Notes under the pieces: generated by a model | Databases searched by the model: none | What the model saw: the letters and a program-made list of their open reading frames with translations, nothing else | What the model was told of the DNA's origin: nothing | Program-made: the position numbers and the translations under genes | Part shown: positions 1 to 64,000 of the stretch, in pieces | Position numbering within the stretch: the first letter of the stretch is position 1 | Layout of the letters: every line of letters begins with the position of its first letter | Origin: an uncultured Gammaproteobacteria bacterium | GTDB taxonomy: Bacteria; Patescibacteriota; Patescibacteriia; UBA1558; GWA2-36-10 | DNA: 64,000 bases | Reading direction: 5' to 3' | NCBI GenBank assembly: GCA_964633905.1 | Contig: CAZWIT010000003.1 | Location: 67,193 to 131,192, forward strand

Positions 1-1
1 A

Positions 2-505
2 GTTTTAAATCAGACTGAGCTTGATAAATTTTTAAGATCACTAGAGAATAAAACTAGCCTACTTCAACAACGTGACCGTTTATTAATAGAAATTTTATAC
101 TATAGCGGCTTAAAAGTCAGTCATATTATTCAATTAAAGTTAAAAGATATCGATAGTGTCAAGAAAGAATTAAAAACAGCCACAAACACTATTAATATTG
201 ATCCAATTGTGTGGTCACATTTACAACAATATTTAATATTTAGACACGATACTAATCCTTATCTATTTATCAATCACGACCGCAGCCAAAAATCAGACAA
301 AGAGTATTTATCTGTTCGGTCAGTGGAGCGTATTATTGATAAATATGCTAAACAGTTAAAACCACCTTTAATTATTAGCCCCCAAATCTTACGACACACT
401 CTCGCTTGGCAAATAAAACACAATGGTGGTCAGGCTAAGGACTTACAAAAAAATTTAAATTTAAGTAGCCAAGCGGCCACTAAAAAATATTGGCAAACGC
501 TCTAA
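2..505 (+). CDS. Tyrosine site-specific recombinase (XerC/XerD / phage-integrase family), 5'-partial at window edge
   Basis: Frame is open from position 2 into track ORF 209..505. Motifs LLIEILYYSGLKVSH (Arg box I), ILRHT (HxxR) and the C-terminal SSQAATKKY region (catalytic Tyr) are typical of Xer-like recombinases. Confidence 0.75.
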   Translation, partial: VLNQTELDKFLRSLENKTSLLQQRDRLLIEILYYSGLKVSHIIQLKLKDIDSVKKELKTATNTINIDPIVWSHLQQYLIFRHDTNPYLFINHDRSQKSDKEYLSVRSVERIIDKYAKQLKPPLIISPQILRHTLAWQIKHNGGQAKDLQKNLNLSSQAATKKYWQTL

Positions 506-517
506 AAAATGGTAAAT

Positions 518-545
518 AAAAAATCCCCTCAATGGGGATTTTTTA
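518..545. terminator. Bidirectional intrinsic terminator hairpin AAATCCCC-tcaa-TGGGGATTTTTT between convergent genes
   Basis: Perfect 8-bp GC-containing stem flanked by an A-run and a T-run, directly after the stop of 209..505 and of 549..968. Confidence 0.6.
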
Positions 546-548
546 AAA

Positions 549-968
549 TTATTGTTTTAAATCACCAATATAGAACTCTGGTAATTTTTCTTTAGACTGC
601 TTCATGTGTTTGGTGTTAAAAAATTCGGTCATATCTTTACCACAACCATTCAAAATTTTCTCACCTCCTGGATGACTGGCAATAAAGCTAGTCACATTAT
701 AAACTTTATTACTAGCTACTAGCCAGCAATCACTAGCATTATTATGCACCGCTACTTCAGCTAAAGTGTATTGAGCGGCTACGCCTTCGACCGGTACCTG
801 CTCATTAGTGTTTTGATCATTAGCCATACTATTTGTATTTTGATTAATTAACTGTTCGTTACTATTTACCTGCTCATTAACAAGTGGCTGACTAGTATTA
901 GGTTTAGTACAGGCTGTTAACAAAAAACCTAAAGATAGGAAACTGATAAGAAAAAATATTTTTTTCAT
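549..968 (-). CDS. Lipoprotein with cytochrome b5-like heme/steroid-binding domain
   Basis: Lipobox signal (FLLTAC), then AEVAVHNNASDCWLVASNKVYNVTSFIASHPGG...GKDMTEFFNTKH, matching the cyt b5 HPGG fold. Paralogous to the N-terminus of 14908..16215. Confidence 0.65.
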   Translation of the reverse strand: MKKIFFLISFLSLGFLLTACTKPNTSQPLVNEQVNSNEQLINQNTNSMANDQNTNEQVPVEGVAAQYTLAEVAVHNNASDCWLVASNKVYNVTSFIASHPGGEKILNGCGKDMTEFFNTKHMKQSKEKLPEFYIGDLKQ

Positions 969-1255
969 AAAAAATAATAATTAATTATAAACAAGTAATA
1001 CCGAATATTACTTAGTTGAATTAGTATAGCAAAATTCAAAATCTCTGTCTATAATCCCCTAATAGTTAAGCCTTATAAAGATATAAATGAGTAGCAAAAA
1101 AGCCTTTAAAAGCTCACTTTTATTGACAAATAATACAATTAATGCTAATTTTATTATTAATAATAATTAAAAGTTGTTTAAAAGATCAAATATTATTAGA
1201 TTATAAAATATCAAGCAATATTTTATTCTAAAAACAACGTAAGAAGTCCAACAAG

Positions 1256-1432
1256 ATGTATCAAGATAAGAATTCGGGCCCAAGTCAAAAATTCCAAGGC
1301 AATTGGCAATGTTCTGACTGTGGCACTGCTATCACTGAACTGCCTTTTGAACCAGAAGGTGATCGCCCAATTCGCTGCCGTGACTGCCACCGCAAATGGG
1401 TGCAAAATCGGCCAAGGCGTCCAAGATTTTAA
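1256..1432 (+). CDS. Small zinc-ribbon protein (CxxC-x17-CxxC), 58 aa, not in the ORF track
   Basis: ATG at 1256, TAA at 1430-1432. Translation MYQDKNSGPSQKFQGNWQCSDCGTAITELPFEPEGDRPIRCRDCHRKWVQNRPRRPRF carries the W-C-x2-CG...PF-P...RP-x-C-x2-C pattern of stand-alone zinc-ribbon proteins. A terminator hairpin follows. Track ORF 1223..1405(-) is its antisense shadow. Confidence 0.55.
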   Translation: MYQDKNSGPSQKFQGNWQCSDCGTAITELPFEPEGDRPIRCRDCHRKWVQNRPRRPRF

Positions 1433-1446
1433 AAAAAAATAAAAAA

Positions 1447-1478
1447 CTACCCAACATTCAAAAGGGTAGTTTTTTATT
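1447..1478. terminator. Intrinsic terminator ACTACCC-aacattcaaaa-GGGTAGTTTTTTATTT
   Basis: 7-bp stem plus T-run directly after the stop of the 1256..1432 ORF. It abuts the stop of the convergent patatin gene. Confidence 0.55.
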
Positions 1479-2257
1479 TATCTCAATTTGGATAATATTT
1501 CTAAAATTTGTTTGGAGGCCGCCAATTCACCTTGTTTAATAATAGTTTGAAAATTCTTAGTCCTTTCCAAAAGCTTACGCTGATGTAGGTTTGGCTCAAT
1601 TAAAACTAAATTATCCTTAGGTATAAAAGCTAATTTTAAATAAGTAATCTCTGTTTGCATCATTTTTAATGAAGAGGCTAACACATCTACTAATTTTAAA
1701 TTATTTTTGGCACCCATTTTCTCAAAAGGAGAAGCATTAACTACTAAAAAATGCGTGGTATCGCTAGGCAAAATAGAATGCGGCACCTGATTTAAAATAC
1801 CACCATCAACAAAATGGTCTTTTCTTATTTTAGCTGGCACAAAAATACCTGGCACCGCAACACTAGCTCGAATAGCTGTTAAAATATCACCCTTACTAAA
1901 AATAACTTCCTTGCCTTGGGATAAATTAGTAGCATTAATAAACAATGGAATTTTTAATTGCCGAAAATTTTTCACTACTAGCCAAGCTGATAAAATTTTT
2001 TCTAAACTTTTACTATTACTTAAGCCTAAACTAGAAACTGATAAATTAAAAAGTTTATAGGTCTTTTGACTTAAAATAAAATCTTCAATTTCCTGCCCAC
2101 TTTTACCAGCTGCGTAACAAGCCCCTATGATGGCACCAATACTACAGCCCGCAATATAATCAATTTTAATATCTAATTGATCTAATACTTTTAAAACGCC
2201 AACGTGTGACAATCCTCTAGTGCCACCGCCAGATAAAACTAAGGCTACTTTTTTCAT
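1478..2257 (-). CDS. Patatin-like phospholipase (RssA-like)
   Basis: SGGGTRG oxyanion hole, GCSIG (GxSxG) nucleophile elbow, downstream DGG (FVDGGILNQVP). Confidence 0.8.
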   Translation of the reverse strand: MKKVALVLSGGGTRGLSHVGVLKVLDQLDIKIDYIAGCSIGAIIGACYAAGKSGQEIEDFILSQKTYKLFNLSVSSLGLSNSKSLEKILSAWLVVKNFRQLKIPLFINATNLSQGKEVIFSKGDILTAIRASVAVPGIFVPAKIRKDHFVDGGILNQVPHSILPSDTTHFLVVNASPFEKMGAKNNLKLVDVLASSLKMMQTEITYLKLAFIPKDNLVLIEPNLHQRKLLERTKNFQTIIKQGELAASKQILEILSKLR

Positions 2258-2375
2258 AATTTGAAATTTAAAATATATTACCTCACAACAAAACCATTAT
2301 AACATTTATTTTAAAAAACTAAATAGCCTCTCATTTTTTACATAAAATCACTATAATTTATCAAAAAAAATAAAA

Positions 2376-3044
2376 TTACTGCCTTTGTTTTTGTTCTTGG
2401 CGATAAACAATATAAGAATAAATAAGCGTGCCAAAAATAACAGCAAAAGTGCCAATCATAAATACAATAGTGCCTAAAGTTTTTGATAAATTAGGAGAGA
2501 TAATAATACAGACACCATATAAAATAAAAGCCCAACCACCAACACGATGAGTTTTATTCCAAACATTTTCAGAAGACAGAGTCCAAGGTGTCCTAATACC
2601 CATAAACCAATTGCGCTTTATTTTACCTAAATAATTACCAAGAACAATCATCAATAAACCGATTAACCAAGGCACCCAAAATTCAATTCGTACAGGGTAA
2701 CCAATATTATATAAACCAGAGATTAAATAAATTATAAAAAATAAAGTTATTAATATATTTTTAAATACCTGAAAAACTTTAGCAAATTCAGAGTAACGTT
2801 CTTTTCTAGGGTCGATTAATGGTAACAATAAAAATAACAAATACATACCTGGTATCATGGCCATGGTACCGAAAGCTGCTCCAGCTCGACTTGACCAGCC
2901 ATTAGGCTCACCCCTAAAGCCCCAGTGGGTCACTGCTCTTTCGGGAAAATGAGCATAAAAATAAAAACTTAAAATTAGTCCTGCTATAATTAGCAGAATA
3001 GACCAAATTTCGCTTTTCCAAGTTAATTTAATTGCCGATTTCAT
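2376..3044 (-). CDS. SdpI/YhfL-family membrane protein (DUF1648 + SdpI immunity-type domain)
   Basis: HWGFRGEPNGWSSR (DUF1648 motif) and NWFMGIRTPWTLSSENVWNKTHRVGGW (SdpI signature), multiple TM helices. Immediately downstream of an ArsR-type regulator, as in sdpRI. Confidence 0.7.
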   Translation of the reverse strand: MKSAIKLTWKSEIWSILLIIAGLILSFYFYAHFPERAVTHWGFRGEPNGWSSRAGAAFGTMAMIPGMYLLFLLLPLIDPRKERYSEFAKVFQVFKNILITLFFIIYLISGLYNIGYPVRIEFWVPWLIGLLMIVLGNYLGKIKRNWFMGIRTPWTLSSENVWNKTHRVGGWAFILYGVCIIISPNLSKTLGTIVFMIGTFAVIFGTLIYSYIVYRQEQKQRQ

Positions 3045-3052
3045 AAATTTAT

Positions 3053-3337
3053 TTACTTATTAATTTTATATTTTTTAACTGCCAAAAATTTGGCTATTTT
3101 TTCTGCTACTTCTTCTAAAATACTAAAATTTAAAGAATAAATTATCTGCTGACCCTGACGGCGACTAGAAATTAAGTCTGCCCTTTTTAAGATATCTAAA
3201 TGATGGGATAAAGTCGCTAGCGTAATATCTAAGCTTTTAGCAATCTCGCTTACTGGCAATTCACTCTGCTTTAATAAATCTAATATTTTCTGGCGATTTG
3301 GCTCAGATAAAGCCGCAAAAGTATTAGTTAGTGACAT
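3053..3337 (-). CDS. ArsR/SmtB-family transcriptional regulator (SdpR-like)
   Basis: ALSEPNRQKILDLL...LPVSEIAKSLDITLATLSHHLDILKRADLI is a winged HTH of the ArsR family. Its stop lies 9 bp upstream of the SdpI-like gene start. Confidence 0.75.
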   Translation of the reverse strand: MSLTNTFAALSEPNRQKILDLLKQSELPVSEIAKSLDITLATLSHHLDILKRADLISSRRQGQQIIYSLNFSILEEVAEKIAKFLAVKKYKINK

Positions 3338-3406
3338 AAGGTTTAATTAGATATTTAGATATATGTCTAATTATATCGCAAAAATAAAAAGCTGTCAAGA
3401 TATTCC

Positions 3407-4030
3407 TTATTTACGATGGGTCAATTTATGAATAAAATAATCCAAAGCTAAAACTACAAACATTATTAAAAAGACTGCTGCCCAAGCCAGCCACAATCTA
3501 TCCTCTACTAGCGCTTGCCAAGTTCCTTGGTAATCCGATACCAATGGTAACAAAATAAAAACAATGGTAAAAACTAGAATAACTCTAATCATTAATTTAT
3601 AACGATCCTTTTGCCATTCTTTAGTACCACTGATAAGCTCTAGTGGCTTTGGAGCATCTAACAAATTCTTAAATTGTTTTATTTGATCATCTACTTGATA
3701 ATTATTACTCTTTAAATCTTCCAAAAATACCCTAACGTCTTTTTGCCAAAATAATATAAACAATGGATCACAATTTTTAAAATCAAAACCCCTTATGTCA
3801 TTATATAATTTCACCCTAGTAAGGTAATGCATAACTTTACTAAAAAAGCTAAATGGCAAAACTAAGGAGTAATCCTCTGGTTTTATACCTAAAACTATAC
3901 GCCAGGGAAGACTATTGTTATTATGCTGAAAGTTAAAAAATACATAATCAATTTTTTTATCTTGTGGAATAACTAAAGAGAATAAAAAATATTTAAAAAT
4001 TATATTATCCCTGCTAACAATTGTTTTCAT
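3407..4030 (-). CDS. Hypothetical membrane protein (two C-terminal TM helices)
   Basis: Long ORF with C-terminal hydrophobic helices. No recognisable motif. Confidence 0.5.
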   Translation of the reverse strand: MKTIVSRDNIIFKYFLFSLVIPQDKKIDYVFFNFQHNNNSLPWRIVLGIKPEDYSLVLPFSFFSKVMHYLTRVKLYNDIRGFDFKNCDPLFILFWQKDVRVFLEDLKSNNYQVDDQIKQFKNLLDAPKPLELISGTKEWQKDRYKLMIRVILVFTIVFILLPLVSDYQGTWQALVEDRLWLAWAAVFLIMFVVLALDYFIHKLTHRK

Positions 4031-4061
4031 AAAATTTATTTTTGAATTAAAATACTAAATT

Positions 4062-4523
4062 CTAATAGTGATATTCTTTATTTTGATTAATAGTAGCAGC
4101 TCGATAAATTTGTTCAAGTAGTACTACTCTGGCCATTTCATGTGGCATAGTTAGTTGTGATAAAGAAATACTTTTAGTATATTTGAGTTTAATCTCCTCT
4201 GCCCAGCCCAAAGCACCGCCAATCACCAAAACTAACTCTGGCTTAGCTTTAATAAAATTAGCAAAGCCAAGAGAATCAAATTCTTGACCACGCTCTGCTA
4301 ACAAATAAACATTTTGTTTATCATATTTAGCCAAAATATTTAACAATCTTTCATTTTCCTTAATGCGAGCTGATTGTTTATTATGAGCGCGAAAAGATTC
4401 AGCTTGTACTTCTACTAGATCTAAAACGGCATAAGGCTTTAGTCTTTTTTGGTATTCCTTAATAGCTTCTTGCCAAAATTTTTCTTTGATTTTACCAACA
4501 GTAATAATGGTGATTTTAAACAT
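4062..4523 (-). CDS. rlmH: 23S rRNA (pseudouridine1915-N3)-methyltransferase RlmH (SPOUT)
   Basis: Full-length similarity to RlmH: MFKITIITVGK...LVLVIGGALGW...LSLSQLTMPHEMARVVLLEQIYRA. Confidence 0.8.
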   Translation of the reverse strand: MFKITIITVGKIKEKFWQEAIKEYQKRLKPYAVLDLVEVQAESFRAHNKQSARIKENERLLNILAKYDKQNVYLLAERGQEFDSLGFANFIKAKPELVLVIGGALGWAEEIKLKYTKSISLSQLTMPHEMARVVLLEQIYRAATINQNKEYHY

Positions 4524-4575
4524 AATATTTAAGTAAAAATCATCCAGCTCTTCGTGAAAGACTGGATGATTTTAA

Positions 4576-5811
4576 TTATTGATAATATTCTTTTATTTGA
4601 TTAATTACTTCTTTTAAACTAAGTTCTTGTTTTTTATGATCCTGACGATGCACTAATTCTAAAGTTTCTTTTCTATCATTATGGATTAACTGTAAACAAA
4701 TACCGATTAGATCTGTATCCTTTAATTTTTTACCAGCCGAAATATCACGATCATCATACAGAACATCAATATTATTTTTAACTAATTCATCATAAATTTT
4801 ATCTGCCTTTTTAGTATCCTTACCTAAATCAAGCAAATGCACCTGATAAGGGCTAGTGTTCTTAGTCCAGATAATACCATTATCATCATGATTAGCCTCT
4901 ACAATGGTGCCCATAGCTCTACCCAAACCAATACCATAACAACCCATAATCACATTTTTTTGCTTACCATCAGCATCGGTAAATTTCAAGCCCATCTTAG
5001 CAGAATATTCAGTACCTAAATTAAATATGTTACCAGCTTCAACGGTTTTTTCTGCCTGCAAAATATGACCACACTTAGGACATTTGTCTCCAGCTTTTAC
5101 TTTGGCAATTTCTGTGTTTTGTGCCCAGCCACATTTAGTACATAAAATAGTTAAATCTTCACCAGCCGGATTAATGACCATAAACTCATGTGAAAATTTT
5201 TCACTAATAGCTCCACCTGAGGCCTCTACTGAAAAAGCTTCTAAACCTAAACGCTTAAAAATCCTAATATAAGCGTCATGAGCCTTTTGATAATACTCGT
5301 CTAAATCAGCTTCATTAGTATGAAAACTATATAAATCTTTCATGACAAATTCACGACCGCGCAATAAGCCAGATTTAGCTCTTTTTTCATCACGAAATTT
5401 AGTCTGAATCTGATAAAGAGCCAAGGGCAAGTCTTTATAAGATACAATATGTTTTTTGACAATGTCAGTAACTACTTCTTCATGGGTTGTACCTAGGCCA
5501 ATTTCACTACCATGGTGATCTTTAAATTGATACATGATAGATTCAACACTAGCCCAACGACCAGTCTGTTGCCACAATTCTTTAGATTGCAAAACTGGCA
5601 TCAAAATTTCTTGACCACCAATAGCATTAATTTCTTCTCTAATAATATTTTCAATCTTACGAAAAGTCCTAAGGCCTAAAGGCAAATAATTATAAACTCC
5701 GGCCATTTGTTTTTCAACAAAGCCAGCCCGAGTAAGTAAATCGGCATTAATACTCTTTTCATCTTGACTAATGTCTTTTCTGGTTTTACCAAATAATCTA
5801 GATTGTCTCAT
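4576..5811 (-). CDS. proS: Prolyl-tRNA synthetase, short form lacking editing domain, with inserted CxxC...CxxC zinc ribbon
   Basis: Class II motif 2 (FRDEKRAKSGLLRGREFVMKDLYSF), motif 3 region, C-terminal anticodon-binding domain. Insertion CTKCGW...CPKCGH. Confidence 0.8.
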   Translation of the reverse strand: MRQSRLFGKTRKDISQDEKSINADLLTRAGFVEKQMAGVYNYLPLGLRTFRKIENIIREEINAIGGQEILMPVLQSKELWQQTGRWASVESIMYQFKDHHGSEIGLGTTHEEVVTDIVKKHIVSYKDLPLALYQIQTKFRDEKRAKSGLLRGREFVMKDLYSFHTNEADLDEYYQKAHDAYIRIFKRLGLEAFSVEASGGAISEKFSHEFMVINPAGEDLTILCTKCGWAQNTEIAKVKAGDKCPKCGHILQAEKTVEAGNIFNLGTEYSAKMGLKFTDADGKQKNVIMGCYGIGLGRAMGTIVEANHDDNGIIWTKNTSPYQVHLLDLGKDTKKADKIYDELVKNNIDVLYDDRDISAGKKLKDTDLIGICLQLIHNDRKETLELVHRQDHKKQELSLKEVINQIKEYYQ

Positions 5812-5866
5812 AAATTTTAATAAATTATATAAGCAGTATAACGAAAAAGCTAATGTCTGGCAATGT

Positions 5867-6178
5867 TTATTTTAAAATCACTAAAACAATAAATAATAAG
5901 GCTGAGGCAACAAATAAAATACTTAATTTATAAAATATTAATTTTATTGCTTCTACTTTCTGCCCCTCTAAATACCAAAGAATTGATCGACCAAAAATAG
6001 TCACGCCCATAAAAGCTACCGAAAAAACTAAAAGCAACAGCATCAATATTGGCATCACGATATTATCTTCTTTGCCAAAAAAACGATTACCATTGCTTAA
6101 TAATAAGACTATAGCAATAACATAGGCTACTGCTAGTCCAGTCTCTAATAAACTGTGCTTAATAATTTTGTTAGACAT
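5867..6178 (-). CDS. Small membrane protein (3 TM), hypothetical
   Basis: Hydrophobic 103-aa ORF. Confidence 0.45.
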   Translation of the reverse strand: MSNKIIKHSLLETGLAVAYVIAIVLLLSNGNRFFGKEDNIVMPILMLLLLVFSVAFMGVTIFGRSILWYLEGQKVEAIKLIFYKLSILFVASALLFIVLVILK

Positions 6179-6188
6179 AAAATTATAA

Positions 6189-6890
6189 TTAATTATTTTT
6201 TAATAAACTCATAGGATCTAACCAGTCCTGTAATTGCTCTATTTCCTCCACATAGCCACGGATATTAATCTCTGAGCCTAAATGGATAGATAAATGTAAA
6301 TGCTTTCTTTCGCCATCAGTCTCTGTACTAAAACCCTTACCTAATAAGGCAATTATTTGACCAGCTTTAATATTATCACCAATTGCTAAATTTACGCTAG
6401 CTAAACTAAGATGCCCATAAACAACTGTAGCGGCCCGTCCATTGAGCTGACAACTTTGCACAAGCACTCCGCCGTAGCCACTAGCTTGTCTTTTTAGTAA
6501 TAGCTTACCATCACAAATTGCCTTAATCGCGATTTCGCTACTTGCTTCAGCTAGCAAAACTTCAAAATCTACGCCAGTGTGATAACCGGAAAATTTTTCT
6601 GGCATAACTGGTGAATCTTGAGGCGATATTTTAATACCAAAAGGTTTTTTTGTTATTCGCTCTAAAGCATTATCAATGGGCAAACTAATCACTTGTTTTA
6701 ACTCTGATTGAGTGGTACTTGCGCTAACATTAATAGCCTCACTATTTACTATTTGGTTTACAAAATTATCTGTGGGTAAAACAGGAGCAATAACTTTTTT
6801 ACTAAAAAATAAATAAGTAGCCAAAAAAACTAAGCAAATAAAAATAATTATCCAATATTTTTTACGCATATATCTATTAATTAAATACAC
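6189..6890 (-). CDS. M23-family metallopeptidase with N-terminal membrane anchor
   Basis: GYHTGVDFEV...(H)LHLSIHLG zinc-binding motifs (HxxxD / HxH) of LytM/M23 peptidases. Confidence 0.75.
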   Translation of the reverse strand: MYLINRYMRKKYWIIIFICLVFLATYLFFSKKVIAPVLPTDNFVNQIVNSEAINVSASTTQSELKQVISLPIDNALERITKKPFGIKISPQDSPVMPEKFSGYHTGVDFEVLLAEASSEIAIKAICDGKLLLKRQASGYGGVLVQSCQLNGRAATVVYGHLSLASVNLAIGDNIKAGQIIALLGKGFSTETDGERKHLHLSIHLGSEINIRGYVEEIEQLQDWLDPMSLLKNN

Positions 6891-7018
6891 CTTAGAAATT
6901 ACTTTTTAAGTATAACAAAAAATCACCTAACAGGCGATTTTATAGTTAATAACAAAAACACTCCGGAGACAGAGTGTTTTTGAGGGGTGAACTATGAAAA
7001 ATTTTATATTTTTACCAA

Positions 7019-7453
7019 TTAGTTATTGCTTGGAGCTTCGGCTTTAGGTCCCATGCCTTGACCCATGCCTCTACCACCCATATGACCCATTGGTCCAAAC
7101 ATACCTAATTCATCAAATATAGCTTTGGCCTCATCTCTCTTGCCATCTTGCATTAACTGATGAGCTTGCGTTAACTTATTGAAAGTATCCTGGTTAATTT
7201 TAGCTTCCAAATCTGTGGCTTGCTGGCGCATCTCACTAACTCTAGTAGTCATAGCCTGTTGCCAAGCGCTATAATCGTTGTTAGTAATAGATTGTTGGAC
7301 TGCTTCTACTTGTTGACGCTTAGCGTCGTTATCACCACTATTTATACCCGCTCCCATACCTCTACCGCCAAAAGCAAAAGTAGTGGCACTAACTGCAGCT
7401 GTGGTCAAAATCAGACCTAAAACTGCTACTAGTAAATATTGTTTTTTGTTCAT
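7019..7453 (-). CDS. Periplasmic Spy/CpxP/ZraP-family protein with Gly/Met-rich tail
   Basis: Signal peptide, helical LTQAHQLMQ/ATDLEAKINQ segments, C-terminal GPMGHMGGRGMGQGMGP repeats as in ZraP. Confidence 0.5.
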   Translation of the reverse strand: MNKKQYLLVAVLGLILTTAAVSATTFAFGGRGMGAGINSGDNDAKRQQVEAVQQSITNNDYSAWQQAMTTRVSEMRQQATDLEAKINQDTFNKLTQAHQLMQDGKRDEAKAIFDELGMFGPMGHMGGRGMGQGMGPKAEAPSNN

Positions 7454-7543
7454 AAATTATTTGCTTAATAATTAATTGGAATTGGCCTAACTCCTTCTAC
7501 ACTAAGTAATACGCTGACTTATAAAAAATTATTTCAAAATAAA

Positions 7544-8251
7544 CTAGGGTTGTAAAAACATGGGTCGGGACTTAGGCATACCCTGTGGCTTTAACCATGG
7601 CTGGATACTTTCGCAAATAAAGTCATCTTCACTCATCTGACCAATCAAAATTACCCGTTGACCAATATGAAATTGATCAGTGCTAGTATTAATTTGCCAC
7701 AACTGCCCTCGAAAATCTTCGACTGTAATAAAATCATCCTCTACCGACATGATCATGCCGGCTAAGTGACCTCTGTCAGGTTCTACAAACATACGACCAC
7801 CTTGTCTAAATACTTGTCGATAAAAAGGCACACGCCTAAAAAAAACATCTTCTAATTTTTCACCTAAGCCAGCTAAATAAATACCTAACCCTAAAATAAT
7901 ACTAACAACTACTGAAAGTAATACTATCAAAAAAGGATGATATTTATAGCCGCGTTTAGTACTTTTAAAATCATACCAAGCCAAAATAGAAAATAAGGCA
8001 AGGCTTACTAACCAAAATAAAGGCAAATCAATTAATAATCTTTTTAAGGGATGAAAATTAGGAACATTACTTGCCCAAGCAGCGTGTTTAAACATAAAAA
8101 TAGTAACCGAACTAGCTAAGCTTCCTAAAATAATAGCTAAGCTAAAAAATACCCACCGTACATAATCCTTAAACAAAAACTCCCAACGCTTTTTAGGTTG
8201 AATGCCTTGTTCTTTTATTTTATCTAAAATTTCTTGGCCAGTATTATTCAT
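7544..8251 (-). CDS. Membrane protein, putative anti-sigma factor partner of upstream ECF sigma
   Basis: Starts 4 bp after the sigma-factor stop. Four TM helices plus a C-terminal soluble domain. Confidence 0.45.
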   Translation of the reverse strand: MNNTGQEILDKIKEQGIQPKKRWEFLFKDYVRWVFFSLAIILGSLASSVTIFMFKHAAWASNVPNFHPLKRLLIDLPLFWLVSLALFSILAWYDFKSTKRGYKYHPFLIVLLSVVVSIILGLGIYLAGLGEKLEDVFFRRVPFYRQVFRQGGRMFVEPDRGHLAGMIMSVEDDFITVEDFRGQLWQINTSTDQFHIGQRVILIGQMSEDDFICESIQPWLKPQGMPKSRPMFLQP

Positions 8252-8255
8252 ATAT

Positions 8256-8825
8256 TTACTTTTTTAACTCTTTTTCCAAAGCTTTTTTACCACGTCTTAA
8301 TAAAGTGCCAACCGTGCTTAATGGTTTTTTAATAATATCAGAAATTTCTTCATAACTTTTATCTTCTAAATACTTTAAGATTATTACTTCCTGATATTTA
8401 AGGTCAATATTTTTTAAAGCTTTAATAATTTTTTCCCTCAAAATACTTTGATCAATATTTTGATTAATATCAAAATCGCTAGTCAGCTCTTCACATGACT
8501 CTAAATCTAATTCAAATAAAGATAATTGGGGACGACTTTTATTTTTACGATAATTACTAATAACCTGATTATGAACTATCCGATATGCCCAGGAAGAAAA
8601 TTTTAAATGCTGGTCAAAGTCATTAAGATTTTGATAAATTTTGATAAAAGATTCCTGTAATAAATCCTGAGCATCATCATTATCTAAGCCGGAAATTCTT
8701 TGAATAAAACGTAATAATTTTTTTTCATAACGATTAACCAAATACAAAAAATTCTCTTGATCAGACAAGGCAAGTTGTACTAACTCTAAATCACTTTTAT
8801 CATCTAAAGTCTGATTCACCACCAT
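8256..8825 (-). CDS. ECF-type RNA polymerase sigma-70 factor
   Basis: Region 2 (FIKIYQNLNDFD...FSSWAYRIVHNQVISNYRK) and region 4 HTH (YEEISDIIKKPLSTVGTLLRRGKKAL). Confidence 0.8.
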   Translation of the reverse strand: MVVNQTLDDKSDLELVQLALSDQENFLYLVNRYEKKLLRFIQRISGLDNDDAQDLLQESFIKIYQNLNDFDQHLKFSSWAYRIVHNQVISNYRKNKSRPQLSLFELDLESCEELTSDFDINQNIDQSILREKIIKALKNIDLKYQEVIILKYLEDKSYEEISDIIKKPLSTVGTLLRRGKKALEKELKK

Positions 8826-8918
8826 ATGTTTTAATACGCAGATATTAACGACTTTATTTCATCTTAACAAAAAATACCCCTAAAGCAAATGGGGTATCAA
8901 CTAAAATAAAAACTGGCG

Positions 8919-9848
8919 CTAAAGCCACTTTTTCTTATAAAAAATAAAGAGAAAAACACCGACTGCTACTACTGATATGCCCAAGACATAAACAAAAGCT
9001 AAGCTGTGATTAGCCAGAGGCAAGGACACATTCATGCCAAATAAACTAGCAATAATAGTCGGAATAGTCATGATAATCGTAAAAGCAGTTAAAAACTGGA
9101 TGACTTTATTTAATTTGTTGGTAAATAAAATTTGGTAAGAGTCCCTTAAACTCTTAATGCTCTTTAAATTGACTTGGCAAATCTCTACTGACTGCCTAAT
9201 ACTAATAATCATATCATTTAACAAATCCTGATCCTCTTCATAAAGCGGTAAATAGTTACCAGCCGCTATATTTTCAAAAACACTGCGCATTGGTATCAAG
9301 GCCGAAACATATTGATTAAGAATATCTTCAAATTTAATTAATTCGTTAATATCAGAGTCCTGAATGTTTTCTATTTTTTTCTTTTGGGAGGCAACTTGGT
9401 TATTTACTTCGCGTACCCTAGAAGTGAAACGTTGAGAAATTTTAAGCAAAATATAAACTAATAATTTAGCTTTTTGCGTAGTAGCAATTGATAGACTATT
9501 TTTAAGAATATCCTTGATTACTTTGTCTTCAAACAAGGCTAAGCTAATAAAATATTTTTCGGTAATAATAAAGGTCAAAGGCGTGGTATGAATAATGTCT
9601 TTATCGCTAATTTGCTCCCTCGGAATACGGACAAAGACTAACAAGGTTTTTTCTTGGCGTTCAGTGCGAGGCAATTCATGCAAATCCAAAACATCTTGTA
9701 AATCTAGTAAATCCAAATCGGCCATATTAGCCAATTTTTCTAAATCATCATGCTCAAGATGACTAGCATTAATCCAAGCGCCGTCACGAACCTGATCAAG
9801 CTGTTCGATGCGACTACCTTTAGCAGTTTTAAAATAGATATTTAACAT
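8919..9848 (-). CDS. corA: CorA-family Mg2+/Co2+ transporter
   Basis: C-terminal two TM helices with GMN motif (SLFGMNVSLP). Length and acidic N-domain are typical. Confidence 0.8.
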   Translation of the reverse strand: MLNIYFKTAKGSRIEQLDQVRDGAWINASHLEHDDLEKLANMADLDLLDLQDVLDLHELPRTERQEKTLLVFVRIPREQISDKDIIHTTPLTFIITEKYFISLALFEDKVIKDILKNSLSIATTQKAKLLVYILLKISQRFTSRVREVNNQVASQKKKIENIQDSDINELIKFEDILNQYVSALIPMRSVFENIAAGNYLPLYEEDQDLLNDMIISIRQSVEICQVNLKSIKSLRDSYQILFTNKLNKVIQFLTAFTIIMTIPTIIASLFGMNVSLPLANHSLAFVYVLGISVVAVGVFLFIFYKKKWL

Positions 9849-9900
9849 AGCTATATTATAACAAAAATTTAACTTATTAACGAGCCTATAAATTACCTAA

Positions 9901-10458
9901 CTAACTGTTTAGAAATTTTTCTTTTAGAAAACCTAAAAAATCATCCATTTCCTTTCTGGATTTTTCCAAAATTTCTGCTTGATTAATCATGTTTTGTTTT
10001 TCTTCTCGGCTCATATTATTATTTAATTGATTAGTTATTCTGAAGGCTCCAAAAATACCAATTGGTTCAATAACTATTCTATAAATTGAGTTTATCTCTC
10101 TATTTTTATAAAATTCCTCAAGTAAGGCTAGGATTTTTTCCTGATATTTTTCGTTGATATTTCGCCACTCTGCTTGTTTTTTTTCATCTTCTTCCCAACC
10201 CTCTGGCGCAGGAGCACATATGCCTACTCTAGGAAATAAAAATAATCTACCCTCTTCTTCGTTGGTCAAATGACCATAACAAGAGTCATCTGTTGGGAAA
10301 TCATAGGCCATAATGGTAGCAACACCATCTTTAATTCCTTCGTCAATTCCTAAACCTAAACCATCCCCTATTCCATCAACTTGCAATCGGAAGTCTTCCA
10401 GTTTTTTTTGTTTTTTATTTTTACCATCAATTTTAGGAATATTATTTTCAAAATCCAT
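9901..10458 (-). CDS. Hypothetical protein
   Basis: 185-aa ORF, no recognisable motif. Confidence 0.45.
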   Translation of the reverse strand: MDFENNIPKIDGKNKKQKKLEDFRLQVDGIGDGLGLGIDEGIKDGVATIMAYDFPTDDSCYGHLTNEEEGRLFLFPRVGICAPAPEGWEEDEKKQAEWRNINEKYQEKILALLEEFYKNREINSIYRIVIEPIGIFGAFRITNQLNNNMSREEKQNMINQAEILEKSRKEMDDFLGFLKEKFLNS

Positions 10459-10469
10459 ATGTTTATATT

Positions 10470-12002
10470 TTAAAATTTAAAAATTGTTTGGGCTCGATCT
10501 GGGCCGACTGAAATAATTTCTATTTTACCGCCGGTATACTGTTCTATAAAATTTACAATCGTTTTAATTGCCTCGGGCAAAGCCTCGTAGTCTTCAATAT
10601 TAGAAATGGCGGTTTGCCAACCAGGAAATTCTCGGTAAACTGGTTCACACTGATAAAGAATTTCTGAGAATCTAGGGAAAAAATCTATTTGCTGACCAGT
10701 TTTTAATTCCTTGCCAGCATAAAAAATATCAGGGCCTAAATATTTATAAGCTATGGCTAATTTAATTTTGGCAAACTTATCTAAAACATCTACCTTAGTA
10801 AGTACCAAACTATGGCCATTGTATTGCATAGCATATTTTAAGGCCACTAAATCCAACCAACCATTACGTCGCGTCCGACCAGTAGTAGCACCATATTCAT
10901 CGCCAATTAAGCGGACTGCAATGCCTAATTTAAATTGATCATCGCCTTTAATATATTCCTCAATCTTATTTAAATGCTCTGCTTTTTCTTGATTCTTGCT
11001 AATACCCTGTGAGCAATAATCTTCACTTAACTTAGCCCCAAATTCTGTAGGAAAAGGGCCGTTGCCAACTCTGGTCATATAAAAAGCTTTAGCAATACCA
11101 AAAACATGATCCACTTGATTTTCTCTTAAAGCTGCGCCTCTGGCTAAACCGTCTATTGTACAATCTGATGAAGTTTGAAATTTAGTGGTACCAAAATCAA
11201 TGGAAAGCAAACTTCCTTGTGCGCCTTCTAGTAAAATCTTTTTCTTGGCACTTAAAGACTCTTGGACGAAATTTTCTAGATCAATAATATAATTTTTAAG
11301 TTTAAAAGCGAATTCACCTGTGTATTTTTCAACAATGGCTTCAATATCCAAAATAGTTTCCTGATTAAAATATACTCCCCCGCCTAAATGTGGATGAGCT
11401 AAAATTTCCTTGGCAACTGTTTTGTCTAAACCAGCAAGAATACTTTGTTTAGTGGCTAGATATTTAGTTAATTTATCCCGAAATAAATCTTTATTAAAGA
11501 TATCATTTAAAAATAAAGAATGCCGAGCTGTATAGTCAGTATAAAGAGGCCCAATACCGCGACCAGTTGTGCCAATTTGCTGAGCCTTATCGCCAATCCG
11601 ATCTATCAAAATATGATAAGGCAAGACTAAAGGCGCCTGATGACTAATTTTTAAATTATTAATCTCAATGCCAGCGCTTTGCAAAATATTTAGTTCATCA
11701 ATTACTGCCTGTGGATCAAAGGCGACTCCTCTGCCGATAATATTAAGCTTGCCTTTGGCATCGTGTAAAATACCAGAAGGCAAAAGATGAAAAATATGCT
11801 TTTGTCCATTTACCACTATCGTGTGTCCGGCGTTAGCACCACCAGTGCCACGGATAATAATGTCAGCCCAAGTAGCCAGCAAATCCACAAACTTACCTTT
11901 GCCCGTATCACCCCACTGGTTACAAACAACTGCTACACAATTTTTATTCTCCAAAAATTTATTTAGTAAATCTTGACGCATAATATTTTTATCAATAATC
12001 AA
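10470..12002 (-). CDS. purA: Adenylosuccinate synthetase (long form with insertions)
   Basis: QWGDTGKGK P-loop, GHTIV, TTGRGIGP and the GWLD region. The track start is TTG at 12002; the ATG 21 nt downstream (MRQDLL...) is an alternative start. Confidence 0.85.
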   Translation of the reverse strand: MIIDKNIMRQDLLNKFLENKNCVAVVCNQWGDTGKGKFVDLLATWADIIIRGTGGANAGHTIVVNGQKHIFHLLPSGILHDAKGKLNIIGRGVAFDPQAVIDELNILQSAGIEINNLKISHQAPLVLPYHILIDRIGDKAQQIGTTGRGIGPLYTDYTARHSLFLNDIFNKDLFRDKLTKYLATKQSILAGLDKTVAKEILAHPHLGGGVYFNQETILDIEAIVEKYTGEFAFKLKNYIIDLENFVQESLSAKKKILLEGAQGSLLSIDFGTTKFQTSSDCTIDGLARGAALRENQVDHVFGIAKAFYMTRVGNGPFPTEFGAKLSEDYCSQGISKNQEKAEHLNKIEEYIKGDDQFKLGIAVRLIGDEYGATTGRTRRNGWLDLVALKYAMQYNGHSLVLTKVDVLDKFAKIKLAIAYKYLGPDIFYAGKELKTGQQIDFFPRFSEILYQCEPVYREFPGWQTAISNIEDYEALPEAIKTIVNFIEQYTGGKIEIISVGPDRAQTIFKF

Positions 12003-12076
12003 CTTAAGTAGTATAACAAATAATTAAATAAAAAACAGCCCTAATTTTGCCTAAGAAACATTATCCACAAGCTACC

Positions 12077-12105
12077 TTGGCTCTTTTTTAAGTTTGCGCT
12101 ATAAT
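12077..12105 (+). promoter_or_regulatory. Near-consensus sigma70 promoter TTGGCT-17-TATAAT driving a short terminated transcript
   Basis: -35 at 12077-12082, -10 at 12100-12105 with a 17-nt spacer. No upstream plus-strand gene. Confidence 0.45.
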
Positions 12106-12146
12106 ATTTAAGATGTATAAAAAAATACGACATAGTCGCTTGCATC

Positions 12147-12228
12147 AAAAGCCTAATACTGGGCTTTTATTTTTTAAAAATCTATTTTACATTCTCACCC
12201 GCCAGTAGCGGGTTATTTTTTAATTTTT
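12147..12228 (+). terminator. Two tandem intrinsic terminators (AAAGCC-taatact-GGGCTTTTATTTTTT and ACCCGC-cagta-GCGGGTTATTTTTTAATTTTTT)
   Basis: Two GC stems each followed by T-runs, 30-110 nt downstream of the 12077 promoter and upstream of the SD+GTG of ORF 12268. Confidence 0.5.
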
Positions 12229-12267
12229 TATTAAAGTCACATAAACCCAAACAAAGGAGCTAAAGTC

Positions 12268-12483
12268 GTGAAACAAGTCGTTCTTTTCACTCGCCAAGTA
12301 ACTTTAGGTAATTTTATCTTTAAAGCCGGCCAAAGCTATACCTTTATCATTATCCGTCGACGCCGCAACCAGTGGCTCTGCTACCAAGGAAATCTACTGA
12401 TTACTCTCAGCTATTTCGCTACTATGTTTACTGATCAAAAATATGCCCAGTGGATCGACGATGACAATGCTCAAGTTGCCTAA
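12268..12483 (+). CDS. Hypothetical small protein (71 aa) with AAGGAG SD and GTG start; coding status uncertain
   Basis: SD AAGGAGctaaagtcGTG. The ORF is GC-enriched relative to its surroundings and is followed by a terminator hairpin (12487-12520). The RRRRNQW low-complexity stretch makes a structured RNA a possible alternative. Confidence 0.3.
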   Translation: MKQVVLFTRQVTLGNFIFKAGQSYTFIIIRRRRNQWLCYQGNLLITLSYFATMFTDQKYAQWIDDDNAQVA

Positions 12484-12521
12484 AGCACCACAGGCCACCA
12501 AATTCGGCGGCCTGTTTTCTA

Positions 12522-12719
12522 TTAATACAACCCCGAAGCAGTTAAGGCGCTCCAAAGACTAGGGAAGACAAAAATCAAGCTTAATAAAGGTAGCACAAAA
12601 AACACTAAACTTAAAATAAAAGTCCACATAAAATACTTACGCATCTTTTCAACTGACTTATACATTAAATCTATTTTAATTTCTTGTTCTTGAAGCTTTT
12701 TTAAAATTTCTGGATCCAT
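12522..12719 (-). CDS. Small membrane protein (tail-anchored)
   Basis: 65-aa ORF with a hydrophobic C-terminus. Confidence 0.4.
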   Translation of the reverse strand: MDPEILKKLQEQEIKIDLMYKSVEKMRKYFMWTFILSLVFFVLPLLSLIFVFPSLWSALTASGLY

Positions 12720-12729
12720 TTTTTTACTA

Positions 12730-13125
12730 TTATATTTTTAAAATAAAATCAAAGACAATACCTATCAACAAAGCCAGCCCAGAGGAAATAAAAATAACAT
12801 AATTATTCCACTTTTCTTTGGAAGTAACTAGAGTTTCCAAAATATAAGCTAAAGCCTGATGATCTGATTCATTTAAATTTTCAGGATGATCAAGCTTTTC
12901 CCGTAAACGATGCTCCACAATGACACGGGAACGTTTTTTGGCAATATCAAAACGATGAATATAATAAATGATAAAGCAGATTGTGCCTAAATACCAAGAA
13001 AATTTAACCCAAATATTACTATAAAAATTTAATACTATAATAGCTCGATAAGCTAGAGTAGCAGTAATCCCAATCCAAAAATAAAGGAGCCTAACTGCTT
13101 TAGAATGTGTTTTTAAATTTTCCAT
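12730..13125 (-). CDS. Membrane protein, hypothetical (3 TM)
   Basis: 131-aa ORF with TM helices. Confidence 0.45.
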   Translation of the reverse strand: MENLKTHSKAVRLLYFWIGITATLAYRAIIVLNFYSNIWVKFSWYLGTICFIIYYIHRFDIAKKRSRVIVEHRLREKLDHPENLNESDHQALAYILETLVTSKEKWNNYVIFISSGLALLIGIVFDFILKI

Positions 13126-13224
13126 ATATAAATAATTTTAAATTAATTAGTCTGCTATAAGTATATCAAAAAACCACTCCTTTGGGGAATGATTTTACTA
13201 AGATAATAAATACCAATATAATCT

Positions 13225-13341
13225 TTATTTATGCTTTTTTTTAGCCTTAGCTTCAAGCATTAATCTCTTTATTTCTAATCTCTTTTTAGTTTTATGAGAA
13301 TGTGATTTTTTCCTTGGACCAACTGAAAGTCTTTTTGCCAT
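13225..13341 (-). CDS. Small basic protein (38 aa), possibly ribosomal (bL32/bL34-like); not in the ORF track
   Basis: ATG at 13341 (minus), TAA at 13225-13227. MAKRLSVGPRKKSHSHKTKKRLEIKRLMLEAKAKKKHK is extremely Lys/Arg-rich and lies in an otherwise empty 340-bp gap. Confidence 0.35.
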   Translation of the reverse strand: MAKRLSVGPRKKSHSHKTKKRLEIKRLMLEAKAKKKHK

Positions 13342-13470
13342 ATAGATATATTAATTAATATCCGTTATTATAACTTATTTTTAGAATAAAATCAATACTA
13401 AATTAAAATTAAGCAAAAAAACTAATTCTAGAAGCAACGCTGATAACTGCTATTAAAAATAATTATAAAA

Positions 13471-14250
13471 TTAATCACGATCACCTTCGTTATTATCACT
13501 GCGACCTGATCTTCTTTCTTCAACTTTCTGTTTTGAGCGCTCATTTCTTTTTTTACCATTATCTCGCATTTCCTGTTTGACCTCCCTTTCTAGTTCCTCA
13601 TTATATTGGCGAATTTTTTCTTTTGCCTCATCAACCTTAGCTGACACTTTTTGATCTTCATCTTTGGTAATCTCTTCAATATGCTCCAAATATTTAATCA
13701 TTTCTTCATTTTGTTGCTTAATTTTTTGCTTAGCTTCTTTGGCTTTATCTTTATTTTCTATTTTTTTAGAAGTTTTGACAGCTGAATCAACATTATCTAC
13801 AGCTGCATTAATAGTCTCCTGGATATTATTACTAATCACTGCGCTATCTTGATTAACTTTATTTTCGATATTATCTTGAGCTAAATTAATAGCCTCTTTT
13901 AAGCGACGTTCTGATAATTTATTCAAAGTATCGACTTGCGATTTTTTAGTAAAGGATAATTGTTGCTCAACATTTTCAATTGTTTTCTTTAAGGGGTAAA
14001 AAGTGTCCCCAGTAGTAATATGATCATTACTAGCAGCATAAACAGCTGTGCTACCCAATACTACCAATATCAATAGGGACACGTAAGAAATCCTAGCTAG
14101 TAGAGAGTGCGGGTGAAAAAGTGCCTGCTTTGATTTTTGTAATCTGCTTAAAAATAAAAAACGATAGATTTTAAATTTAATTTTAAAATCAGCCTGACGA
14201 CTTAATTTGGCTTTGGGTAGATTAAATAAATCTTTTTCTAAATTATCCAT
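13471..14250 (-). CDS. Membrane-anchored coiled-coil protein, putative anti-sigma factor
   Basis: Overlaps the upstream ECF sigma by 8 bp. Single TM (ISYVSLLILVVLGSTAVYAA) then a K/E-rich coiled coil. Confidence 0.5.
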   Translation of the reverse strand: MDNLEKDLFNLPKAKLSRQADFKIKFKIYRFLFLSRLQKSKQALFHPHSLLARISYVSLLILVVLGSTAVYAASNDHITTGDTFYPLKKTIENVEQQLSFTKKSQVDTLNKLSERRLKEAINLAQDNIENKVNQDSAVISNNIQETINAAVDNVDSAVKTSKKIENKDKAKEAKQKIKQQNEEMIKYLEHIEEITKDEDQKVSAKVDEAKEKIRQYNEELEREVKQEMRDNGKKRNERSKQKVEERRSGRSDNNEGDRD

Positions 14251-14752
14251 ATTTTTTATCTAACATTGATCTTAATTTGGCTAAACTACGACTCATTTTA
14301 GTACGAATTGCACCTTCTTCTTTGGCTAGTAGTTGTGCTATTTCTGAATTAGAGAGCTCATCTACAAAACGTAAAAGCAATATTTCCCTGTCACTCTGCT
14401 CCATTTGATTTATAATCTTCATTACTAGCTCTAACTCATAATTTATCTCTACCTTATGAGTATCCACTTGCGTGAGATACTGTTCTTCAAATAATTGAGT
14501 TTCTCTACCAGCAATGCGATAATGATTAACTAGATGATTATGAGCGATAGCAAATATCCATGACTGAAAAGACTTAGTTTCATCAAAACTATCAAAATTT
14601 TTTAAAGCTTTCAAAAATACCTCCGAAGTTAAGTCTTCAGCCAATTCACGGTTAAAATTTACTCTATACAAAAAATAAACAAAAATCTTATTCTTAAATT
14701 TGTCATAATAGCCTAAAAAATTGTCTTTATGATCACTCATAATAATATACAA
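14243..14752 (-). CDS. ECF-type RNA polymerase sigma-70 factor
   Basis: Region 2 (EVFLKALKNFDSFDETKSFQSWIFAIAHNHLVNHYR) and region 4 (LSNSEIAQLLAKEEGAIRTKMSRSLAKLR). Confidence 0.8.
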   Translation of the reverse strand: MYIIMSDHKDNFLGYYDKFKNKIFVYFLYRVNFNRELAEDLTSEVFLKALKNFDSFDETKSFQSWIFAIAHNHLVNHYRIAGRETQLFEEQYLTQVDTHKVEINYELELVMKIINQMEQSDREILLLRFVDELSNSEIAQLLAKEEGAIRTKMSRSLAKLRSMLDKKYG

Positions 14753-14907
14753 ACATTTGGCAATAATGTGTCAGCGATAAAGGCTATTATAGCAAAATGC
14801 CTTATTTTGTCTACTAATAATATACACTAAAATGGACTATTTGTAACAAAATTTAGCTTGCTTTGTATTAATTTTATAGACAAGCTAATTATTAAAAACA
14901 AAAGCTT

Positions 14908-16215
14908 ATGAAAAAAATATCAACTATATTAACAATCTTAAGTATATCAATACTTTCGATATTTTTGAGCAATAGCGCCAAAGCTAGCAGCTATACCCTT
15001 AGCCAGGTACAAAGCCATAACACGAGCACAGACTGTTGGACAATAGTAAATAACAAAGTCTACAATCTAACTAATTTTATTGCTCTGCACCCAGGCGGAT
15101 CTAGCGCTATTATCTCTTTATGTGGTACTGACGGCACAGCTGCTTTCACTACTCAACATTCAGGCAATACTACTGCTAATAATACTTTAGCTGATTTTTA
15201 TATTGGTGATCTAGCAGACACCACTATACCAACAACGCCTACTAATTTAAGCGCTACTCCCGTATCAGCTTCTCAAATAAACTTAAGCTGGTCAACTTCA
15301 ACTGATAATATTGCTGTTACTGGCTATGCTATTTTTAGAGATGGCTCTGAACTAGCCACTACCACTAATAATAATTTTAGTAATACCGGCTTAAACGCTT
15401 CTACCACTTATAGCTATACCGTCAAAGCTTTTGATGCGGCTGGTAATCGATCGGCTAGCTCTACTGCCGTGAGTGCTACTACTTTTGCTAGCTCTAGTGA
15501 TACAACTGCACCATCAACTCCAACTAATTTAAATGCTAATGTAATTTCCGCTACTCAAATAAACCTAAACTGGTCTACTTCGACTGATAATATTGCTGTT
15601 ACTGGTTATGCTGTTTTCCGTAATGGCACTGAAATTGCTAGTGTAACAACTAATAGCTTTAATAACGTTGGTCTAAGTGCATCCACAACTTATAGCTATA
15701 CTGTCAAAGCTTTTGATGCGGCTGGTAATCGATCCAATAATTCGAATACTGTTTCGGCCACTACTTTGTCCGCCCCCAGTAATGGCGATACTATTGCCCC
15801 TAGTGCCCCCACAAAATTAAAAGCCCATGTTGTTTCTTACCAACACGTTAATCTAAAATGGAAAAAATCTAAAGACAATGTCAAAGTAAAGGGTTACGCC
15901 ATATTTATGAATGGAAAACAAATTGCTACTGTAAAAAAAGACCATTATAACGTTATTCGTTTAACACCTGGCACTAACTACAGCTTTACCATCAGAGCCT
16001 TTGATGCGGCTGGCAATATGTCTGCTGACTCTAACACTATCACTGTTACTACCAAAATTAAAAAAGTAAAAGAAGTAAAGCTAGAGCACCGAGATTCTGA
16101 TGATAATCGTAATGAAAAAATATCAAAAATAAATGAATTAAAAAATAAAATTAATAATCAACTATCAAATATGAAAGTTGATCAAAAGAAAGACAAAAAA
16201 TCAAATAAAAAATAA
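14908..16215 (+). CDS. Secreted multidomain protein: cytochrome b5-like domain + three fibronectin type III repeats + Lys-rich tail
   Basis: Signal peptide, then SHNTSTDCWTIVNNKVYNLTNFIALHPGG (cyt b5 fold). Three ~90-aa repeats (LSWSTSTDNIAVTGYAIFRDG...YSYTVKAFDAAGNRS) are also visible as DNA-level tandem repeats. Confidence 0.7.
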   Translation: MKKISTILTILSISILSIFLSNSAKASSYTLSQVQSHNTSTDCWTIVNNKVYNLTNFIALHPGGSSAIISLCGTDGTAAFTTQHSGNTTANNTLADFYIGDLADTTIPTTPTNLSATPVSASQINLSWSTSTDNIAVTGYAIFRDGSELATTTNNNFSNTGLNASTTYSYTVKAFDAAGNRSASSTAVSATTFASSSDTTAPSTPTNLNANVISATQINLNWSTSTDNIAVTGYAVFRNGTEIASVTTNSFNNVGLSASTTYSYTVKAFDAAGNRSNNSNTVSATTLSAPSNGDTIAPSAPTKLKAHVVSYQHVNLKWKKSKDNVKVKGYAIFMNGKQIATVKKDHYNVIRLTPGTNYSFTIRAFDAAGNMSADSNTITVTTKIKKVKEVKLEHRDSDDNRNEKISKINELKNKINNQLSNMKVDQKKDKKSNKK

Positions 16216-16286
16216 AACTTAATATTACTCAAACTTATCCCCTAAAAAATCTCTCCTATTAAGGAGAGATTTTTATAAATTAAAAA

Positions 16287-16532
16287 TTAAAACCAACCAC
16301 TTTTATCAGCTGCTCTTTTATAGAGCCAATAATTATTATCTGTTTTATACAATAAAGTATAATTCTGCCCTTTGGCATCTTCGAATTCAGCTGAGCCTCT
16401 TGCTTTGGCTTGATCAAAAAAAACTTTAGCTTCTTTTTCCTGAATATCATATTCTAAATAATTAATGCCTGCTTCGGCATCATCCTCGTAAAATACCTTA
16501 TATCCGTCTAATTCTTTATTTTTCATAGACAT
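16287..16532 (-). CDS. Hypothetical small protein
   Basis: 81-aa ORF, no motif. Confidence 0.4.
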   Translation of the reverse strand: MSMKNKELDGYKVFYEDDAEAGINYLEYDIQEKEAKVFFDQAKARGSAEFEDAKGQNYTLLYKTDNNYWLYKRAADKSGWF

Positions 16533-16702
16533 AATATTAATAATTTAATATAGCAAATTAATTATACCAAAAAAACGCTTGCTTGCAGATAATACCTAGA
16601 TAGCCTCCTACCCTACTCAAAATCCAAGCAATAGTGTAAAATACAAAATACTAAAATTGAATAGTCCTTTATTCAATAAAGAATATTAATAATATTATAT
16701 AT

Positions 16703-18049
16703 ATGGAAGAAAATAATTTAATCAGCAAACCAATTCCTGCCTTGATTAGGCAAATTGCAATCCCTGCCAGCATTGGCTTCTTTTTTAATACCATGTATAA
16801 CGTGGTAGACACCTACTATGGCTCCATGATATCAACTCAAGCTGTAGCTGCTATGTCTTTATCCTTCCCTGTATTTTTTGTGATTATCGCTATTGGTTCA
16901 GGAATTTCTACTGGCGCCAGCGCTTTAATTTCTCATGCCCTAGGAGCTGGACAAAGAGAAGAAGCTAAAAAATATTTGAGTCAATCTATTTTATTTACCA
17001 TTGCTTTATCAATTATTCTAACTATTTTAGGTTGGTTAAGCGGCCCTTGGTTATTTACTCTATTAGGTGCTTCTGGCGAATATTTACAAATGGCCTTAAG
17101 CTATACCAATGTAATATTTGGCGGCGTTATTTTATTTGCTTTATCTTTTGTACTCAATGCTAGTCTCACTTCTCAGGGTGATACCAAAACTTTTCGTAAT
17201 TTTTTAATTTTTGGATTTTTCTTAAACTTACTTTTAGATCCTTGGTTTATGTTTGGTGGCTTTGGTATACCAAGCCTAGGTTTAGCTGGTTTAGCTTGGG
17301 CTACCTTATTTGTCCAATTATGCAGTGTGTCTTATATGGCCTACAAATCTATTAAAAGTGGCATTTTATGCAAAAACTGCTGGCACATGTTTAAGCCTGA
17401 AAAAAAATATCTATTTGACATAAGCAAGCAAGCATTTCCCGCTTCTCTTAACATGATGACTATGGCTTTGGGAATTTTTATTATCACTTATTTTATTTCC
17501 TCATTTGGCAAAACAGCCGTAGCTGCCTACGGAATTGCCACCAGAATTGATCAAATATTTCTACTACCAACCATTGGCTTGAATATAGCCAGTCTTACCT
17601 TGATTGGACAAAATAATGGTGCTAAAAAATACGACCGCGTCCAATTGGCATATAAAACAAATTTAAAATATGGCTTTTGGACAGTTTTAATAGGTATGAT
17701 TTTAGTATTATTATTGCCCAAATATTTAATGCAATTTTTTTCAAATGACAGCGAAGTAATTAATACCGGCGTTACTTATTTAAAAATTTCGGCTATCACC
17801 TATTTTACCTATATGATCTTGTCTATCTCTGTGTCTGCTTTACAAGGATTAAAAAAACCAAACTATGCGGTTTGGATTGGCCTGTATCGCCAACTCATTG
17901 CTCCTAGCATGATATTTTGGCTTTTAGCTAAAGAGCTAGGCTGGGGCTTAAATGGTATTTGGTGGGGTATATTTATAATCAATTGGTCAGCAGCGATTTT
18001 TACTTTTTTCTACACCAAACACTACTTAAAACACAAAATTAATTCCTAA
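16703..18049 (+). CDS. MATE-family multidrug/oligosaccharidyl-lipid/polysaccharide efflux transporter
   Basis: 12 TM helices, N-terminal IPASIGFFFNTMYNVVDTYYG motif typical of MATE (NorM-like). Confidence 0.8.
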   Translation: MEENNLISKPIPALIRQIAIPASIGFFFNTMYNVVDTYYGSMISTQAVAAMSLSFPVFFVIIAIGSGISTGASALISHALGAGQREEAKKYLSQSILFTIALSIILTILGWLSGPWLFTLLGASGEYLQMALSYTNVIFGGVILFALSFVLNASLTSQGDTKTFRNFLIFGFFLNLLLDPWFMFGGFGIPSLGLAGLAWATLFVQLCSVSYMAYKSIKSGILCKNCWHMFKPEKKYLFDISKQAFPASLNMMTMALGIFIITYFISSFGKTAVAAYGIATRIDQIFLLPTIGLNIASLTLIGQNNGAKKYDRVQLAYKTNLKYGFWTVLIGMILVLLLPKYLMQFFSNDSEVINTGVTYLKISAITYFTYMILSISVSALQGLKKPNYAVWIGLYRQLIAPSMIFWLLAKELGWGLNGIWWGIFIINWSAAIFTFFYTKHYLKHKINS

Positions 18050-18171
18050 AATATCTAAACAAAAACAGCCTCAAATTATTACCAGGCTGTTTTTGTTAAT
18101 TGTTAATCAAGGATAAATAATCTACATCTGCAAAAAGACCATTAGTTTATAAACTAAGTAGACATCAGTTA

Positions 18172-18603
18172 CTACCCCTTAAATTTTTTGCTAAACCAAA
18201 TAATATAAAATATAAACCCCCCAAAGCTAATAAAACGCGCCCAAGGCAGATCATAGATAGTTGATATAGCTAAAAAAACAAATATTAATAATCCCCCTAA
18301 AATTATTAAAAAAACGGATTTAGTATCTCCATCCCTATATTTTTTACTTAACATCTTGTTAATTTTAGGAAAAAATAAAAAATAAAAAATACTACCTATT
18401 AATCCCACAAAAAATAAAACGATACCCAATATACCTAGAAACCCCTCCCTGTCTGAACCTAATAAAATTCCTAAACCTACTATTAAAAAAATAGGCCCAA
18501 ATATTATTGGCAATAGATTATACAAAAACAACATAAACCAAGGAATATTTCTTCTATTCCCTTGTTCAATAATTTCTTCAATATTTTGTTCCATAATATT
18601 CAA
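18172..18603 (-). CDS. Membrane protein, hypothetical (4 TM)
   Basis: 143-aa hydrophobic ORF. Confidence 0.5.
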   Translation of the reverse strand: MNIMEQNIEEIIEQGNRRNIPWFMLFLYNLLPIIFGPIFLIVGLGILLGSDREGFLGILGIVLFFVGLIGSIFYFLFFPKINKMLSKKYRDGDTKSVFLIILGGLLIFVFLAISTIYDLPWARFISFGGFIFYIIWFSKKFKG

Positions 18604-18619
18604 TTTAATAATACCTCTA

Positions 18620-18705
18620 TTATATCAAAAAACCACCCATTCGAATATACTCAGGGTGATTTTCTGTTGGGATCCTCTGTGGGATGAATTCCGAACCCTA
18701 GATTG
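18620..18705. repeat. Intergenic repeat family copy (terminator hairpin + TTTTTTGATATA + GATTTTCTGTTGGGATCCTCTGTGGGATGAATTCCGAACC core)
   Basis: Shares a ~45-nt core with 23431-23478 and shorter related segments at 13158, 19771, 20800, 22093 and 25397. Confidence 0.6.
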
Positions 18706-18744
18706 GAATAAATTATAATATAATATTCCTATATTAATTAAAAA

Positions 18745-19746
18745 TTAGGGTAAATCTATTTCTAAAACTTCTGAAAATTTCTTCTCCGCTTCTCCAGGCG
18801 TACCATCCTCATACTTTTCTATTATTCTACCCTCTAATATCAGTCTTCTATCTTCTGTTATTTCTTTTATTCTGTAGTCTATCTTCTCATTATCTACCAA
18901 AATGATTTCTTTATTATCACTAATTCGTTTAAATACAGCCTTACCAAAAACAAATATATTGCCTGGAGCTGGGGGGTCTATGGGGTAATATGATTTAGTT
19001 GATTCTAAATAAACAACACTATCTCCATTATCTGTAAAAACTGCTTTAGCAGTTGCTAGATCTAAAATTTCTTTAGTTTGTACATTCAGAGTGGCATAAT
19101 AATGCCATAGAATAGTGCCTGGATTCCATTGAAATGCATAATACTGCCCTTCTATAACTAAATCAGTGCCTGAAATTGACTCTAAAATAATCAAATTATT
19201 ATCATTTGACCATTTAACTGGTAAGTGAATGCCCCAACCACCATTCCAGCCAGCTTTAGAAGTTGACACAATTTTATTTAAAAACTTTTGAAAAAATGAT
19301 AAATCATCATCAGGTTTATTATCAAATACGGTTTCCACTAACCCCGTCTCTAAATCTTTAATTTTTATTTTATAATGTAACGAACATTCTTCTTCACAAG
19401 ACGGATGTCTAGTATATTTATTCAATTCTGCATAAGCTAATTTTTTACCATCATTTGATAATACAGAATTAATAAATATGTAACCATCTTCTAAAACTAC
19501 TTCCTCTTTTTTGTCGTCAAACCTAAACTCATCTGGTAATTCTTTTAAAGTGATTTCCTCTGTTTTTGTGCCTTCTGTTATTCCTTCATTATCTTTAATT
19601 AAGCTATATAAATTATTTATAGTATTTTGCTTATCTATCTCCTGCCAGACAAAAACTCCTACTATAAATATGGAGCCAATTATAGCGGTAATAAATATAG
19701 CCACAATGACATCAGAAAATCCTTTTTGATTTTTAAATACTTTCAT
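18745..19746 (-). CDS. Membrane-anchored hypothetical protein (N-terminal TM, large extracytoplasmic domain)
   Basis: 333-aa ORF with a single N-terminal TM. Confidence 0.55.
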   Translation of the reverse strand: MKVFKNQKGFSDVIVAIFITAIIGSIFIVGVFVWQEIDKQNTINNLYSLIKDNEGITEGTKTEEITLKELPDEFRFDDKKEEVVLEDGYIFINSVLSNDGKKLAYAELNKYTRHPSCEEECSLHYKIKIKDLETGLVETVFDNKPDDDLSFFQKFLNKIVSTSKAGWNGGWGIHLPVKWSNDNNLIILESISGTDLVIEGQYYAFQWNPGTILWHYYATLNVQTKEILDLATAKAVFTDNGDSVVYLESTKSYYPIDPPAPGNIFVFGKAVFKRISDNKEIILVDNEKIDYRIKEITEDRRLILEGRIIEKYEDGTPGEAEKKFSEVLEIDLP

Positions 19747-19770
19747 AATTTTATTTAAATTTTATAACTT

Positions 19771-19885
19771 CATTATATCAAAAAACCCCGCCAGAGGCGA
19801 GGTAAACATTCCAAGAGGAATGATTATTTGAACCGTCTCGACCCGCAAGACTCGCCGATGCGAGGCGGGTGGGATCCTCTGCAAG
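19771..19885. repeat. Intergenic repeat family copy, highly structured (nested stems CCCGCC...GGCGGG, GGCGAG...CTCGCC, CATTCC...GGAATG) ending GGGATCCTCTGCAAG
   Basis: Shares the tatatcaaaaaacc start and the GGGATCCTCTG core with the other copies. Confidence 0.5.
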
Positions 19886-19895
19886 AAATTTTTTA

Positions 19896-20771
19896 CTACT
19901 TATTGCTATTTATCACGCCCTCTAAACACTGCCTATCATCTAATAAATAATCACATATGGTATCATCCCCTTTAATGCGGGCCAATGTACTGAAACATTC
20001 ATTTATATTCATCAGACTAACCTTTTTACAATATTCTTCATTCAAAGTGGTTTTTGCATGGGCTATATAACAAGTACTTTTAAAAGGAGCAGCTTCATTT
20101 TCACATTTTTCAACTTGTAAATAAGACAAATCTACTGCCGAAGGTTTTTCTTTAAAACAGAAACATTCGTTAGTACTCTTAACAAACATTGGGCTACTTT
20201 CACAAATTTCTCTACAACCATCCAAACTTTTCGCTGTTCCATCAGCGGGATGCATCCATCCATAACCATTAATTTTCCAAACTCCATTATCTTTTATCAG
20301 ATAAATATACTGCGGTTTTTTTTGACGATTATTTTTTATAGCCATTACCTTTAATACTGCCACATCATTTTTTATATCTACATTATCTATTGTGTATTCT
20401 AAGCCATTAAATTGACTTAAAAACATATTTTCTAAACTAAGCTCCTTAATCTCAGGATATAGCGCCGCCGTTTCTTTTGCTGATTTTAAAAAACTTTCTG
20501 ATGAATATATATAAGAAAAATATTTATCAACATCAACATTTTTAGCAGCAGTCATTGCTTCCGCAAAAACCTCTTCTGGGGTCGAATTATTGATATCAAC
20601 TTCTAAAAGTTTATCGCTATCAGTAATTTTGCCTTCAATATTATTAACATTTAAATCCGTTAGGATATTTGCCTTACCATCGCTAATATTTTGCTGACTA
20701 GCTTTTTTAGGGATTAAGGTGCACCCGGTAATAATGACTGGAAATAAAATTAATAAAATAAATCTTTTCAT
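19896..20771 (-). CDS. Lipoprotein with Cys-rich C-terminal domain, hypothetical
   Basis: Lipobox (IITGCTL). The C-terminal third contains 13 Cys. Confidence 0.55.
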   Translation of the reverse strand: MKRFILLILFPVIITGCTLIPKKASQQNISDGKANILTDLNVNNIEGKITDSDKLLEVDINNSTPEEVFAEAMTAAKNVDVDKYFSYIYSSESFLKSAKETAALYPEIKELSLENMFLSQFNGLEYTIDNVDIKNDVAVLKVMAIKNNRQKKPQYIYLIKDNGVWKINGYGWMHPADGTAKSLDGCREICESSPMFVKSTNECFCFKEKPSAVDLSYLQVEKCENEAAPFKSTCYIAHAKTTLNEEYCKKVSLMNINECFSTLARIKGDDTICDYLLDDRQCLEGVINSNK

Positions 20772-20870
20772 AATTTAAATTTAATATTAAACATTATAAG
20801 TATATCAAAAAACCACCTCTTAGCGAAGTGAATACTAAAAACTAAATCAATATTAAGATTAAAATTTTAT

Positions 20871-22019
20871 TTATTTTTTCAAAATATTTTTATACAGATC
20901 TACCATATTATCCATTAAACGATCTGCCTGAAAATTTTGTGCTGTCTTTATGGCTTGTTGAGATAATTGAAAACGCAGATCGTCATTATTGAGTAATAAG
21001 TTTATCTTTTCAATAGACTCTTCTAAACTATTTACCGCAAAACCATTTTCATAATCACGTATAACTTCTGGCACTACACCAACCGGATAAGCAACTGGTA
21101 CTAAGCCTTGCGACATGGCTTCTATCAGGCTTAAAGAAAACCCCTCATAACGAGATGGCATAAATAAAATAGCACCACGATATTGAGCTAAAATACTTGG
21201 AATATTTCTCTTAACTGCATTAACAAATAAAACATGATTATTAATCTGTTGACGCAACCAAGATAATAGTGGTTTATTACGAGACATTACTATAGATACT
21301 TTTTGTATATCTGGAAATTGATTAAAAACACTAATTAGACGATTGACACCTTTTAATTTTAAAGTAAAAGCATCCTCACCAATACGACCCAAAAAAACAA
21401 TAGCGCGACTATTAGTTTCTATAGAGGCTGTGCTTTTTTGCTCTTCAAACCAATAATCTTCCACAGCATTATGCAAAATTTTTATTTTGTCTGACTGAAC
21501 TCCTACAGAAATAAGATCATTTTTTACAATACTAGACGTAGCCATAATATGATCGACTCTTTCAGCTGCATACTGTTCAATAACAGCAATATCATTGAGT
21601 GGTCTCCTGGTCTTGATATCTAATTCCTTAATGGCTCCGTCTTTTTTTAATCTATAAAAAATACGTCTACAATCATCTTCTAGAGCGCTAGCCTTTGGCA
21701 CGGACCTCAAAAAACCGATAGTAGTTGATCCAAAATGAGAAACTATCGGTTTAGAAAAACGCAAAAAAGCTAATGGCGTATAAGTAGTACCTTGAATAAT
21801 ATCATGCCGCAAAATTTGATCACGTTTTTCTAACAAAGAATAAAAATAAAGAATATTATTAATACCCTTAAAATGAGTTGGAGTATCCTTTAAAGTAAAA
21901 CTTGGATAAAAATTATTTACCTCAATTCCTCGCTCGCGCAATTTACAACTAATCAGATCATTTATAAAATGAGCGCCTGTTCCTATTTTTTTATCACTAT
22001 GAATCAAGGCAATTTTCAT
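20871..22019 (-). CDS. Glycosyltransferase family 4 (GT-B fold)
   Basis: C-terminal EX7E-type motif region: SRYEGFSLSLIEAMSQGLVPVAYPVGVVPEVIRDYENGFAV. Confidence 0.75.
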   Translation of the reverse strand: MKIALIHSDKKIGTGAHFINDLISCKLRERGIEVNNFYPSFTLKDTPTHFKGINNILYFYSLLEKRDQILRHDIIQGTTYTPLAFLRFSKPIVSHFGSTTIGFLRSVPKASALEDDCRRIFYRLKKDGAIKELDIKTRRPLNDIAVIEQYAAERVDHIMATSSIVKNDLISVGVQSDKIKILHNAVEDYWFEEQKSTASIETNSRAIVFLGRIGEDAFTLKLKGVNRLISVFNQFPDIQKVSIVMSRNKPLLSWLRQQINNHVLFVNAVKRNIPSILAQYRGAILFMPSRYEGFSLSLIEAMSQGLVPVAYPVGVVPEVIRDYENGFAVNSLEESIEKINLLLNNDDLRFQLSQQAIKTAQNFQADRLMDNMVDLYKNILKK

Positions 22020-22092
22020 TTATTTACATTAAAATAATTTTAAGTCACACTTTTTTAATAGTAATAAAATTTTTTCTATACGTCAATAAATA

Positions 22093-22226
22093 ACAAATAT
22101 CAAAAAACTACCCATTCGACTACGCTCTCTTCGAGTCTGAGTGGCGAGGCCACTAGACCTCAGAGCCGAAAGCAGGGTAATCTTCTGTTGGAACCCAATA
22201 AAAACGATTCTTATAAACTAGCCTTG
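22093..22226. repeat. Intergenic repeat family copy (tatcaaaaaactacccattcga... stems ...gggtaatcttctgttggaaccc)
   Basis: Related to the 18620 copy (acccattcga start; cttctgttgg core). Confidence 0.45.
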
Positions 22227-22973
22227 CTACTCCTTAATAATCTCTAAAGATAAACTTTCCAGTGGCAAACCCTGGTATTGTTTTTTACTAATTTCTTTAT
22301 TCTCACCTAAAATATTCACCTGCAAACCAGCTTGTTTTACTTTGGCAATATAATTATCTTTCAAAAGTGCTCCACCCACACAGCCAGCTATCAAATCTTC
22401 GTTATTCCTCTGCTCTTCAGATAAATCCTCTAATAACACAATATCAGAAATACACATTTTCCCGCCTTGCTTTAAAACACGATAAGCTTCTTGAAAAACT
22501 TTTAATTTGTCAGGAGCTAAATTGATAACGCAGTTGCTAATAATAATATCAATAGAATTATCCTCTATTGGTAAATTCTCAATTTCCCCTAATTTAAATT
22601 CGACATTATTATATTTATATTTATTAGCTAAAATAGTAGCTTTGACAATCATCTCCTGAGTCATGTCTACGCCAATAACTTTACCAGTCTCACCAACTTT
22701 TTTAGCTGCCAAAAAAGCATCAAAGCCAGCCCCAGAGCCAAGATCCAAAACAACATCACCGACTTTAATTTTACTGATAGTAATTGGATTGCCACAACCT
22801 AAGCCCATATTAGCCTCGGGTACTACAATCATCTCTTCATCAGAGTAGCCAATACTTTTAGAAATTGACTGGCTAGTATCCGAACCACAGCTACACTTGC
22901 AGCCACAGCCAGATTGCTTAGCTAATTTAGCATAATTATCTTTTACTACTTTTTTTACTTCTTCGGCTTGCAT
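22227..22973 (-). CDS. SAM-dependent methyltransferase, arsenite methyltransferase (ArsM)-like with Cys-rich N-terminus
   Basis: VLDLGSGAGFDAFLAAKKVGETGKVIGVDMTQEM (class I SAM motif I/II). N-terminal CGCKCSCGSD and conserved Cys as in ArsM/UbiE-like enzymes. Confidence 0.65.
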   Translation of the reverse strand: MQAEEVKKVVKDNYAKLAKQSGCGCKCSCGSDTSQSISKSIGYSDEEMIVVPEANMGLGCGNPITISKIKVGDVVLDLGSGAGFDAFLAAKKVGETGKVIGVDMTQEMIVKATILANKYKYNNVEFKLGEIENLPIEDNSIDIIISNCVINLAPDKLKVFQEAYRVLKQGGKMCISDIVLLEDLSEEQRNNEDLIAGCVGGALLKDNYIAKVKQAGLQVNILGENKEISKKQYQGLPLESLSLEIIKE

Positions 22974-23035
22974 AAATTAATCTATTTTTTTATTTAATAA
23001 CTTTTTTATTATATCACACAAAAGAAAAAACTTTT

Positions 23036-23398
23036 TCATATTTTGCTAATTATATAACCAGCAAAAATAAAGCTCAAAATTATTATTATATAAACGATAA
23101 TATTATCAATTATGGCGTAAATCTTAAAAGACCTGGTACCATTATTGCGAACAAACATATGATAGTAATAATAACGATGCCAATGATAACTTGTATAATA
23201 TAAGAATATTAAAAAAATAATAAAAAATAAAAATAATAATATGAAAGTGACTATCTTATTTACTCCTTCACTAGTATTTAAAAATGTGCAAAACAGAATA
23301 ACTTCTAGCACCGCAGACAAAATTAAATAAGGAATCTTTTGATAAAGTTGATTTTTGTAATACTCTTTATTTTTTTTCTGTAAACTAAATAACCACAT
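23036..23398 (-). CDS. Membrane protein, hypothetical
   Basis: 120-aa hydrophobic ORF. Confidence 0.4.
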   Translation of the reverse strand: MWLFSLQKKNKEYYKNQLYQKIPYLILSAVLEVILFCTFLNTSEGVNKIVTFILLFLFFIIFLIFLYYTSYHWHRYYYYHMFVRNNGTRSFKIYAIIDNIIVYIIIILSFIFAGYIISKI

Positions 23399-23520
23399 AT
23401 TGATAGTATATCAAAAAACCATTCCGTTTGGAATGATTTTCTGTTGGGGTCCGTTGTGGGATGAATTCAGAACCTTTTATAATAAGTATAGCGGTGACGA
23501 TTTACGAAGATTAAGCTATT
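23399..23520. repeat. Intergenic repeat family copy (gtatatcaaaaaacc-CATTCCgtttGGAATG-GATTTTCTGTTGGGGTCCGTTGTGGGATGAATTCAGAACC)
   Basis: Near-identical core to 18656-18700. Confidence 0.6.
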
Positions 23521-23522
23521 TA

Positions 23523-24257
23523 TTAAATATTGGCTAAATCTTTCTCTATTTTTTCCTTTAACCATTTTTTAAACTCCTCGAAATCAATGTAGCCATACTT
23601 GCGATCTTCATCATTTGGATTAGAACTCGTATATTCAAATCTCTCTTGAATATCTGTAAAAAAATCTTCATGTTTCTCGGTTAAATCACCATCTTTTACT
23701 TTAGTGACAAAATAAGTATAGAAATCTTCCTCAAATTTATTATAATCTGATTTGCCCGCAGTTGCTTCCGATAATTTATCTAATAAGTATTTAAAAAGTA
23801 CGGTTCTCTTTAATCTTTGATCTTTTTCTTTATCCAAAAAATCTTGCAAAATTTTATAAACATCTTTATAAGATGTTTCTCGTAATTCATCTTGAAAGAA
23901 AAATAATGAATTAGCTAATATATCCCTTTCATTGAATTTCCCATTAAACATAAGGCCCAGATACCTATCTCTAAATTTAGGATAATAGTTATATAACCTA
24001 GCATTTGATGTGACAACCCAACCGCCATACCCAGAATCATTCCAATACTTTAATGCATCAAATAAAATTGACGGTACTCTATCATCATTATCAATAAAAC
24101 TCAAAAGTATGGCGGCTGTACATTTATTACGAGCATCTTCGTATTTATTATAAAAACCAATGAGCTCTTCTGTGTGAGCTTTGGTTAATTTATTTTTATT
24201 ATTTAGGTCCCAATATTTTTTGAACTCCTTGGACTCTTTTTTAAATTTATTTTTCAT
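23523..24257 (-). CDS. Hypothetical protein
   Basis: 244-aa ORF, no motif. Confidence 0.5.
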   Translation of the reverse strand: MKNKFKKESKEFKKYWDLNNKNKLTKAHTEELIGFYNKYEDARNKCTAAILLSFIDNDDRVPSILFDALKYWNDSGYGGWVVTSNARLYNYYPKFRDRYLGLMFNGKFNERDILANSLFFFQDELRETSYKDVYKILQDFLDKEKDQRLKRTVLFKYLLDKLSEATAGKSDYNKFEEDFYTYFVTKVKDGDLTEKHEDFFTDIQERFEYTSSNPNDEDRKYGYIDFEEFKKWLKEKIEKDLANI

Positions 24258-24273
24258 TTTTAGAGACTTAGGA

Positions 24274-25338
24274 TTAAAAATATAATTTCTTCCTATTTTG
24301 TATAAAAACTATAAGTAATGCTAGTGCAAAAAAATTCACTTTTATTAACAAAGATATATTATCTAAATCTAAAGTCGAACCAAATGGAATACTAATCATC
24401 TGGCTAAAATCTAATATAATATTATTAAACCCTAAAATCACCGCTTGTAGAGCAGACCAAATAATACCAATTATTATGCCCGCTTTCTTTTTTTGAAATA
24501 AAAATATAGACCCAATTACCCCAAGTATAGATACTGGCATACCAAACATTATAAAATTTGAATTAAACAAGATAACTAAATAATTTATTAATTGACCTAA
24601 GCTCATAACAAGCATTAACCATTTCATAACCCCCATCATCTTGCTAAGATGTTTCCTTTTACTTTCTTCTTGTTTATTTTCTTGTTCTGTCGGCTTATTT
24701 ATAGGAAAACTATCTTCTGGCTTATAGTACTTGAATAACCTATCAATATATATTTCTAACTCTTCTTTTTTTACTTTTCCCAAAATTTTATCAGCCCTCC
24801 TATCCAAATTAATTATAAAATTATCAGCGTCATTAGGAAAACTATATGTAAAATTATAAGAATCAATAATAAAATCTTCTTTCTGTTCCTCTTTTAATTT
24901 TAAATAATAGTCGTTAAGTTTTCCCATTCCTTGAATAATGTTCTCGATAACAATTTTTACCTTATTGAATTCTGCCTTATCGCTCTTTAAACTATTTGCT
25001 ATGTCACTTCCTTTTCTAACATTGGTAATAAAATTAGCCCCAACAAAAGGATTCATATTTTCTAAAAACTCTTTAGCCTCCTCTATTGAATATCCGTACC
25101 AATTATCATCTGATAACTTTTTAGCTAGATCATCAAAACTATAATATTCTTTTAAGAAATATATACCATCACGAGTAATGTCTGATTCTCCAGTATGAAT
25201 TTCGTCCAATATATAAGCTAATTTATCAAAATCAATAAAGTCCTTAACATAAAAAGGACCAGAACCACTTTGATATAAAGTAAATGCTAAAACTTTTCCC
25301 TTATACTTTTCCTCAATTTTTGATTTATCATTTTCCAT
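24274..25338 (-). CDS. Hypothetical protein with C-terminal 4-TM domain
   Basis: 354-aa ORF: soluble N-domain then TM helices. Confidence 0.5.
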   Translation of the reverse strand: MENDKSKIEEKYKGKVLAFTLYQSGSGPFYVKDFIDFDKLAYILDEIHTGESDITRDGIYFLKEYYSFDDLAKKLSDDNWYGYSIEEAKEFLENMNPFVGANFITNVRKGSDIANSLKSDKAEFNKVKIVIENIIQGMGKLNDYYLKLKEEQKEDFIIDSYNFTYSFPNDADNFIINLDRRADKILGKVKKEELEIYIDRLFKYYKPEDSFPINKPTEQENKQEESKRKHLSKMMGVMKWLMLVMSLGQLINYLVILFNSNFIMFGMPVSILGVIGSIFLFQKKKAGIIIGIIWSALQAVILGFNNIILDFSQMISIPFGSTLDLDNISLLIKVNFFALALLIVFIQNRKKLYF

Positions 25339-25436
25339 ATATAAATCATACCAAAAATTATTAATAAAAACTACTTAAAGTTCTATAGCCATTCTGGGTG
25401 TATCAAAAAATTAGCTAAGATTAGCTAACTTTTTGG

Positions 25437-25512
25437 TGGGGTGCCTAAAGGGAATTGAACCCTTATCAGCGGTGCCACAAACCGCTGTGTTAACCGTTAC
25501 ACCATAGGCACC
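25437..25512 (-). tRNA. tRNA-His (anticodon GTG) with encoded G-1 and CCA
   Basis: Minus-strand read GGTGCCTATGGTGTAACGGTTAACACAGCGGTTTGTGGCACCGCTGATAAGGGTTCAATTCCCTTTAGGCACCCCA. Cloverleaf with extra 5' G, discriminator C. The anticodon loop read TTGTGGC gives GTG. Confidence 0.8.
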
Positions 25513-25528
25513 ATATAAAAAATTTACG

Positions 25529-25605
25529 TGGTGTCCCCAGCACGGCTCGAACGTGCAACCTACAGCTTAGAAGGCTGTTGCTCTATCCAATTGAGCTATG
25601 AGGAC
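25529..25605 (-). tRNA. tRNA-Arg (anticodon TCT) with encoded CCA
   Basis: Minus-strand read GTCCTCATAGCTCAATTGGATAGAGCAACAGCCTTCTAAGCTGTAGGTTGCACGTTCGAGCCGTGCTGGGGACACCA. All four stems pair; anticodon loop CTTCTAA. Confidence 0.8.
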
Positions 25606-25810
25606 TTATTAAAAAATAGATAAGCTGCCTACATTATAAATGTAAATAAACATTTTGTTTATCACTACTTGTCCCGAGCGTAGCCGAAGGAAGCTATGAG
25701 GACTTAAAAAAATGAACAAATTAACTAATGATTATTAATAATCATCGCTGAGTATAACAGTAATAGCCTATTTAGTCAATCCCATAATTAGTTTTAATTA
25801 GAGCTAAAAT

Positions 25811-26296
25811 ATGGTATATTTAAGAAGTTATCATAAACTTATGAGCTTAAAAAATAAAAATCCACAATTAATTTATTTAGCCGCTGATCACGCTGGTTTA
25901 AAATTAAAAAACCTAATTAAAAATTACCTAAGCGAGCAAGGTATTGCCTACAAAGATTTTGGCGCTGACAAACTAGAATCAACTGATGACTACCCTGATT
26001 ACGCTAAAAAATTAACTAAAGAATTAAGTAAAAATTCTCACAACTTTGGCATTTTGATTTGTGGCTCTGGCCAAGGCATGGTGATTGCTGCTAATCGCCA
26101 AAAAAAGGTTCGCGCTATCTTGGGCTATTCTGCTCATGCTGTTATGGTAGCGAGACTTGATAACGATGCCAATGCCCTGTGTCTAGCTGGACGCTTTATC
26201 TCTCCAACAACTGCTATTCATATTGTTGATTTATTTATTCATAGTCCTTTTTCTAAAGAAGAACGGCACCAAAGAAGAATCAAAAAACTAGGATGA
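25811..26296 (+). CDS. rpiB: Ribose-5-phosphate isomerase B (RpiB/LacAB family)
   Basis: LIYLAADHAGLKLK...GILICGSGQGMVIAANR...ILGYSAHAVMVARLDNDANALCLAGR. Confidence 0.85.
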   Translation: MVYLRSYHKLMSLKNKNPQLIYLAADHAGLKLKNLIKNYLSEQGIAYKDFGADKLESTDDYPDYAKKLTKELSKNSHNFGILICGSGQGMVIAANRQKKVRAILGYSAHAVMVARLDNDANALCLAGRFISPTTAIHIVDLFIHSPFSKEERHQRRIKKLG

Positions 26297-26955
26297 AAAC
26301 AATTCAAATTATCCCAGCAGTCCTTGCCTCTGATTTAAAACATTTTAAAAAACAGTGGCAGCAGGTAGCTAGCCTTAGCAAAACTATCCAAATAGACATT
26401 ATGGATGGTGTTTTAGTTACTACTAAAAATAACATTAATCCAAATACCATTAAAAATTTGACTAATAAACACCAGCTAGAAATCCATCTCATGGTCAAAG
26501 ACTTAAGTAACTATATGTCCAGCTGGTCCAAGTTAAAAAATGTCAAAAAAATTATCTGGCATTTTAGCGCTGAAACAAATACGCAAGCTATTTTGTGCTT
26601 AAATGATTATTTAAAAAAAAAAAAAATAAAAACTGGCCTATGTTTAGATCTTAAAACCAAACCCCAACAAATAGCTAAATTAGTTCCTTATTTTGACACT
26701 ATCCAAGTGATGGGAATCGTAGCTGGCAAGCAAGGCCAAAAATTTCAAGCTAAAGTTATTAGTAAAATAAAAACCTTAAGAAAAAAATACCCCGAAAAAA
26801 ATATTGAAATAGATGGTGGCGTAAACGACAAAAATTTTAAAACTATTCTTCAAGCTGGCGCTAATATATTTGTCCTAGGCAGTAGTTTACAAAACGCTCC
26901 TAATCCCAAAAAGGCTTATCAATACTTTAAAAATCTTAACCAAAAAACTCCTTAG
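26293..26955 (+). CDS. rpe: Ribulose-phosphate 3-epimerase
   Basis: IIPAVLASD...IQIDIMDG...GLCLDLKT...IQVMGIVAG...IEIDGGVN. Overlaps rpiB by 4 bp (operon). Confidence 0.8.
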   Translation: MKTIQIIPAVLASDLKHFKKQWQQVASLSKTIQIDIMDGVLVTTKNNINPNTIKNLTNKHQLEIHLMVKDLSNYMSSWSKLKNVKKIIWHFSAETNTQAILCLNDYLKKKKIKTGLCLDLKTKPQQIAKLVPYFDTIQVMGIVAGKQGQKFQAKVISKIKTLRKKYPEKNIEIDGGVNDKNFKTILQAGANIFVLGSSLQNAPNPKKAYQYFKNLNQKTP

Positions 26956-26992
26956 TAATATAAGGAGTTTTTTAATTAAAAATTTAAGTAAA

Positions 26993-29593
26993 TTAAACTT
27001 GGGGATTATTTTGATTATCTACAGGAGTAGAATTTTCCACCAAAGCTTCTTCAGCAATCTTGCGACTACGTCTTAATAATAAGATGATGCCGATAATAAA
27101 GATTAAAATAAATACCGCTCCCCCTACATAATAAATATTAAATGGTAATTTTTCCCAGAATTTTTTGCTCTCTACTTTTGCTGGACTAGTTGGCTCCTTA
27201 CTTACAACTGGTTCTCTAGTAATATTAGTAACTTCAAAACTAATAGCACTTGATTGCTTTAATAAATTACCATTACTATCATTGCTAGCAACATAAACCT
27301 TATGCAAACCTTCGCTTAAAGTTTGATCCAATCTATAATTCCAAGATCCGCTAGCATCTGTTTTAGTTGCTAAAACTAAAGGCAAGGAACTATACAAATA
27401 AATATTAACCCAAGTATTTGGATCAGCTGTACCGCTCAAACTTAAGCCCGCTGTTTCTGTTTCTACTTGTTTTAATTGCCAAATCGGATCAATAAGCAAA
27501 GAAGCGTCATGGGGTTGTTCTAAACTGAGTTTAGCTAATATGACTTGATCTAAGGCATTACGCTCGACTCCTAATTTACCGTCGCCAATTGGATTATAGC
27601 CATTTCTTATTTCCTCACCATCTAAATAGCTATCACCATCGGAATCTGGATTAGCGCTATCAGTACCGTAATAAGCTTCTAGATCATCTGGCAATAAATC
27701 TGCATCCCGATCAAGCAATATGGCTGCCGGATTATTTAATAACAATTGCTCAGTGCTAGCTAAAACAGCAGTTGACTTAGCTTTGGCTACTAAAATATTA
27801 GTGTCCATTTTAAGCAAAGGTAAATTCCAAGTTGCTTCTTCGCCGACTGATAACTCTTGTAGCAAATCTTTTAACTTTATAGTTTTAGCAGCTTGATTTT
27901 CTGTCAAAGTTTCTATTTTTTTACTTTCAATTTGAGATAAAGATAAGCGGTATAAATATTTTTGACGCAAAATATTTTGACATTCCTCAGCCGTAGCTAA
28001 TTTACAATCCACTTTAGATAAATATTGACTAGCTAAATAATCCTGACATTGACTTAATTCTGCCAACCCTTGCTCCTGGCAAACAGCTTGTAATTTATTA
28101 TCTCGTAAATAATTTTCACAAGCTATTGAATCAAAAATATTTTGATCCAAACAAGCAAGTGGTATCTGCCCAGATATTTCTGCTTGATATTTACTACATA
28201 TTTGTTGATCAGTAATGCCGGATTTTATACAATTAATATTATTTGTTTCTGTATTATTGTCCGTAAGCAATGGGTCCGTTAAATTATCCGAGCTCGTAGC
28301 CAAATTTTCTGTACTAGTACTTGATTCACCTATCAAAATTTCATTATAAATAGAAATAATCTTAGCTTCACTAGTCACCATGGTGTCTCCTACCAAAGAC
28401 TGCACTAATACATAATAGTTGCCGTTTTCTAATTGCGTGGTATCAAATAAATAAATATATTGCTGACCACCACCAGCATTAGAGCTCTGCAAGACTCCCT
28501 CTGCCTGTAATACTTCTGCTCTGGCTAGACTATCTTGAAAAACAAATTGTAAATTATTTAAATTTTTATCACTATTTGCTTTGAGGGTCACTAGTCCTGA
28601 TAAATTATTACCTGGATTAAAAAGACTCAAGTTAACATCACTGGCTTTTAAAATGGTTGGCAAAACTAAAGCTAAATCAAATGAATCATCAACTGTTATT
28701 TCGCTATCCTCTACTTTGGCTGTGACTAGCAATTTATAATTACCAGCAATAAATGTTTCGTCTAAATTAATAGTTGTATTCCAGCTAAGACCATCTAATT
28801 TATCAATGCCAAGGTCGCCAGTTGATATGGCTGTACTATCAACATTTATTAATTCTATATTTAGATTATCAGCCGCAAAATTAGTAGTTAATTTTAAAGC
28901 TAATTGCGAAGTGCCAAATAAATTATTATTACTTGGCACGGTCAAATTAAAACTTGATAAGCTTATTGTCCTGGTAGTTGTAGTAGGGACAGTTACTTCT
29001 GCGACTGGAACATCGGCAACCAAATTAATGGTGCTGGTCGTGCTGGTGGTAGCATGCTCATCCAAAACTAAGCCTTGATTTTGATCAACTTGGCTAATTA
29101 CTAGCTCTTGATTTTCTGCTTCACTGGCTACAGCTGATGTTAGTTCTGAATCAATATCTAGCAGTTGAACTAAATTAATATCGGAGTTTAAAGTATCTAA
29201 TAAAACACCATTTTTATCAAAAATATTAGCCACCGCTGATAATTGATAAATACCCGCTGGCCAATTTTCAGTATTCCAAGAATTATTCGACTGCCATGAA
29301 CCATCTGACTGCCTACTGGCTTCAAAATTTAATTTAATATTTTTTTCTGGGCTGGCCACTACTAGATAAACTACCGCCTTATTGTCTATTTTTTCATCAT
29401 TTAACTGGATTTGTAAATTTATTTGCTCACCAATTTGATGGCTACTCTGAGCCAAAGGGTTAATTAGGACTGCCTTAAAGTCATAGTCTTGGACAGGGTT
29501 TGCTTTACTAACTACAAAAATTAAACCTTGCACTAAAACTAAAATAGCGAAAAAGAAAAAGGTAAAATGATGATGAATTTTTTGCCAAAGCAT
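26993..29593 (-). CDS. Large surface-anchored protein (signal/TM N-terminus, Cys-rich module, TSP3-like Ca-binding DxDxDG motif, C-terminal TM anchor)
   Basis: 866 aa. Contains NPDSDGDSYLDGEE, a Cys-rich stretch at CIKSGITDQQIC...CQNILRQ, and a C-terminal hydrophobic anchor + RRSRK. Confidence 0.6.
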   Translation of the reverse strand: MLWQKIHHHFTFFFFAILVLVQGLIFVVSKANPVQDYDFKAVLINPLAQSSHQIGEQINLQIQLNDEKIDNKAVVYLVVASPEKNIKLNFEASRQSDGSWQSNNSWNTENWPAGIYQLSAVANIFDKNGVLLDTLNSDINLVQLLDIDSELTSAVASEAENQELVISQVDQNQGLVLDEHATTSTTSTINLVADVPVAEVTVPTTTTRTISLSSFNLTVPSNNNLFGTSQLALKLTTNFAADNLNIELINVDSTAISTGDLGIDKLDGLSWNTTINLDETFIAGNYKLLVTAKVEDSEITVDDSFDLALVLPTILKASDVNLSLFNPGNNLSGLVTLKANSDKNLNNLQFVFQDSLARAEVLQAEGVLQSSNAGGGQQYIYLFDTTQLENGNYYVLVQSLVGDTMVTSEAKIISIYNEILIGESSTSTENLATSSDNLTDPLLTDNNTETNNINCIKSGITDQQICSKYQAEISGQIPLACLDQNIFDSIACENYLRDNKLQAVCQEQGLAELSQCQDYLASQYLSKVDCKLATAEECQNILRQKYLYRLSLSQIESKKIETLTENQAAKTIKLKDLLQELSVGEEATWNLPLLKMDTNILVAKAKSTAVLASTEQLLLNNPAAILLDRDADLLPDDLEAYYGTDSANPDSDGDSYLDGEEIRNGYNPIGDGKLGVERNALDQVILAKLSLEQPHDASLLIDPIWQLKQVETETAGLSLSGTADPNTWVNIYLYSSLPLVLATKTDASGSWNYRLDQTLSEGLHKVYVASNDSNGNLLKQSSAISFEVTNITREPVVSKEPTSPAKVESKKFWEKLPFNIYYVGGAVFILIFIIGIILLLRRSRKIAEEALVENSTPVDNQNNPQV

Positions 29594-29649
29594 AAATTAG
29601 ATAGTAAATTTTAATGGCTTTATTATAGCATAATTAAACTAAAATAAAA

Positions 29650-29745
29650 AAACCGCCCATTTCATTGTCATTGCGAGGGTTTTAAGCCGAAGCAATCTAT
29701 AAGCTGGTAGATTGCCACGCCCTTTGGGCTCGCAATAACGTTTAA
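29650..29745. other. Structured intergenic element with nested inverted repeats (ATTGCGAGG...CTCGCAAT around GCAATCT-ataagctggt-AGATTGC)
   Basis: GC-enriched ~95-nt segment between the pilin gene and the surface-protein gene, preceded by a run of As on the plus strand. Likely a minus-strand terminator/RNA element. Confidence 0.4.
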
Positions 29746-29769
29746 AGACGATTTTTTAAAATTTATATT

Positions 29770-30546
29770 CTATTGACAGGGACAAACGGCAATTGCTCCG
29801 GAGACTTGAGCACAATTAATTGTGCTAGTAGTATAGCTACAAGTATCATCATCTGCCCAGGCTGGTGGATATTCATCAGCGCCTACGCTACATTCCCCAC
29901 AACTATAAGGATCATTAAATACATCATTCAAAATACATAAAGAATCCTGCTTATAACTAACGCCATTAGGGCAAACTTTATTATTAGCAGCACAAACCGT
30001 ATCGCAACTTTCCGACCAAGCTTCAGTGCCATACCAACAATAACCACCAGCATAAGTTGCACAAGCATCTACTAATCTAGCCTGGTATTCTACTGCTGCC
30101 ACACTATAGCTACAAGAACCAAAAACAATATTATTATTAGCATCGGCTAAAATATAATAACCAGTATCTACCTCGCTACTTTTATCAGGATCAATTGGTA
30201 ATCTGCCTAAATATTTATCAAAAAAATCTTGGTCACTAATCGCTAAACAATACTCAGTACTAGCACCACAAGTAAGTTGAGTGCCTGATTGAGTAGAGCA
30301 CAAAACTTTTTTGCTGCTATTTACCTGCCCTAAAATAGGCAAAGCGCCTTTATGATCGCGCGCATAACTCGTAAAAGCATTAGCAATATTCAAAATATCA
30401 TTTTGACGCCTTTTGTCTTCGGCTTTGCCAACTTGAGCAACTGGATCAACCCAATAAAATACCGCCGTTCCTAAAATCATTAACACGCCTAATACTATTA
30501 ATAACTCAAGTAAAGAAAAACCTTTTTGATCTTTTATTATTTTCAT
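29770..30546 (-). CDS. Type IV pilin-like protein (prepilin-type N-terminal cleavage/methylation domain) with Cys-rich C-terminal domain
   Basis: N-terminus KGFSLLELLIVLGVLMILGTAVF is a class III signal (G^FSLLE with Glu+5). Confidence 0.75.
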   Translation of the reverse strand: MKIIKDQKGFSLLELLIVLGVLMILGTAVFYWVDPVAQVGKAEDKRRQNDILNIANAFTSYARDHKGALPILGQVNSSKKVLCSTQSGTQLTCGASTEYCLAISDQDFFDKYLGRLPIDPDKSSEVDTGYYILADANNNIVFGSCSYSVAAVEYQARLVDACATYAGGYCWYGTEAWSESCDTVCAANNKVCPNGVSYKQDSLCILNDVFNDPYSCGECSVGADEYPPAWADDDTCSYTTSTINCAQVSGAIAVCPCQ

Positions 30547-30550
30547 ATTA

Positions 30551-31411
30551 TTAGCTAAATTCTTCTAATAATTTATCAATATTTCTAACTAGCATTGGCC
30601 GCTTCACTAAAGCTTTACCACTTAGCTGCGGTAATTTACTCGCATAGTGCTCTTTGGGTGCTTGATAAAAAATACCATAAGGAATTTTATCACCCCAAAG
30701 CAAACTGCTCTCTAGGGCTAACTTACGATCTTGTTTATTATAATCTTTTTGTTCATCTAAATTATACAAACGATCATAAAACCACTTAAAGGTATTGATT
30801 TTATTAAAAGTAACACAAGGTTGAAAGACATCGACTAAAGCAAAACCCGGATAAGAAATAGCACTTTTAAATAATTCTTTTAGATGCTGAGCTTGGCCAG
30901 AAAAACCACGTGCCACAAAGCCAATGTTTTGAGCCAGAGATAAAGCAATAGGATTAACAGCTTCATCAATCACCCCTTGAGGAGTTGATTTTGTTTTAAA
31001 ACCTTGATCAGAAGTAGGTGCCGTTTGACCAGTAGTCAAACCATAAACCTTATTATCATGAGTAATATAAGTAGTATTAACATTACCCCTAACAGCATGC
31101 AGAAAATGCCCCAAGCCCTCGCCATAACCATCGCCATCACCACCCATAGCAATAACCGTCAAATCTTGATTAGCTAGTTTTGCTCCCACAGCTGTAGGTA
31201 GCGTGCGTCCATGCAGAGAATGCCAAACATAAGTTTTGGTAAAATTATTATTATTACCAGAGCAACCAATACCATAAACTATTAATACCTGTTCGGGATT
31301 TAAATTAAGCTCAGCTAAAGCTTGCCGCAAAGCAATCCAAATACCAAAATTTCCACAACCTGGACACCAAGTGGGCTGATGCGGTGTTAAAAAATCTTTA
31401 TCCGTCAACAT
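30551..31411 (-). CDS. korB: 2-oxoacid:ferredoxin oxidoreductase, beta (TPP-binding) subunit
   Basis: TWCPGCGNFG, IGCSGNNNN and GGDGDGYGEG TPP/Mg-binding motifs. Confidence 0.85.
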   Translation of the reverse strand: MLTDKDFLTPHQPTWCPGCGNFGIWIALRQALAELNLNPEQVLIVYGIGCSGNNNNFTKTYVWHSLHGRTLPTAVGAKLANQDLTVIAMGGDGDGYGEGLGHFLHAVRGNVNTTYITHDNKVYGLTTGQTAPTSDQGFKTKSTPQGVIDEAVNPIALSLAQNIGFVARGFSGQAQHLKELFKSAISYPGFALVDVFQPCVTFNKINTFKWFYDRLYNLDEQKDYNKQDRKLALESSLLWGDKIPYGIFYQAPKEHYASKLPQLSGKALVKRPMLVRNIDKLLEEFS

Positions 31412-31413
31412 AT

Positions 31414-33150
31414 TTATATTTTATTTAAAGCCGCCACTAATTCTTCTCTAAAAAATGGTCGACCATCATATTTTAATAATTTATTTTTAATCAACACGCC
31501 AGTTTCCTGAGCAATTAATTGTCCTAATTGCGCATTGCTATTATTTTCTACTAATAAAATTTGTTTAGATGATTTTAAAATATTGTTTACAAAATCCTTT
31601 GGAAAAGGCCAGATATATTGTAATTGCATCAGCCTAATTTTACTTTGTTGTTTACTAGCTAACTGATTATAAGCATCCAATATTGGTCCTTTAGTTGAAC
31701 CCCAAAAGACCACTGTCTTTTTGGCCCTAGGGTTACCATAGATAATTGGCATTGGCATTTTAGCAGCAAAGGTATTTAATTTTTGCTGACGTTTATCTAC
31801 TTGCGCTTTACGATTAGCACTTGATTCATCAGTATAACCATAGGCATCATGCTCATCGCTATTAGCATTAAACAAACCACCCGGCATGCCTGGTATGGTG
31901 CGCGGTGAAATACCGTCAGCTGTTAAACGATAACGTTGATAATTCTTTATTTTTTTAAGTTGGGCTAAATCTAATAATTTGCCTCGATTGATTTTTATTT
32001 TTTTAACATTAAATCTAGGCACTGTGCTATCACCCTCTGAAATAAATTTATCTAACAAAATAATAACTGGCAACTGATAAATATCAGCTAAATTCAAAGC
32101 CTCAGCCGCCAAATAAAAAGCTTCGCTAGCGTCAGCTGGTGCTAAAATAATTCTGGGAAAATCACCTTGAGCAGCTCGCAATACAAATTGTAAATCTCCC
32201 TGCTCTGTCCAAGTAGGCAGTCCCGTGGCTGGACCTGGTCTTTGTGCATTAACTACTACTAAAGGCGTTTCTGTAATACCGGCCAAGCCCAAAGCTTCTA
32301 CCATTAAAGAAAAACCACCGCCAGAAGTTGCTATCATTGCTCGAGCACCCACAACGGAAGCACCTAAGGCCATATTAATAACAGAAATTTCATCTTCAGC
32401 GTGCTTTACAACAAGGCCAGTCTCTTCGGCAACTTGAGCTAAATAATGTAAAATAGAAGATGAAGGGGTCATGGGATAGCCAGCGTAAAAATTAAGACCC
32501 CCAGCCAAAGCTCCTAAAGCAGTGGCCTCATTAGCACTAATTAAAATATTAGTATTAACTTTGTAGCTGACTAACTGACAATAAAATTGTTGCTGATAAA
32601 CAGTCTGCAATTCCTTAAAACCTAAGGCCAAGGCTTTTAAATTACTACTTACCAACTCTTTGCCTTTACCTTTAAAATTTTCTTTAACTACCTGATTAGC
32701 AATCGTTAAGTCTTGTCCAACTAAAGCAAGCGTTGCCCCTAAAGCAACAACATTGCGCATAATATCTCCACCCGCCAATTTAGCAATCGTGGTTAATGGC
32801 AAGGGAATAAAATTAATTTTAGGGTTATATTTTTTTATTTTTAGATTTATTTTATCTTCATCATAAATTACTACTCCACCCGCAACTAATTCTTCATGAT
32901 GTAAATTAATAGTCTCTTGATTTAAGGCTACCAGTACATCAATTTGGGCATTAACGCTATTGGTTTCTTTGATATCAATAGTTAATTGAAATGTATTATG
33001 CCCACCTCGAATCAAAGAAGGATATTCGGTGTAATCAAATACTTCATAACCTGCTTTCATAAAAATTTTAGCCAAGATCATACCAGCTGATTTAATACCA
33101 AAACCAGCTTCACCACCAATTTTCCAGTTAAGATTATTTTTACTAATCAT
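31414..33150 (-). CDS. korA: 2-oxoacid:ferredoxin oxidoreductase, alpha subunit (fused gamma/alpha-type)
   Basis: 578 aa. GYPMTPSS and other POR/KOR alpha motifs. Its stop is 3 bp before the beta-subunit start. Confidence 0.85.
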   Translation of the reverse strand: MISKNNLNWKIGGEAGFGIKSAGMILAKIFMKAGYEVFDYTEYPSLIRGGHNTFQLTIDIKETNSVNAQIDVLVALNQETINLHHEELVAGGVVIYDEDKINLKIKKYNPKINFIPLPLTTIAKLAGGDIMRNVVALGATLALVGQDLTIANQVVKENFKGKGKELVSSNLKALALGFKELQTVYQQQFYCQLVSYKVNTNILISANEATALGALAGGLNFYAGYPMTPSSSILHYLAQVAEETGLVVKHAEDEISVINMALGASVVGARAMIATSGGGFSLMVEALGLAGITETPLVVVNAQRPGPATGLPTWTEQGDLQFVLRAAQGDFPRIILAPADASEAFYLAAEALNLADIYQLPVIILLDKFISEGDSTVPRFNVKKIKINRGKLLDLAQLKKIKNYQRYRLTADGISPRTIPGMPGGLFNANSDEHDAYGYTDESSANRKAQVDKRQQKLNTFAAKMPMPIIYGNPRAKKTVVFWGSTKGPILDAYNQLASKQQSKIRLMQLQYIWPFPKDFVNNILKSSKQILLVENNSNAQLGQLIAQETGVLIKNKLLKYDGRPFFREELVAALNKI

Positions 33151-33264
33151 AAATATAGTTTCTAATTTCTAAACATTCACCCCGTGGAATACCACCAAAA
33201 TTTAACAAATAAATTTTAATTGCTATTTAAATATTTTTATAATAACAATTCAAAATTATAAAAC

Positions 33265-33308
33265 TAAAGCTGGTGGTAGTTTCCGCTTACAGCGGAAACT
33301 ATTCCACT
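33265..33308. other. Long imperfect hairpin (~17 bp stem: CTGGTGGTAGTTTCCGC-ttaca-GCGGAAACTAttCCACtGGG) in the korA upstream region
   Basis: Direct reading; 8 bp perfect core GTTTCCGC/GCGGAAAC. Confidence 0.4.
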
Positions 33309-33342
33309 GGGTAAATTATAACAGAAAGCTCAATTATTTTCT

Positions 33343-33379
33343 AATTAAAACAAAACCCAGCCCTTTACAGAGGGGCTGG
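33343..33379 (-). terminator. Intrinsic terminator CCAGCCCC-tctgtaaa-GGGCTGGG + TTTTGTTTTAATT (minus strand)
   Basis: 8-bp GC stem followed by a T-rich tract on the minus strand, downstream of the small ORFs at 33543-33856. Confidence 0.55.
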
Positions 33380-33542
33380 ATCGGTAGGCCTTAGAGCAAA
33401 CCTTAAAAAAATATTAGTCAGGGGGGCATTTTATTAAATTTTAATAATTAAGCATAGCTGGCATAAGCTGCCCAACTAAACAAAAGTAAAATGTGCATTG
33501 AATAGCTACTTAGATAAAATTTATTTATCATATGTTTTATAA

Positions 33543-33683
33543 TTATATCCAGGTTGATGCCCAGACAAAATAACTTAACACTATCAGGGATAAAATAGCC
33601 CAATTTTCATGACTAGCAACTTCGGGCGAGCAATAAAAATCGCTTTTACGCCAAGAAGTTACCTTGCATTGTGGTGTTTCCAT
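33543..33683 (-). CDS. Small tail-anchored membrane peptide (46 aa), candidate; not in the ORF track
   Basis: METPQCKVTSWRKSDFYCSPEVASHENWAILSLIVLSYFVWASTWI. Immediately follows the 33713..33856 ORF in the same promoter-terminator unit. Confidence 0.3.
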   Translation of the reverse strand: METPQCKVTSWRKSDFYCSPEVASHENWAILSLIVLSYFVWASTWI

Positions 33684-33712
33684 AATTTTATTTTTATTTA
33701 ATTATAATTAAC

Positions 33713-33856
33713 TTAAACTGTTTGACTCATCATTACTATTAAAGTAATAGACCCTACTAAACATAGTAAGATAATTGCCCAATAATCACCGGATCGCAAT
33801 TTGGCATCACCGGGGCGTACTACTAATCTAAAAGATTTAATTTGACCATCATTCAT
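33713..33856 (-). CDS. Small tail-anchored membrane peptide (47 aa), candidate; not in the ORF track
   Basis: MNDGQIKSFRLVVRPGDAKLRSGDYWAIILLCLVGSITLIVMMSQTV. Lies downstream of the consensus promoter and of a leader hairpin ending in a U-run. Confidence 0.35.
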   Translation of the reverse strand: MNDGQIKSFRLVVRPGDAKLRSGDYWAIILLCLVGSITLIVMMSQTV

Positions 33857-33927
33857 ATATTTTATAGATAAATAAAAAATTGGCCGCAAGAGACAGTTCT
33901 CTTAAGCCAATTTTAAACTACATATAC

Positions 33928-33956
33928 ATGATAGCATAAAAAAATGCTTTTGTCAA
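33928..33956 (-). promoter_or_regulatory. Consensus sigma70 promoter TTGACA-17-TATCAT (minus strand), followed by leader hairpin AATTGGC-ttAAGAGAactgTCTCTTgc-GGCCAATTTTTT (33870-33912)
   Basis: -35 at 33951-33956, -10 at 33928-33933. The nested stem-loop plus U-run sits immediately before the ATG of the 33713..33856 ORF. Confidence 0.5.
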
Positions 33957-33984
33957 TCAAAACAAATATTTTTTATTAAAAAAT

Positions 33985-34022
33985 CCCGCCTAACGCCTGT
34001 AATAACGTTTCAGCGGGAAAAA
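33985..34022 (-). terminator. Intrinsic terminator TCCCGC-(22 nt loop)-GCGGGA + TTTTTTAAT
   Basis: Directly after the stop (34023) of the 57-aa membrane protein gene. Confidence 0.5.
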
Positions 34023-34196
34023 TCATTTTGAAGAAAAAACTTCTTCTCGAAAATCACCCTCGCTGGTATATACTTCTAATTCACTGGCAGTATCCTCTGA
34101 TTCACTTGCAAACATTTTAAATACATAGACTAATAAACATATCAGACCAAAACCTAGACCCAACAAACAAAGAATGATAATAAGGACGATTTTCAT
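34023..34196 (-). CDS. Small membrane-anchored acidic protein (57 aa from the internal ATG with SD GGAGGGG)
   Basis: The track ORF 34023..34226 starts at TTG. A stronger start is the ATG at 34196 (GAAGGAGGGGAAAAG-ATG), giving MKIVLIIILCLLGLGFGLICLLVYVFKMFASESEDTASELEVYTSEGDFREEVFSSK. Own promoter TTGCAA-17-TAGTAT and terminator. Confidence 0.5.
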   Translation of the reverse strand: MKIVLIIILCLLGLGFGLICLLVYVFKMFASESEDTASELEVYTSEGDFREEVFSSK

Positions 34197-34282
34197 CTTT
34201 TCCCCTCCTTCAAGGATAAAGGACAAGCTAGGTCACTCCTATTACTTTAATATACTAAACAAATTATGCTGATTTTGCAATA

Positions 34283-34318
34283 TATAAAAATAAAACCCAC
34301 CGCGTCAGACACGGTGAG
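34283..34318 (-). terminator. Weak intrinsic terminator CACCG-tgtctgacg-CGGTG + GGTTTTATTTTTAT
   Basis: After the stop of the 73-aa zinc-ribbon ORF. Confidence 0.4.
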
Positions 34319-34342
34319 CTAAAAATAACTCACAAGTTTATA

Positions 34343-34564
34343 TTAACTTGATAATACGAATACGAATTTCTCTTTGAGATCATAAGTATCTATGGCTCTT
34401 ACCCCACAAAGCGGACAACCATACACTCTATCAGTATAAGGATTTAGTTGAGCATTAACATTGCAGGTCTTACATTTGTAAGAATTTATTTCTCTCCACT
34501 TACCGCCAGAGCCAACCGCTAAATCAAGAATATCTTCATGCCTTTTACAACTAGGAATAGGCAC
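34343..34564 (-). CDS. Small zinc-ribbon protein (C6, CKTC, CPLC), hypothetical
   Basis: Track ORF. SD AGGAGG about 8 nt upstream (34571-34576). Own promoter TTGACA-17-TATGCT (34609-34637). Start codon assignment is uncertain: my reading of bases 34559-34564 (agcaca) would encode Ala-Cys rather than the Met-Pro shown in the track, which may be a misread on my part. Confidence 0.5.
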   Translation of the reverse strand: MPIPSCKRHEDILDLAVGSGGKWREINSYKCKTCNVNAQLNPYTDRVYGCPLCGVRAIDTYDLKEKFVFVLSS

Positions 34565-34608
34565 AATCCTACCTCCTGTGAGCTAGTTAACAATGATCGG
34601 GACAAAAA

Positions 34609-34637
34609 TAGCATAAGTGAAAACAACAACATTGTCA
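34609..34637 (-). promoter_or_regulatory. Consensus sigma70 promoter TTGACA-17-TATGCT (minus strand) for the zinc-ribbon gene
   Basis: -35 at 34632-34637, -10 at 34609-34614, 17-nt spacer. Confidence 0.5.
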
Positions 34638-34640
34638 ATT

Positions 34641-34696
34641 TAAGAAAAAGAAAAGGCCTGCTACGATCTTGCTAGATAAGCAAGGAGCAGGCCTTT
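34641..34696 (-). terminator. Strong intrinsic terminator AAAGGCCTGCT-(24 nt)-AGCAGGCCTTT + TCTTTTTCTT
   Basis: 11-bp GC stem followed by a T-tract immediately after the stop of the GC-rich 355-aa gene. Confidence 0.65.
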
Positions 34697-34723
34697 GAAT
34701 ACGAGTCTTGACACTAGCCTGGG

Positions 34724-35791
34724 CTAGCCACGACGCAGACTGCGCCAGTTGATCGGCTGAGGAGCCACTTGCTGACGCAAACTCTGGCAACGCTCCAGGC
34801 CGAAGCAGTGGAAGGGGCACTCTTGCCCCAAGCACTGCTTGGTTTCCCGGCAGTGCTCATGGGGCAGGTGGTCCGAGCGCACGCCCAGAATAGCAGCGGC
34901 CACAATGACCTCAAACGACAGCTGAGTGACCGGCACGTCCGGATGACTCAAGCTACCATTGAGAAACATCTGGCCGGCTTTCTGGTAGTGCCACTCTTCG
35001 GCACCTTCTACCTTGCCTTCTTGGGCAAGGGTCTCGGCATCCAAGGACTCTTCCAAGCCCTTGGTGGAGCGTTCGCCAACGCGGAGAATGCGCGCCACGT
35101 CTTCCAGTCGCCAGTTCTGCCTGTTGCAGAAAATCTGGACATGCCCAGAAGAACGCTGCACAATCACCACGTCAGCCGCCAGACCGCCGTCCTCGACAGA
35201 GGCACGCGCCATGTTCACAGACATGGTATTGTCGGTCTTGAGCACTGCCAGACGGCAGGCCTTCTGACCGACGACCAGGTCGTGAATTTCGGAATCAGCC
35301 AGCTCGACGCGCGCCGCCTGCCCTCGCTCTTGCTCGGCGTACTTGGCATCAAGTGCCATAATAGCCCAGATAAGAGCATGTTCAGGATCTTTGACGTAGT
35401 GGAACATCAGCTTGGTCAGGGAGAACAAGTCAAAAGGCTGACTGCCTCCGCGTGTGTCGATCCGATGTGTGAATGCCAAAATCTTGGCCAGCGCCGGATC
35501 AGAATCAATCCCTAAGTCCTTGGCTACCAAAGTAGCCGCACACTCAGGACTGGCCTGACCGTTGCGATGTTCGTCAAAACGACCACCGCCAACGCCGATC
35601 AGCAGACAGCCGTCTGCTTCCCACTCTTCTGCCGAGCGATTGTCCGGCGACTTACCACCAGACCAATACTCGACAACAGCCTGATCCACGCCAGGGTATT
35701 TCTTGCTACCCCAGCGCCAGAGCATCCAGATAGCCACGATCTCGTCGAGATGTGGCTTCAGATGCGTCACGATCCTGCGAATATTAGGCAT
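34724..35791 (-). CDS. GC-rich foreign-looking gene: putative metal-dependent hydrolase, MYG1/UPF0160-like N-terminal motifs
   Basis: About 58% GC with CTG/GCG/CGT-rich codons in a one-third-GC genome. Strong SD AAGGAG 6 nt before the ATG. Motifs VTHLKPHLDEIVAIWML and LIGVGGGRFDEH resemble MYG1 THxGxFHxDEALA and DVGGxYD..DHHQ. Many overlapping alternative-frame ORFs are GC artefacts. Confidence 0.6.
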   Translation of the reverse strand: MPNIRRIVTHLKPHLDEIVAIWMLWRWGSKKYPGVDQAVVEYWSGGKSPDNRSAEEWEADGCLLIGVGGGRFDEHRNGQASPECAATLVAKDLGIDSDPALAKILAFTHRIDTRGGSQPFDLFSLTKLMFHYVKDPEHALIWAIMALDAKYAEQERGQAARVELADSEIHDLVVGQKACRLAVLKTDNTMSVNMARASVEDGGLAADVVIVQRSSGHVQIFCNRQNWRLEDVARILRVGERSTKGLEESLDAETLAQEGKVEGAEEWHYQKAGQMFLNGSLSHPDVPVTQLSFEVIVAAAILGVRSDHLPHEHCRETKQCLGQECPFHCFGLERCQSLRQQVAPQPINWRSLRRG

Positions 35792-35962
35792 GAGCCTCTC
35801 CTTCTGCTGCTACTTGCAGCTAGTAATCAAGACTAGGTTGACAATGAACAATCATAGTATTATATCATATATATTAGATTTTGTCAATATTATAAAATTG
35901 ACTGTTTAGCCTATTTTCATTATTATTAATATACTTAAAAAGCTTTAATAAATACTTTATAT

Positions 35963-36178
35963 ATGAGAATAGAAGTAGATAGAGAATTATGCATTAGCGT
36001 AGCCTCTTGCGTAGCGGTTGCCCCTAATACCTTTGAGCTTGACGATGAGGGCATTGCTGTTATCAAAAACCCCACAGGTGATGACGAAAAAACTATTTTA
36101 CAGGCTGCCCAAAGCTGCCCAGTAAATGCTATACGAATTTTTGATGATGCTGGTAAACAAATTCATCCACCTCAATAA
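35963..36178 (+). CDS. Ferredoxin (single-cluster, Cys-x5-Cys...CP type)
   Basis: MRIEVDRELCISVASCVAVAP...AAQSCPVNAI matches small monocluster ferredoxins. A likely partner of korAB. Confidence 0.7.
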   Translation: MRIEVDRELCISVASCVAVAPNTFELDDEGIAVIKNPTGDDEKTILQAAQSCPVNAIRIFDDAGKQIHPPQ

Positions 36179-36186
36179 TAAAAATT

Positions 36187-36642
36187 ATGACCACTCAAGA
36201 TAAAAATAAATTGGTGCTCGGCCAGCAGGCACCGCTTTTTGTCTTAAAAACTCAAAGTGGCCAAAAAATAAATTTAGCTGACTTCAAAGGCAAGAAAAAT
36301 GTCTTGCTCGTTTTCTATCCTGGCGATAACACCCCTGGTTGTACTCGCCAACTCTGCGCTTTGCGTGATGATTATCATCAATTCCAAAATAAAGATACTG
36401 CTATTTTTGGTATTAATCACGCCGATGCTCAATCTCATCAAAAATTTATTGACCATTACCAGTTTCCTTTTGATCTATTGATAGATAATGATAAAAAAGT
36501 TTCCCTGGAATATGGTGCTATCAAATTATTTTTCAATAAAACTATTATCAAGCGAACGGTAGTCTTAATAGACAAAGAAGGAAAAATTATTTATCTAAAA
36601 CGCGGTCTACCAGCTAACGAAGAAATATTAAAAAAATTGTAA
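36187..36642 (+). CDS. Thiol peroxidase / peroxiredoxin, Bcp-type (thioredoxin fold)
   Basis: FYPGDNTPGCTRQLCAL active-site region. AhpC/TSA family. Confidence 0.75.
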   Translation: MTTQDKNKLVLGQQAPLFVLKTQSGQKINLADFKGKKNVLLVFYPGDNTPGCTRQLCALRDDYHQFQNKDTAIFGINHADAQSHQKFIDHYQFPFDLLIDNDKKVSLEYGAIKLFFNKTIIKRTVVLIDKEGKIIYLKRGLPANEEILKKL

Positions 36643-36653
36643 GATCTTTATTT

Positions 36654-37919
36654 ATGAAAAAAAATATCAAAGAAAATATATATTTAGACCATGCTGCCAC
36701 CACTCCTACTGATCCCGAAGTAGTAGCTGCGATGGCACCATATTGGACAGAAAAATTTGGCAATCCTTCTAGCCTTTATGCCCTAGGTTTAGAAGCTAAA
36801 AATGCTATAGACGCTGCTCGCCTTAACATTGCTAAGTTTTTAAACTGCAAAGAAAATGAAATTATTTTTACTGGCGGTGGCACTGAAAGCATTAATTTAG
36901 CCATCAAGGGTTTATGCTATAACTATTTAAATGCTGAAAAAAAACCACATTTAATCATTTCTAGTATTGAGCATCACGCTGTTTTTGCGGCTGCCGAAAG
37001 ATTGGTTAAACAAGGCTTTTCTGTATCAGTAATACCAGTCGATGCTGATGGTCTAATCATAATGTCAGAATTAGAAAAAGCTGTTCAAGATAACACTCTG
37101 CTAATCAGCATCATGCTGGCCAACAATGAAGTTGGCACCATACAACCTATTCAAAAAATTGGTAACTGGCTAAGTAAATTAAATCAAGATAGAAGCAAAA
37201 ATAATTTAAATAAAATTTATCTACACACTGATGCTTGCCAAGCAGCTGGTAGCTTGGACCTGGATGTAAATAAATTACACGTTGATTTGCTTACTTTAAA
37301 TGGCAGCAAAATATACGGACCAAAAGGCATTGGTGTTTTGTATATTAAATCTGGGACTAATTTAGTTCCCTTAATAGATGGTGGTGGCCAAGAAAGAAAT
37401 TTACGCTCTGGAACTGAAAATATTCCCGCTATCATTGGTCTAGCTAAAGCTTTGAATCTAGCTCAAAATACAAAAGAAGCCGAAAATAAAAGATTGATCG
37501 ATTTACGCGACTGGCTAATCAAGGAATTATTAACTAAAATTCCTAAAACTATTTTAAATGGCCATGCAGAAGAACGCTTAGCTAACAATGTAAATATTTC
37601 CTTTTTAGATGTTGAAGGCGAAGCCCTGTTATTATACTTAGACGAAGTCGGCATCCAAGCTTCTACTGGCTCAGCTTGCACTTCTACTACCCTAGAACCT
37701 TCCCATGTTATTCGCGCTTTAGGTAGACCTTATGAAGCTGCGCATGGTTCTTTACGCTTTACTTTAGGAAAACAGACCACTAAAAAAGACCTAGAATATT
37801 TAATAGAAAAATTATCTATCATAGTTGATAAACTACGCAAAGCTTCACCGGTAATAGTAGATATGGATGAACTTGAACGCGCTATCCAAGAAGCACCAAA
37901 AAAAATTATTAACTTATAA
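36654..37919 (+). CDS. Cysteine desulfurase (NifS/IscS class V aminotransferase)
   Basis: HTDACQAAG, LNGSKIYGPKGIG (PLP-Lys region) and SGSACTS catalytic Cys loop. Confidence 0.85.
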   Translation: MKKNIKENIYLDHAATTPTDPEVVAAMAPYWTEKFGNPSSLYALGLEAKNAIDAARLNIAKFLNCKENEIIFTGGGTESINLAIKGLCYNYLNAEKKPHLIISSIEHHAVFAAAERLVKQGFSVSVIPVDADGLIIMSELEKAVQDNTLLISIMLANNEVGTIQPIQKIGNWLSKLNQDRSKNNLNKIYLHTDACQAAGSLDLDVNKLHVDLLTLNGSKIYGPKGIGVLYIKSGTNLVPLIDGGGQERNLRSGTENIPAIIGLAKALNLAQNTKEAENKRLIDLRDWLIKELLTKIPKTILNGHAEERLANNVNISFLDVEGEALLLYLDEVGIQASTGSACTSTTLEPSHVIRALGRPYEAAHGSLRFTLGKQTTKKDLEYLIEKLSIIVDKLRKASPVIVDMDELERAIQEAPKKIINL

Positions 37920-37944
37920 ATTACAAAATAACTAAATTACATAT

Positions 37945-38625
37945 ATGTCTCAACAAAATAAAACAACTACGCTTACCAGCGCTAGCGAAATGGACATTGT
38001 ACCAAAAGCCGGCCAAGAATCTTGGCTTTATTCTGATATTGTTAAAGAACATTTCTTTAACCCTAAAAATCTGATTTCTGATGCCAGTCAAATGCAAAAT
38101 TACGACGGCCTAGGCATGGTAGGATCTCCTGCCTGCGGTGATATGATGAAAATCTGGATTTGGGTTGATAAAGACAAAGACACTATTAAAGATATGAAAT
38201 GGCAAACTTTTGGTTGTGCTTCAGCTATCGGCGCTACCTCGATGTTGTCTGTCATGGTTACTGAAAATGGCGGTATGAAAATTGATCAAGCTTTAAAAAT
38301 TCAAGCTCAAGATATTACCGCTCGTTTAGGTGGATTGCCTACTCGCAAAATTCACTGTTCTGTTTTAGGTGACAAGGCTTTACGTTCGGCTATAAATAAT
38401 TATTTTTTCAAAAGCAATCAAAAAGATCGCATTGTCGAAGAAAAAGCCCGCATCATCGACAAGGTAGCACAAGTAACTGACCACGATATCGAAGAAGCTG
38501 TCTTAGAAGGAGCTATCACTTTAGAAGCTGTACAGAAAAAAACTAAAGTTGGCGTTGGTCAACCAGAAGTTATTCCTGAAGTAGAACAATTAATCAGATT
38601 TTACCAAGAAAAATATTTTGGCTAA
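37945..38625 (+). CDS. NifU/IscU-type Fe-S cluster scaffold with C-terminal extension
   Basis: GSPACGDMMKIW, GCASAIG and HCSVLG (three conserved Cys + His of IscU). Confidence 0.8.
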   Translation: MSQQNKTTTLTSASEMDIVPKAGQESWLYSDIVKEHFFNPKNLISDASQMQNYDGLGMVGSPACGDMMKIWIWVDKDKDTIKDMKWQTFGCASAIGATSMLSVMVTENGGMKIDQALKIQAQDITARLGGLPTRKIHCSVLGDKALRSAINNYFFKSNQKDRIVEEKARIIDKVAQVTDHDIEEAVLEGAITLEAVQKKTKVGVGQPEVIPEVEQLIRFYQEKYFG

Positions 38626-38738
38626 AAATGTCATGCCGAACTTGTTTCAGCATCTCCGGACTTATTATAAATATTTAGAGACCCTGAATCCGCCGGCTGG
38701 CGGATCAGGGTGACAATTATTAACTAACACAAAAAAAT

Positions 38739-39359
38739 ATGAACAAACAATTTATTACGCCCGACTTAAGCTATACTTATGACGCGCTAGAACCATATAT
38801 TGATAAAGAAACCATGATGGTTCACCACGACAAACATCATGTTACTTATACTACTAATCTAAATAAGGCTTTGGAAAAATATCCAGAATGGTTTGACAAA
38901 AGCATTGAAGAAATTTTAAGCAACTTAAATGCCGTACCAGAAGACATAAGATTAGCTGTCAAAAATCATGGCGGCGGACATTTACATCACAATATTTTTT
39001 GGGCGACCATGAGGCCAGCTCAAGAAAATAATTTACCGGGTGCTAAGTTACTGGCTGCTATTGAAAAAGATTTTGGCAGTTTCGATAAATTTAAAGAAGA
39101 TTTAAATGCTGCGGCTAGCACTGTTTTTGGCGCAGGCTGGGCTTGGCTATCATTTGCCGACAATAAGTTAATCATCGAAAAAACTGCCAACCAAGATAGT
39201 CCTTGTAGCCTTGGACATACTCCTCTATTGGGCATTGATGTTTGGGAGCATGCTTATTATCTCAAATATCAAAATCGTCGCGTGGAATATATCCAAAATT
39301 TTTGGCCAATTATTAATTGGGCAGCAGTAGAGGCTAGATTTTTAGAAGTACAAAAATAA
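38739..39359 (+). CDS. sodA: Fe/Mn superoxide dismutase
   Basis: HHDKHH, NHGGGHLNH-like region, [15 protein letters not shown]. Confidence 0.85.
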
Positions 39360-39361
39360 TT

Positions 39362-40252
39362 ATGGAAAACACAGAGCGAGATATTATAGTAATTTCTGAA
39401 GGCGGTAGTATTCGCGGTATTTTTAGTGCCGGTGTATTTTCTGCTTTACAAAAAGCTAACATCTACCCCCGCCTACATTCAGTCTACGCCGTATCTTGTG
39501 GCGCCCATAATGCCGCCTATTTTTTAGCTGAAGACACTGATAAAGGTGTAATAGTCTACTTAGACTATTTAGGTCGTAAAAATATTTTCTTACGTAACTT
39601 GTCATTTTTAATGATGGCTAAACAATTTTTTCGCATGCTACTGTTTAAAAAGAATTTTGATGTTATTGACTTGGACTATTTAGAAAATATTGAAACCGAT
39701 GTTTTCCCGCTCAATGTCCAAAAAATCAAAGAATCGCCAGTTAATTTCTACGTAAAAGTCTTGGATCCAAAATCTTTGGAAATAAAATATTTAGATGCCA
39801 AAGAAGATACTTTGTCCCGCATTATCCAATCATCAAATATGCCTCTTTATGCCAACTCCCTACGCAAAGAAGATGCCTATGTAGACGGTGGTATTATGCC
39901 GACTGATGACTTTATCAAAAATGTTGTTGAAAAAAATTTAGATAAGCAAATTATCTATATTCTAAATGAAAAAAAGACAAAATTTTCTGTAACCAAATCT
40001 TTATGGTATGATCTACTAGATATTGCTATGAAGACTCGTTACTTTGGTATTAAATATGGACGCAAGCATCTCCGCAATATCATGAATTATCCTTATGCTC
40101 ACAATTTGAAAAAATATCCGCACGTACATTTAATTTATGATGATACCAAAAATTATAAATTACGAGTTGACCAAGAAAAAGCTTTAAAGTCTTATAAATA
40201 CGGCCAGGATAAGGGCAATGAAATTTTAAGAAAATTAAATATAATTAAATAA
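39362..40252 (+). CDS. Patatin-like phospholipase family protein
   Basis: EGGSIRGIFSAGV (GGxRG), AVSCGA (GxSxG), DGG (YVDGGIMP). Confidence 0.65.
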   Translation: MENTERDIIVISEGGSIRGIFSAGVFSALQKANIYPRLHSVYAVSCGAHNAAYFLAEDTDKGVIVYLDYLGRKNIFLRNLSFLMMAKQFFRMLLFKKNFDVIDLDYLENIETDVFPLNVQKIKESPVNFYVKVLDPKSLEIKYLDAKEDTLSRIIQSSNMPLYANSLRKEDAYVDGGIMPTDDFIKNVVEKNLDKQIIYILNEKKTKFSVTKSLWYDLLDIAMKTRYFGIKYGRKHLRNIMNYPYAHNLKKYPHVHLIYDDTKNYKLRVDQEKALKSYKYGQDKGNEILRKLNIIK

Positions 40253-40272
40253 TTATTAAAATAATAAAAAAT

Positions 40273-40911
40273 ATGCACGATAATAATTGTTGCAATTCAG
40301 ATGAAACTTGCGGTGGCGATTGCTGCCAAGACACTTGCTGGAATTGCACTCCCAAAATTGGCAAACTAGCCCCTCAATTTCAAGCTGAGGTCTATCACCA
40401 AGAAGAAATTAAAAAAATCAGTTTAAAGGATTACAAAGGTAAGTGGGTAATATTATGTTTTTATCCAGCTGACTTTACCTTTGTCTGTCCCACAGAACTC
40501 GAAGATCTGGCTAATCATTATGATGAAATCAAAAAGCTCAATGCCGAAGTTTTATCAGTCTCTACTGACACTGTCTTTACTCACAAAGCCTGGCACGATA
40601 CTTCTGAAGCCATTAAGAAAATAAAATTCCCAATGGTCGCTGATCCTACTGGCAATATTACCCGTGCTTATGGCATCTATATCGAAGAAGAAGGTTTAGC
40701 TTTACGTGGCACCTTTATTATTGACCCTGAAGGTAATGTCAAAACTATGGAAGTACACGATAATGGCATTGGCCGATCAAGTAAAGAGCTACTACGTAAA
40801 TTACAAGCAGCTCAATTTGTTTCTAAATATGGTGACCAAGTTTGTCCAGCTAACTGGGAACCAGGTAAAGATACTTTAAAACCCGGCTTAGACTTAGTTG
40901 GTAAAATATAA
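40273..40911 (+). CDS. Typical 2-Cys peroxiredoxin (AhpC/Prx1-type) with N-terminal Cys-rich (metallothionein-like) extension
   Basis: FYPADFTFVCPTE peroxidatic Cys motif and resolving-Cys region. First 25 aa are MHDNNCCNSDETCGGDCCQDTCWNC. Confidence 0.8.
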   Translation: MHDNNCCNSDETCGGDCCQDTCWNCTPKIGKLAPQFQAEVYHQEEIKKISLKDYKGKWVILCFYPADFTFVCPTELEDLANHYDEIKKLNAEVLSVSTDTVFTHKAWHDTSEAIKKIKFPMVADPTGNITRAYGIYIEEEGLALRGTFIIDPEGNVKTMEVHDNGIGRSSKELLRKLQAAQFVSKYGDQVCPANWEPGKDTLKPGLDLVGKI

Positions 40912-40916
40912 GAACA

Positions 40917-40990
40917 CCCCCTCTTTTTCTCCCCCTAATTTAGGGGGAGATGTCCAATAGGACAGAGGGGGTATTTTTATTGACAAAAAT
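40917..40990 (+). terminator. Compound intrinsic terminator (outer ACCCCCTCT...AGAGGGGGT around palindrome CTCCCCC-taattta-GGGGGAG, then ATTTTTATT)
   Basis: Directly after the peroxiredoxin stop. Confidence 0.6.
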
Positions 40991-41058
40991 AGCATAACCA
41001 TAGTATTCTACTAAACTATCGCGTTCTTCAAGTCACTCCCAACAACGAAAGGTCTAAA

Positions 41059-41199
41059 ATGCTTAAGATGCTTCACAAAGAACTTTGGCAGAATGAATCA
41101 AGACTAACTAAAATCACTATCGTGGTAGTACTGGCTATTATTATTGCTTCCGAGCTTGGCCTACTAGCCATTCATATTATTACAAAAGATTGGCATTAA
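41059..41199 (+). CDS. Small membrane protein (46 aa), candidate; not in the ORF track
   Basis: ATG at 41059 with upstream GAAAGG. MLKMLHKELWQNESRLTKITIVVVLAIIIASELGLLAIHIITKDWH. Followed by the hairpin AGAG-CTGCA-tac-TGCAG-CTCT + T7. Confidence 0.35.
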   Translation: MLKMLHKELWQNESRLTKITIVVVLAIIIASELGLLAIHIITKDWH

Positions 41200-41261
41200 A
41201 ACTGTTTGGAGTTAAGCCTAAAAGAGCCTGCATACTGCAGACTCTTTTTTTGTTTAAAATT

Positions 41262-43010
41262 TTACCAACTGCCACCACCGCCACCGCCAAAGCCACCGCC
41301 CGAAAAACCACCGCCACCGCCAAAGCCACCTGCACCACTGTGAGTAGGTGTAGCTAAACTATGGATAGAATTATTGGAAAAACTATGGAGAGAGCTAACA
41401 AATAAAATTGAATTAAAATTAGACAAGCTTGGGTCGCTATACCAATTTGGAGGCGTCTTATAAATATCTTTAAACTTTTCTGCCCATTGCTCCTCTACGC
41501 CAAAAACAATGGCATAAGGCAAAAGTTTTTCAAAGGTTTGCGGATCTTTGTCTGGTGCGTTATGAAACTTAAGGCGATCTTTTTCAGCTACAGTCAAGTA
41601 CTCTTTAAGACCCAATAAATATTCTTTAGTTAAAACTCCACTTTGAGTTTTTTGAGGCATCCAGCGAGAAAACATCACTACAATCAAGCCTGATAAAATA
41701 ATAGAGCCTGTTCCCCAAGCACCAAATACAGCAAACAAAGGAAAAGATAAGCCCATAATACCCAAGCCTAAAATTAATAATAATATTTTCTGACCTTGGC
41801 CGGTGTTACTATAATATTTTTCAGTTTTAAGTAAAGCCCAAACTTCTTTTTTCCATTTTTCTAAATGCGTATAAAAATCATCTTTTAAATCTGATATTTT
41901 TACTTGCTGTTTGTCATCTACCTCGCTAAATAAAAAGGTCAACAATTCGCTTTGATAATTTTTTAAAGCCTTATCGCTATCTTTTACTTTTTCTAAAATA
42001 AAATCTTCTTTGCTAAACATGCCAGTTTTGGGCTGACGAATAATTTTTAAATAACCATGCGCTGCTAAGTATATTATTTCGGCTGTTAAAAAACTATTAT
42101 TAAAATTTTCATAAACAATTGCCCCTGTTTCTGCTGGGCGTAAATCACTAGGCACATCATATTCAGCAATAATATTGCCCCTACCTTTGGGATCACGACC
42201 CTTTTTTGACCACCAATAATACATTAAAACAAAAACCAAAATAGGCCAGCATAAAAACCAAGGACTGCCCCACATTTTCTTAATCAAAGCTGCCTCTTTG
42301 GCTTGGGCTAAATTTTTAGCCGCGGTCTCATCTAATAATCCCTTGGGCAACTGGGCTAAAATAGTCAAAGCCTGGCCTGCTTGTAAATTAGATTGCTTAA
42401 GTTTTAAACCTGTTATGCCTTGGGTATTACTATCTAAATTTAAGCTTTGACAAGGAGTATTCAAACCACGAGCTCCACTCCAACACTTAAAAACTGATTG
42501 CGTACTACTAGCGACTGCTGGCAAACTTAAATTAACTTGCGCTTGTTCAACTGCCACTAACCAATCAGCACCAATGGCATTCCAATACAATTCATCATAA
42601 TTATCAAAAAATAAAATTGCTCCCTGGACCTGATAATTAATCAAATAAGTTTTTTGACCACTAACATATTGCTTGGCATCACCAATTTTTAAAACTAAAT
42701 AATCCCCTTCTTGATAACTAGTATAGTTATATTCCCTACCTTGATTATCAGTCACGCTAATATTATCAATATCAGTAGAAAAATTTTGACCTTCGCCTTT
42801 ATAAAAAATCGGTATTTGCCTAAAAATACCGTGTCGAGATTCAGACCCAAAATCATAATCAATTTTTTCACTGACTAATAAATTAGCTTCTTTATCAAGC
42901 TGGATATCAACTTGATAATTACTAATTTTTTCCTGCGCATAAACAGTGCTGCCAAAAAATAAAACACCCAAGAAAAAGGTGCTAGCTAAAACTAAGTTTA
43001 ATTTCTTCAT
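41262..43010 (-). CDS. DUF2207-family membrane protein with Gly-rich C-terminal tail
   Basis: Signal peptide, large extracytoplasmic domain, TM segments, C-terminal GGFGGGGGFSGGGFGGGGGGSW typical of DUF2207 proteins. Confidence 0.65.
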   Translation of the reverse strand: MKKLNLVLASTFFLGVLFFGSTVYAQEKISNYQVDIQLDKEANLLVSEKIDYDFGSESRHGIFRQIPIFYKGEGQNFSTDIDNISVTDNQGREYNYTSYQEGDYLVLKIGDAKQYVSGQKTYLINYQVQGAILFFDNYDELYWNAIGADWLVAVEQAQVNLSLPAVASSTQSVFKCWSGARGLNTPCQSLNLDSNTQGITGLKLKQSNLQAGQALTILAQLPKGLLDETAAKNLAQAKEAALIKKMWGSPWFLCWPILVFVLMYYWWSKKGRDPKGRGNIIAEYDVPSDLRPAETGAIVYENFNNSFLTAEIIYLAAHGYLKIIRQPKTGMFSKEDFILEKVKDSDKALKNYQSELLTFLFSEVDDKQQVKISDLKDDFYTHLEKWKKEVWALLKTEKYYSNTGQGQKILLLILGLGIMGLSFPLFAVFGAWGTGSIILSGLIVVMFSRWMPQKTQSGVLTKEYLLGLKEYLTVAEKDRLKFHNAPDKDPQTFEKLLPYAIVFGVEEQWAEKFKDIYKTPPNWYSDPSLSNFNSILFVSSLHSFSNNSIHSLATPTHSGAGGFGGGGGFSGGGFGGGGGGSW

Positions 43011-43278
43011 AATTGTAAATTAGTGATTAACTAAATTCTATCATAAGCCCTAAAAAAATGGTATAATTGACTTAAGTAAGCATAAATACATGTCTAGCCC
43101 AGAACAAATACCTAATCAAGGACTATCATCTGCTCAAAGGGATTTGCAAAATATGCAAAGACTACTAAGAGCTAGATTAGCAAGTCACTTTGATGAATTT
43201 ACTAATTCTAATGAGCGAGTTGAACAAATCATAAACAATTTTGGCGACATTATTGATCGCTAAGAAAATAAAGATGAA

Positions 43279-43776
43279 ATGTTGGCTCAACTCAACGAAC
43301 TACGAGCAGTAGAAGAAAAAGAAATTTTCTGTGAACAAGCCTATATAATTTTAGAGCCACTACATCAATGGCGCCAAGAACACTTAGCCGAATTTGAAGA
43401 AATACGCCGTAAATCATTTAATGAACAAGGTGGTTTTATTGAGCTAAACCAGATGCTATCCTACGGCATTCATGGCAAAAATATTCATCTCCATGTACCG
43501 CCTAACATGTCTACTCCTACGCCCGACAAGCTCCGCTTAATTAGAGAAGGCCTAAGTGCTTTAGTTCCTATTTTAGAAGCTAATCCTGAGATAGAAACAA
43601 TTACTGGCACCTCCTGGATAGTAGCTGCTCACCCTGATATTTTAGAAAAAAAATTACATTTTACAGTTACCGGTCCTATTAGCGAAGAACAAAGAGCTCA
43701 ACATTTTAGTTATGACCATAGACCCATAGCCGAAGCCTATATATCTAGAGAAGATTTAATTAAATATTATTCTTAA
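43279..43776 (+). CDS. Hypothetical protein
   Basis: 165-aa ORF. Confidence 0.45.
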   Translation: MLAQLNELRAVEEKEIFCEQAYIILEPLHQWRQEHLAEFEEIRRKSFNEQGGFIELNQMLSYGIHGKNIHLHVPPNMSTPTPDKLRLIREGLSALVPILEANPEIETITGTSWIVAAHPDILEKKLHFTVTGPISEEQRAQHFSYDHRPIAEAYISREDLIKYYS

Positions 43777-43786
43777 ATAAAAAATT

Positions 43787-44482
43787 ATGTTACCAACTAT
43801 GCATCACGATCTAGAACCCCAAAAAAGTAAGGGACGGGGCGCAATGATCCTATTACTAATCATTATTTTAATGGCTGCCGTCGGCGGTGGCGTATATTAT
43901 TGGCAGAAAATAGAAGCAAAAAAATTAGCTAGCACTACTGAAGAAAAAGTGCGTAATGAAATGCAAGCCAAGCTTGATGCTAGTAATAACCAAACTACTG
44001 ACTTTGACCAAAAATTATCAGAATCTGAAAAGAAAATTGCTGAATTAGAAAATAATATTAATAAAGCTAATCAAATGATTAGCGGTATGGTTGCTGACCC
44101 TAGTTCTTTAAATTTTTCTATCCAAGTCCCCAGTGATTGGCATATTGATATACAAAGAAGCAGTACTGAAGAAATAGTATTTAATATTGATGGCAAAGAG
44201 GGTGAAAGTAGAGAAGCTATAAAATATATAAGCACTACCCAAGATTTAAATGGTTATAAAGATGAATTCCTTAAACAATTTGATACTAATATTATTGAAG
44301 AAATTAAAACTATCAAAATTGGTACTGACAAAACTTCAGCTTATCATATCAGTACCACTGAATTTGGCATGCAATATATCCTGGTTAAATATCCAAAACG
44401 TATTTATGTCTTTACTACCCAAGGAGCAATGTTAAATGATGGAATTTTAGATACATTTAAACCAATTTATATTTCTCAATAA
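43787..44482 (+). CDS. Membrane-anchored coiled-coil protein, hypothetical
   Basis: N-terminal TM followed by a coiled coil. Confidence 0.5.
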   Translation: MLPTMHHDLEPQKSKGRGAMILLLIIILMAAVGGGVYYWQKIEAKKLASTTEEKVRNEMQAKLDASNNQTTDFDQKLSESEKKIAELENNINKANQMISGMVADPSSLNFSIQVPSDWHIDIQRSSTEEIVFNIDGKEGESREAIKYISTTQDLNGYKDEFLKQFDTNIIEEIKTIKIGTDKTSAYHISTTEFGMQYILVKYPKRIYVFTTQGAMLNDGILDTFKPIYISQ

Positions 44483-44489
44483 TAAAATA

Positions 44490-45848
44490 ATGCCTAAAAT
44501 CACCCTTACATCTTACGGTGCCGCCCAAGAAGTAACCGGCTCCTGCCACTTACTCAAAGTTGATAATTTTAAAATCCTGATTGACTGCGGTTGGTGGCAA
44601 GGCGACCAAAAAAACTATTTCCGCAACTGGGAAACTTTTGGCTTTGATGCCAAAAGTCTTAATGCAGTTATTTTAACTCATGCTCATCTTGATCATTGCG
44701 GGCGCCTACCTTTACTCTATGCTCGCGGCTACAAAGGCGAAATTTATTCAACCAAAGCTACTCAGAGTTTAGCTCAAATTGTCCTTGAGGATAGTTTTAA
44801 TATCATGCTAGAAAAAGCTAGCCAGCACTCCCTAGGTCCAGCCTACAAAAAAACTGACCTAGATAAACTTAATCAGCACTGGACCAATCTTGATTACTAC
44901 AAAACTACTAATCTCAATGACGATGTTAAAATCACTCTTCATAATGCTGGCCATATTTTAGGCTCCAGTTTAGTAGAGATAAAAGCCGGCCCCTATACCA
45001 TAGTATTTACTGGTGATATGGGTGCTGAAAACATGCCTTTAGTCAAAAATATTGATTACTTAAAAAGCGCCGATGCTATTGTCATGGAAAGCACTTATGG
45101 CGATCGTAATCATGAAGCCGTTAAGGATCGCAATGCTAAACTCTTGGAAGCAGTGCAAAGAGTAACCAAAAACGGCTCTACCTTAATAATTTCCGTTTTT
45201 GCTGTCGAACGTGCCCAGAATATTTTAAAAGTATTAAATGACTATTACGAAAATCATTTAGACTTTCGCGTACCAGTATTTTTAGACAGTCCCATGGCTG
45301 CTGAAGTTACCAAAGTCTATCGTCAAAATAGTAACTACTTAAATCACCTAGCTCAAGACGAGCTCAAACATGATCGAGATATTTTTTCCTTCCCTCATCT
45401 AAAAGTTACCAATACAGTTGAGCAATCAAAAAAAATAAACACCAGTCCTAACCCCAAAATTATTTTAGCAGGCTCAGGCATGGCTGATGGTGGTCGTATT
45501 TTACACCACTTAGCTAACTTTGCCCCTGATCCCAAAAATCATATTTTATTTATGGGCTTTCAGGTACCAGGCACTTTAGGCTATAAATTGACTAATGGCG
45601 CTTTTGATTTTAGATATTTTGATCGACAAGTGACAATTAGAGCTGGCGTTGATAAAATAGATGCCTTTTCCGCTCACGCTGACCAAAGTGCACTACTTAA
45701 ATGGCTAAGAGCATTTAAAAATAAGCCAAAAATATTTTTAGCACACGGTGACCCAAGCGCCTCCCAAGTGTTTGCTAATAAGATAAAAGCTGAATTACAA
45801 CTTAGCGCTGAAATACTTAAAAACCAAAACACAATTAATTTAAACTAA
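44490..45848 (+). CDS. MBL-fold metallo-hydrolase, beta-CASP RNA-metabolising family (RNase J/CPSF-like)
   Basis: HAHLDHCG motif II, downstream His/Asp motifs, C-terminal beta-CASP region. Confidence 0.75.
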   Translation: MPKITLTSYGAAQEVTGSCHLLKVDNFKILIDCGWWQGDQKNYFRNWETFGFDAKSLNAVILTHAHLDHCGRLPLLYARGYKGEIYSTKATQSLAQIVLEDSFNIMLEKASQHSLGPAYKKTDLDKLNQHWTNLDYYKTTNLNDDVKITLHNAGHILGSSLVEIKAGPYTIVFTGDMGAENMPLVKNIDYLKSADAIVMESTYGDRNHEAVKDRNAKLLEAVQRVTKNGSTLIISVFAVERAQNILKVLNDYYENHLDFRVPVFLDSPMAAEVTKVYRQNSNYLNHLAQDELKHDRDIFSFPHLKVTNTVEQSKKINTSPNPKIILAGSGMADGGRILHHLANFAPDPKNHILFMGFQVPGTLGYKLTNGAFDFRYFDRQVTIRAGVDKIDAFSAHADQSALLKWLRAFKNKPKIFLAHGDPSASQVFANKIKAELQLSAEILKNQNTINLN

Positions 45849-45881
45849 AAATACAGCCCTTCGCGAAGGGCTGTATTAATT

Positions 45882-46406
45882 TTATTTGAGTAATCCAGTT
45901 TTCTCTTGTATCCAATTCCAAGGATGCATTTCTCTAACGTGTAAAATATATTCTTGTGCTAGTTTAGGAATAAGTAAAATAATAAATACAATAGTTAAAC
46001 GTTTTGGTGTTAATTGCCAGTTAGCAAAATAACGATTGCGAGCGGCCCAAAATAAAAACCAATTTTCAAACATATTTGGAAAAATAAAAAGCAAAATTCG
46101 TAACTGTGTAACTTCAAATAAGATAACCCCCAACAGACGATAAATAAATAAAATAATGCTAGTATTTTTGGCTAACTTTTCTTGCCAGGCTAAGCTGACA
46201 ATTAAAGCAAAGGATAGATAATAAACATCTAATAATTTATCAACTTGGGCATAGTTAGTAAAATCACCTAGCTTAATAACATCAATCAAAATTACATCCA
46301 CCGCATCCAGTACTAAACAAGCGACTGTTCCCCACAAAGGCCAGCGTCTAATAGAAACCGGCACCACTAATCGTAAAATAATAACTAAAATTGGGCCTAA
46401 AGCCAT
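45882..46406 (-). CDS. Membrane protein, hypothetical
   Basis: 174 aa, 5 predicted TM helices. Confidence 0.5.
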   Translation of the reverse strand: MALGPILVIILRLVVPVSIRRWPLWGTVACLVLDAVDVILIDVIKLGDFTNYAQVDKLLDVYYLSFALIVSLAWQEKLAKNTSIILFIYRLLGVILFEVTQLRILLFIFPNMFENWFLFWAARNRYFANWQLTPKRLTIVFIILLIPKLAQEYILHVREMHPWNWIQEKTGLLK

Positions 46407-46421
46407 AATTTTATATTTACT

Positions 46422-46637
46422 TTATCTTTTATTTAAAGGATTTTCAACATCAAATTCCTGCTCTTCTTTTTTATCTCGAGCTAAAAAGGGATATTTGACT
46501 GCGTCTAAATCACCAATATAAGTAATAGGGTCAACTAAATCTTTATCGCTAGTTTTTGGCCGTGCTAAAACTGGGCTTTTTTTAATATTGGCCCGCGGCT
46601 GGCGTTTAGCTTTATTTTTATTAAAAAAGGCTACCAT
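46422..46637 (-). CDS. Hypothetical small basic protein
   Basis: 71-aa ORF. Confidence 0.4.
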   Translation of the reverse strand: MVAFFNKNKAKRQPRANIKKSPVLARPKTSDKDLVDPITYIGDLDAVKYPFLARDKKEEQEFDVENPLNKR

Positions 46638-46897
46638 ATAGTTTAATTTTACCCCGTTAAATAATTCTCGCTTGAAAAGCGAGAATTAGCGCTAATTTAT
46701 CAATATTTAATTATCCTAAACTTAACTACCAATAATAAAGATTATAAGCGACCTAAGTTTAAGATAGCGCTATTTAACAGGGTGAATCATAACAAAAAGC
46801 TAAGGATTTAGCAAACTAACAATAGTTATACACAGCTTGGTTTTTTTAATATATTAGTTTATAATATTTTAGCTAAATTAAGCTAAAAGACTCTAGT

Positions 46898-46951
46898 TTG
46901 GCAACACAATATCTTGTGTGCTATAATTATTTTAAACACTATATATTGTGT
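46898..46951 (+). promoter_or_regulatory. nrdJ promoter (TTGGCA-18-TATAAT) overlapped by two NrdR boxes: ACACAATATCTTGTGT (46904-46919) and ACACTATATATTGTGT (46936-46951)
   Basis: Two 16-bp palindromes matching the NrdR-box consensus acaCwAtATaTwGtgt, spaced 32 bp centre to centre, 70-120 bp upstream of the RNR start. Confidence 0.7.
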
Positions 46952-47022
46952 TTTTCGGGATAAGGAGCGATTTTTTTATCTCCCTAAAATAAATAATTAA
47001 AAAATACTTAAATAAAAATCCT

Positions 47023-49995
47023 ATGCTACGCCAAGTCAAAAAACGTTCGGGCCAAGTTGAAAGCTTTGATCAAGCTAAAATCATCTTTTCTTTAAAAAAT
47101 GTCCTTGTCCACGCTGGTCTGCCGGACAACCCTTTGACTGATAAATTTACCCAGCAAGTTGTCAAATACATTGATAATATTTATGGCGACGAAGAAGTGA
47201 TTACCAGCGACGATGTGCGTAGCGCTGTAAATATTGTCCTACTAGAAAATAACCTTCCCCAAATTGCTAAAGCCTATTTTCAAACTCGCAATACTAAACT
47301 TGACGGTCAGCAAAAAATATTTTCTAATATTACTAAAATTCGTAAACGCGACGGCACCATTGTTGATTTTGACCGCACCAAAGTCTTTAATGCTATTTAT
47401 AAAGCAGGACAGGCTAGCCAAGAATTTGATGAAATTGAAGCTAAAAAACTAGGCGATATTGTAAATTCTATTTTAGAGCACAAATATGACGGCCACACTA
47501 TTCCTAGTGTTGAGCAAATCCAAGATATTATTGAAATCATCTTGATCCAGTCAAACTGGGCTAAAACTGCTAAAGCTTTTATCCTCTATCGTGAAGAGCG
47601 TAAAAAAATCCGTTTAGAGCAAGGCAAAGAAGTTACTAGCCCTGAAGTCAAAGCTTTAGAAGAACGCGGTATTGCTTTAAGCAAACAAGCCAGGCACATT
47701 TTAAACAACTCTATTAACTTTGATGAATTGGGCCGTATTATTTTCTTAGACCGTTATTCTATCAAAGATAAGAAAGAAGACATTGCTGTTGGCGACCTGG
47801 TTATTGTCATTTCCAAAGAAGACCGCAAATATCCTAAAAAGGATTTAGGTATTATCAAGCACATGCTAACTGGCGATCGAGTTGTCTTGCACATGCTCAC
47901 TGGCATGTATGCTGAAAGTGCCAATAATTTTGAATTTGAACAAGACTTATATAAATGCGATAAACCACGCGAATCAATTGACGATGCTCATCGCCGTATT
48001 GCCAAAGCCGTAGCTTCTGTGGAAACTACTCCAGAAAATCGCACTAAATACTTTGAAGCTTTTTTTGAAGAATTAAATAATAAACGCATTCAACCCGGCG
48101 GCCGTATTATGACTGGTGCTAATGTTGATACTCATGGCAACTACACCTCTAATTTAACTTTATTCAACTGCTATGTTTTACCTTCCCCGCGCGATTCTCG
48201 TAAAGCTATTATTGCCGAGACTCTGTACCAGATGACTGAAGTCATGTCGCGCGGCGGCGGCGTTGGTTTGTCTTTATCAACTCTCAGACCACGCTACGCC
48301 TATGTCAAAGGTGTTCACGGCAAATCCTCAGGCTCTGTTTCTTGGGGCGGACTATTTTCCTATGTTACTGGACTTATAGAACAAGGCGGTTCTAGACGCG
48401 GCGCGCTGATGTTGATGCAGTGGGATTGGCATCCAGATGTTTTAGAATTTATTTCTTCTAAAACTAAAGCTGGCCAAATTGAAAACGCCAATATCTCCGT
48501 CATGGTGTCTGACTCTTTTATGAAGGCAGTTAAAAATGACGAATACTGGAATCTAGAATTTCCTGATTATGAAAATCCGGCTTACAAAGATATCTATGAC
48601 AACATTTGGGACGGCGATTTACTAGCTTGGAAAGCAGCTGGCTATCCAGTCCGAGTTTATAAAACTATCAAAGCTAGAGAACTTTGGAATAAAATTATTG
48701 AATCTGCCCATGCTAGCGCTGAACCAGGCATCGTATTTATGGAACGCTACAATAAGCTTTCCAACTCTCATTATTTTAATAAAGTAATTGCTACTAATCC
48801 TTGTGGTGAACAGGGTTTACCAGGCTGGGGTGTATGTAACTTGGGTCATCTCTACCTTGCTTCTTTTGCCAAAGAAGTCGGCGCCGATGATTTAGGTCCA
48901 CTCTATCAAATGGATTGGGAAACCTTGAAAAAATCTGCCCGCACCTTAACTCGCTTTTTAGATAATGTTATTGATCTGACTCCTTATCATTTTAAAGAAA
49001 ATGAAACTAACCAAAAAAACGAACGTCGTATTGGCGGCGGCACTTTAGGCTTAGGCGAATTACTGATCAAATTGCGCTTGCGTTATGGCTCTGAAGAAGC
49101 TAGTGAATTTATCAATCGCATTTATCAAGCCATTACTACTGAAATGTACAAAGAGTCTACAAATCTTGCTAAAGAAAAAGGTCCTTTCCCTAAATTTGAA
49201 AGTGAAAAATTCTTAAATTCTGGCTTTATCCAAACCTTGCCAATTGATATCCAAAACGCCATTAAAGAAAATGGTATTCGCAATGTGACCTTGACTACTC
49301 AAGCTCCCACTGGCACAGTCGGCTCCATGCTTGGTACTTCTACTGGCATTGAACCATATTATGCTTTTAAATTCTTTAGACAATCTCGCTTAGGTTTTCA
49401 TGAAGTCTTTATACCCTTAGCTGAAAAATACCAAAGCACTGATGGTAAACTGCCAGAATTCTTTGTCTCAGCTATGGATCTTTCTCCTACTGACCACATC
49501 AAGGTCCAAGCTGTAGTCCAAAAATGGACTGATTCCTCTATCAGTAAAACTGCCAATGCTCCGGCTAACTTTACAGTTGAACAAACTGCTCAACTTTATG
49601 AACAAGCCTACGAACTAGGTTGCAAAGGCGTCACTATTTACCGTGACTCTAGCCGTACGGAACAAGTTTTATCTTTAGACAAAGATACAGAAAAGAAAAA
49701 CTTAGCCTACAATGGTGAAAAAACTGAAGTAAAAATAGAAACTACTGAAATAGAAGTTAGCATTCCTAATGATGTTTTAGAAATTATGGAAATCCAAAAT
49801 CCAAGCCCCAGCACTAAAACTGCGCCAACGCCAATTAGCCATATAATCGAAGAACTAGAAGAGTTAGATGAACGCTATGGCACGGCTGTTGGCAAAATCT
49901 GCCCTCAGTGTAAACAAGGCGTAATGGTTAAGATGGGTGGCTGTACTGAATGCTCCAAACAGTGCGGTTTCAAGGGCTCCTGCGACATGAAATAA
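47023..49995 (+). CDS. nrdJ: Ribonucleoside-triphosphate/diphosphate reductase, class II (adenosylcobalamin-dependent), with two N-terminal ATP-cones and C-terminal zinc ribbon
   Basis: ATP-cone signatures (VKKRSGQVESFD; IRKRDGTIVDFD), the catalytic region (NPCGEQ, SRRGALM), and a C-terminal CPQC...C..C zinc ribbon typical of monomeric class II RNRs. Confidence 0.8.
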   Translation: MLRQVKKRSGQVESFDQAKIIFSLKNVLVHAGLPDNPLTDKFTQQVVKYIDNIYGDEEVITSDDVRSAVNIVLLENNLPQIAKAYFQTRNTKLDGQQKIFSNITKIRKRDGTIVDFDRTKVFNAIYKAGQASQEFDEIEAKKLGDIVNSILEHKYDGHTIPSVEQIQDIIEIILIQSNWAKTAKAFILYREERKKIRLEQGKEVTSPEVKALEERGIALSKQARHILNNSINFDELGRIIFLDRYSIKDKKEDIAVGDLVIVISKEDRKYPKKDLGIIKHMLTGDRVVLHMLTGMYAESANNFEFEQDLYKCDKPRESIDDAHRRIAKAVASVETTPENRTKYFEAFFEELNNKRIQPGGRIMTGANVDTHGNYTSNLTLFNCYVLPSPRDSRKAIIAETLYQMTEVMSRGGGVGLSLSTLRPRYAYVKGVHGKSSGSVSWGGLFSYVTGLIEQGGSRRGALMLMQWDWHPDVLEFISSKTKAGQIENANISVMVSDSFMKAVKNDEYWNLEFPDYENPAYKDIYDNIWDGDLLAWKAAGYPVRVYKTIKARELWNKIIESAHASAEPGIVFMERYNKLSNSHYFNKVIATNPCGEQGLPGWGVCNLGHLYLASFAKEVGADDLGPLYQMDWETLKKSARTLTRFLDNVIDLTPYHFKENETNQKNERRIGGGTLGLGELLIKLRLRYGSEEASEFINRIYQAITTEMYKESTNLAKEKGPFPKFESEKFLNSGFIQTLPIDIQNAIKENGIRNVTLTTQAPTGTVGSMLGTSTGIEPYYAFKFFRQSRLGFHEVFIPLAEKYQSTDGKLPEFFVSAMDLSPTDHIKVQAVVQKWTDSSISKTANAPANFTVEQTAQLYEQAYELGCKGVTIYRDSSRTEQVLSLDKDTEKKNLAYNGEKTEVKIETTEIEVSIPNDVLEIMEIQNPSPSTKTAPTPISHIIEELEELDERYGTAVGKICPQCKQGVMVKMGGCTECSKQCGFKGSCDMK

Positions 49996-50127
49996 TAATA
50001 AAAAATAAACCCCTACTCCGTAAATAATTAAATATCGATTAACCCGCATCTCGCCGAATCCGCCAGCCGGCGGAGAAGGCGGAAAGGGTTCCTGCGACAT
50101 GAAATAAATAATTTATTATAATAAATT

Positions 50128-50520
50128 ATGAAAACAGAATATTTAGAACTTATCAAAAAAGCCACTGAACTTGCTAAACCAATTGAACACAATCGTTATT
50201 GCAAAAGTGGTCATGTGGCTAGCGCCCTAATAGATGATAATGACAAAGTCTACACTGGCGTTAATATTGATACTGATTGTGGTCTAGGCTTTTGTGCTGA
50301 ACATAGTGCTATTGCCCAAATGACAGCAACCCGAGCTAGTAAAATAAAAGCCATCGTAGCTGTAAATCATAATGGCAAGATCCTACCACCTTGTGGCCGT
50401 TGTCGTGAACTAATGTATCAAATAAATTTAGCTAACCTAAAAACGGAAATCATTATCTCTGAAACAGAAATATTACTACTAGAAGATCTATTAAATCATC
50501 GTTGGCAAGAAGCTTGGTAA
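50128..50520 (+). CDS. cdd: Cytidine deaminase
   Basis: CAEHSA (zinc ligand + catalytic Glu) and PCGRCRELM motifs. Confidence 0.8.
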   Translation: MKTEYLELIKKATELAKPIEHNRYCKSGHVASALIDDNDKVYTGVNIDTDCGLGFCAEHSAIAQMTATRASKIKAIVAVNHNGKILPPCGRCRELMYQINLANLKTEIIISETEILLLEDLLNHRWQEAW

Positions 50521-50533
50521 AATATAAAAGTAT

Positions 50534-51331
50534 ATGAAATTAACACCAGAAACAATCAAATTCGCCCCAGCTGATAGCAGTGAAGGCAGTGGACTGGAAG
50601 CAGAAAAATATCAACCTGAACTTAGTTTTAATATTAATCCAGACTATGATAAAACTATGTGCCTGATGTTCTGGCGCAATCATGTTACTGTCCACCCCAA
50701 GCTAGCATATTTACTAGATATCAAAGACGAAGCTCTAGCTAAAGCAGAAATCACTAAATTTGTCGATGAATTTTACCAAAGCCACCAGTCAGAAATTGAA
50801 CAACAAGTACAAAAGGGTCAAGCTGATTGGGCAGAAGTAGAAACTTCCTTTTTTGCTAAAGTTGAAGAAATGTTTCACTCTTATCCTTGGCCACCCAGTT
50901 TACCTGAAAACCAAAATCACTATCAAGCCATGGGCTCTATCTGGAATCATTTTCCTCGTAACATCAAGCACCAACGTTTTAGCATTCCCGCTAATCCAGA
51001 ATTCACTAGACTGGGTGCTAACAATGTGATTGCTCACGAAATGCTACATTTCATCACCTATGACTATTTAGAAAAAAAGTACGGCCTGCAGCCCAGTGAA
51101 TTCCGTGATCCCAAAAATCCAGACAATCCTGATTATGATAATACCTTTTGGCAGTTCACTGAAAATTTAAATGCCTTAATTGAAGATGATCCTGTCTGGG
51201 CCGAATTTATGGATGGTAAAAAAGCTCACATCAAACCCGAGTGCAAACCCTTATATGATAAAATGAAAGTAATTTGGGATCAAAATAAGGATATTGATAA
51301 TCTAGTGCGTCAAATATTTAATTTAACTTAA
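50534..51331 (+). CDS. Hypothetical protein with HExxH motif (putative zinc metallopeptidase)
   Basis: NVIAHEMLHFITYDY. The rest of the protein has no recognisable similarity. Confidence 0.45.
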   Translation: MKLTPETIKFAPADSSEGSGLEAEKYQPELSFNINPDYDKTMCLMFWRNHVTVHPKLAYLLDIKDEALAKAEITKFVDEFYQSHQSEIEQQVQKGQADWAEVETSFFAKVEEMFHSYPWPPSLPENQNHYQAMGSIWNHFPRNIKHQRFSIPANPEFTRLGANNVIAHEMLHFITYDYLEKKYGLQPSEFRDPKNPDNPDYDNTFWQFTENLNALIEDDPVWAEFMDGKKAHIKPECKPLYDKMKVIWDQNKDIDNLVRQIFNLT

Positions 51332-51465
51332 TTTAAACCCCTGCCGCGAGGTAGGGGTTTAGTGTATAGAACATATACACACTGTTAGGTGAAATACATT
51401 TTTTCTTTTCGTGCTAAAATAAGCTATAATTTAAACAATACAAATTTGATTTTTTAAATAAACAT

Positions 51466-51912
51466 ATGACCTTAACACAAGAACAATTAGATTTATTAGG
51501 ACAACGAGCCGTTGAAACAACGCAAGTATGTGGGCAGTCTACATCTTATGCGGTGTCTGAAACGAACTGGACAAACTTGCTGACATTAATTTTAGCCTTA
51601 ATTGTCATTTTGCTATCACTTTTTATATTAGCAAAGAATAATCGTCAAAAAATAAAAGAGTTCTTTACTGACAAAGAAAAATCAAACTATCGATGGCTAT
51701 CAATTTTAATATTAGCGCTTATTTTCATAATAATGTACTTTTTATTTAATTCAACGACAAATTTTAAAAATAACATAGGATCAGCCAATTTTGACTTCCT
51801 ACATAAACGCATGACTATCCATAAATATGGCAATTTTGAAGACGAAGATTCACTAGAAGAATGTTATAAAAAAATTGACGATAAATATAGAGATTTACGA
51901 AACAGTAATTAA
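51466..51912 (+). CDS. Membrane protein, hypothetical (2 TM)
   Basis: 148-aa ORF. Confidence 0.45.
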   Translation: MTLTQEQLDLLGQRAVETTQVCGQSTSYAVSETNWTNLLTLILALIVILLSLFILAKNNRQKIKEFFTDKEKSNYRWLSILILALIFIIMYFLFNSTTNFKNNIGSANFDFLHKRMTIHKYGNFEDEDSLEECYKKIDDKYRDLRNSN

Positions 51913-52016
51913 CTAAAAAATCAAATCCTACTTCTAAAGAAGCCTTACGAAAATTCAAGAAAAAATGTATATCATCTATCACCGCGTATGCGCGGTTTCA
52001 CTGAATAAATAAAATT

Positions 52017-52592
52017 ATGCAAATACTTAAAAAAATTGATAAATTAAACTCGAAACAAGCATTTTACTCTGGTATTATGGTAGGAATATCAATTTTTTGT
52101 TTTGCTGGTTTAATAATTTTACTTAATATAAAATATGAAAATCCCTTCAATGGTTTAACCACCCCTATTCTTGGCATAATGACAGCTTACATTGCATACC
52201 AACAATATAGAATATCACGACATCAATTAAAGCTAGACTTATATAACAAACGGTTTGAAGTTTTTGAATGCATTAGAGATTTATTAATAGAGATACAAAC
52301 AGAAGCCCAGTCTAAGGATAAAAATAAATATTATGACTTTATAATAAAAGCTGATAATTCAAAATTTTTATTTGACCAAGATATAATAAGTTATACAGAA
52401 GATATTAGACAAAAAATTAGCAGGCTTAAATATATTAATATTAGATTAAACGACCAACGTTTATGTATTAGTGAAGAAAGTGAATCTCTAGCAAATGAAA
52501 ATACAGATATACTAGAATGGTTTAATAATGAATTATATGGTGGTATCCATAATAAATTTGCCAAATATATAAATGTAAATACAATTGCATAA
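52017..52592 (+). CDS. Membrane protein with cytoplasmic C-terminal domain, hypothetical
   Basis: 191-aa ORF with 2 N-terminal TM helices. Confidence 0.5.
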   Translation: MQILKKIDKLNSKQAFYSGIMVGISIFCFAGLIILLNIKYENPFNGLTTPILGIMTAYIAYQQYRISRHQLKLDLYNKRFEVFECIRDLLIEIQTEAQSKDKNKYYDFIIKADNSKFLFDQDIISYTEDIRQKISRLKYINIRLNDQRLCISEESESLANENTDILEWFNNELYGGIHNKFAKYINVNTIA

Positions 52593-52710
52593 TTTTATTC
52601 TTAACGTCCGCTCGCCCAAATAATTCTTTAAACTGATAAAATTACTGATTTGAAATAAATTCAGGGTGACAATGACTCGGACAAAAAAGTTGATATAAAA
52701 ATAGTTATTT

Positions 52711-52750
52711 AAAATAAAAAAGCCGTGGCAGGATAAGTCCCTACCACGAC
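52711..52750 (-). terminator. Intrinsic terminator CGTGGTAGGG-acttat-CCTGCCACGG + CTTTTTTATTTT (minus strand)
   Basis: Follows the stop (52762) of the GC-rich 107-aa gene. Confidence 0.6.
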
Positions 52751-52761
52751 CGAACAACTTG

Positions 52762-53085
52762 CTAGACATCGATAACGATAATATGGTCGGCCGTACCGTT
52801 ACGCCAGCGCGGGTTAAACCTGGGCTGGTAAAAAGTATCCCGATAGAGCGGCGATAGATCATCGTCACACTGGTGACACTCGCTGTCCTCTGTCAGCACG
52901 ACCAGAGATGCCGACGAGCCAAAGCCAGCGCTCAGGGCTAGCTGATAGGCATCCTCCGGCGACAAAGGCCAACGCGCTTTGATTAGATCAGATAGTATCT
53001 GAGCATTATAACCGTCGCTACCAGTTACCACCTTCATTACCACCTGACCACCCGAACGCACCGTTATCAAGCCTTGTGTAGCCAT
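52762..53085 (-). CDS. GC-rich foreign-looking small protein (107 aa), unknown function
   Basis: About 55% GC coding sequence. SD GGAGGT 9 nt before the ATG. Own promoter TTGACT-17-TATTAT and terminator. MATQGLITVRSGGQVVMKVVTGSDGYNAQILSDLIKARWPLSPEDAYQLALSAGFGSS... Confidence 0.55.
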   Translation of the reverse strand: MATQGLITVRSGGQVVMKVVTGSDGYNAQILSDLIKARWPLSPEDAYQLALSAGFGSSASLVVLTEDSECHQCDDDLSPLYRDTFYQPRFNPRWRNGTADHIIVIDV

Positions 53086-53188
53086 CTTTTACTCACCTCC
53101 CTAAAGAACGTGCCCTAGTTGACAGAAAACAAAATATAATAACATAATTAATATAAAAAGTCAATAGTAAACAATATAACAAAACTAT

Positions 53189-53635
53189 ATGGAAATAACC
53201 AGACATTTTACAGCTACTACTATTATTGTTAATAAAAATAGAGCCCTATTACATTTACACAAAAAACTCGGTATCTGGATTCCAGTTGGTGGGCATATTG
53301 ATCGTGATGAGTTGCCAGAAGAAGCAGCAATAAGAGAAGCTAAAGAAGAATCTGGTTTAGTAATTGCTTTATATAATCCTGACAAACAAATTCCTATGGC
53401 TAAGGTCAAACAATTGTTTCGCCCTATGCATATTTTGCTAGAAGATATTAACCAGTTTCACCAACACATTGATCTGGTTTATTATGCCTACTCTGACATT
53501 GATAGTTTACAACCTGAAGCTGGCGAAACTACTGAACTAAAATGGTTTACAGCCAGTGAAATAAACGAGCTAAAAGGCGCGCCAGAAAATGTCAAAGCGC
53601 TTGCCTTAGAGGCTATTAATTTGTTGGGTAAATAA
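53189..53635 (+). CDS. NUDIX hydrolase
   Basis: Nudix box GGHIDRDELPEEAAIREAKEESGL. Confidence 0.8.
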   Translation: MEITRHFTATTIIVNKNRALLHLHKKLGIWIPVGGHIDRDELPEEAAIREAKEESGLVIALYNPDKQIPMAKVKQLFRPMHILLEDINQFHQHIDLVYYAYSDIDSLQPEAGETTELKWFTASEINELKGAPENVKALALEAINLLGK

Positions 53636-53638
53636 TAT

Positions 53639-54163
53639 ATGATTACTCCTTGGCAAAAATTAAAAGAGGAACCCTTTGCAGCTGGCTGGCGCAAACTAGT
53701 GAAAAAAACTTTCCAAATGCCGGATGGCAAAATAAGTGATTTTGATATTAAGGCTGAAAATCAAGCTGTCTGTGTTTTAGCTCTGACCACTGACAAGCAA
53801 GTTATCTTAGCTAAACAATTTCGGCCTGGACCAGAAAAAATACTTTTAGAAATGCCCGGCGGAGTAATTGATAAAAATGAAACTGCCGAAGCTGCTATCA
53901 AAAGAGAGCTACTTGAAGAAACTGGCTACACGGGTAATTTTCAATTTGTTGGCACAAGTTTAGACTGTGCCTACTCTACTTTAATCAGACATAATTTTGT
54001 AGCTACTGATTGTCATAAAATACAAGAGCAAAAATTAGAAGCTAATGAGTTTATAGAAATAGTCACTATGTCTTTGACGGATTTTAGAAAACATTTACAA
54101 AGTGGCGAGTTGACTGATATTGAATCTGGCTATTTAGGATTAGATTATTTAAAATTATTATAA
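53639..54163 (+). CDS. NUDIX hydrolase (ADP-ribose pyrophosphatase-like)
   Basis: Nudix box GGVIDKNETAEAAIKRELLEETGY. Confidence 0.8.
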   Translation: MITPWQKLKEEPFAAGWRKLVKKTFQMPDGKISDFDIKAENQAVCVLALTTDKQVILAKQFRPGPEKILLEMPGGVIDKNETAEAAIKRELLEETGYTGNFQFVGTSLDCAYSTLIRHNFVATDCHKIQEQKLEANEFIEIVTMSLTDFRKHLQSGELTDIESGYLGLDYLKLL

Positions 54164-54165
54164 AT

Positions 54166-54621
54166 ATGAAAATATCCAGTCCTGCTTTTAAGCATAATCA
54201 ATCCATACCTGAAAACTACACTTGCGATGGCGCTAATATTAATCCTCCTTTACAAATTAGTGAGGCGCCTAAGCAAGCTAAAAGTTTGGTTTTAATTATG
54301 GATGATCCTGATGTGCCGAAATTTGTCAGAGAAGATGGCTTGTGGGTACACTGGCTAGTATGGAATATTGATCCTAAAACTACCCTGATACCAGAAAACA
54401 CTCCGGCTATTGGCGTAGTAGGAATAAACACTCGTGGTCTTAATGCTTATGGTGGCCCTTGCCCACCTGATCAAGAGCACCGTTATTTTTTTAAGCTCTA
54501 TGCCTTAGATATAGTTTTAAAGCTTGATAGTTCCAGCGACAAAAATCAACTAGAGCAAGCCATGTTAGGGCACATTATCGAACAAACTGAATTAATTGGT
54601 TTATATAATAGAAAAAAATAA
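54166..54621 (+). CDS. YbhB/YbcL-family phosphatidylethanolamine-binding protein (PEBP)
   Basis: DPDVP, HWLVWNI and RYFFKLYALD motifs. Confidence 0.8.
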   Translation: MKISSPAFKHNQSIPENYTCDGANINPPLQISEAPKQAKSLVLIMDDPDVPKFVREDGLWVHWLVWNIDPKTTLIPENTPAIGVVGINTRGLNAYGGPCPPDQEHRYFFKLYALDIVLKLDSSSDKNQLEQAMLGHIIEQTELIGLYNRKK

Positions 54622-54636
54622 AAATTTAATAAGATC

Positions 54637-55269
54637 ATGATTGATTTAGAAACATTAGAAAAAGGTTTGGCTGTCGATATTGATGAGACTCTGTCTTGGA
54701 CAATCGGACACTTGATTGAAAAAATGCAAGAAAATTTTGGTAATCCGGAAAATCTCTCTGTCAAAGAAATGGCCGAAAAATATCGCTATACCCAAAATAT
54801 CCCCTATTGGCAATCGACTGAGGCACTACAATGGCTTGATGAAAAAATACACTCCAACGAAATGCAAGAAGAGCTGCCTTTGATTGCTGATGCTAACATA
54901 CATCTAAATCATATTGCCAAAATAATCCCAATCTCAGCTTATATTACGGTGAGACCAGAATCCATAGAAGCTGGCACCAAAAAATGGCTGGCCAAACACA
55001 ATTTTCCTCAAGCGCCGATTATCTTTAGACCAAAAGAAATTAAGCATCAAGACGGAAACAAATGGAAAGCTGGTATTTTAAAAACTTTATACCCCAAAGT
55101 ACTGGGTATTATTGATGACAATGCTAAATTATTAGAATTTTTAGATCAAGATTACCCCGGCACTATTTTTTTGTATGACCACGAAAGTGCTAACAGTACT
55201 GCACACGTTATACCCTGTAAAAATTGGCTTAGAGTTTTCGCTGAAGTAAAAAAACATTTTAATAAATAA
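54637..55269 (+). CDS. HAD-superfamily hydrolase-like protein (possible 5'-nucleotidase)
   Basis: N-terminal LAVDIDETL (DxDxT motif I). Confidence 0.5.
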   Translation: MIDLETLEKGLAVDIDETLSWTIGHLIEKMQENFGNPENLSVKEMAEKYRYTQNIPYWQSTEALQWLDEKIHSNEMQEELPLIADANIHLNHIAKIIPISAYITVRPESIEAGTKKWLAKHNFPQAPIIFRPKEIKHQDGNKWKAGILKTLYPKVLGIIDDNAKLLEFLDQDYPGTIFLYDHESANSTAHVIPCKNWLRVFAEVKKHFNK

Positions 55270-55378
55270 AAATTTGAAAATTTTAAGATTGTCCTTTATA
55301 ATATCATACCAGCAGTTATTGAATAAAAAATTATCATACTACCTGCTACTTTATTAAAAAGCCTAATCATAGAAACAC

Positions 55379-55813
55379 ATGATCAGTTTTAAAACCAACC
55401 AACCCGAAGCCGAACAAATTTATACCCAGCGCCCTGGCGCCTATGGCATCCTAGCCAACGACCGTAATCTACTGGCTATAGTCAAAACTAGTCGCGGCTA
55501 TTTTTTACCTGGTGGCGGCATCGAAGCCAACGAATCAGAAGAAGAATGCTTAATCAGAGAATTTATAGAAGAAATTGGTATTAAAATAAAAATAAAAGAA
55601 AAAATCTGCAGTGGTGATTGTTATTTTTATGCCACTACTTCTAATAAATATATCGAAAGTTTGGGACAATTTTACAAGTGCGAAATTGAAGAAATATTAA
55701 ATGTAGCCACTGAAGTTGATCACGAATTAGTTTGGCTAGATCCTAATGAAGCCATCCAACTATTATATTTAGATAACCAAAAAAGAGCTGTCCAAATATT
55801 TTTAGAAAATTAA
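55379..55813 (+). CDS. NUDIX hydrolase
   Basis: Nudix box GGGIEANESEEECLIREFIEEIGI. Confidence 0.75.
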   Translation: MISFKTNQPEAEQIYTQRPGAYGILANDRNLLAIVKTSRGYFLPGGGIEANESEEECLIREFIEEIGIKIKIKEKICSGDCYFYATTSNKYIESLGQFYKCEIEEILNVATEVDHELVWLDPNEAIQLLYLDNQKRAVQIFLEN

Positions 55814-55866
55814 AAAGGATTCTGCCAAAAAAGCAGAACCCAAAATATTGTCACTTTAGCTACTGA

Positions 55867-56148
55867 TTAAAAATTATTTCTCTCTGCCAACCATTTTCTG
55901 GAACGATCACGATCAATCCGCACTTGGAATCTACTGACGCCAACCCTTTTATAAAAAGTGCCGCTATGCCGCGGAAATTCCAGCTCTACTGTAGTTGATA
56001 AGCAGCTAAAAACAAATGACTTCATAAAATGACGAAACAGTTCTCTGGCTGCACCAAAAGAAATACCATGCTCTTTAGAGAGAATTTCCAAATAATCATG
56101 ATAAAGTGCAATATATTCATCAACTGTAAAAGTACGACGTTTATCCAC
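55867..56148 (-). CDS. Hypothetical protein (GTG start), moderately GC-enriched
   Basis: 93-aa ORF with upstream AAAGGGG. Downstream terminator GGGTTCTGC-tttttt-GGCAGAATCC + TTTTTAATTTT. Confidence 0.45.
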   Translation of the reverse strand: MDKRRTFTVDEYIALYHDYLEILSKEHGISFGAARELFRHFMKSFVFSCLSTTVELEFPRHSGTFYKRVGVSRFQVRIDRDRSRKWLAERNNF

Positions 56149-56225
56149 GCTAATTGCCCCTTTCTAACCTGAGGTCAAAACCTAAGCGGGATTTAACTAC
56201 TATAGACTAGACCAAAAAAATAATA

Positions 56226-56561
56226 TTGACAAGTAAAATAATTAAAATAATATTTATGTCTTTTGAAGAAATACCAATGGAGGGCAATATTAGCCAAGCT
56301 CAATTTCTAGTTAAGGTCGCTAACATAAAGCCAGAAGATATTGAAACTTTTAAAGCTAAGTTAGGCGACATTGAAAAAGATATGCTGGAAATAATGCCTT
56401 TTGAAGAAAAACAAATTGTCGTTGCCATGGATAGTTTAAACGATGAAGAATTAGATCGTCTACTGGCTTATAAAAAAAGATTAATCGGTGTCCATGATTT
56501 AAATGGCTATCTTGGGACAATATATGCCCTCACCCAAAATTCCCGTTATCAAAATCGCTAA
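56226..56561 (+). CDS. Hypothetical protein
   Basis: 111-aa ORF. The internal start MSFEE... is an alternative. Confidence 0.45.
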   Translation: MTSKIIKIIFMSFEEIPMEGNISQAQFLVKVANIKPEDIETFKAKLGDIEKDMLEIMPFEEKQIVVAMDSLNDEELDRLLAYKKRLIGVHDLNGYLGTIYALTQNSRYQNR

Positions 56562-56605
56562 AATAAAAACCCGTTGCCTGTGCTAATAGCAAACAGTCAA
56601 CGGGC
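56559..56605 (-). terminator. Intrinsic terminator CCCGTTG-(21 nt)-CAACGGG + TTTTTATTTT (minus strand)
   Basis: About 30 nt downstream of the stop of small ORF 56635..56757. Confidence 0.55.
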
Positions 56606-56634
56606 CGATAGTCTCTGAAAGGTCATCTTGCCTC

Positions 56635-56757
56635 TCAACTTTTGTCCTTCAAGGGTGCTTGGGGGGTAGGCAAACTACCTAATACGCAGACAGCTCTGAC
56701 AGTGAATAAAACAAAGGCTACCAACAAGGTAGTGATTACCGTTAACAAGACAGTCAT
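56635..56757 (-). CDS. Small hydrophobic peptide (40 aa), type I toxin-like; not in the ORF track
   Basis: Perfect SD GGAGGGAGC + ATG at 56757. MTVLLTVITTLLVAFVLFTVRAVCVLGSLPTPQAPLKDKS has a single TM then a polar tail. Leader hairpin GTCTT-tggtcc-AAGAC abuts the SD. Own terminator. Track ORF 56642..56842(+) is its antisense. Confidence 0.45.
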   Translation of the reverse strand: MTVLLTVITTLLVAFVLFTVRAVCVLGSLPTPQAPLKDKS

Positions 56758-56906
56758 ATGCTCCCTCCTTTGTCTTGGACCAAAGACTAGTTTAAATCAA
56801 AACCAGAAACTACAAAAAATGAAATTGTTATCAAACTACTAGTCTGAAAACTAGGCTCCTAATTAAAAGTACACATAGACTACAATCAAATTTAAGCATA
56901 TAAATG

Positions 56907-56939
56907 ACAAAAATAAAAGAGGCGGTCTTAGACCACCTC
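56907..56939 (-). terminator. Intrinsic terminator GAGGtGGTCTaAGACCgCCTC + TTTTATTTTTGTC (minus strand)
   Basis: About 35 nt downstream of the stop of small ORF 56973..57107. Confidence 0.6.
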
Positions 56940-56972
56940 AAAGTAAATAAGATATAAAGAACTATTTGTTAG

Positions 56973-57107
56973 CTAGCCCCAGCGATAAGCCGCAACAGCC
57001 AAGAGTGCCGATGCCAGCAAAAACAAGAGGATATTACGCGCCCGACAACGCAGCTGACGATCGCGTCTGTGCTCCTGGAACTCCATTTGCCTGTCGTAGA
57101 TCTTCAT
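56973..57107 (-). CDS. Small peptide (44 aa) with charged N-terminus and C-terminal TM, type I toxin-like; not in the ORF track
   Basis: GC-rich. SD AGGAGGCAGAAA-ATG. MKIYDRQMEFQEHRRDRQLRCRARNILLFLLASALLAVAAYRWG. Consensus promoter TTGACA-17-TATATT (57167-57195) and a structured 55-nt leader. Confidence 0.45.
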   Translation of the reverse strand: MKIYDRQMEFQEHRRDRQLRCRARNILLFLLASALLAVAAYRWG

Positions 57108-57166
57108 TTTCTGCCTCCTAGCTAAGGGTTTAGCAGGCTCTAGCGGGAACGTTCAAACTGCCCTAT

Positions 57167-57195
57167 AATATAAGCCAAACTAAAAACCTTGTCAA
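57167..57195 (-). promoter_or_regulatory. Consensus sigma70 promoter TTGACA-17-TATATT (minus strand) for small ORF 56973..57107
   Basis: -35 at 57190-57195, -10 at 57167-57172, 17-nt spacer. Confidence 0.5.
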
Positions 57196-57232
57196 TTATT
57201 GTTTTATTAAAAAACTAAGCTTTTAAGCAACT

Positions 57233-57814
57233 ATGCCCAAAACTATTAACCACGATTTATGTTTACAATGTAGCCAGTATCGACAGACTTGTTGTAATTT
57301 TACTGATCATTATATACCGCTCTTAATAGAAGATATGCAAAAAATTCTTGCCCTAGGCTACAAAGTACAAGATTTTATGGTAGCGTCTGAATTTGAAGAA
57401 GATGACTTAAGCGAAGAAGAAGATTGGTGGAAACAAAGTTTAGTCAAAATAGCAGATAAATATTATCAGATCAGTATTTTGTCCAAAGGTGAAGCCGGTT
57501 GCTTATTTTTAAAAAATGGACAAGGATGCACCTTAGGAAAACAAAGACCTGCTATTTGCCGACTTTACCCATTTTGGTTTGACAAAAATAAACAACTTAA
57601 GTATCAAGATGATTTTTGCGAAGCCTACAAACAAAAAATATCTTTTGAGGACTGTATGAAAATCATGGGAGAAAAAGAAGAAGACATCAAAGAATACTAT
57701 GCTAAAATAAGAACTGATTTTATTCAAAAAAAACCTAAATACGAACAATTAACTAAATTACTGCTTGATAAAAAATATGATGATTTGGAAAAAATTATAA
57801 AAAGTGAAAATTAA
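57233..57814 (+). CDS. YkgJ-family (UPF0153, CxxCxxCC putative Fe-S/zinc-binding) protein
   Basis: N-terminal CLQCSQYRQTCC and a second Cys cluster GCLFLKNGQGCTLGKQRPAICRLYPF. Confidence 0.65.
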   Translation: MPKTINHDLCLQCSQYRQTCCNFTDHYIPLLIEDMQKILALGYKVQDFMVASEFEEDDLSEEEDWWKQSLVKIADKYYQISILSKGEAGCLFLKNGQGCTLGKQRPAICRLYPFWFDKNKQLKYQDDFCEAYKQKISFEDCMKIMGEKEEDIKEYYAKIRTDFIQKKPKYEQLTKLLLDKKYDDLEKIIKSEN

Positions 57815-57825
57815 ACCCCTAAAAT

Positions 57826-58383
57826 ATGTCTGAGCAACAAAAAAATAAATGGCCAGGACAAATTCAGGTTTATACTGGTAATAGCAAAGGTAAAACGACT
57901 GCTGCTTTGGGTCTTGCTATCCGCGCTTTGGGCTATGGTCTAAAAGTTGGCATTATCTTTTTTGATAAAGGTGGTGATTATTATCACGAAAGGAAAACTT
58001 TAAAGCAGTTAAATCATCCTAATCTAGATTTTCAAGCCTTTGGCCTGCCTCGCATGACTGGTGGTCGCTTCCGTTTTGATAATTTACCAGGCGATATTAG
58101 CGAAGCTGAAGCAGCTCTGCAAACTGCTGAAAATTGGTTTAAAGATAATAGTTTTGACTTAATAATTTTAGACGAAATCAACACTACTATAGCTACTGAC
58201 TTGCTAAAATTAGACAGTATTGTAAACTTGATTAAGTCAAAGCCTCAAGCCTTAGAATTAGTTCTAACTGGACGCTATTGCCCCGAAGAAATTATTAAAC
58301 TAGCTGACTTAGTAACTGAAATGAACCCAATTAAACATTATATGGATAAAGGCTTAGACGCCCGTCCTGGCATTGAATATTAA
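57826..58383 (+). CDS. cobO: Cob(I)alamin/cob(I)yrinic acid a,c-diamide adenosyltransferase (CobO/BtuR family)
   Basis: P-loop YTGNSKGKTTAA. The C-terminal ...VTEMNPIKHYMDKGLDARPGIEY closely parallels the BtuR C-terminus. Confidence 0.8.
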   Translation: MSEQQKNKWPGQIQVYTGNSKGKTTAALGLAIRALGYGLKVGIIFFDKGGDYYHERKTLKQLNHPNLDFQAFGLPRMTGGRFRFDNLPGDISEAEAALQTAENWFKDNSFDLIILDEINTTIATDLLKLDSIVNLIKSKPQALELVLTGRYCPEEIIKLADLVTEMNPIKHYMDKGLDARPGIEY

Positions 58384-58392
58384 CTTATACCT

Positions 58393-58833
58393 ATGTTAAA
58401 AAAAACAAACTTAATTATATTTATTTTATTGTTAATTGCCGTTATTGGTTTATGGCAAAGCACTTATCAAAGTAAAAAAACCCAACCCAGCAATGAACAG
58501 TTAACTGGGCAAACTCAGGGCAACATTAATGTTAAATTTTCCTTTTCTGAAAACGAAATTGTCAGCCTCTCTCATCCTTATGCCGAAAATATCTCTGCTA
58601 ACTTAGTTACTATCACCCAAAGCCTAACTCAGCAACAAACCTGGGAATTTGAATCAAAAGATTATGGTGAAATGGGCGTCTTGGTCACAAAAATTGGTAA
58701 CAAGAGCAATGGTCAAGAACAAAAATACTGGCAATTTTATGTTAATGGCGAACAACCAATGATGTCAGCTGATAAATTCTCCCCAAAAAATGGCGACCAA
58801 ATAGAATGGCGCTTTGCGGAATCAAAATTTTAA
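58393..58833 (+). CDS. DUF4430-family secreted protein (transcobalamin-like, putative cobalamin-binding)
   Basis: Signal/TM N-terminus. C-terminal YWQFYVNGEQPMMSADKFSPKNGDQIEWRF is typical of DUF4430. Sits between cobO and a small polytopic membrane protein. Confidence 0.5.
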   Translation: MLKKTNLIIFILLLIAVIGLWQSTYQSKKTQPSNEQLTGQTQGNINVKFSFSENEIVSLSHPYAENISANLVTITQSLTQQQTWEFESKDYGEMGVLVTKIGNKSNGQEQKYWQFYVNGEQPMMSADKFSPKNGDQIEWRFAESKF

Positions 58834-58851
58834 TTTTTACCAATAATAGAT

Positions 58852-59370
58852 ATGAATAATAAAAATCTTTGGCTAATAATAACCTTAAGCATTCTAGCCC
58901 TACTCGCGCGTCTAATTTGGCATTTGCCAAACTTCTCGCCCTTGGCTAGCTTGATCTTATTTGCTGGCTACTACACACCAAAAAAATATTGGCCCTTACC
59001 ATTTATTAGTTTATTTATTTCTGATTTAATTATTGGTTTTTACGCTTGGCCAGTAATGTTATCGGTTTATATTGCTTCTGCTTTTAATTTATACCTAGGT
59101 CGTTTACTACAAAAAAATAGTAATGCCATAAATATTGCCAGCAGCACTCTAGCATCTGCCTTGATATTTTTCTTGATTACCAACTTGGCTGTTTGGGCTA
59201 GTGGCGATTGGTATGCTCACAACCTAAACGGACTATACCTCTGCTTTGCCTTAGCAATACCATTTTTTAAAACTACTTTGCTCAGCAATATTTTATACAC
59301 TGGCCTGATATTTACCCCTATTAAATTGATTGAAACTATCCGCCATAAACAAGCCTTGACTAACAAATAA
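58852..59370 (+). CDS. Small polytopic membrane protein, possible ECF-type S component (cobalamin?)
   Basis: 172 aa, 5-6 TM. Genomic context with cobO and DUF4430. Confidence 0.45.
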   Translation: MNNKNLWLIITLSILALLARLIWHLPNFSPLASLILFAGYYTPKKYWPLPFISLFISDLIIGFYAWPVMLSVYIASAFNLYLGRLLQKNSNAINIASSTLASALIFFLITNLAVWASGDWYAHNLNGLYLCFALAIPFFKTTLLSNILYTGLIFTPIKLIETIRHKQALTNK

Positions 59371-59480
59371 CTTTTACAAAATCAAATAACTCAAACCGCC
59401 TAAAAAGCGGTTTTTTTATTATTGATAAATATGTTATAATATAAATAAGCGATAATAAAAATAAAATTAACTAAAGCAAG

Positions 59481-60515
59481 ATGTTAAACATCAATAATCT
59501 TTTTAAACTAGCCACCAAAAATAAAGCTTCCGACTTGCATATTATTGTCGGCAAACCTCCGATTGTTCGTATTGATGGTGAGCTAAAAATGCTACCTGAC
59601 ACCGAAGTTATCACTCGCGATAGTGCTGAAAAAATGATTTTCGGCATTCTGACTGAACGTCAACAAAAAAAATATTTGGAAGAAAGAGAGTTAGATATTT
59701 CTTATGAAATTCCAGAATATTCTCGTTATCGTGTTAATTTACACTGGGAAAAAGATAACCCTGGATTAGTGGCTCGTGTTATTGCAAGCGAAATACCGCA
59801 ACTTGAAAATCTAGGCATGCCTGAAATTGCCAATCAGCTACTTTCTAGAACTAGTGGCTTGATTCTGATAACTGGCCCAACTGGTTGCGGTAAGTCCACT
59901 ACTCTTGCGGCTATGATTGAAAAAATCAATCAAAACCGAACAGCCCATATTATTACTCTAGAAGACCCGATTGAATTTGTGCATCAACCTAAAAAAAGTA
60001 TTATTAAACAACGTCAATTAGGCACTGACATGTTAAGCTTTGACGATGCTTTAAAGCACGTTTTACGTCAAGATCCAAACGTCATTATGGTCGGCGAAAT
60101 GCGCGACCTAGAAACCATGGCTACTACTATTACCCTAGCCGAAACTGGACACTTGGTTCTTGCAACCTTGCATACTCATAGCGCTGCCCAAACCATTGAT
60201 CGTATCATTGATGTCTTTCCTCCTCACCAACAATCCCAAGTGCGTTTACAATTATCAATCTCCTTAAGTGGCATTATCACTCAACAATTGGTACCTAAAA
60301 TCGGTGGCGGTCGAGTAGCTGTGCGGGAAATTTTAGTAAATACACCAGCTATTGCTAACATTATCCGCGAAAATAAAATTCCTCAAATCAAAAGCGTCAT
60401 CCAGACTAGCGCCGAAGAAGGCATGTTTAGTATGGAACAAAATATCAAAGAATTATTAGACAATAATCTTATTGAAGAAACCACGGCTGTGGCTTATCTT
60501 GGACACCAAAGCTAA
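59481..60515 (+). CDS. pilT: Type IV pilus retraction ATPase PilT (twitching motility)
   Basis: Walker A GPTGCGKSTT, Asp box, Walker B and His box (LVLATLHTHSAAQTIDRI). N-terminal MLNINNLFKLATKNKASDLHI is typical of PilT. Confidence 0.85.
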   Translation: MLNINNLFKLATKNKASDLHIIVGKPPIVRIDGELKMLPDTEVITRDSAEKMIFGILTERQQKKYLEERELDISYEIPEYSRYRVNLHWEKDNPGLVARVIASEIPQLENLGMPEIANQLLSRTSGLILITGPTGCGKSTTLAAMIEKINQNRTAHIITLEDPIEFVHQPKKSIIKQRQLGTDMLSFDDALKHVLRQDPNVIMVGEMRDLETMATTITLAETGHLVLATLHTHSAAQTIDRIIDVFPPHQQSQVRLQLSISLSGIITQQLVPKIGGGRVAVREILVNTPAIANIIRENKIPQIKSVIQTSAEEGMFSMEQNIKELLDNNLIEETTAVAYLGHQS

Positions 60516-60517
60516 AA

Positions 60518-61471
60518 ATGGCAAAATTTAATCTAGCCAATATCAGTTTGTTTAAACAACTAGACAAGGCAGAACTTGCTTTACTAGAAAAATTTTGTTT
60601 AGCCAAAAATTACCAAGCTAACCAATATATCTTTGGTCAAAATAAGATTCAAGACCGACTTATTATTATTAAATCTGGTCAGGCTGAGCTTGTTAGCCAA
60701 ATTGATGACGAACAACAAACAATTGCCCTATTTAATACGAATGACTTTTTGGGAGAAATGTCTTTAATAGATCGCCAACAAAAATATGAACATGATTTAA
60801 GAGCCAAAACAGATTTAGAAACATTAGAAATACACCAAAGACATTGGCCGAGCTTAATCAAGCAATCAAATAGACTAAAAGACAAAATTTATAAACAAAC
60901 TGCCAGCATCTTAAACCAACGCTTAAATCATGCTGATAATAAATTACTAGCTTTATTTGCCTTTAGCCAATTTATCGGTAAAGAAAATAGCCTAGAAAAA
61001 ATTAGCGAAAAACTACTAAATATTATTTTAGAAATCATCCCCTCTCAATGCGCAGCTATTGCTAGCTATTCCCATACTACAAACAAATTACACGTTTATC
61101 AAAATAAAAACTACCCTGTTTGGAAAAATGGGCAATATTATTCTATTGAGCACTGGCCTTTATTAAAAAATATTCTAAGGCAGCAACAAAGCCTAATCTT
61201 TCAAATTAATGATTGGCCCCAAAGTAAACAATTGTTGCCTGGCTTAGTACAAAATACTAATATTATCATCCCTATCCGCTTACCAAAAAAAGTTTTGGGC
61301 TTTATTATTTTAGGAAACAAGCATGACCAAGAAGAATATAGTAGCAATAATCAAATATTGCTCGAGGCTCTAGCCATGGAGTTTGCGGCTGTTATTCAAC
61401 AAACACATTTAAATGAATACGAAGAAGCTGCCAGTGAAGTAAAACATATTTTTATTGAACCTCGTGCTTAA
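60518..61471 (+). CDS. Regulatory protein with cNMP-binding-like domain and C-terminal GAF-like domain
   Basis: FGEMSLIDRQ in a CAP-type beta-barrel region. C-terminal part has a GAF-like pattern. Starts 3 bp after pilT. Confidence 0.55.
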   Translation: MAKFNLANISLFKQLDKAELALLEKFCLAKNYQANQYIFGQNKIQDRLIIIKSGQAELVSQIDDEQQTIALFNTNDFLGEMSLIDRQQKYEHDLRAKTDLETLEIHQRHWPSLIKQSNRLKDKIYKQTASILNQRLNHADNKLLALFAFSQFIGKENSLEKISEKLLNIILEIIPSQCAAIASYSHTTNKLHVYQNKNYPVWKNGQYYSIEHWPLLKNILRQQQSLIFQINDWPQSKQLLPGLVQNTNIIIPIRLPKKVLGFIILGNKHDQEEYSSNNQILLEALAMEFAAVIQQTHLNEYEEAASEVKHIFIEPRA

Positions 61472-61548
61472 ATATCAGCCTTGATTTTTTCTTTGCTTTA
61501 TACTATAATATCGACAAATCATAGCTTTTCATGCTATTTTTTTATTAA

Positions 61549-61624
61549 GCGGTTGTAGCTCAATGGATAGAGCACTTGGCTTCGGACCAAGGGGTTGCGG
61601 GTTCGACTCCTGCCGGCCGCACCA
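61549..61624 (+). tRNA. tRNA-Arg (anticodon TCG) with encoded CCA
   Basis: GCGGTTGTAGCTCAATGGATAGAGCACTTGGCTTCGGACCAAGGGGTTGCGGGTTCGACTCCTGCCGGCCGCACCA. All stems pair; anticodon loop CTTCGGA. Confidence 0.8.
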
Positions 61625-61643
61625 AAAAATTATCAAAATAATG

Positions 61644-61718
61644 CCCCTATAGCTCAGCTGGTAGAGCAGTTGCCTCTTAAGCAAACGGTCGTAGGTTCGA
61701 ATCCTGCTGGGGGCACCA
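61644..61718 (+). tRNA. tRNA-Lys (anticodon CTT) with encoded CCA
   Basis: GCCCCTATAGCTCAGCTGGTAGAGCAGTTGCCTCTTAAGCAAACGGTCGTAGGTTCGAATCCTGCTGGGGGCACCA. Anticodon loop CTCTTAA; 27:43 G-A mismatch. Confidence 0.75.
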
Positions 61719-61724
61719 GAAAAT

Positions 61725-61760
61725 CAAGTACAACGTGCTTGTTTTTTATTTTTAAAAATA
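61725..61760 (+). terminator. Terminator-like hairpin CAAGTAC-aac-GTGCTTG + TTTTTTATTTTT after the tRNA pair
   Basis: Stem with one mismatch followed by a T-run. Confidence 0.45.
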
Positions 61761-61854
61761 TAATTTACAGCCTTGCTTTTTGCTGTTAAAATTGCTAATA
61801 TACAGTTTCGTTTTGCCCTTTATTATTCACCCTTGCCTAAGAAAGGACTGCCAC

Positions 61855-62061
61855 ATGTTCAAGCCTGGCGACCATGTCCGGGTCATCCCGGCCTACAGCG
61901 GACCGCTGCAGACGGCCCATGTGCGTATTACCGTAAACCACGGCTTTGGCCCCTTCCGGGTCATCGGGGTGCATCCTCAGGACAGAGGCGGACAGGTCCT
62001 CTGTCTGCAGGTCGGTAACCATCAGACAACCGTCGATTCCCGCATCTTCCAGCCGGCCTAG
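61855..62061 (+). CDS. GC-rich foreign-looking small protein (68 aa), SH3/KOW-like beta-rich, unknown function
   Basis: About 65% GC with very high GC3. SD AAGAAAGGA 7 nt before the ATG at 61855. The track's TTG-start extension (61780) is an AT-rich leader. MFKPGDHVRVIPAYSGPLQTAHVRITVNHGFGPFRVIGVHPQDRGGQVLCLQVGNHQTTVDSRIFQPA. Confidence 0.5.
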   Translation: MFKPGDHVRVIPAYSGPLQTAHVRITVNHGFGPFRVIGVHPQDRGGQVLCLQVGNHQTTVDSRIFQPA

Positions 62062-62082
62062 CTATCCTGAAGGCGATTTAAG

Positions 62083-62119
62083 CCACAAAGGGCGCGCACA
62101 CCAGTGCGTCGCCCTTTCT
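62083..62119 (+). terminator. Strong intrinsic terminator AAAGGGCGCGCAC-acca-GTGCGTCGCCCTTT + CTTTT
   Basis: 13-bp GC-rich stem plus T-run, 20 nt after the stop of the 68-aa ORF. Confidence 0.65.
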
Positions 62120-62149
62120 TTTAAATCAATTATTTGTTAAATTTAAGCT

Positions 62150-63067
62150 ATGAAATTTACTTACCAACAAACAAATAAAGAACGTTTGGATAAATACCTC
62201 CAAACACAGCTCAATATCAGCCGTAGCCAAATAAAAAAAATTATTTTGGATGGTCAGGTTAAAGTTAACCAAGAAATATCTAGCGTTCATCATTGGCTTA
62301 AAGCTAATGATTTGATTGAATATAAGGCTAAAGAAGTTGACCAAAATAATCCAATTGCCAAAAAAAATAACAAAATAATCAAACCCCGCATTATCAAACA
62401 AACTGATGATTATTTAATTATCAATAAACCACATGGCCTACTAGTACACCCTACTGACAAAAAAGAAACTAATACTCTAGCTAATTGGCTACTGGAAAAA
62501 TTTCCTGATTTAATCCATGTTGGCGATGATCCTAGGCGCCCTGGCATTGTCCATCGTTTAGACCGAGAAGTCTCGGGACTAATGATTATTGCTTTAAATC
62601 AAAAATTTTTTGAAATTATCAAAAAACAATTTCAAGAAAGAACCATTATTAAAGAATATACCGCCCTAGCTCATGGTAATATTATCAATAACGAAGGTGA
62701 GGTCATCACACCTTTAGAGAGAGATAATGAAACTGGGCTCATGAAAGCCTTACCGGCAGGCGAAGGCTTAAATGCTCATACTACTTATGAAGTTATAAAA
62801 CGTTATCCTAATTATACTTTAATCAAAGTCCAAATTAAGACTGGAAGAATGCACCAAATTCGTGCCCACCTTTATAGCATTGGCCATTCTATAGTTGGTG
62901 ATAAACTTTATCAAACTAAAGATTTGCGTAAAAAGAAAAAAATTGTTAACTTGCGCATTTTCCTTCACGCTAGTTCCCTAAAATTTCAAGATGCTCGAGG
63001 CCAGTGGCAATCCTATCAATCAAAATTACCAATTGAGTTAGAAAAATTTTTAGCTGAATTAAAATAA
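62150..63067 (+). CDS. rluD: RluA-family 23S rRNA pseudouridine synthase (RluD-like, N-terminal S4 domain)
   Basis: S4 domain (RLDKYLQTQLNISRSQIKKIILDGQVKVN), catalytic HRLDREVSGLMIIA, and the KEYTALAHG / GRMHQIRAHL motifs. Confidence 0.8.
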   Translation: MKFTYQQTNKERLDKYLQTQLNISRSQIKKIILDGQVKVNQEISSVHHWLKANDLIEYKAKEVDQNNPIAKKNNKIIKPRIIKQTDDYLIINKPHGLLVHPTDKKETNTLANWLLEKFPDLIHVGDDPRRPGIVHRLDREVSGLMIIALNQKFFEIIKKQFQERTIIKEYTALAHGNIINNEGEVITPLERDNETGLMKALPAGEGLNAHTTYEVIKRYPNYTLIKVQIKTGRMHQIRAHLYSIGHSIVGDKLYQTKDLRKKKKIVNLRIFLHASSLKFQDARGQWQSYQSKLPIELEKFLAELK

Positions 63068-63072
63068 ATTAT

Positions 63073-63645
63073 ATGAAAAGCATTATTAGTATTTCCGGCA
63101 CAGCCGGCAGTGGTAAAAGTACTATTGCTAAAATATTAGCAGAAAAATTAAATGCTGAAAGAATCTACGTCGGAGGCTTACGTAGACAACTAGCCTTAGA
63201 TAAAGGCATGAGTCTAGCTCAATTAAATGAATATGCTCTTAGCCACCCTGAAACTGATATTGATGTAGATAAAGCCGCAGCTTTACAAGCTCGTCAAATG
63301 GCCCAAAAAAATATCGTAATCATTGAAGGGCGCACCCAGTTTCACTTTTTACCTGAATCTATAAAACTATATATCAAAGTTGATCCCAAAGTTGGTGCTA
63401 AAAGAATCTGGCAAGACCTACAAAAAGACAATCAACGAAATGAAGGTAAGTTTAATAACCTAGCCGAATTAGAAACTTATCAACAAACTAGACAAGCGAG
63501 TGATCTGGCTCGTTACAAAAAATATTACGACCTAGATCATACTGACGAAAAGCAATATGATTTTATTCTTGATACTAGCAATATCTCCGCTCAAACTGCT
63601 GCTGAAAAAGTCTTAGAATTTATCCAAAAAACCCTAAATAAATAG
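63073..63645 (+). CDS. cmk: Cytidylate kinase-like P-loop nucleotide kinase
   Basis: ISISGTAGSGKSTIAK P-loop. Overall length and pattern of (d)CMP kinase family. Confidence 0.65.
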   Translation: MKSIISISGTAGSGKSTIAKILAEKLNAERIYVGGLRRQLALDKGMSLAQLNEYALSHPETDIDVDKAAALQARQMAQKNIVIIEGRTQFHFLPESIKLYIKVDPKVGAKRIWQDLQKDNQRNEGKFNNLAELETYQQTRQASDLARYKKYYDLDHTDEKQYDFILDTSNISAQTAAEKVLEFIQKTLNK

Positions 63646-63846
63646 CATTGACCCGCCTGCATCTCTCGCTTAAGCGAGAGACTACGACGGACAAGATGAA
63701 GATTTTAAATATTTATTAAGATAATTAACCATTTTTTCAACAATAAAGCCCCTCTTATCATTATTGACAAAATCTAAAATTTAGGCTAAAATATTGTAGT
63801 TATTATCAAATAACTACTATTTATCAATAATTAACTAAGTATTGTT

Positions 63847-64000
63847 ATGTCCGCTGTCAAAGCATCAAACCCAGAACAAAATACAACTCTTACCATTAAA
63901 CCTGGTATGACTGTAAGGGTCCATGAAAAAATTAAAGAAAAAAACGCCAAGGGTGTTGAAAAAGAAAGAATTCAAATTTTTGAAGGTATTGTTTTAGCCA
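63847..64000 (+). CDS. rplS: 50S ribosomal protein L19, 3'-partial at window edge
   Basis: MSAVKASNPEQNTTLTIKPGMTVRVHEKIKEKNAKGVEKERIQIFEGIVLA matches the bL19 N-terminus (KPGDTVRV...KERIQxFEGVVI). Confidence 0.8.
   Translation, partial: MSAVKASNPEQNTTLTIKPGMTVRVHEKIKEKNAKGVEKERIQIFEGIVLA

Follow-up and report, generated by a model that had tools for sequence, protein, structure and literature searches.

Intergenic repeats as candidate junction modules in a highly variable array of accessory genes at a tRNA-His gene

Background

Tandem accretion and integrase-less CIMEs are established concepts (PMC5704250), and attR scars have been documented as partial tRNA duplications (PMC9897764). Here we analyse a 64-kb stretch of DNA (the window) from an AT-rich genome (34% GC, code 11) whose closest named relatives are Patescibacteria. 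A preliminary description had listed at least seven related intergenic sites on the coding strand and read them as a MITE/REP-like family or, alternatively, as small structured RNAs. The seven given sites were recovered in place, each on the minus strand (7/7). We think it probable, with some reserve, that they are junction modules in which a terminator and a promoter are combined, at some sites, with an att-like remnant, and that they belong to a highly variable array of accessory genes starting at the tRNA-His 3′ end, where small, mostly integrase-less islands would have accreted. The joints with a copy of the tRNA end point to repeated insertion of foreign genes behind tRNA-His.

The array and its cargo

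The array starts at the window's own tRNA-His gene (Table 1); the same tRNA-Arg/tRNA-His pair adjoins RpiB in relatives L094, L096, L098, L099, L104 and L107. Its units hold one or two genes each (0.5-2.3 kb), and it ends at a predicted terminator common to the last unit and a convergent MATE gene. The unit 1 proteins had no Pfam match at the curated cut-off, the matches obtained lying far below it, and the Pfam search found no integrase inside the window's array. The methyltransferase is common to L076, L098, L104 and L107 (80-93% amino acid identity over all pairs; 83-89% between the window and these). The N-terminus of the 291-aa protein looks like a lipoprotein signal. For the 333-aa orphan, about 5.8 billion sequences yielded its own 100% entry, one 49% match (81% query coverage) and three short partial matches. 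Site E is not part of the tRNA-His array: it sits between the DUF5667 and purA genes, in an accessory segment of its own that is ~1.4 kb long. In L094 no gene is called between the two, and the window segment is probably an insert.

Table 1. Coordinates of the array and of the related sites; parts and folds are as predicted
Feature	Coordinates	Strand	Composition	Fold or source
tRNA-Arg(TCT)	25529-25605		just upstream of tRNA-His	
tRNA-His(GTG)	25437-25511	minus	array anchor; 3′ end ...GGCACCCCA at 25437	ARAGORN, Rfam
Site G	25405-25436	minus	present tRNA-His trailer and terminator CCAAAAAGTTAGCTAATCTTAGCTAATTTTTT, then GATACACC	-15.2 kcal/mol, z = -8.3
Candidate promoter of gene after site G	25345-25353, inside 25339-25353	minus	TGGTATGAT	
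Unit 1 cargo	23523-25338	minus	354-aa and 244-aa proteins	
Site B, arm and junction	23445-23478	minus	AAAAGGTTCTGAATTCATCCCACAACGG-ACCCCA; 5′ part of the core as first described	
Site B, trailer and terminator	23413-23444	minus	ACAGAAAATCA, H-type hairpin (CATTCC AAAC GGAATG), T-run	z = -3.7
Site B, extended -10 box	23405-23413	minus	TGATATACT; ATG of 120-aa gene 6 nt on	
Unit 2 cargo	22227-23398	minus	120-aa protein, SAM-dependent methyltransferase (248 aa)	Pfam
Site C	22102-22219	minus	degenerate arm ...GGGTTCCA (22189-22219), trailer ACAGAAGATTA, M-type hairpin, T-run, GATATT	z = -2.9
Group-1 glycosyltransferase (382 aa)	20871-22019	minus		Pfam
Site F	20799-20832	minus	F-type hairpin CACTTCGCTAAGAGGTG, T-run fused to TGATATACT	
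291-aa protein	19896-20771	minus		
Site D	19772-19882	minus		z = -3.6
Site D, arm fragment	19870-19882	minus	GCAGAGGATCCCA	
Site D, GC-rich palindrome	19833-19869	minus	CCCGCCTCGC..GCGGG	
Site D, H-type hairpin	19807-19825	minus		
Site D, G-type hairpin and T-run	19780-19803	minus		
Site D, end	19772-19780	minus	TGATATAAT	
333-aa orphan protein	18745-19746	minus		
Site A, arm and junction	18668-18701	minus	CTAGGGTTCGGAATTCATCCCACAGAGG-ATCCCA	
Site A, trailer and terminator	18619-18667	minus	ACAGAAAATCA (trailer with 1 mismatch to ACCCCAACAGAAAATCA), M-type hairpin (CACCC TGAGTATATTCGAAT GGGTG), T-run	
Site A, end	18619-18627	minus	TGATATAAT, fused to T-run	
143-aa protein, last unit	18172-18603	minus		
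Site E	13160-13196	minus	H-type hairpin, T-run fused to TGATATACT	z = -3.0

Terminator and promoter signals

On the minus strand each of the seven sites is a hairpin followed by TTTTTTGATAyA. With at most one mismatch, TTTTTTGATATA matches the window 14 times (4.3 expected), a total that none of 100 shuffles reached; it is exact at five positions (13162, 18621, 19774, 20801 and 23407), carries one mismatch at 22096 (TTTTTTGATATT) and at 25399 (TTTTTTGATACA), and has no exact copy in the 64 kb outside 13-25.4 kb. Only the sites at 13158, 20800 and 23399 carry the full 15-mer GGTTTTTTGATATAC unchanged, and two sites have ...GATATAA. Every site is predicted to fold as an A-tract/hairpin/U-tract stem, terminator-like sites number 20 between 12 and 26 kb against 5.6 expected, and in an RNAalifold alignment of six modules the sole conserved structure is this stem, with compensatory CG<->UA changes. 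The recurrence of hairpin sub-types noted earlier holds: CATTCC..GGAATG (H) occurs at three positions (13194, 19825 and 23438) and CACCC/TACCC..TCGAATGGGT (M) at two (18658 and 22127).

We read the tail as a terminator's T-run that passes directly into an extended -10 promoter (TGATATAMT). TTGATA had tentatively been taken for a -35-like box; since the promoter-like motif commonly found in front of genes across the window is TGnTATAAT, we read TTGATA as belonging to the extended -10 TG-A-TATAMT, and at 23399-23413 the 6-nt gap from TATACT to the start codon makes a -35 box impossible. That spacing suggests a leaderless mRNA. Allowing one mismatch, 31 of 82 TGnTATAAT matches are intergenic (the intergenic share of the window is 13.9%), and 22 of these 31 have a same-strand start no more than 120 nt downstream. 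The succession of hairpin, T-run, TGnTATAMT, a gap of 6 or 15-35 nt and a start was found in 31 instances in nine genomes. Because the fusion also stands at core genes, e.g. purA and PFOR, part of the tail's conservation would be functional syntax and not shared ancestry. The preliminary description is supported on two points: the sites form a true family of related intergenic modules, and these would provide terminators and promoter signals for a series of units most of which hold a single gene.

The core and the tRNA-His end

Of the core reported at several sites, two full 41-nt copies (18657-18697 and 23434-23474) stand at 90% identity, no further full copy was found in the 64 kb, and the other two copies are only partial, at 19870-19882 (GCAGAGGATCCCA) and 22102-22219 (GGGTTCCAACAGAAGATTA...). 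The core consists of a ~30-nt arm, (G)ACCCCA and ACAGAAAATCA, and this closing 17-mer is the exact tRNA-His 3′ end and trailer of two relatives. In the window the 17-mer ACCCCAACAGAAAATCA matches only site B (0 mismatches) and site A (1), with 0 of 200 shuffles as good, and the tRNA-His end and trailer of L076 and L007 show 0 mismatches to the site B copy. Only 6-7 nt of the tRNA itself lie inside the repeats. The genuine tRNA-His of L076, L007 and L107 is followed by (A/T)CAGAAAATCA, a hairpin and GGTTTTTTGAT; the window's present trailer (site G) has no repeat downstream. Since the 3′ part of the core is the relatives' tRNA-His 3′ end plus trailer and the array begins at tRNA-His, two points beyond the preliminary description, the sites can be read as att-type junctions where islands were inserted.

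With an HMM of three arms taken from other genomes, the site B arm was the top window match (E = 0.03) and the site A arm was not detected; the site B arm has no significant likeness to a tRNA. Sites E and F have neither arm nor CCCA. The 17-mer hairpin of site F is identical after tRNA-His in L076 and L107 and is present in L098 too. The 3′ half of site D is 80% identical to L078 3679-3782, and its palindrome motif is common to L078 and L111. The M-type hairpin of site C (TACCC..GAGCGTAGTCGAATGGGTA) holds a 45-nt nested palindromic insert (22128-22172); hairpins resembling it come after the methyltransferase gene in L076, L098 and L104 and are probably orthologous.

The same hot spot in relatives

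RpiB-Rpe-Big_13-PFOR synteny is kept among the relatives, the genes after tRNA-His are different in every one, and contigs with identical RpiB break at this position. In strain contig L002 one DUF7980 gene replaces window 18094-20848. A 20-mer of tRNA-His end and trailer recurs 0.6-5.8 kb downstream at the loci of six Patescibacteria relatives, bracketing different genes, with 0 mismatches in L007 (+559 nt) and L094 (+1712), 2 in L076 (+1035), 3 in L104 (+5759) and L111 (+4175) and 5 in L098 (+654); recurrences as good arose in only 0-2 of 200 shuffles. Each repeat is preceded by a non-tRNA arm, the spacing from AGTTC/AGTCC to CCCA being fixed at 30 nt. L007 and L094 carry exact 44-46-nt direct repeats that begin at the tRNA's ACCCCA and flank single genes, and in L111 a 40-nt stretch duplicates the 3′ half of tRNA-His. 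In L096 a large serine recombinase gene and tRNA-His overlap at their 3′ ends, and a tyrosine recombinase adjoins the tRNA pair in L111; no integrase was found in the islands of L007, L076, L094, L098 and L104. The hairpin types F, H, M and G reappear, in part base for base, in genomes with an RpiB identity of only 62-66%, which supports a common descent of the modules.

Origin of the modules

A full module shows three layers on the minus strand. The ~30-nt element-side arm ending (G)ACCCCA is followed by ACAGAAAATCA, which repeats the final 6 nt of tRNA-His and the trailer and is a putative att-type (attR-like) scar. An intrinsic terminator (A-tract, GC hairpin, U-tract) would close the upstream unit, and the extended -10 TG-A-TATAMT, its TG directly after the T-run, would drive the next gene from 6 or 15-35 nt upstream. 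One- and two-gene islands would have integrated successively at the tRNA-His 3′ end by site-specific recombination, each displacing the prior trailer, terminator and promoter downstream so that the newcomer's arm came to lie in front. Recombination or gene conversion among similar modules would then have shuffled hairpins and produced the arm-less copies E and F. The recombinase, which is not in the window's array, would need to act in trans or to have been lost.

Some observations run against integration: arms from different genomes resemble each other only weakly (best E = 0.03), arm and CCCA are missing from sites E and F, with E beyond the array, neither the window array nor the islands of L007, L076, L094, L098 and L104 have an integrase, units comprise only one or two genes, the present trailer is unrepeated, and the tRNA contributes just 6-7 nt. 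A hot spot fed by homologous recombination, e.g. after DNA uptake, would dispense with site-specific integration altogether: a lineage-wide terminator-promoter syntax would have been locally duplicated and homogenised by gene conversion, the CCCA-plus-trailer copies being local duplications of the tRNA trailer. The T-run/TGnTATAMT fusion at core genes of several genomes agrees with this, as do the window's tRNA-Lys trailer, likewise CCA-GAAAATCA-hairpin-TTTTTT, the lack of integrase in almost all islands, and the difference between L002 and the window, where the replaced stretch is not bounded on both sides by att-like repeats. Two L076 modules, M2 and M4, share an identical promoter and 5′ UTR before different genes, and the hairpin of M2 is chimeric; this is better matched by homologous recombination or gene conversion than by integration. 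We nevertheless hold the recombination-only reading unlikely as the general account, because the exact repeats of L007 and L094 start precisely at the tRNA ACCCCA and bracket single genes, the arms before the repeats are not tRNA-like yet have spacing and motifs common between genomes, a serine recombinase adjoins tRNA-His in L096, and local duplication leaves the different arm of each copy unexplained.

A mobile palindromic family of MITE/REP type, inserted between genes and incidentally giving terminators or promoters as Correia elements do in Neisseria, seems improbable to us. The hairpin types do reappear across genomes and at positions that are not orthologous, the site C loop encloses a 45-nt palindrome, and in L111 a CCGCCTCG..CGAGGCGG palindrome, with relatives in site D and L078, splits a pseudo-tRNA-His 5′ fragment. 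However, apart from the terminator stem no terminal inverted repeat was noted at the sites, nor any target-site duplication; all copies lie exactly between genes in a single orientation, and within the 64 kb they occur in two accessory regions only. With no such ends and no copies elsewhere in the window, this reading is unsupported. Neither a Pfam search nor a check by eye showed a transposase or RAYT-like gene, and phage, plasmid and viral collections gave no matches. A MITE-like reading may hold at most for the nested GC-rich palindromes inside 19771-19885 and 22093-22226. A small-RNA family, each member a structured sRNA gene or 3′-UTR element made of core and terminator, is more doubtful still, to the point of being very improbable. 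Sites A and B have -10-like boxes 8-10 nt upstream of the core, a ~75-nt transcript ending at the terminator is conceivable, and a 210-nt GC-rich segment beside a junction in L078 folds with z = -7.8; but those boxes are not kept in L076 or L007, Rfam returned no family at the gathering threshold and no convincing sub-threshold match, RNAalifold pairs the terminator stem and places no pairs in the core, and the arms are very different between genomes, where no conserved pairing or covariation was found. We retain successive integration at tRNA-His as the preferred reading.

Comparison with known systems

Like Correia elements and REP/BIME, the family comprises short intergenic palindromic repeats that could stop or start transcription, and sites C and D hold nested GC-rich palindromes resembling such elements; unlike them it is tied to a tRNA end, fixed in orientation and not dispersed in the 64 kb, with no terminal inverted repeats or target-site duplications noted. 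Integron cassette arrays resemble the locus as a co-oriented run of mostly single-ORF units, separated by imperfectly palindromic sites (attC in integrons) whose flanks are conserved and whose centre varies in sequence and length, with insertion apparently at the array head. The window array, in contrast, has no adjoining intI and no RYYYAAC/GTTRRRY core sites, is headed by a tRNA gene and not attI, and gives most units a candidate promoter of their own, whereas integron cassettes are usually promoterless. The GC hairpin and U-tract are those of intrinsic terminators and TGnTATAAT, set at a constant distance before start codons, is that of extended -10 (TGn) promoters, but here both overlap in one 15-nt stretch (a T-run ending TG-A-TATAMT), in which each base, with the free 'n', is conserved in this array (the full 15-mer being exact at three sites).

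From tRNA-gene genomic islands, CIMEs and ICESt1-type arrays (PMC5704250; PMC9897764) the locus differs in its units of one or two genes (0.5-2.3 kb), in a repeat of 6-7 tRNA nt plus trailer, in a predicted terminator and promoter at each junction, and in having a recombinase only in L096 among the relatives' islands examined. It shares with them an array anchored at a tRNA 3′ end, several junctions in a row, direct repeats of the tRNA end flanking variable cargo, gene content that varies among relatives, and a recombinase adjoining the tRNA in one relative.

Repeat modules of the array

The window has 34% GC, and an alternative genetic code with TGA as a sense codon was rejected, since code 11 gives a coding density of 86.6% and TGA ends three of the 79 ORFs as a stop. 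Among named relatives, those closest to its genes are Patescibacteria MAGs. An Rfam scan of the window (Rfam 15, gathering score) yielded four tRNAs and nothing else. The tRNA-His gene marks the start of an array of accessory cargo genes (for a glycosyltransferase, a methyltransferase, membrane or orphan proteins), separated by minus-strand modules. Coordinates are collected in the table.

The repeat family noted in the preliminary description is real: the motif TTTTTTGATATA, allowing one mismatch, occurs 14 times where 4.3 are expected, a count reached in 0 of 100 shuffles. Seven of the 14 lie on the minus strand at 13.1-25.4 kb, each with a hairpin just before it and a gene just after it. 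The hairpin sub-types do recur among the sites, and the core repeat has the two copies described (90% identity over 41 nt), with partial copies at two further sites. Sites E and F have neither CCCA nor the arm, the element-side stretch of ~30 nt that precedes (G)ACCCCA elsewhere; site E is set apart, in an accessory segment of its own that is apparently missing from the relative L094. GC-rich palindromes are nested in sites C and D. Their kin occur at tRNA-linked junctions of L078 and L111, with a related GAGCG-loop hairpin in L094, and they may represent mobile palindromes, the end of an element or an RNA.

Features of the array, its surroundings and the compared loci
Locus	Feature	Position	Remark
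Window	Site A	18619-18701	core copy at 18657-18697
Window	Site B	23405-23478	core copy at 23434-23474
Window	Site C	22102-22219	partial core copy within; palindrome 22128-22172
Window	Site D	19772-19882	partial core copy 19870-19882; palindrome 19833-19869
Window	Site F	20799-20832
Window	Site E	13160-13196	separate segment
Window	Site G	25405-25436	tRNA-His trailer and terminator
Window	tRNA-His	25437-25511	start of array
Window	Methyltransferase gene	22227-22973
Window	-10 box 6 nt before first ATG	23399-23413; 25339-25353; 9855-9863
Window	Partial copy of tRNA-Arg(TCT) 5' end	25606-25760 (minus)	especially 25671-25705
Window	Partial recombinase gene	2-505	runs off left end
Window	Segment of ~870 nt	33151-34022	no ORF of at least 60 aa
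Window	tRNA-Lys trailer	61643-61760
L002	DUF7980 gene	1718-2099	121 aa
L078	GC-rich non-coding segment	2505-2715	210 nt
L094	LAGLIDADG_3 gene	9126-9569	weak match
L096	GIY-YIG gene	5242-5541
L099	RVT_1 and bAvd genes	9853-11275
L111	Xer-like tyrosine recombinase gene	7446-8399
L111	GC-rich insert	8520-8725
L007	Direct repeat	+559 nt	0/20 mismatches (46-nt exact); brackets 138-aa gene
L094	Direct repeat	+1712 nt	0/20 mismatches (44-nt); brackets peptidase gene
L076	Direct repeat	+1035 nt	2/20 mismatches
L104	Direct repeat	+5759 nt	3/20 mismatches
L111	Direct repeat	+4175 nt	3/20 mismatches; brackets ars island
L098	Direct repeat	+654 nt	5/20 mismatches; brackets acetyltransferase gene

A predicted terminator fused to a predicted promoter

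Folding predicts a stem with A-tract, hairpin and U-tract at every site. When six modules from four genomes are aligned, this terminator stem, with its compensatory CG<->UA changes, is the sole consensus structure. A scan for hairpins with U-tracts found 20 terminator-like sites in 12-26 kb against 5.6 expected; it lists sites D and F on the coding (minus) strand, and the inner hairpin of D and site B by opposite-strand reading only, while the long loops of sites A and C are beyond its loop limit. With a GC stem-loop and then a U-tract 3' of a stop codon, the modules are predicted intrinsic (Rho-independent) terminators.

After the T-run comes TG-A-TATA(C/A)T, an extended -10 box, so that the tail is also a predicted extended -10 (TGn) promoter of sigma-70 type. 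Boxes like TGnTATAAT are the common promoter-like signal of the window: 31 of 82 fall in its intergenic 13.9%, and 22 stand no more than 120 nt ahead of a start on the same strand. Across nine genomes, hairpin, T-run, TGnTATAMT and start were seen in this order 31 times, with 6 or 15-35 nt between box and start. The TTGATA that had been proposed as a -35 box is ruled out by spacing; at 23399-23413 the ATG stands only 6 nt past TATACT. A generic -35/-10 scan was uninformative (74 found, 72.5 expected).

Because the fusion of T-run and extended -10 box also occurs at the core genes purA and PFOR, part of the conservation of the tail is lineage-wide syntax. The free position of the box is A in eight of the 22 gene-proximal boxes, six of these eight being array modules or site E, and otherwise varies. 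The invariant A, the preceding TGG and the shared hairpins still show that the array copies are homologous.

The box stands only 6 nt before the first ATG at three sites, a spacing that suggests leaderless mRNAs. The ~870-nt segment that lacks a longer ORF has several TGnTATAAT boxes and no Rfam match. The tRNA-Lys trailer reads CCA-GAAAATCA-hairpin-TTTTTT, and shares its A-tract motif with the modules of the array.

The core as a probable junction at tRNA-His

Relatives were recovered by metagenome and genome scans with the 3' part of the core. A 30-nt core pattern had 0 matches among GTDB representative genomes; a looser one gave 82 loci in the genome collection, nearly all of them chance, with only L076 and L078 as relatives. 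The metagenome scan gave seven loci, the relatives being L004 and L007. In L007 and L076 (the latter with ~85% DNA identity to the window) the genuine tRNA-His ends in ...GGCACCCCA and is followed by ACAGAAAATCA, a hairpin and GGTTTTTTGATATACT. The 17-mer ACCCCAACAGAAAATCA is found in the 64-kb window at site B (exact) and site A (one mismatch) only, with 0 of 200 shuffles as good. The trailers of B and A, meaning the bases 3' of the tRNA-His end, match the tRNA-His end and trailer of these two relatives, not the present tRNA-His trailer of the window.

The arm upstream of CCCA has a fixed 30-nt spacing, AGTTC/AGTCC...GACCCCA, at ten junctions from eight loci. Arm homology between genomes is marginal: the HMM E-value for arm B is 0.03, arm A was not detected by the cross-genome arm HMM search, and the reverse search was empty. 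On this sequence evidence the core reads as a junction rather than an RNA. A decayed 3' half of tRNA-His was also considered for the core and rejected, as arm-versus-tRNA alignment scores are not above those of shuffles (p = 0.06-1).

Other partial tRNA copies were observed. The first ~14 nt of tRNA-Arg(TCT) in the window (AAGTCCTCATAGCT) recur ~100 nt upstream of the gene. Behind this second copy comes TTCGGCTACGCTCGGGAC, the inverted form of the GAGCGTAG(T/C)CGAA hairpin-loop motif of sites A and C. A similar partial copy of the tRNA-Arg 5' end, with a TGAGCGAAGCGAA hairpin, occurs in L094, and in L111 repeats of the tRNA-Arg 3' end flank a GC-rich insert of ~200 nt. In L078 a GC-rich non-coding segment, in an AT-rich genome, lies between a terminator and a fragment of the tRNA-His end (CTCTGGCCACCCCA); its fold z is -7.8 against shuffles and it has no Rfam match.

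Direct repeats and variable cargo in relatives

Syntenic loci of relatives were obtained via RpiB homologues, and every one has tRNA-Arg(TCT) and tRNA-His(GTG) beside RpiB, followed by different genes. A 20-mer made of the last 6 nt of tRNA-His and 14 nt of trailer was used as query and recurs downstream in six loci (table), with 0-2 of 200 shuffles as good. The tRNA 3' end and trailer are thus directly repeated at the far end of a segment, as at an att junction, and these are candidate att sites. In L111 the 3' half of tRNA-His is also duplicated over 40 nt.

Cargo differs between relatives and strains. The methyltransferase gene is directly 3' of tRNA-His in L107, while L076 has two extra units between them. 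On a Logan strain contig from another sample, DRR784968 (L002), with flanks 99.8% and 97% identical to the window, a single DUF7980 gene stands in place of window 18094-20848 and so of three genes together with sites F, D and A; the L076 homologue of this gene sits behind an H-type module. By sequence comparison, presence/absence polymorphism of the kind that marks an island appears both between relatives and against L002. Many contigs break at the tRNA-His spot, from which we infer population heterogeneity. Exact empty sites were sought for the single window units and none turned up; look-ups of the 354-, 120- and 333-aa proteins gave the same context only, and the methyltransferase had no entry.

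The methyltransferase has 80-93% amino acid identity among all pairs of the window, L076, L098, L104 and L107 (83-89% for the window against the rest), while the RpiB proteins of the relatives carrying it are only 62-66% identical to that of the window. The enzyme is either unusually constrained or has moved between lineages.

Homing-endonuclease-type genes were seen between tRNA-Arg and tRNA-His in L094 and L096. In L099 an RVT_1 reverse transcriptase gene adjoins a bAvd gene a few kb from conserved PFOR genes, a pair typical of a diversity-generating retroelement.

Recombinases

Pfam searches of the window's 10 array ORFs gave no integrase or recombinase, and none was found in the islands of L007, L076, L094, L098 and L104. 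Only the L096 island has a recombinase at its end, a large serine recombinase whose gene overlaps the 3' end of tRNA-His with its own 3' end. L111 encodes an Xer-like tyrosine recombinase beside the tRNA pair. A partial Xer-like gene at the left end of the window (Phage_integrase, E = 2e-14) is 31% identical to it. A 531-aa protein next to tRNA-His in L104 was examined as a hidden recombinase and rejected, having no Pfam match and no similarity to the L096 recombinase.

Origin of the array

We consider it moderately probable that site-specific integration at the tRNA-His 3' end, with units accreting in tandem, gave rise to the array. A new trailer would come in with every newcomer, and the old trailer, terminator and promoter would be shifted downstream behind the arm of the newcomer. 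This would explain why junctions B and A have the older ACAGAAAATCA trailer while tRNA-His now has a different one. Under this accretion model the window would have four junctions or more (B, C, D and A), with one or two genes per unit. If unit 1 is excised, its circle would have a junction with the 244-aa gene's 3' end, arm B and GACCCCA on one side and CCAAAAAGTTAGC... with the 354-aa gene on the other; at the empty site, tRNA-His ...ACCCCA would run into ACAGAAAATCATTCC... and the 120-aa gene.

A purely homologous-recombination origin is rather unlikely; the scarcity of integrases in the window array and in most relatives' islands speaks for it, as do two L076 modules, M2 and M4, which have an identical promoter and 5' UTR. 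The M2 hairpin is chimeric, and together these features indicate homologous exchange between modules. Integron-like gene capture in Patescibacteria, with the modules as recombination sites and a recombinase encoded elsewhere, we regard as distinctly unlikely. One- or two-gene cassettes, each with a composite site (arm, CCCA, trailer, sequence-conserved hairpin and T-run/-10), would have been inserted successively at the tRNA-His 3' end; the hairpin types F, H, M and G would be recombinase recognition elements, and its own terminator and promoter would allow each cassette to be expressed wherever it lands. Integron attC sites have R''/R' core sites, RYYYAAC ... GTTRRRY, and intI and attI stand at the head of the array. 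The modules were rejected as attC: by eye these core sites are absent, the flanks being ACAGAAAATCA ... TGGTTTTTTGAT, and Pfam found no Phage_integrase domain (intI) in or adjoining the array.

The preliminary description had favoured a MITE/REP-like family, or else small structured RNAs. The former is very doubtful: within the 64 kb the copies are confined to 13-25.4 kb and to one strand, and terminal inverted repeats and target-site duplications, judged by eye, did not emerge, inverted symmetry being seen only in the terminator stem and A/T tracts and no duplicated flank at any site. Phage, viral and plasmid collections gave no matches. A family of small RNAs is exceedingly improbable, as there is no Rfam match and no conserved pairing in the core. 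Rfam 15 scans at gathering score, at a permissive E <= 5 in 12-26 kb, and of the relatives gave only tRNAs and nothing convincing, and consensus folding of the aligned modules returned the terminator stem only.

Significance and relation to known systems

The genomes of Patescibacteria (CPR) are tiny, and how these bacteria gain and lose genes is poorly understood; to our knowledge the mobile elements recognised in them are few. The analysis points to a hot spot behind tRNA-His that is conserved in several related lineages. Small accessory genes come there as self-contained units, each delimited by a compact stop/start module, and among their products are glycosyltransferase, methyltransferase, arsenic resistance, membrane and orphan proteins. 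Should the junctions prove to be true recombination sites, they would provide a sequence handle for discovering arrays in metagenomes, and concrete substrates for identifying a gene-capture recombinase in uncultured bacteria. ACCCCA with trailer repeats and the GGTTTTTTGATATAMT tail are useful search patterns. The overlap of terminator and extended -10 box is also a helpful guide when transcription units of such genomes are annotated. We found no prior description of such arrays in the full-text literature, which, coverage being incomplete, is weak evidence of novelty.

Islands anchored at tRNA genes, terminators and extended -10 promoters are all known. Accretion of CIMEs and ICEs has been described (PMC5704250) and is mirrored by the pattern of the array; tRNA fragments have been described as attR (PMC9897764) and are mirrored by its junctions. 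The array is unusual in its very small units, which mostly lack an integrase, in the compact joint with its double role of stop and start, and in the hairpin types common to diverged Patescibacteria.

What the first reader, a model, noticed from the sequence alone, without database searches (positions are those of the whole stretch)
34724..35791. GC-rich 355-aa gene with MYG1/UPF0160-like metal-binding motifs
The protein shows VTHLKPHLDEIVAIWML...LIGVGGGRFDEH. This parallels the MYG1 signatures T-H-x-G-x-F-H-x-D-E-A-L-A and D-V-G-G-x-Y-D...D-H-H-Q, and a later LSHPDVP echoes the MYG1 WNHPD. MYG1 proteins are metal-dependent 3'-5' RNA exonucleases found sporadically in bacteria. Here the gene is compositionally foreign and carries a Cys/His-rich C-terminal tail (HLPHEHCRETKQCLGQECPFHC). 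A foreign nuclease as a stand-alone unit next to a small zinc-ribbon protein is intriguing, but the assignment is weak.
Basis: inference. Interest (0 to 1): 0.6.

Follow-up and report, generated by a model that had tools for sequence, protein, structure and literature searches.

The report
Orphan DHH-like phosphoesterase on GC-rich island
This is a real, self-contained gene for a very divergent member of the DHH class of metal-dependent phosphate-ester-cleaving enzymes (the class that includes MYG1), acquired long ago from a GC-rich donor; it belongs to a large, unnamed family found mainly in Patescibacteria, and its substrate is unknown.

Summary
The 355-aa ORF (34724-35791, minus strand) is real and has its own consensus promoter, Shine-Dalgarno and terminator. 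It is the only GC-rich gene in the window: 58% GC and GC3 0.66, against 34% and 0.26 elsewhere (z about 10). It is not a UPF0160/MYG1 member. There is no Pfam hit, and profile-profile comparison with MYG1 is weak (P 7e-3 to 2e-4) and limited to the N-domain. It belongs to an unnamed family of at least 2,030 sequence clusters, mostly Patescibacteria and WOR-3. An AlphaFold model (pLDDT 93) matches only DHH-superfamily phosphoesterases in PDB: family II pyrophosphatase, NrnA, RecJ and pAp phosphatase (probability up to 0.97). They sit in register with DHH motifs I and III. The closest sequence family is ChrB_C, the chromate-sensor domain (HH probability 86%), which has replaced these ligands with arginines. 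Four invariant tail cysteines suggest a Zn or Fe-S site. The most likely function is a two-metal phosphoesterase acting on a nucleotide-type substrate; this is untested. No gene partner is conserved, and the zinc-ribbon neighbour is incidental.

The parts
35859..35887 (-). Sigma-70-type promoter TTGACA-17-TATAAT with TG extension, 12/12 match, AT-rich (host-like) sequence
   Evidence: sequence read
35795..35801 (-). Shine-Dalgarno GGAGAGG, 3 nt upstream of the ATG
   Evidence: read directly
34724..35791 (-). 355-aa ORF: divergent DHH-superfamily protein (stop codon included)
35297..35791 (-). N-terminal DHH-like / ChrB_C-like catalytic domain (residues 1-165)
   Evidence: Foldseek; ChrB_C Pfam hits on residues ~6-142 of relatives; hhalign
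35741..35767 (-). Motif I: T9-H10-L-K-P13-H14-L-D16-E17. Same spacing as canonical DHH motif I (H-x-x-P-D-x-D), with the first Asp replaced by His
   Evidence: conservation; register against B. subtilis PPase II 1k23 sequence; against MYG1
35567..35596 (-). G66-V-G-G-G-R-F-D73-E74-H75: equivalent of DHH motif III (D-E-H instead of D-H-H). The motif II Asp position is occupied by invariant G66
34862..35296 (-). C-terminal alpha/beta domain (residues 166-310), remotely DHHA1/DHHA2-like. Conserved S186-D187, R196, R237, E240, E258-G259, E265, W267, N278-G279-S280
   Evidence: model pLDDT 94; Foldseek ranking, (E 0.04-0.5, marginal); conservation
34772..34861 (-). Cys4 tail (residues 311-340): invariant C314, C320, C325, C335 (CX5CX4CX9C); putative Zn or Fe-S site
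   Evidence: metal binding is inferred
34640..34696 (-). Intrinsic terminator: 45-nt GC-rich hairpin (34652-34696), then UUUUCUUUUUCUU
   Evidence: dG -28.6 kcal/mol, z -3.55, 0 of 200 shuffles as stable; sequence
34650..35830 (.). GC-rich island (55-62% GC in a 34% GC genome), coextensive with the 5'UTR end, ORF and terminator

Best explanation
The gene encodes a catalytically intact but highly divergent two-domain DHH-superfamily phosphoesterase, transcribed on its own. The N-domain (residues 1-165) presents a His/Asp/Glu cluster (H10, H14, D16, E17, D73, E74, H75, D112). By analogy with family II pyrophosphatase, NrnA, RecJ and MYG1, this cluster would hold one or two divalent metal ions that activate water to attack a phosphoester or phosphoanhydride bond. 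The C-domain (166-310), with conserved R196, R237 and N278-G-S, would close over the site and bind the substrate's phosphate or nucleotide. A Cys4 tail adds a structural or redox-sensitive Zn/Fe-S site. The substrate is most likely a small nucleotide-type compound: nanoRNA, pAp, a cyclic or linear dinucleotide, or possibly PPi/polyP. The gene entered the ancestor of this low-GC Patescibacteria-like lineage from a GC-rich donor and has only partly ameliorated. Shown here: the gene and its transcription signals, the family, the fold, motif conservation and register, and the age of the island. Inferred: metal binding, catalysis, substrate class, and the role of the Cys4 site.
For: The ORF, promoter, SD and terminator are present. 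The family has 203 hits at 90% clustering and 2,030 representatives at 50% clustering, 1,076 of them at E<=1e-30. The AF2 model has pLDDT 93.2. Its top 19 Foldseek PDB hits are all DHH-superfamily enzymes, E 5.6e-5 to 5e-3, probability up to 0.97, followed by a drop to E>0.1. The C-domain model (pLDDT 94.2) again ranks DHHA2/DHHA1 domains first. The candidate ligands are invariant or at least 98% conserved. Motif I is in register with the deposited PPase II sequence (H9-x-x-P-D13-x-D15) and with MYG1. The MYG1 DHH triad that aligns with D73-E74-H75 is required for MYG1 function: the DHH-to-ALL mutant is described as catalytically inactive (PMC6582341). In ChrB, the residues at the positions of H10 and E17 (R180, R187) are essential for ligand sensing, while nearby arginines are not, so the same pocket is functional there (PMC3817168). 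Synteny and equal synonymous divergence with neighbours show an old acquisition. WOR-3 homologues are natively GC-rich and lie next to the window clade in an NJ tree.
Against: No sequence profile for DHH (PF01368), DHHA1/2 or UPF0160 matches any member, and the link to DHH rests on predicted structure. Full-length TM-scores are low (0.16-0.27), which I attribute to the inter-domain hinge without having shown it. The C-domain matches are individually non-significant (E>=0.04). The motif II Asp is missing (G66), the DHH triad reads D-E-H, and the DHHA1 GGGH motif is absent. The nearest sequence relative, ChrB_C, is a sensor domain and not an enzyme. I could not inspect model coordinates to confirm that the ligands cluster. 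No genomic context points to a substrate.
Confidence: 0.6

Rival explanations
1. It is a bacterial MYG1/UPF0160 orthologue, a Mg-dependent 3'-5' RNA exonuclease.
For: hhalign pairs motif I and the GG...RFD-E-H segment with the MYG1 THxGxFHxDE and DVGG...RYDHH motifs, better than domain-swapped controls (P 0.0067, 0.0016 and 0.0002, versus 0.09 and 0.73). MYG1 shares the His-for-Asp replacement in motif I. Both are about 350-aa DHH-superfamily proteins.
Against: There is no PF03690 hit at E<=10 for the protein, and PF03690 is not among the 25 Pfam families that most of the 121 relatives match at E<=1. HH probability is only 6-47%. The C-terminal halves do not align at all. H-to-H spacing in motif I differs (x3 versus x4), the GG-to-D loop is 6 residues shorter, and the triad is DEH rather than DHH. 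MYG1 lacks the Cys4 tail. ChrB_C is a much closer relative, and ChrB_C shows no similarity to MYG1.
Confidence: 0.1
2. It is a non-catalytic ligand-binding protein related to the ChrB C-terminal sensor domain, binding an oxyanion or a metal rather than hydrolysing anything.
For: ChrB_C (PF09828) is the only Pfam family detected: 69 of 121 members, 2 above the gathering score, covering residues ~6-142. hhalign gives probability 86%, P 4.7e-6, over 123 columns. The ChrB sensing residues map onto this family's motif I.
Against: The family keeps a complete His/Asp/Glu ligand set under near-absolute conservation. ChrB_C has replaced it (H10->R, E17->R, E74->M, H75->F) and lacks the LLIGVGGG strand. 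There is no ChrB_N DNA-binding domain and no chrA neighbour in the window or in about 50 analysed loci. There is an extra DHHA-like domain, as in the enzymes.
Confidence: 0.15
3. It is specifically an inorganic pyrophosphatase or exopolyphosphatase (family II PPase/PPX1-like), not a nucleotide or oligonucleotide esterase.
For: The best single PDB hit is a family II PPase (2enx, E 5.6e-5), and PPases also top the C-domain search. Motif I spacing is identical to PPase II.
Against: NrnA/Rv2837c hits have equal or higher probability (0.97) and better TM-scores. The DHHA2 substrate motif of PPases was not detected by sequence. Direct hhalign against the PPase II N-domain is not significant (P 0.084, 17 columns).
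Confidence: 0.12
4. The GC-rich segment is an assembly chimera, contaminant or decaying pseudogene.
For: The composition jump is extreme.
Against: The same gene in the same synteny occurs on four contigs from separate samples or studies (L001, L002, L003 and the contig carrying P0001). The ORF is intact with invariant residues conserved. It has a consensus promoter, SD and terminator. Synonymous divergence equals that of its neighbours.
Confidence: 0.01

Closest known systems
ChrB C-terminal domain (Pfam PF09828, ChrB_C), the chromate-sensing domain of the ChrB regulator
   Same: Closest by sequence: HH probability 86% over 123 columns, and Pfam hits on residues ~6-142 of relatives. The shared framework is T9, D16, W22, R71-F72-D73, C84, the DPAL helix and D112. 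The pocket formed by motif I is functional in both: ChrB R180 and R187, essential for chromate sensing, align with H10 and E17.
   Different: ChrB_C is a ~130-aa sensor module fused to a DNA-binding ChrB_N domain and linked to chrA. It has lost H10, E17, E74 and H75 (now R, R, M, F) and the GVGGG strand. This family is a stand-alone 350-aa protein with an intact ligand set, a second DHHA-like domain and a Cys4 tail, and no chrA linkage.
MYG1 / UPF0160 (Pfam PF03690), a DHH-family 3'-5' RNA exonuclease
   Different: No Pfam hit, and HH probability 6-47% for the N-domain only. The C-halves are unrelated by sequence. DEH versus DHH; motif II Asp present in MYG1 (DVGG) but Gly here; a 6-residue shorter loop; no Cys4 tail in MYG1.
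NrnA / Rv2837c (CnpB)-type DHH-DHHA1 nanoRNases and pAp phosphatases
   Same: Highest Foldseek probabilities (0.97; 4ls9, 5jju, 5cet) over 365-375 columns. Two-domain architecture of about 320-350 aa. The C-domain also matches 5jju.
   Different: 12-13% identity, no PF01368/PF02272 hit, no GGGH motif, motif II Asp absent, and an extra Cys4 tail.
Family II inorganic pyrophosphatase (DHH-DHHA2)
   Same: Best E-value in PDB (2enx, 5.6e-5). Identical motif I spacing: H-x-x-P-[D/H]-x-D.
   Different: D13->H14, D75->G66, H97->E74. The DHHA2 motif was not detected. Direct profile-sequence alignment is not significant.

Membership tests
UPF0160 / MYG1 (PF03690) | Match to the Pfam PF03690 model at or above the gathering score | tested here: not met
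   No hit at E<=10 for the window protein. PF03690 is not among the 25 Pfam families that most of the 121 relatives match at E<=1. Genuine MYG1 proteins all carry PF03690.
UPF0160 / MYG1 (PF03690) | Significant profile-profile similarity over the whole protein | tested here: not met
   hhalign probability 5.7% to 47%, N-domain only. The C-terminal halves align over 7 columns.
UPF0160 / MYG1 (PF03690) | Catalytic D-H-H triad and T-H-x-G-x-F-H-x-D-E motif | tested here: inconclusive
   The aligned equivalents are D73-E74-H75 and T-H-x-x-P-H-x-D-E, one residue shorter. They are similar but not identical.
UPF0160 / MYG1 (PF03690) | 3'-5' exonuclease activity on RNA | not testable with these tools
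   Needs biochemistry. The MYG1 activity is reported in PMC6582341.
DHH phosphoesterase superfamily | DHH-type fold of the catalytic domain, followed by a DHHA-type second domain | tested here: met
DHH phosphoesterase superfamily | Motifs I (DxD), II (D), III (DHH), IV (D) and the DHHA1 GGGH motif | tested here: inconclusive
   Motif I is present as H-x-D with canonical spacing. The motif II Asp is replaced by invariant G66. Motif III is D-E-H. D112 is a candidate motif IV. GGGH is absent, with N278-G-S a possible analogue.
DHH phosphoesterase superfamily | Match to Pfam DHH (PF01368) or DHHA1/DHHA2 | tested here: not met
   None of these is among the 25 Pfam families that most of the 121 members match at E<=1, and the window protein has no hit at E<=10.
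ChrB_C (PF09828) | Match to the Pfam PF09828 model | tested here: inconclusive
   The window protein has no hit at E<=10. 69 of 121 relatives hit weakly, and 2 exceed the gathering score (27.6 and 28.0 versus 25 bits). Profile-profile probability is 86%.
ChrB_C (PF09828) | Invariant arginines at the sensing positions (ChrB R180, R187) and H229 | tested here: not met
   The positions are H10 and E17 here. The H229 equivalent falls in a variable loop.
ChrB chromate-resistance regulator | N-terminal ChrB_N DNA-binding domain and linkage to the chrA transporter | tested here: not met
   The protein starts directly with the DHH-like domain. No chrA-like neighbour is present in the window, and none appeared as a conserved neighbour across about 50 loci. 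Genuine ChrB genes abut chrA.

The most novel reading that the evidence does not exclude
This gene represents an undescribed, catalytically intact clade of the DHH superfamily (at least 2,000 sequence clusters, concentrated in Patescibacteria and WOR-3). On this reading the clade is the evolutionary bridge between DHH/MYG1-type phosphoesterases and the ChrB chromate-sensor domain, showing that ChrB_C is a DHH catalytic domain whose metal ligands were converted into oxyanion-binding arginines. The clade also carries a unique Cys4 (Zn or Fe-S) module that could make a nucleotide or nanoRNA phosphoesterase redox- or metal-responsive. Its recurrent GC excess in AT-rich hosts would mark it as an unusually mobile housekeeping-type gene among ultra-small bacteria.
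Probability: 0.3. Interest if true: 0.55.

Novelty: new variant of a known kind. Interest (0 to 1): 0.4.

Why it matters
Patescibacteria have minimal genomes full of unannotated families. Assigning a fold and a probable chemistry to one with thousands of members removes a sizeable block of 'hypothetical proteins' and gives a concrete, testable enzyme candidate for nucleotide or nanoRNA turnover in these organisms. The family also provides an intermediate that links ChrB_C to the DHH fold; the one mechanistic ChrB study I read proposed only a rhodanese-like similarity for that domain. This suggests how an enzyme active site was repurposed into a chromate (oxyanion) sensor, and it accounts for the published R180/R187 mutant phenotypes. 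The old, only partly ameliorated GC island, seen repeatedly across AT-rich hosts, is a useful marker of gene flow between WOR-3-like and CPR lineages. None of this overturns current understanding, so the value is incremental.

Tried and rejected
1. Direct scans of the protein against Pfam, NCBIfam, PHROGs and PADLOC found nothing meaningful.
2. Sequence and profile searches of PDB gave only spurious hits: an EGFR kinase segment (E 0.0017, from one chain in which the segment occurs twice) and HIV gp120 'LLNGSL'.
4. Guilt by association failed. Clustering all ORFs within 5 kb in about 50 loci found no neighbour conserved beyond close relatives. The adjacent ferredoxin/AhpC/IscS/NifU/SOD and OFOR genes are lineage-specific synteny, so I did not link the Cys4 tail to Fe-S assembly.
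5. The zinc-ribbon ORF as a partner is rejected. It occurs only in L001 and L003, has native GC and has its own promoter.
6. 'LSHPDVP ~ WNHPD' is rejected. H283 is not conserved, and hhalign places the MYG1 WN..D segment opposite residues ~131-141.
7. Longer family members (440-520 aa) contain only internal duplications of N-domain segments, with no informative fusions.
8. There is no Rfam family in 33000-36300, so a structured RNA does not explain the GC richness. The 248-aa antisense ORF (34769-35515, +) is most likely a by-product of GC richness.
9. Recent HGT is rejected. The gene shares the synonymous divergence of its neighbours.
10. hhalign against a single PPase II sequence was not significant (P 0.084). 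I used it only to check motif register.

Full report
OBSERVATION. Its GC content is 57.7% (GC3 0.66), against 35% in both 5-kb flanks (neighbouring genes have GC3 0.23-0.30). In 200-nt windows the jump from about 30-40% to 55-62% coincides with the ends of the ORF. Among the window's 52 non-overlapping ORFs of at least 150 aa it is the only one with GC3 above 0.4, with z about 10.

TRANSCRIPTION UNIT. A 12/12 sigma-70 consensus (TTGACA-17-TATAAT, with TG extension) lies at 35887-35859, and a GGAGAGG Shine-Dalgarno ends 3 nt before the ATG. About 27 nt past the stop there is a 45-nt GC-rich hairpin (dG -28.6 kcal/mol, z -3.55, none of 200 shuffles as stable) followed by UUUUCUUUUUCUU. The downstream 73-aa zinc-ribbon ORF has its own promoter-like site (34638-34610) and terminator (34320-34294). 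The gene is therefore monocistronic. No Rfam family is present in 33000-36300.

A LARGE UNNAMED FAMILY. The protein itself hits nothing meaningful in Pfam (including UPF0160), NCBIfam, PHROGs, PADLOC or PDB sequences. It nevertheless has 203 relatives in the 90%-clustered database. All are about 350 aa, and those that carry a name are called 'hypothetical', mostly from Patescibacteria, with some WOR-3. An exhaustive profile search finds 2,030 representatives at 50% clustering, 1,076 of them at E<=1e-30. Eighty loci from named genomes span many Patescibacteria lineages (Paceibacteria/Parcubacteria, Zambryski-, Jorgensen-, Brenner-, Uhr-, Woese-, Daviesbacteria and others) plus WOR-3. I found no paper describing the family.

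CONSERVATION. In a 121-sequence alignment the following are invariant or at least 90% conserved:
- N-domain: H10, D73 and H75 are invariant; T9, P13, H14, D16, E17, G68-G-G-R-F, E74, C84, D112 and D121 are near-invariant.
- C-domain: S186-D187, R196, R237, E240, E258-G259, E265, W267 and N278-G279-S280.
- Tail: four cysteines, C314, C320, C325 and C335 (CX5CX4CX9C in the window protein).
H283 of 'LSHPDVP', the tail histidines and C329 are not conserved.

TESTING THE MYG1 IDEA. I used my recollection of human MYG1 only as bait. All 120 listed hits were genuine PF03690 proteins, and I aligned 20 of them.
- Family versus MYG1 by hhalign: probability 5.7%, P 0.0067.
- Local reruns: P 0.0016 for N-domain versus N-domain, and P 0.0002 (probability 47%) for full length versus full length.
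- Mismatched-domain controls: P 0.09 and 0.73. The C-terminal halves do not align.
The resemblance is real but weak, it is confined to the catalytic domain, and it does not amount to membership.

THE NEAREST SEQUENCE FAMILY IS ChrB_C. 69 of 121 members give weak hits to PF09828 over residues ~6-142, and two exceed the gathering score. Against an alignment of 25 genuine ChrB_C proteins, hhalign gives probability 86%, P 4.7e-6, over 123 columns. MYG1 versus ChrB_C gives nothing. ChrB_C keeps T9, D16, W22, R71-F72-D73, C84 and D112, but it has H10->R, E17->R, E74->M and H75->F and lacks the LLIGVGGG strand.

A Klebsiella plasmid ChrB carries the expected residue at 12 of the 14 positions mutated in O. 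tritici ChrB, so the numbering can be transferred. R180 and R187, whose mutation abolishes chromate induction, align with H10 and E17. The dispensable R182, R195 and R196 fall on non-conserved positions (PMC3817168). The same pocket is thus functional in both families. ChrB looks like a DHH-type site whose metal ligands were turned into oxyanion-binding arginines, while this family keeps the enzyme-like set.

MOTIF REGISTER WITH CANONICAL DHH ENZYMES. The deposited B. subtilis PPase II sequence reads G-H9-Q-N-P-D13-T-D15, VILVD75 and VID96-H-H98. The only local hhalign match of the family to it pairs RIVTHLKPHLDEIVAIW with LIFGHQNPDTDTICSAI. That puts H10 with H9, P13 with P12, H14 with D13 and D16 with D15. 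The match is not significant (P 0.084) but it is in register. Relative to the canonical pattern, this family has motif I H-x-x-P-H-x-D, no motif II Asp (invariant G66) and motif III D-E-H.

CONTEXT AND ORIGIN. Close relatives at 88-90% and 67% identity sit in the same synteny. Ferredoxin, (AhpC), IscS, NifU and SOD lie divergently on one side; small ORFs, the OFOR alpha and beta subunits and a pilin lie on the other. This arrangement occurs on four contigs from separate samples or studies. The GC island is present in those with retrievable DNA: 58% vs 34.5%, 58% vs 35%, and 53.5% vs 37%. Third-position identity at conserved four-fold-type codons is the same in this gene as in its neighbours: 0.49 versus 0.43-0.56 against L002, and 0.69 versus 0.56-0.71 against L001. 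The gene has therefore been co-inherited since before these lineages split.

Starting from a WOR-3-like GC3 of about 0.8, the present 0.56-0.66 fits partial amelioration; this is my inference. In a rough NJ tree the window clade groups with other GC-elevated Patescibacteria copies, next to the natively GC-rich WOR-3 clade (no support values). Family-wide, in 13 low-GC3 hosts the gene has GC3 z>2 in 7 and is the highest or second-highest GC3 ORF of its locus in 11, yet gene GC3 tracks host GC3 (r = 0.78). No neighbour is conserved across the family. The zinc-ribbon ORF occurs only in L001 and L003.

INTERPRETATION. The best-supported reading (confidence about 0.6) is a stand-alone, horizontally acquired, divergent DHH-superfamily phosphoesterase that uses a His/Asp/Glu-bound metal centre. 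The DHHA-like domain would bind the substrate and the Cys4 tail would bind Zn or an Fe-S cluster. The substrate is unknown but probably nucleotide-like.

The rivals are:
- A ChrB-like non-catalytic binder (0.15).
- A PPase or polyphosphatase specifically (0.12).
- A true MYG1 orthologue (0.1).
- An artefact (0.01).
I rate it a new variant of a known kind, of moderate interest.

Noticed in passing
window 34343-34564 (-): A 73-aa CxxC...CxxC zinc-ribbon ORF lies immediately downstream. It has native GC (37%), its own promoter-like site (34638-34610) and a strong terminator (34320-34294). It gives only weak zinc-ribbon-type hits (Lar, RpoP, Cas12f C-terminal Zn ribbon; E about 0.005-0.02). It is conserved at 82% identity only in L001 and L003, and is absent from L002 and all other loci.
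   Followed up: partly
loci L004, L018, L021, L024, L030, L043, L050 and others (family gene at about 10001-11050 of each): Across unrelated AT-rich Patescibacteria the family gene is repeatedly the most GC-rich ORF of its locus (GC3 z up to 10). In GC-rich hosts it matches the genome. This could be repeated transfer from GC-rich donors, slow amelioration, or selection on composition. It remains unresolved.
   Followed up: partly
L083 919-1911, L084 931-1908, L085 379-1356 (plasmid ChrB genes): ChrB_C appears to be a degenerate DHH-type domain. The chromate-sensing residues R180 and R187 of ChrB occupy the positions of the metal-ligand candidates H10 and E17 of this family. The 2013 ChrB study proposed only a rhodanese-like similarity for this domain.
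   Followed up: partly
P0241, P0242, P0359, P0366 (family members of 456-523 aa): Some members carry internal tandem duplications of part of the N-domain, either the ECAATLVAK...AKY helical segment or a second, degenerate copy of the whole motif I region. No foreign domain is inserted.
   Followed up: partly
window 35963-39359 (+) and 30551-33150 (-): The island sits between a redox/Fe-S cluster (ferredoxin, AhpC-type peroxiredoxin, IscS, NifU, Fe/Mn SOD), which is transcribed divergently, and a 2-oxoacid:ferredoxin oxidoreductase alpha/beta pair. This linkage holds only in the close clade, so I treated it as coincidental, despite the Cys4 tail.
   Followed up: partly
window 29770-30546 (-): A 258-aa pilin-like protein has an N-terminal FSLLELLIVL motif and a very Cys-rich C-terminal half. 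Its L002 homologue has a weak N_methyl Pfam hit. It is the fastest-evolving gene of the syntenic block (62% identity to the L002 homologue).
   Followed up: no
window 34769-35515 (+): A 248-aa ORF lies antisense to the gene, along with several other long spurious ORFs. They are most likely a by-product of stop-codon depletion in the GC-rich segment, not evidence of a second gene.
   Followed up: no
L003, L005, L012, L014 and other 'TPA_asm' records: Several contigs that clearly resemble Patescibacteria (L003 has the same synteny as the window at 88% identity) are titled 'uncultured Gammaproteobacteria bacterium' or 'Candidatus Saccharibacteria'. These record titles look unreliable as taxonomy.
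   Followed up: no
window 33151-34342: A roughly 1.2-kb AT-rich stretch between OFOR and the zinc-ribbon gene holds only small ORFs, including a 67-aa predicted membrane peptide (34023-34226) that is weakly conserved in L001 and L003 (45% identity), and a near-consensus promoter at 33956-33928.
   Followed up: no

Follow-up and report, generated by a model that had tools for sequence, protein, structure and literature searches.

The 3' end of nrdJ is followed, in the 64,000-nt stretch of DNA analysed here (the window), by an AT-rich linker and a conserved GC-rich hairpin, after which the final seven nrdJ codons and their stop codon appear a second time. Homologous arrangements are found after nrdJ in related genomes. 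Our preferred reading, which we hold tentatively, is that this is an old module of one Patescibacteria NrdJ subclade and that it may be a translated micro-ORF ending in the KG(S/A)CDMK tail. Positions of the features are collected in Table 1.

Table 1. Features around the nrdJ 3' end, in positions of the window
Feature	Position	Strand	Content or basis
nrdJ, class II (adenosylcobalamin-type) ribonucleotide reductase, 990 aa	47023..49995	+	ORF list, translation, Pfam
Copy 1	49972..49995	+	AAG GGC TCC TGC GAC ATG AAA TAA
AT-rich linker	49996..50040	+	no ATG, GTG or TTG in any frame
Open frame in the copy-2 reading frame	50024..50107	+	27 sense codons (IIKYRLTRISPNPPAGGEGGKGSCDMK) and stop
Three-tier GC-rich hairpin	50041..50090	+	predicted fold, six-genome consensus
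Hairpin P1	50041-50045 with 50086-50090	+	AACCC/GGGTT
Hairpin P2	50052-50055 with 50078-50081	+	CGCC/GGCG
Hairpin apex	50059-50064 with 50069-50074	+	TCCGCC/GGCGGA, loop AGCC
Copy 2	50084..50107	+	AAG GGT TCC TGC GAC ATG AAA TAA
TATAAT box	50117..50122	+	promoter scan, 10/12 match
Cytidine/deoxycytidylate-deaminase-like gene, 130 aa	50128..50520	+	ORF list, domain search

Duplicated end of nrdJ

A 22-bp repeat of the nrdJ 3' end with 21 of 22 bases identical had been proposed, and it is exactly as described (GGGCTCCTGCGACATGAAATAA read at 49974-49995 and GGGTTCCTGCGACATGAAATAA at 50086-50107). It reaches two bases further to the left (AAGGG...), which gives a direct repeat of 24 nt with 23/24 identity, whose copies start 112 nt apart and are separated by 88 nt. 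Copy 1 consists of the final seven nrdJ codons and the stop (K984-G-S-C987-D-M-K990), while copy 2 carries a single synonymous change (GGC to GGT). With up to three mismatches allowed, the repeat pattern has only these two matches in the 64 kb and none in 100 shuffles; besides, nrdJ is the only gene followed by a duplicate of its tail among the 902 ORF ends tested. The region is identical base for base in the independent Logan assemblies of two sequencing runs, SRR13355620 and SRR13355622, so an assembly artefact is excluded. At the end of nrdJ the linker presents three consecutive in-frame TAA codons, and its left part is not conserved in relatives.

The nrdJ product matches PF02867, PF03477 and PF00317 in Pfam, the RNR barrel and the ATP-cone being among these domains, and its C-terminus is rich in cysteine (...CPQC...CTEC..C..GSCDMK). 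In the NrdJd enzyme of S. nassauensis, turnover requires all six cysteines, the last of which, Cys-945, has been assigned to a redox pair (PMC5704485). The tail cysteine of the window is the sixth in the pattern CX2C...C..CX2C...C...C, and from its position in this spacing C987 would be the counterpart of the terminal redox-active Cys-945. There are 35 related loci. Sliding identity profiles of the nrdJ 3' ends revealed no distinct or recombinant tract, and a 3' gene segment imported by homology-facilitated illegitimate recombination was rejected.

Conserved hairpin between the copies

The GC-rich hairpin noticed between the copies proved to be real and larger than first described, with three tiers. 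Its minimum free energy is -28.5 kcal/mol (z = -3.8 versus shuffles), the 3' strand of P1 is provided by the first bases of copy 2 (GGGTT), and the P1/P2/P3 consensus is common to six genomes with 2 compensatory pairs. There is no run of U after the stem-loop, where UCCUGCGACAUG comes next, and the intrinsic-terminator scan does not list the hairpin; an intrinsic (Rho-independent) terminator was thus rejected. In Rfam 15, only tRNAs reach the gathering score in the window and nine related loci, and every match at E<=10 within 49900-50200 falls far below the gathering threshold.

A search for further copies of the hairpin with flanking duplications had been suggested. None occurs in the 490,591 bases searched, 64 kb of which come from this genome, and the hairpin arms are found there only downstream of nrdJ. 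The apex in the window has 17 nt in common with another hairpin at 38677-38712. Two other ideas about the hairpin were discarded: by eye it has no similarity to the upstream Cys-finger coding sequence from which it might derive, and an AT-rich box (TTAAAYA) seen 5-7 nt before it in four sequences is absent from L053 and L054.

Substitution pattern of the second copy

In the six genomes that carry the module, 18 positions distinguish copy 1 from copy 2: 15 are synonymous, 2 exchange one stop codon for another and 1 replaces Ser by Ala. The differences are C/T and A/G at third codon positions, and the invariant positions of copy 2 are those of copy 1. If copy 2 were neutral, the probability of at least 17 of 18 silent differences would be 3e-9 to 8e-6, varying with the assumed transition bias, and a neutral relic is rejected (P<=1e-5), though such statistics overstate independence because the only six carrier genomes are mutually related. 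Copy 2 thus evolves like coding sequence, with the signature of purifying selection on the amino acids, although this applies to the last 7 codons only.

Between the two copies of L053, 5 of the 7 codons are different without any change of amino acid, and simple homogenisation by gene conversion therefore fails to explain the pattern. Within genomes, however, lineage-specific codons are common to both copies (TCC/TCC, AGT/AGT, GCT/GCT), and copy 2 of L053 and of L021 is identical at 23/24 positions to the tails of L003 and L004, which lack the element. Recombination of copy 2 with functional tails could therefore imitate purifying selection.

Micro-ORF in the frame of the second copy

In four of the six carriers (L021, L053, L054 and L019) an ATG-started ORF in the copy-2 frame runs from the linker to the copy-2 stop, with lengths of 29, 29, 31 and 26 codons. 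When the spacers were shuffled, the probability of finding such ORFs in at least 4 of 6 genomes was 0.001, again for related genomes, and the other two frames contain an ATG-started ORF in only 1 of 12 cases. From the nrdJ stop to the start of the micro-ORF there are 5-22 nt, and from the copy-2 stop to the next gene 2-20 nt. Since this genome is without Shine-Dalgarno sequences and its genes lie 2-25 nt apart, the spacing resembles that of an ordinary coupled cistron.

The remaining two carriers have no intact ORF. L045 has an in-frame TAG three codons upstream of the copy, while the frame of the window opens with ATA ATT right after an in-frame TAA and contains no ATG, GTG or TTG. This frame corresponds to the ATG-started ORFs of 26-31 codons in relatives. 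It may either use a non-AUG start or have been silenced recently, for which a single ATG-to-ATA change would suffice.

What is conserved in the middle of the ORF is the nucleic-acid hairpin and not the peptide, and the frame in which this part is read varies by genome. Between L053 and L054 it shows 4 non-synonymous and 0 synonymous changes, including one compensatory pair. Indels of +/-1 in the hairpins of L021 and L019 go together with an ATG in the new frame, and the extra 9 nt of the window are in frame. The offsets from the nrdJ stop to the copy-2 stop (112, 106, 105, 101, 103 and 116 nt) cover all three frames. For this reason, and because the window has three in-frame TAA codons, read-through or frameshifting into copy 2 was rejected.

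Distribution among relatives

Whether relatives lack the intervening DNA can be answered by a clean difference of presence and absence: the closest relative, L001 (NrdJ 97% identical in amino acids and 88% in nucleotides), is without the 112-bp block, and its nrdJ stop leads directly to the cdd-like gene that also lies downstream in the window. L019, L021 (identical to L036), L045, L053 and L054 have homologous modules after nrdJ, in which the hairpin is joined to AAGGG in the same way. Together with the window, these six carriers all fall within one neighbour-joining NrdJ subclade of 16 taxa, and the module is absent from 16/16 other Patescibacteria and from 3/3 DPANN outgroup loci. The similarity of the element between carriers follows the NrdJ gene tree, which, with the confinement to one subclade, argues for vertical descent.

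The pattern fits one origin with at least 7 losses. Such a patchy distribution is what repeated deletion between the copies would leave, suggesting that the repeats behave as recombination substrates, and the closest relative probably lacks the module because of such a deletion. The genes downstream vary by carrier (cdd, PBP or hypothetical; L019 has no closely following gene), and the gene content 3' of nrdJ differs even between close relatives, so that the nrdJ end is a synteny breakpoint. A scan of public metagenome contigs with the two-copy DNA pattern found again only the already known L021 contig. In viral collections, two pattern scans gave chance matches or nothing, and a protein-guided scan gave nothing.

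The cdd-like gene starts 20 nt after the copy-2 stop in the window and 16 nt after the nrdJ stop in L001, and in both a TATAAT box stands 5 nt before its ATG. The GCGACA contained in copy 2 is located 17 nt upstream of this box. Boxes directly before the ATG are common in this genome.

Tail copies in DPANN archaea

Analogous tail copies, with gaps of 47-54 nt between them, occur at three nrdJ genes of DPANN archaea. L035 has two tandem 15-codon ORFs (MLHLENVNDPSCDMK), the ATG of each overlapping the preceding stop (TAATG), and the third copy of L027 is a 15-codon ORF with an ATGA overlap, while copy 2 of L025 and copy 2 of L027 have no in-frame ATG. A stop codon terminates copy 2 in 6/6 bacterial copies and likewise the 5/5 archaeal extra copies. 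In DPANN, the stop is directly followed by a complement of the tail (anti-tail), which covaries and leaves the stop codon in the loop; this pairing is not conserved in the bacterial modules, and no anti-tail sequence complementary to the copies occurs on either strand of the 64 kb. An antisense sRNA, in which the hairpin would follow a seed reverse-complementary to copy 2, was rejected as unsupported: no conserved promoter lies downstream of copy 2 in the carriers, and the minus strand has no U-run directly after the stem.

Alternative explanations

The original prediction interpreted the block as the insertion of a small element with a target-site duplication, or as a recombination site. A footprint of this kind, either a miniature element with a 24-bp target-site duplication or an attL/attR remnant at the nrdJ 3' end, would agree with the empty site in L001, with direct repeats exactly at the block boundaries, with the synteny breakpoint and with the apex sequence found again at 38677-38712. 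Against it, terminal inverted repeats are lacking from the insert (local alignment of its left 25 nt with the reverse-complemented right 25 nt scores 2-6 at best) and its left 30 nt are unconserved (35-69% alike between genomes). Neither integrase nor cargo is present, no third copy of the tail turned up over 14 kb of the window or about 4 kb of the relatives, the hairpin motif is confined to the nrdJ 3' flank in 490 kb, and the metagenome and viral scans gave nothing new. Distribution and similarity follow the NrdJ tree, and coding-like evolution of copy 2 is unexpected of a passive footprint, so that we regard this origin as highly improbable. What survives of the recombination site is the behaviour of the repeats as recombination substrates, seen in the patchy loss; vertical descent speaks against an insertion footprint. 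Hardly more probable is that copy 2 serves as a second cis-acting site, bound by a protein or RNA that recognises the invariant bases of the nrdJ tail in DNA or mRNA, or, in a variant, that its GCGACA is a -35-like promoter sequence. The never-varying positions do coincide in both copies, and GCGACA stands exactly 17 nt from TATAAT in the window, but in L001 and in the other carriers the spacing or the boxes are unfit for a -35/-10 pair, no complementary anti-tail exists on either strand of the 64 kb, no antisense promoter is conserved, and the ORF enrichment would be left unexplained.

Two further explanations dispense with the peptide. In the untranslated form, the hairpin would be part of the 3'-UTR, stabilising or ending the nrdJ transcript and insulating the next gene with its own promoter. 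Copy 2 would be a passive by-product of whatever event brought the hairpin to this place, repeatedly overwritten by recombination, through gene conversion from copy 1 or through exchange with the functional tail of element-less strains. We consider this possible but rather unlikely. The hairpin is the best conserved part, with compensatory changes and a 3' strand that ends exactly at copy 2; the next gene has its own TATAAT box in the window and L001; the lineage-specific codons common to both copies point to concerted evolution; the tails of element-less relatives are nearly the same as copy 2 of L053 and of L021; and the window and L045 are without an intact ORF. No T run follows the hairpin, however, and differences that arise after conversion should be mostly non-silent, yet 17/18 are silent. 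Conversion seems infrequent in L053 in view of its 5 synonymous differences, no recombinant tract is visible in the nrdJ 3' ends, and neither the ATG-started ORFs in the tail frame nor the TAATG overlaps of L035 are explained. If translation matters and the peptide does not, the short ORF would be a relay that carries ribosomes across the hairpin and opens it. The downstream gene, in a genome without Shine-Dalgarno sites, would then depend on ribosomes that finish nrdJ, and the relay became useful once a hairpin lay between the two genes. The lack of Shine-Dalgarno sequences with intergenic gaps of 2-25 nt, the short distances from the nrdJ stop (5-22 nt) and to the next gene (2-20 nt), a peptide middle that is free to change frame and the stop/start overlaps in DPANN all suit such a relay. 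It would need no amino-acid conservation in the last seven codons, though, where 17/18 differences are silent; the downstream genes differ (cdd, PBP, hypothetical) and none is close in L019, and the next gene of the window seems to have its own promoter. A relay is accordingly judged improbable, less so than a cis-acting site.

Possible role of the micro-peptide

According to the preferred micro-ORF reading, the module would have arisen once and been lost repeatedly, most simply by deletion between the 24-nt copies. In most carriers, the module is a micro-ORF of 26-31 codons that continues through the hairpin, with K-G-(S/A)-C-D-M-K-stop as its end. Ribosomes leaving nrdJ would re-initiate on it and make a micro-peptide ending in a copy of the NrdJ tail, with the terminal cysteine that its position assigns to the redox pair re-reducing the active site. 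We infer both translation and peptide function. With only one of the two redox cysteines, the micro-peptide would be unlikely to act as a catalyst, and our proposal that it regulates is a conjecture. The likeliest such role would be that of a tail mimic, which would buffer a partner of the tail or compete with NrdJ for it; a thioredoxin-type reductant and the active-site entrance are the candidates. Less likely, the ORF would serve as a relay that maintains translational coupling of the downstream gene across the hairpin.

A wider proposal, which we put forward as doubtful speculation, is that a class of CPR micro-peptides originated from the duplicated nrdJ end, with an independent origin in DPANN, and acts as an nrdJ-coupled redox-tail decoy, which would tune dNTP synthesis through competition for thioredoxin or for the active-site entrance. 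If true, microProtein or Sml1-type control would have a prokaryotic counterpart in such a decoy. In our literature search, no prior description was found of nrdJ as attB, of 3'-end duplication in Patescibacteria or of small ORFs connected with CPR or RNR. Translation of the micro-ORF would make it a very compact regulator, born from the tail of its own target and acting on an essential enzyme of DNA-precursor synthesis, in minimal-genome organisms whose regulation is almost wholly uncharted. It would also mean that duplicated gene ends dismissed as insertion scars can be small genes, which automatic annotation never calls at under 32 codons. Even untranslated, the module would be a warning case, in which the look of a transposon footprint belongs to an old, vertically inherited and selectively maintained module.

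Comparison with known systems

Like the target-site duplications of IS elements and MITEs, the nrdJ module is a short insert within a direct repeat and has an empty site in a close relative. Transposase target duplications are usually 2-14 bp, and the 24-nt repeat is longer; the module also differs in having no inverted ends, a single locus, vertical inheritance and a coding-constrained copy 2. Duplication of att sites by integrative elements that enter the 3' ends of genes (tRNA, tmRNA and some protein genes) and bring a replacement end likewise keeps the gene intact and leaves silent differences between copies, but the nrdJ copies are only 88 nt apart, and the module has no integrase or cargo, is uniform in its carriers and shows no sign of horizontal spread.

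Programmed translational bypassing is known from T4 gene 60 and from the GC-rich 'byp' inserts of Magnusiomyces mitochondria. The nrdJ module resembles it in that a GC-rich hairpin is inserted into an AT-rich genome, with the same codons on either side of the gap and a stop right behind the first copy, whereas its spacing and frame are unconserved (offsets of 101-116 nt in three frames). Bypassing would leave the protein unchanged, because the landing meets another stop at once. A bypass of the gene 60 type was rejected, since coding does not resume and copy 2 ends in a stop everywhere. Diversity-generating retroelements, with their VR/TR pairs, are common in CPR and DPANN, and the near-identical repeat of a gene 3' end followed by a hairpin, in lineages rich in such elements, recalls them. 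They were rejected as well: the repeat is 24 nt and not about 100 nt or more, the third-position transitions are not adenine-specific, and a scan of ten neighbouring ORFs gave no RT domain.

Peptides copying the C-terminus of R2 inhibit class I RNR. In yeast, the small protein Sml1 binds R1 and inhibits RNR (PMC11941123). The likeness of the nrdJ micro-ORF to microProteins and Sml1 is conceptual, in that a tiny protein copying or targeting the RNR tail arises beside or from its target; there is no sequence relation, and the present case would concern a prokaryotic class II enzyme and 26-31 aa, 7 residues of which are common with NrdJ. We use it as a working analogy and do not claim membership. 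As for relay or leader peptides, we know of none that copies the C-terminus of the preceding protein, and the last seven codons of the nrdJ module differ from them in being conserved at the amino-acid level. With translationally coupled short ORFs, the micro-ORF has in common that it extends across an RNA hairpin and lies within a few bases of both the upstream stop and the gene that follows, and the DPANN copies add the TAATG and ATGA overlaps.

Structure of the repeat at the nrdJ 3' end

The original prediction described a 22-bp direct repeat of the nrdJ 3' end flanking a GC-rich hairpin. The sequence matches this description, with the repeat two bases longer (24 nt) and the hairpin present as a three-tier structure. 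The gene encodes a 990-aa class II ribonucleotide reductase (NrdJ), and the two copies of its tail, which are 23/24 identical and lie 112 nt apart from start to start, are separated by 88 nt of AT-rich linker and hairpin. In the outer stem (AACCC/GGGTT), the first bases of copy 2 form part of the pairing. No third match exists in the window even with three mismatches allowed, and shuffled sequences also gave zero. An assembly artefact is excluded, because Logan assemblies from two sequencing runs carry the identical stretch.

Features at the 3' end of nrdJ in the window, with micro-ORF lengths in related loci
Feature	Position	Description
nrdJ ORF (+)	47023-49995	class II ribonucleotide reductase
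Copy 1	49972-49995	AAGGGCTCCTGCGACATGAAATAA; last seven codons and stop of nrdJ
AT-rich linker	49996-50040	
Three-tier GC-rich hairpin	50041-50090	-28.5 kcal/mol, z -3.8
Copy 2	50084-50107	AAGGGTTCCTGCGACATGAAATAA
TATAAT-like box of deaminase-like ORF	50117-50122	
Cytidine/dCMP-deaminase-like ORF	50128-50520	next gene; starts 20 nt past copy 2
Micro-ORFs of related loci		L021, 29 codons; L053, 29; L054, 31; L019, 26

Distribution of the module among relatives

The relatives of the window are Patescibacteria (Parcubacteria-type) MAGs. A genome-collection scan with NrdJ as query gave 35 loci, and L045, L053 and L054 were obtained through protein look-ups. The expectation that the intervening sequence would be absent from related nrdJ ends was borne out in the closest relative, L001 (NrdJ identity 97% aa, 88% nt), which lacks the block and in which the same deaminase gene begins 16 nt past the nrdJ stop, but modules of the same kind lie 3' of nrdJ in five other relatives (L019, L021, L045, L053 and L054). 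These homologous modules have a hairpin core in common (CCCGCATCCGCCGAAGC ... GCGAAGGCGGA), as well as the junction to copy 2 (AAGGG), and the first 30 nt past the nrdJ stop are unrelated from genome to genome. RNAalifold gave a single three-stem consensus, in which two pairs are preserved by changes on both sides and the 3' strand of P1 consists of the G of AAG and the GG of the copy-2 Gly codon; each module folded singly takes the same shape.

In NJ trees built from the C-terminal 500-700 residues of NrdJ, the six carriers fall into one subclade of 16 taxa, and the module occurs in none of the Patescibacteria outside this subclade (0/16) or the DPANN outgroup loci (0/3). Its similarity matches the NrdJ tree: L019 and L045 group together, and CCCGCATC is common to the window, L053, L054 and L021. 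The simplest history is one origin with at least seven losses, for which the flanking direct repeat offers an obvious route; the pattern indicates vertical inheritance, not mobility.

Genes directly downstream of nrdJ vary among close relatives (deaminase, PBP, RelA_SpoT, CobO and hypothetical genes, seen in L002, L004, L021, L043, L045, L046, L047, L048 and L053). On the upstream side, the beta-CASP nuclease and a small ORF on the minus strand are kept, so the nrdJ stop is a synteny breakpoint. In L019, a GC-rich sequence of about 230 nt with many hairpins (7035-7260) separates copy 2 from a cobO-like gene; it has no Rfam match and, specifically, no cobalamin riboswitch.

The block had been proposed to be a small element with a target-site duplication. 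It turned out that terminal inverted repeats and a conserved left end are both missing, and in 490 kb examined for further copies the hairpin arms were found only downstream of nrdJ. Among 902 ORF ends of all loci, nrdJ is the only one followed within 250 nt by a duplicate of its last 18 nt, and a search for additional tail copies within 14 kb in the window and about 4 kb in relatives found none. Public metagenome contigs, scanned for the pattern, yielded the L021 contig again and nothing else, and viral scans gave chance matches or none. Given the missing ends and a module similarity that follows the NrdJ tree, a mobile-element or att footprint is very improbable. One loose end against the non-mobile reading is a 17-nt core common to the hairpin apex (50058-50074) and, in opposite orientation, to another hairpin at 38677-38712; that part of the apex is a 9-nt expansion specific to the window. 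The second hairpin (13 bp; ACCCTGAATCCGCC GGCT GGCGGATCAGGGT) lacks a T-run and is located 52 nt past the ORF 37945-38625 stop.

Substitution pattern and putative micro-ORF

Over six genomes, copies 1 and 2 show 18 differences, of which 15 are synonymous third positions, two are stop-to-stop (TAA/TGA and TAA/TAG) and one is Ser/Ala. With copy 2 as an unconstrained relic and copy 1 accepting silent changes only, 27-44% of the differences would be expected to be silent, and the probability of at least 17 of 18 is 3e-9 to 8e-6, the six genomes being mutually related. Copy 2 thus evolves like coding sequence.

In four of the six genomes, the frame of copy 2 contains an ATG-started ORF that begins in the linker, 5-22 nt past the nrdJ stop, and ends at the stop of copy 2 (P = 0.001 for at least four of six by linker shuffling). 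As an internal control, the remaining two frames give 1/12 (Fisher one-sided, about 0.02). In L021 and L019, +/-1 hairpin indels shift the frame and the new frame has an ATG; the extra 9 nt of the window are in frame. Conservation of the predicted peptide is limited to the C-terminal seven to ten residues (...G-x-K-G-S/A-C-D-M-K). Its middle is constrained at the level of the hairpin: between L053 and L054, this part shows four non-synonymous changes, including one compensatory pair. A palindromic hairpin expansion brings an in-frame TAG into L045. In the window, this frame stays open over 27 codons (50024-50104), a length within the family range, but starts with ATA ATT immediately after a TAA, and the linker has no ATG; a single ATG-to-ATA change would suffice to explain the missing start, and this copy may be a recently silenced member.

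Possible role of the module

NrdJ ends in the cysteine pattern C960-x2-C963-x10-C974-x2-C977-x3-C981-x5-C987-x3, and the duplicated tail holds the sixth. Turnover of Stackebrandtia NrdJd needs all six cysteines of the equivalent pattern; zinc is bound by four of them, and the third and last (Cys-933, Cys-945) are the assigned redox pair passing electrons from thioredoxin to the active site (PMC5704485). By position rather than by an alignment test, C987 would be the counterpart of the last one.

Our tentative reading, possible though by no means assured, is that ribosomes terminating on nrdJ would re-initiate on the micro-ORF, whose product, copying the NrdJ tail, could act as a decoy or competitor for a partner of that tail. 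The C-terminal tail of the RNR large subunit is the target of yeast Sml1. This small protein inhibits RNR via large-subunit binding (PMC11941123). The hairpin is a candidate for pacing translation, protecting the nrdJ 3' end, or both.

It is somewhat doubtful that the hairpin is instead an untranslated stabiliser or insulator, with a relic copy 2 kept tail-like by recombination. Lineage-specific codons common to both copies within a genome (TCC/TCC, AGT/AGT, GCT/GCT) indicate some concerted evolution. L003 and L004, relatives without the element, have tails that match copy 2 of L053 and L021 at 23/24 positions; these tails could descend from a copy 2 after deletion, or copy 2 could have been refreshed by recombination. 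In L053, however, the copies differ at 5/7 codons, all synonymously, which excludes frequent homogenisation there. A micro-ORF serving purely as a relay for translational coupling is unlikely, because selection acts on the tail amino acids, and this favours the decoy or competitor role. A role of copy 2 as an additional binding site or as part of a promoter is quite unlikely.

No Rfam family matches the module, and no prior description of an nrdJ tail module was found in Rfam or the literature searched. It is best classed with small ORFs or micro-proteins from partial gene duplication and with coupled short ORFs.

Parallel duplicates in DPANN archaea

Three DPANN loci (L025, L027 and L035) carry one or two further copies of the nrdJ tail TGYGAYATGAARTRR, spaced by 44-54 nt and separated by unrelated spacers; a tail duplicate is absent from three other DPANN relatives. 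Duplication of this gene end therefore occurred independently at least twice. Directly 3' of the stop lies a complement of the tail, and the resulting hairpin, which places the stop codon in its loop, covaries between genomes. Each 47-nt unit of L035 is a 15-codon ORF (MLHLENVNDPSCDMK) starting with an ATG that overlaps the stop before it (TAATG), and copy 3 of L027 is likewise an ORF of 15 codons, here with ATGA as the overlap; copy 2 of L025 and of L027 has no in-frame ATG. The evidence that these archaeal copies are translated is suggestive only.

With about 780 query residues spread over about 4.1 kb, the nrdJ matches of L025 (4001-8078) and L027 (4001-8064) suggest insertions the size of inteins. 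Other DPANN relatives have a cobO-nrdJ-dut operon with a Xer-type integrase gene upstream.

Genome context of the window

The window has 34% G+C, gaps of 2-25 nt between genes within gene runs, and no Shine-Dalgarno sequence at any of its 62 ORF starts. TATAAT/TATACT-like boxes 5-8 nt upstream of ATG at many genes suggest leaderless mRNAs. Islands of 55-65% G+C (34700-35800, 52500-53100 and 61850-62010), one covering an entire 355-aa minus-strand ORF (34724-35791), may be foreign DNA.

A second partial gene-end duplicate concerns the minus-strand tRNA-Arg(tct) (25529-25605): its first 12 nt and the T-rich 9 nt upstream recur 98 nt further upstream (25594-25614 vs 25692-25712, 19/21). Downstream of ORF 19896-20771, a GC-rich structured stretch on the minus strand (ACCCGCCTCGCATCGGCGAGTCTTGCGGGT; 19785-19890) without an Rfam match is followed by a canonical hairpin+T terminator. 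ORF 14908-16215 contains an internal 269-nt direct repeat (15217-15767; 75% identity, spacing 282 nt), and a DUF2207 gene has a perfect 24-nt repeat (41274-41330) encoding a Gly-rich stretch.
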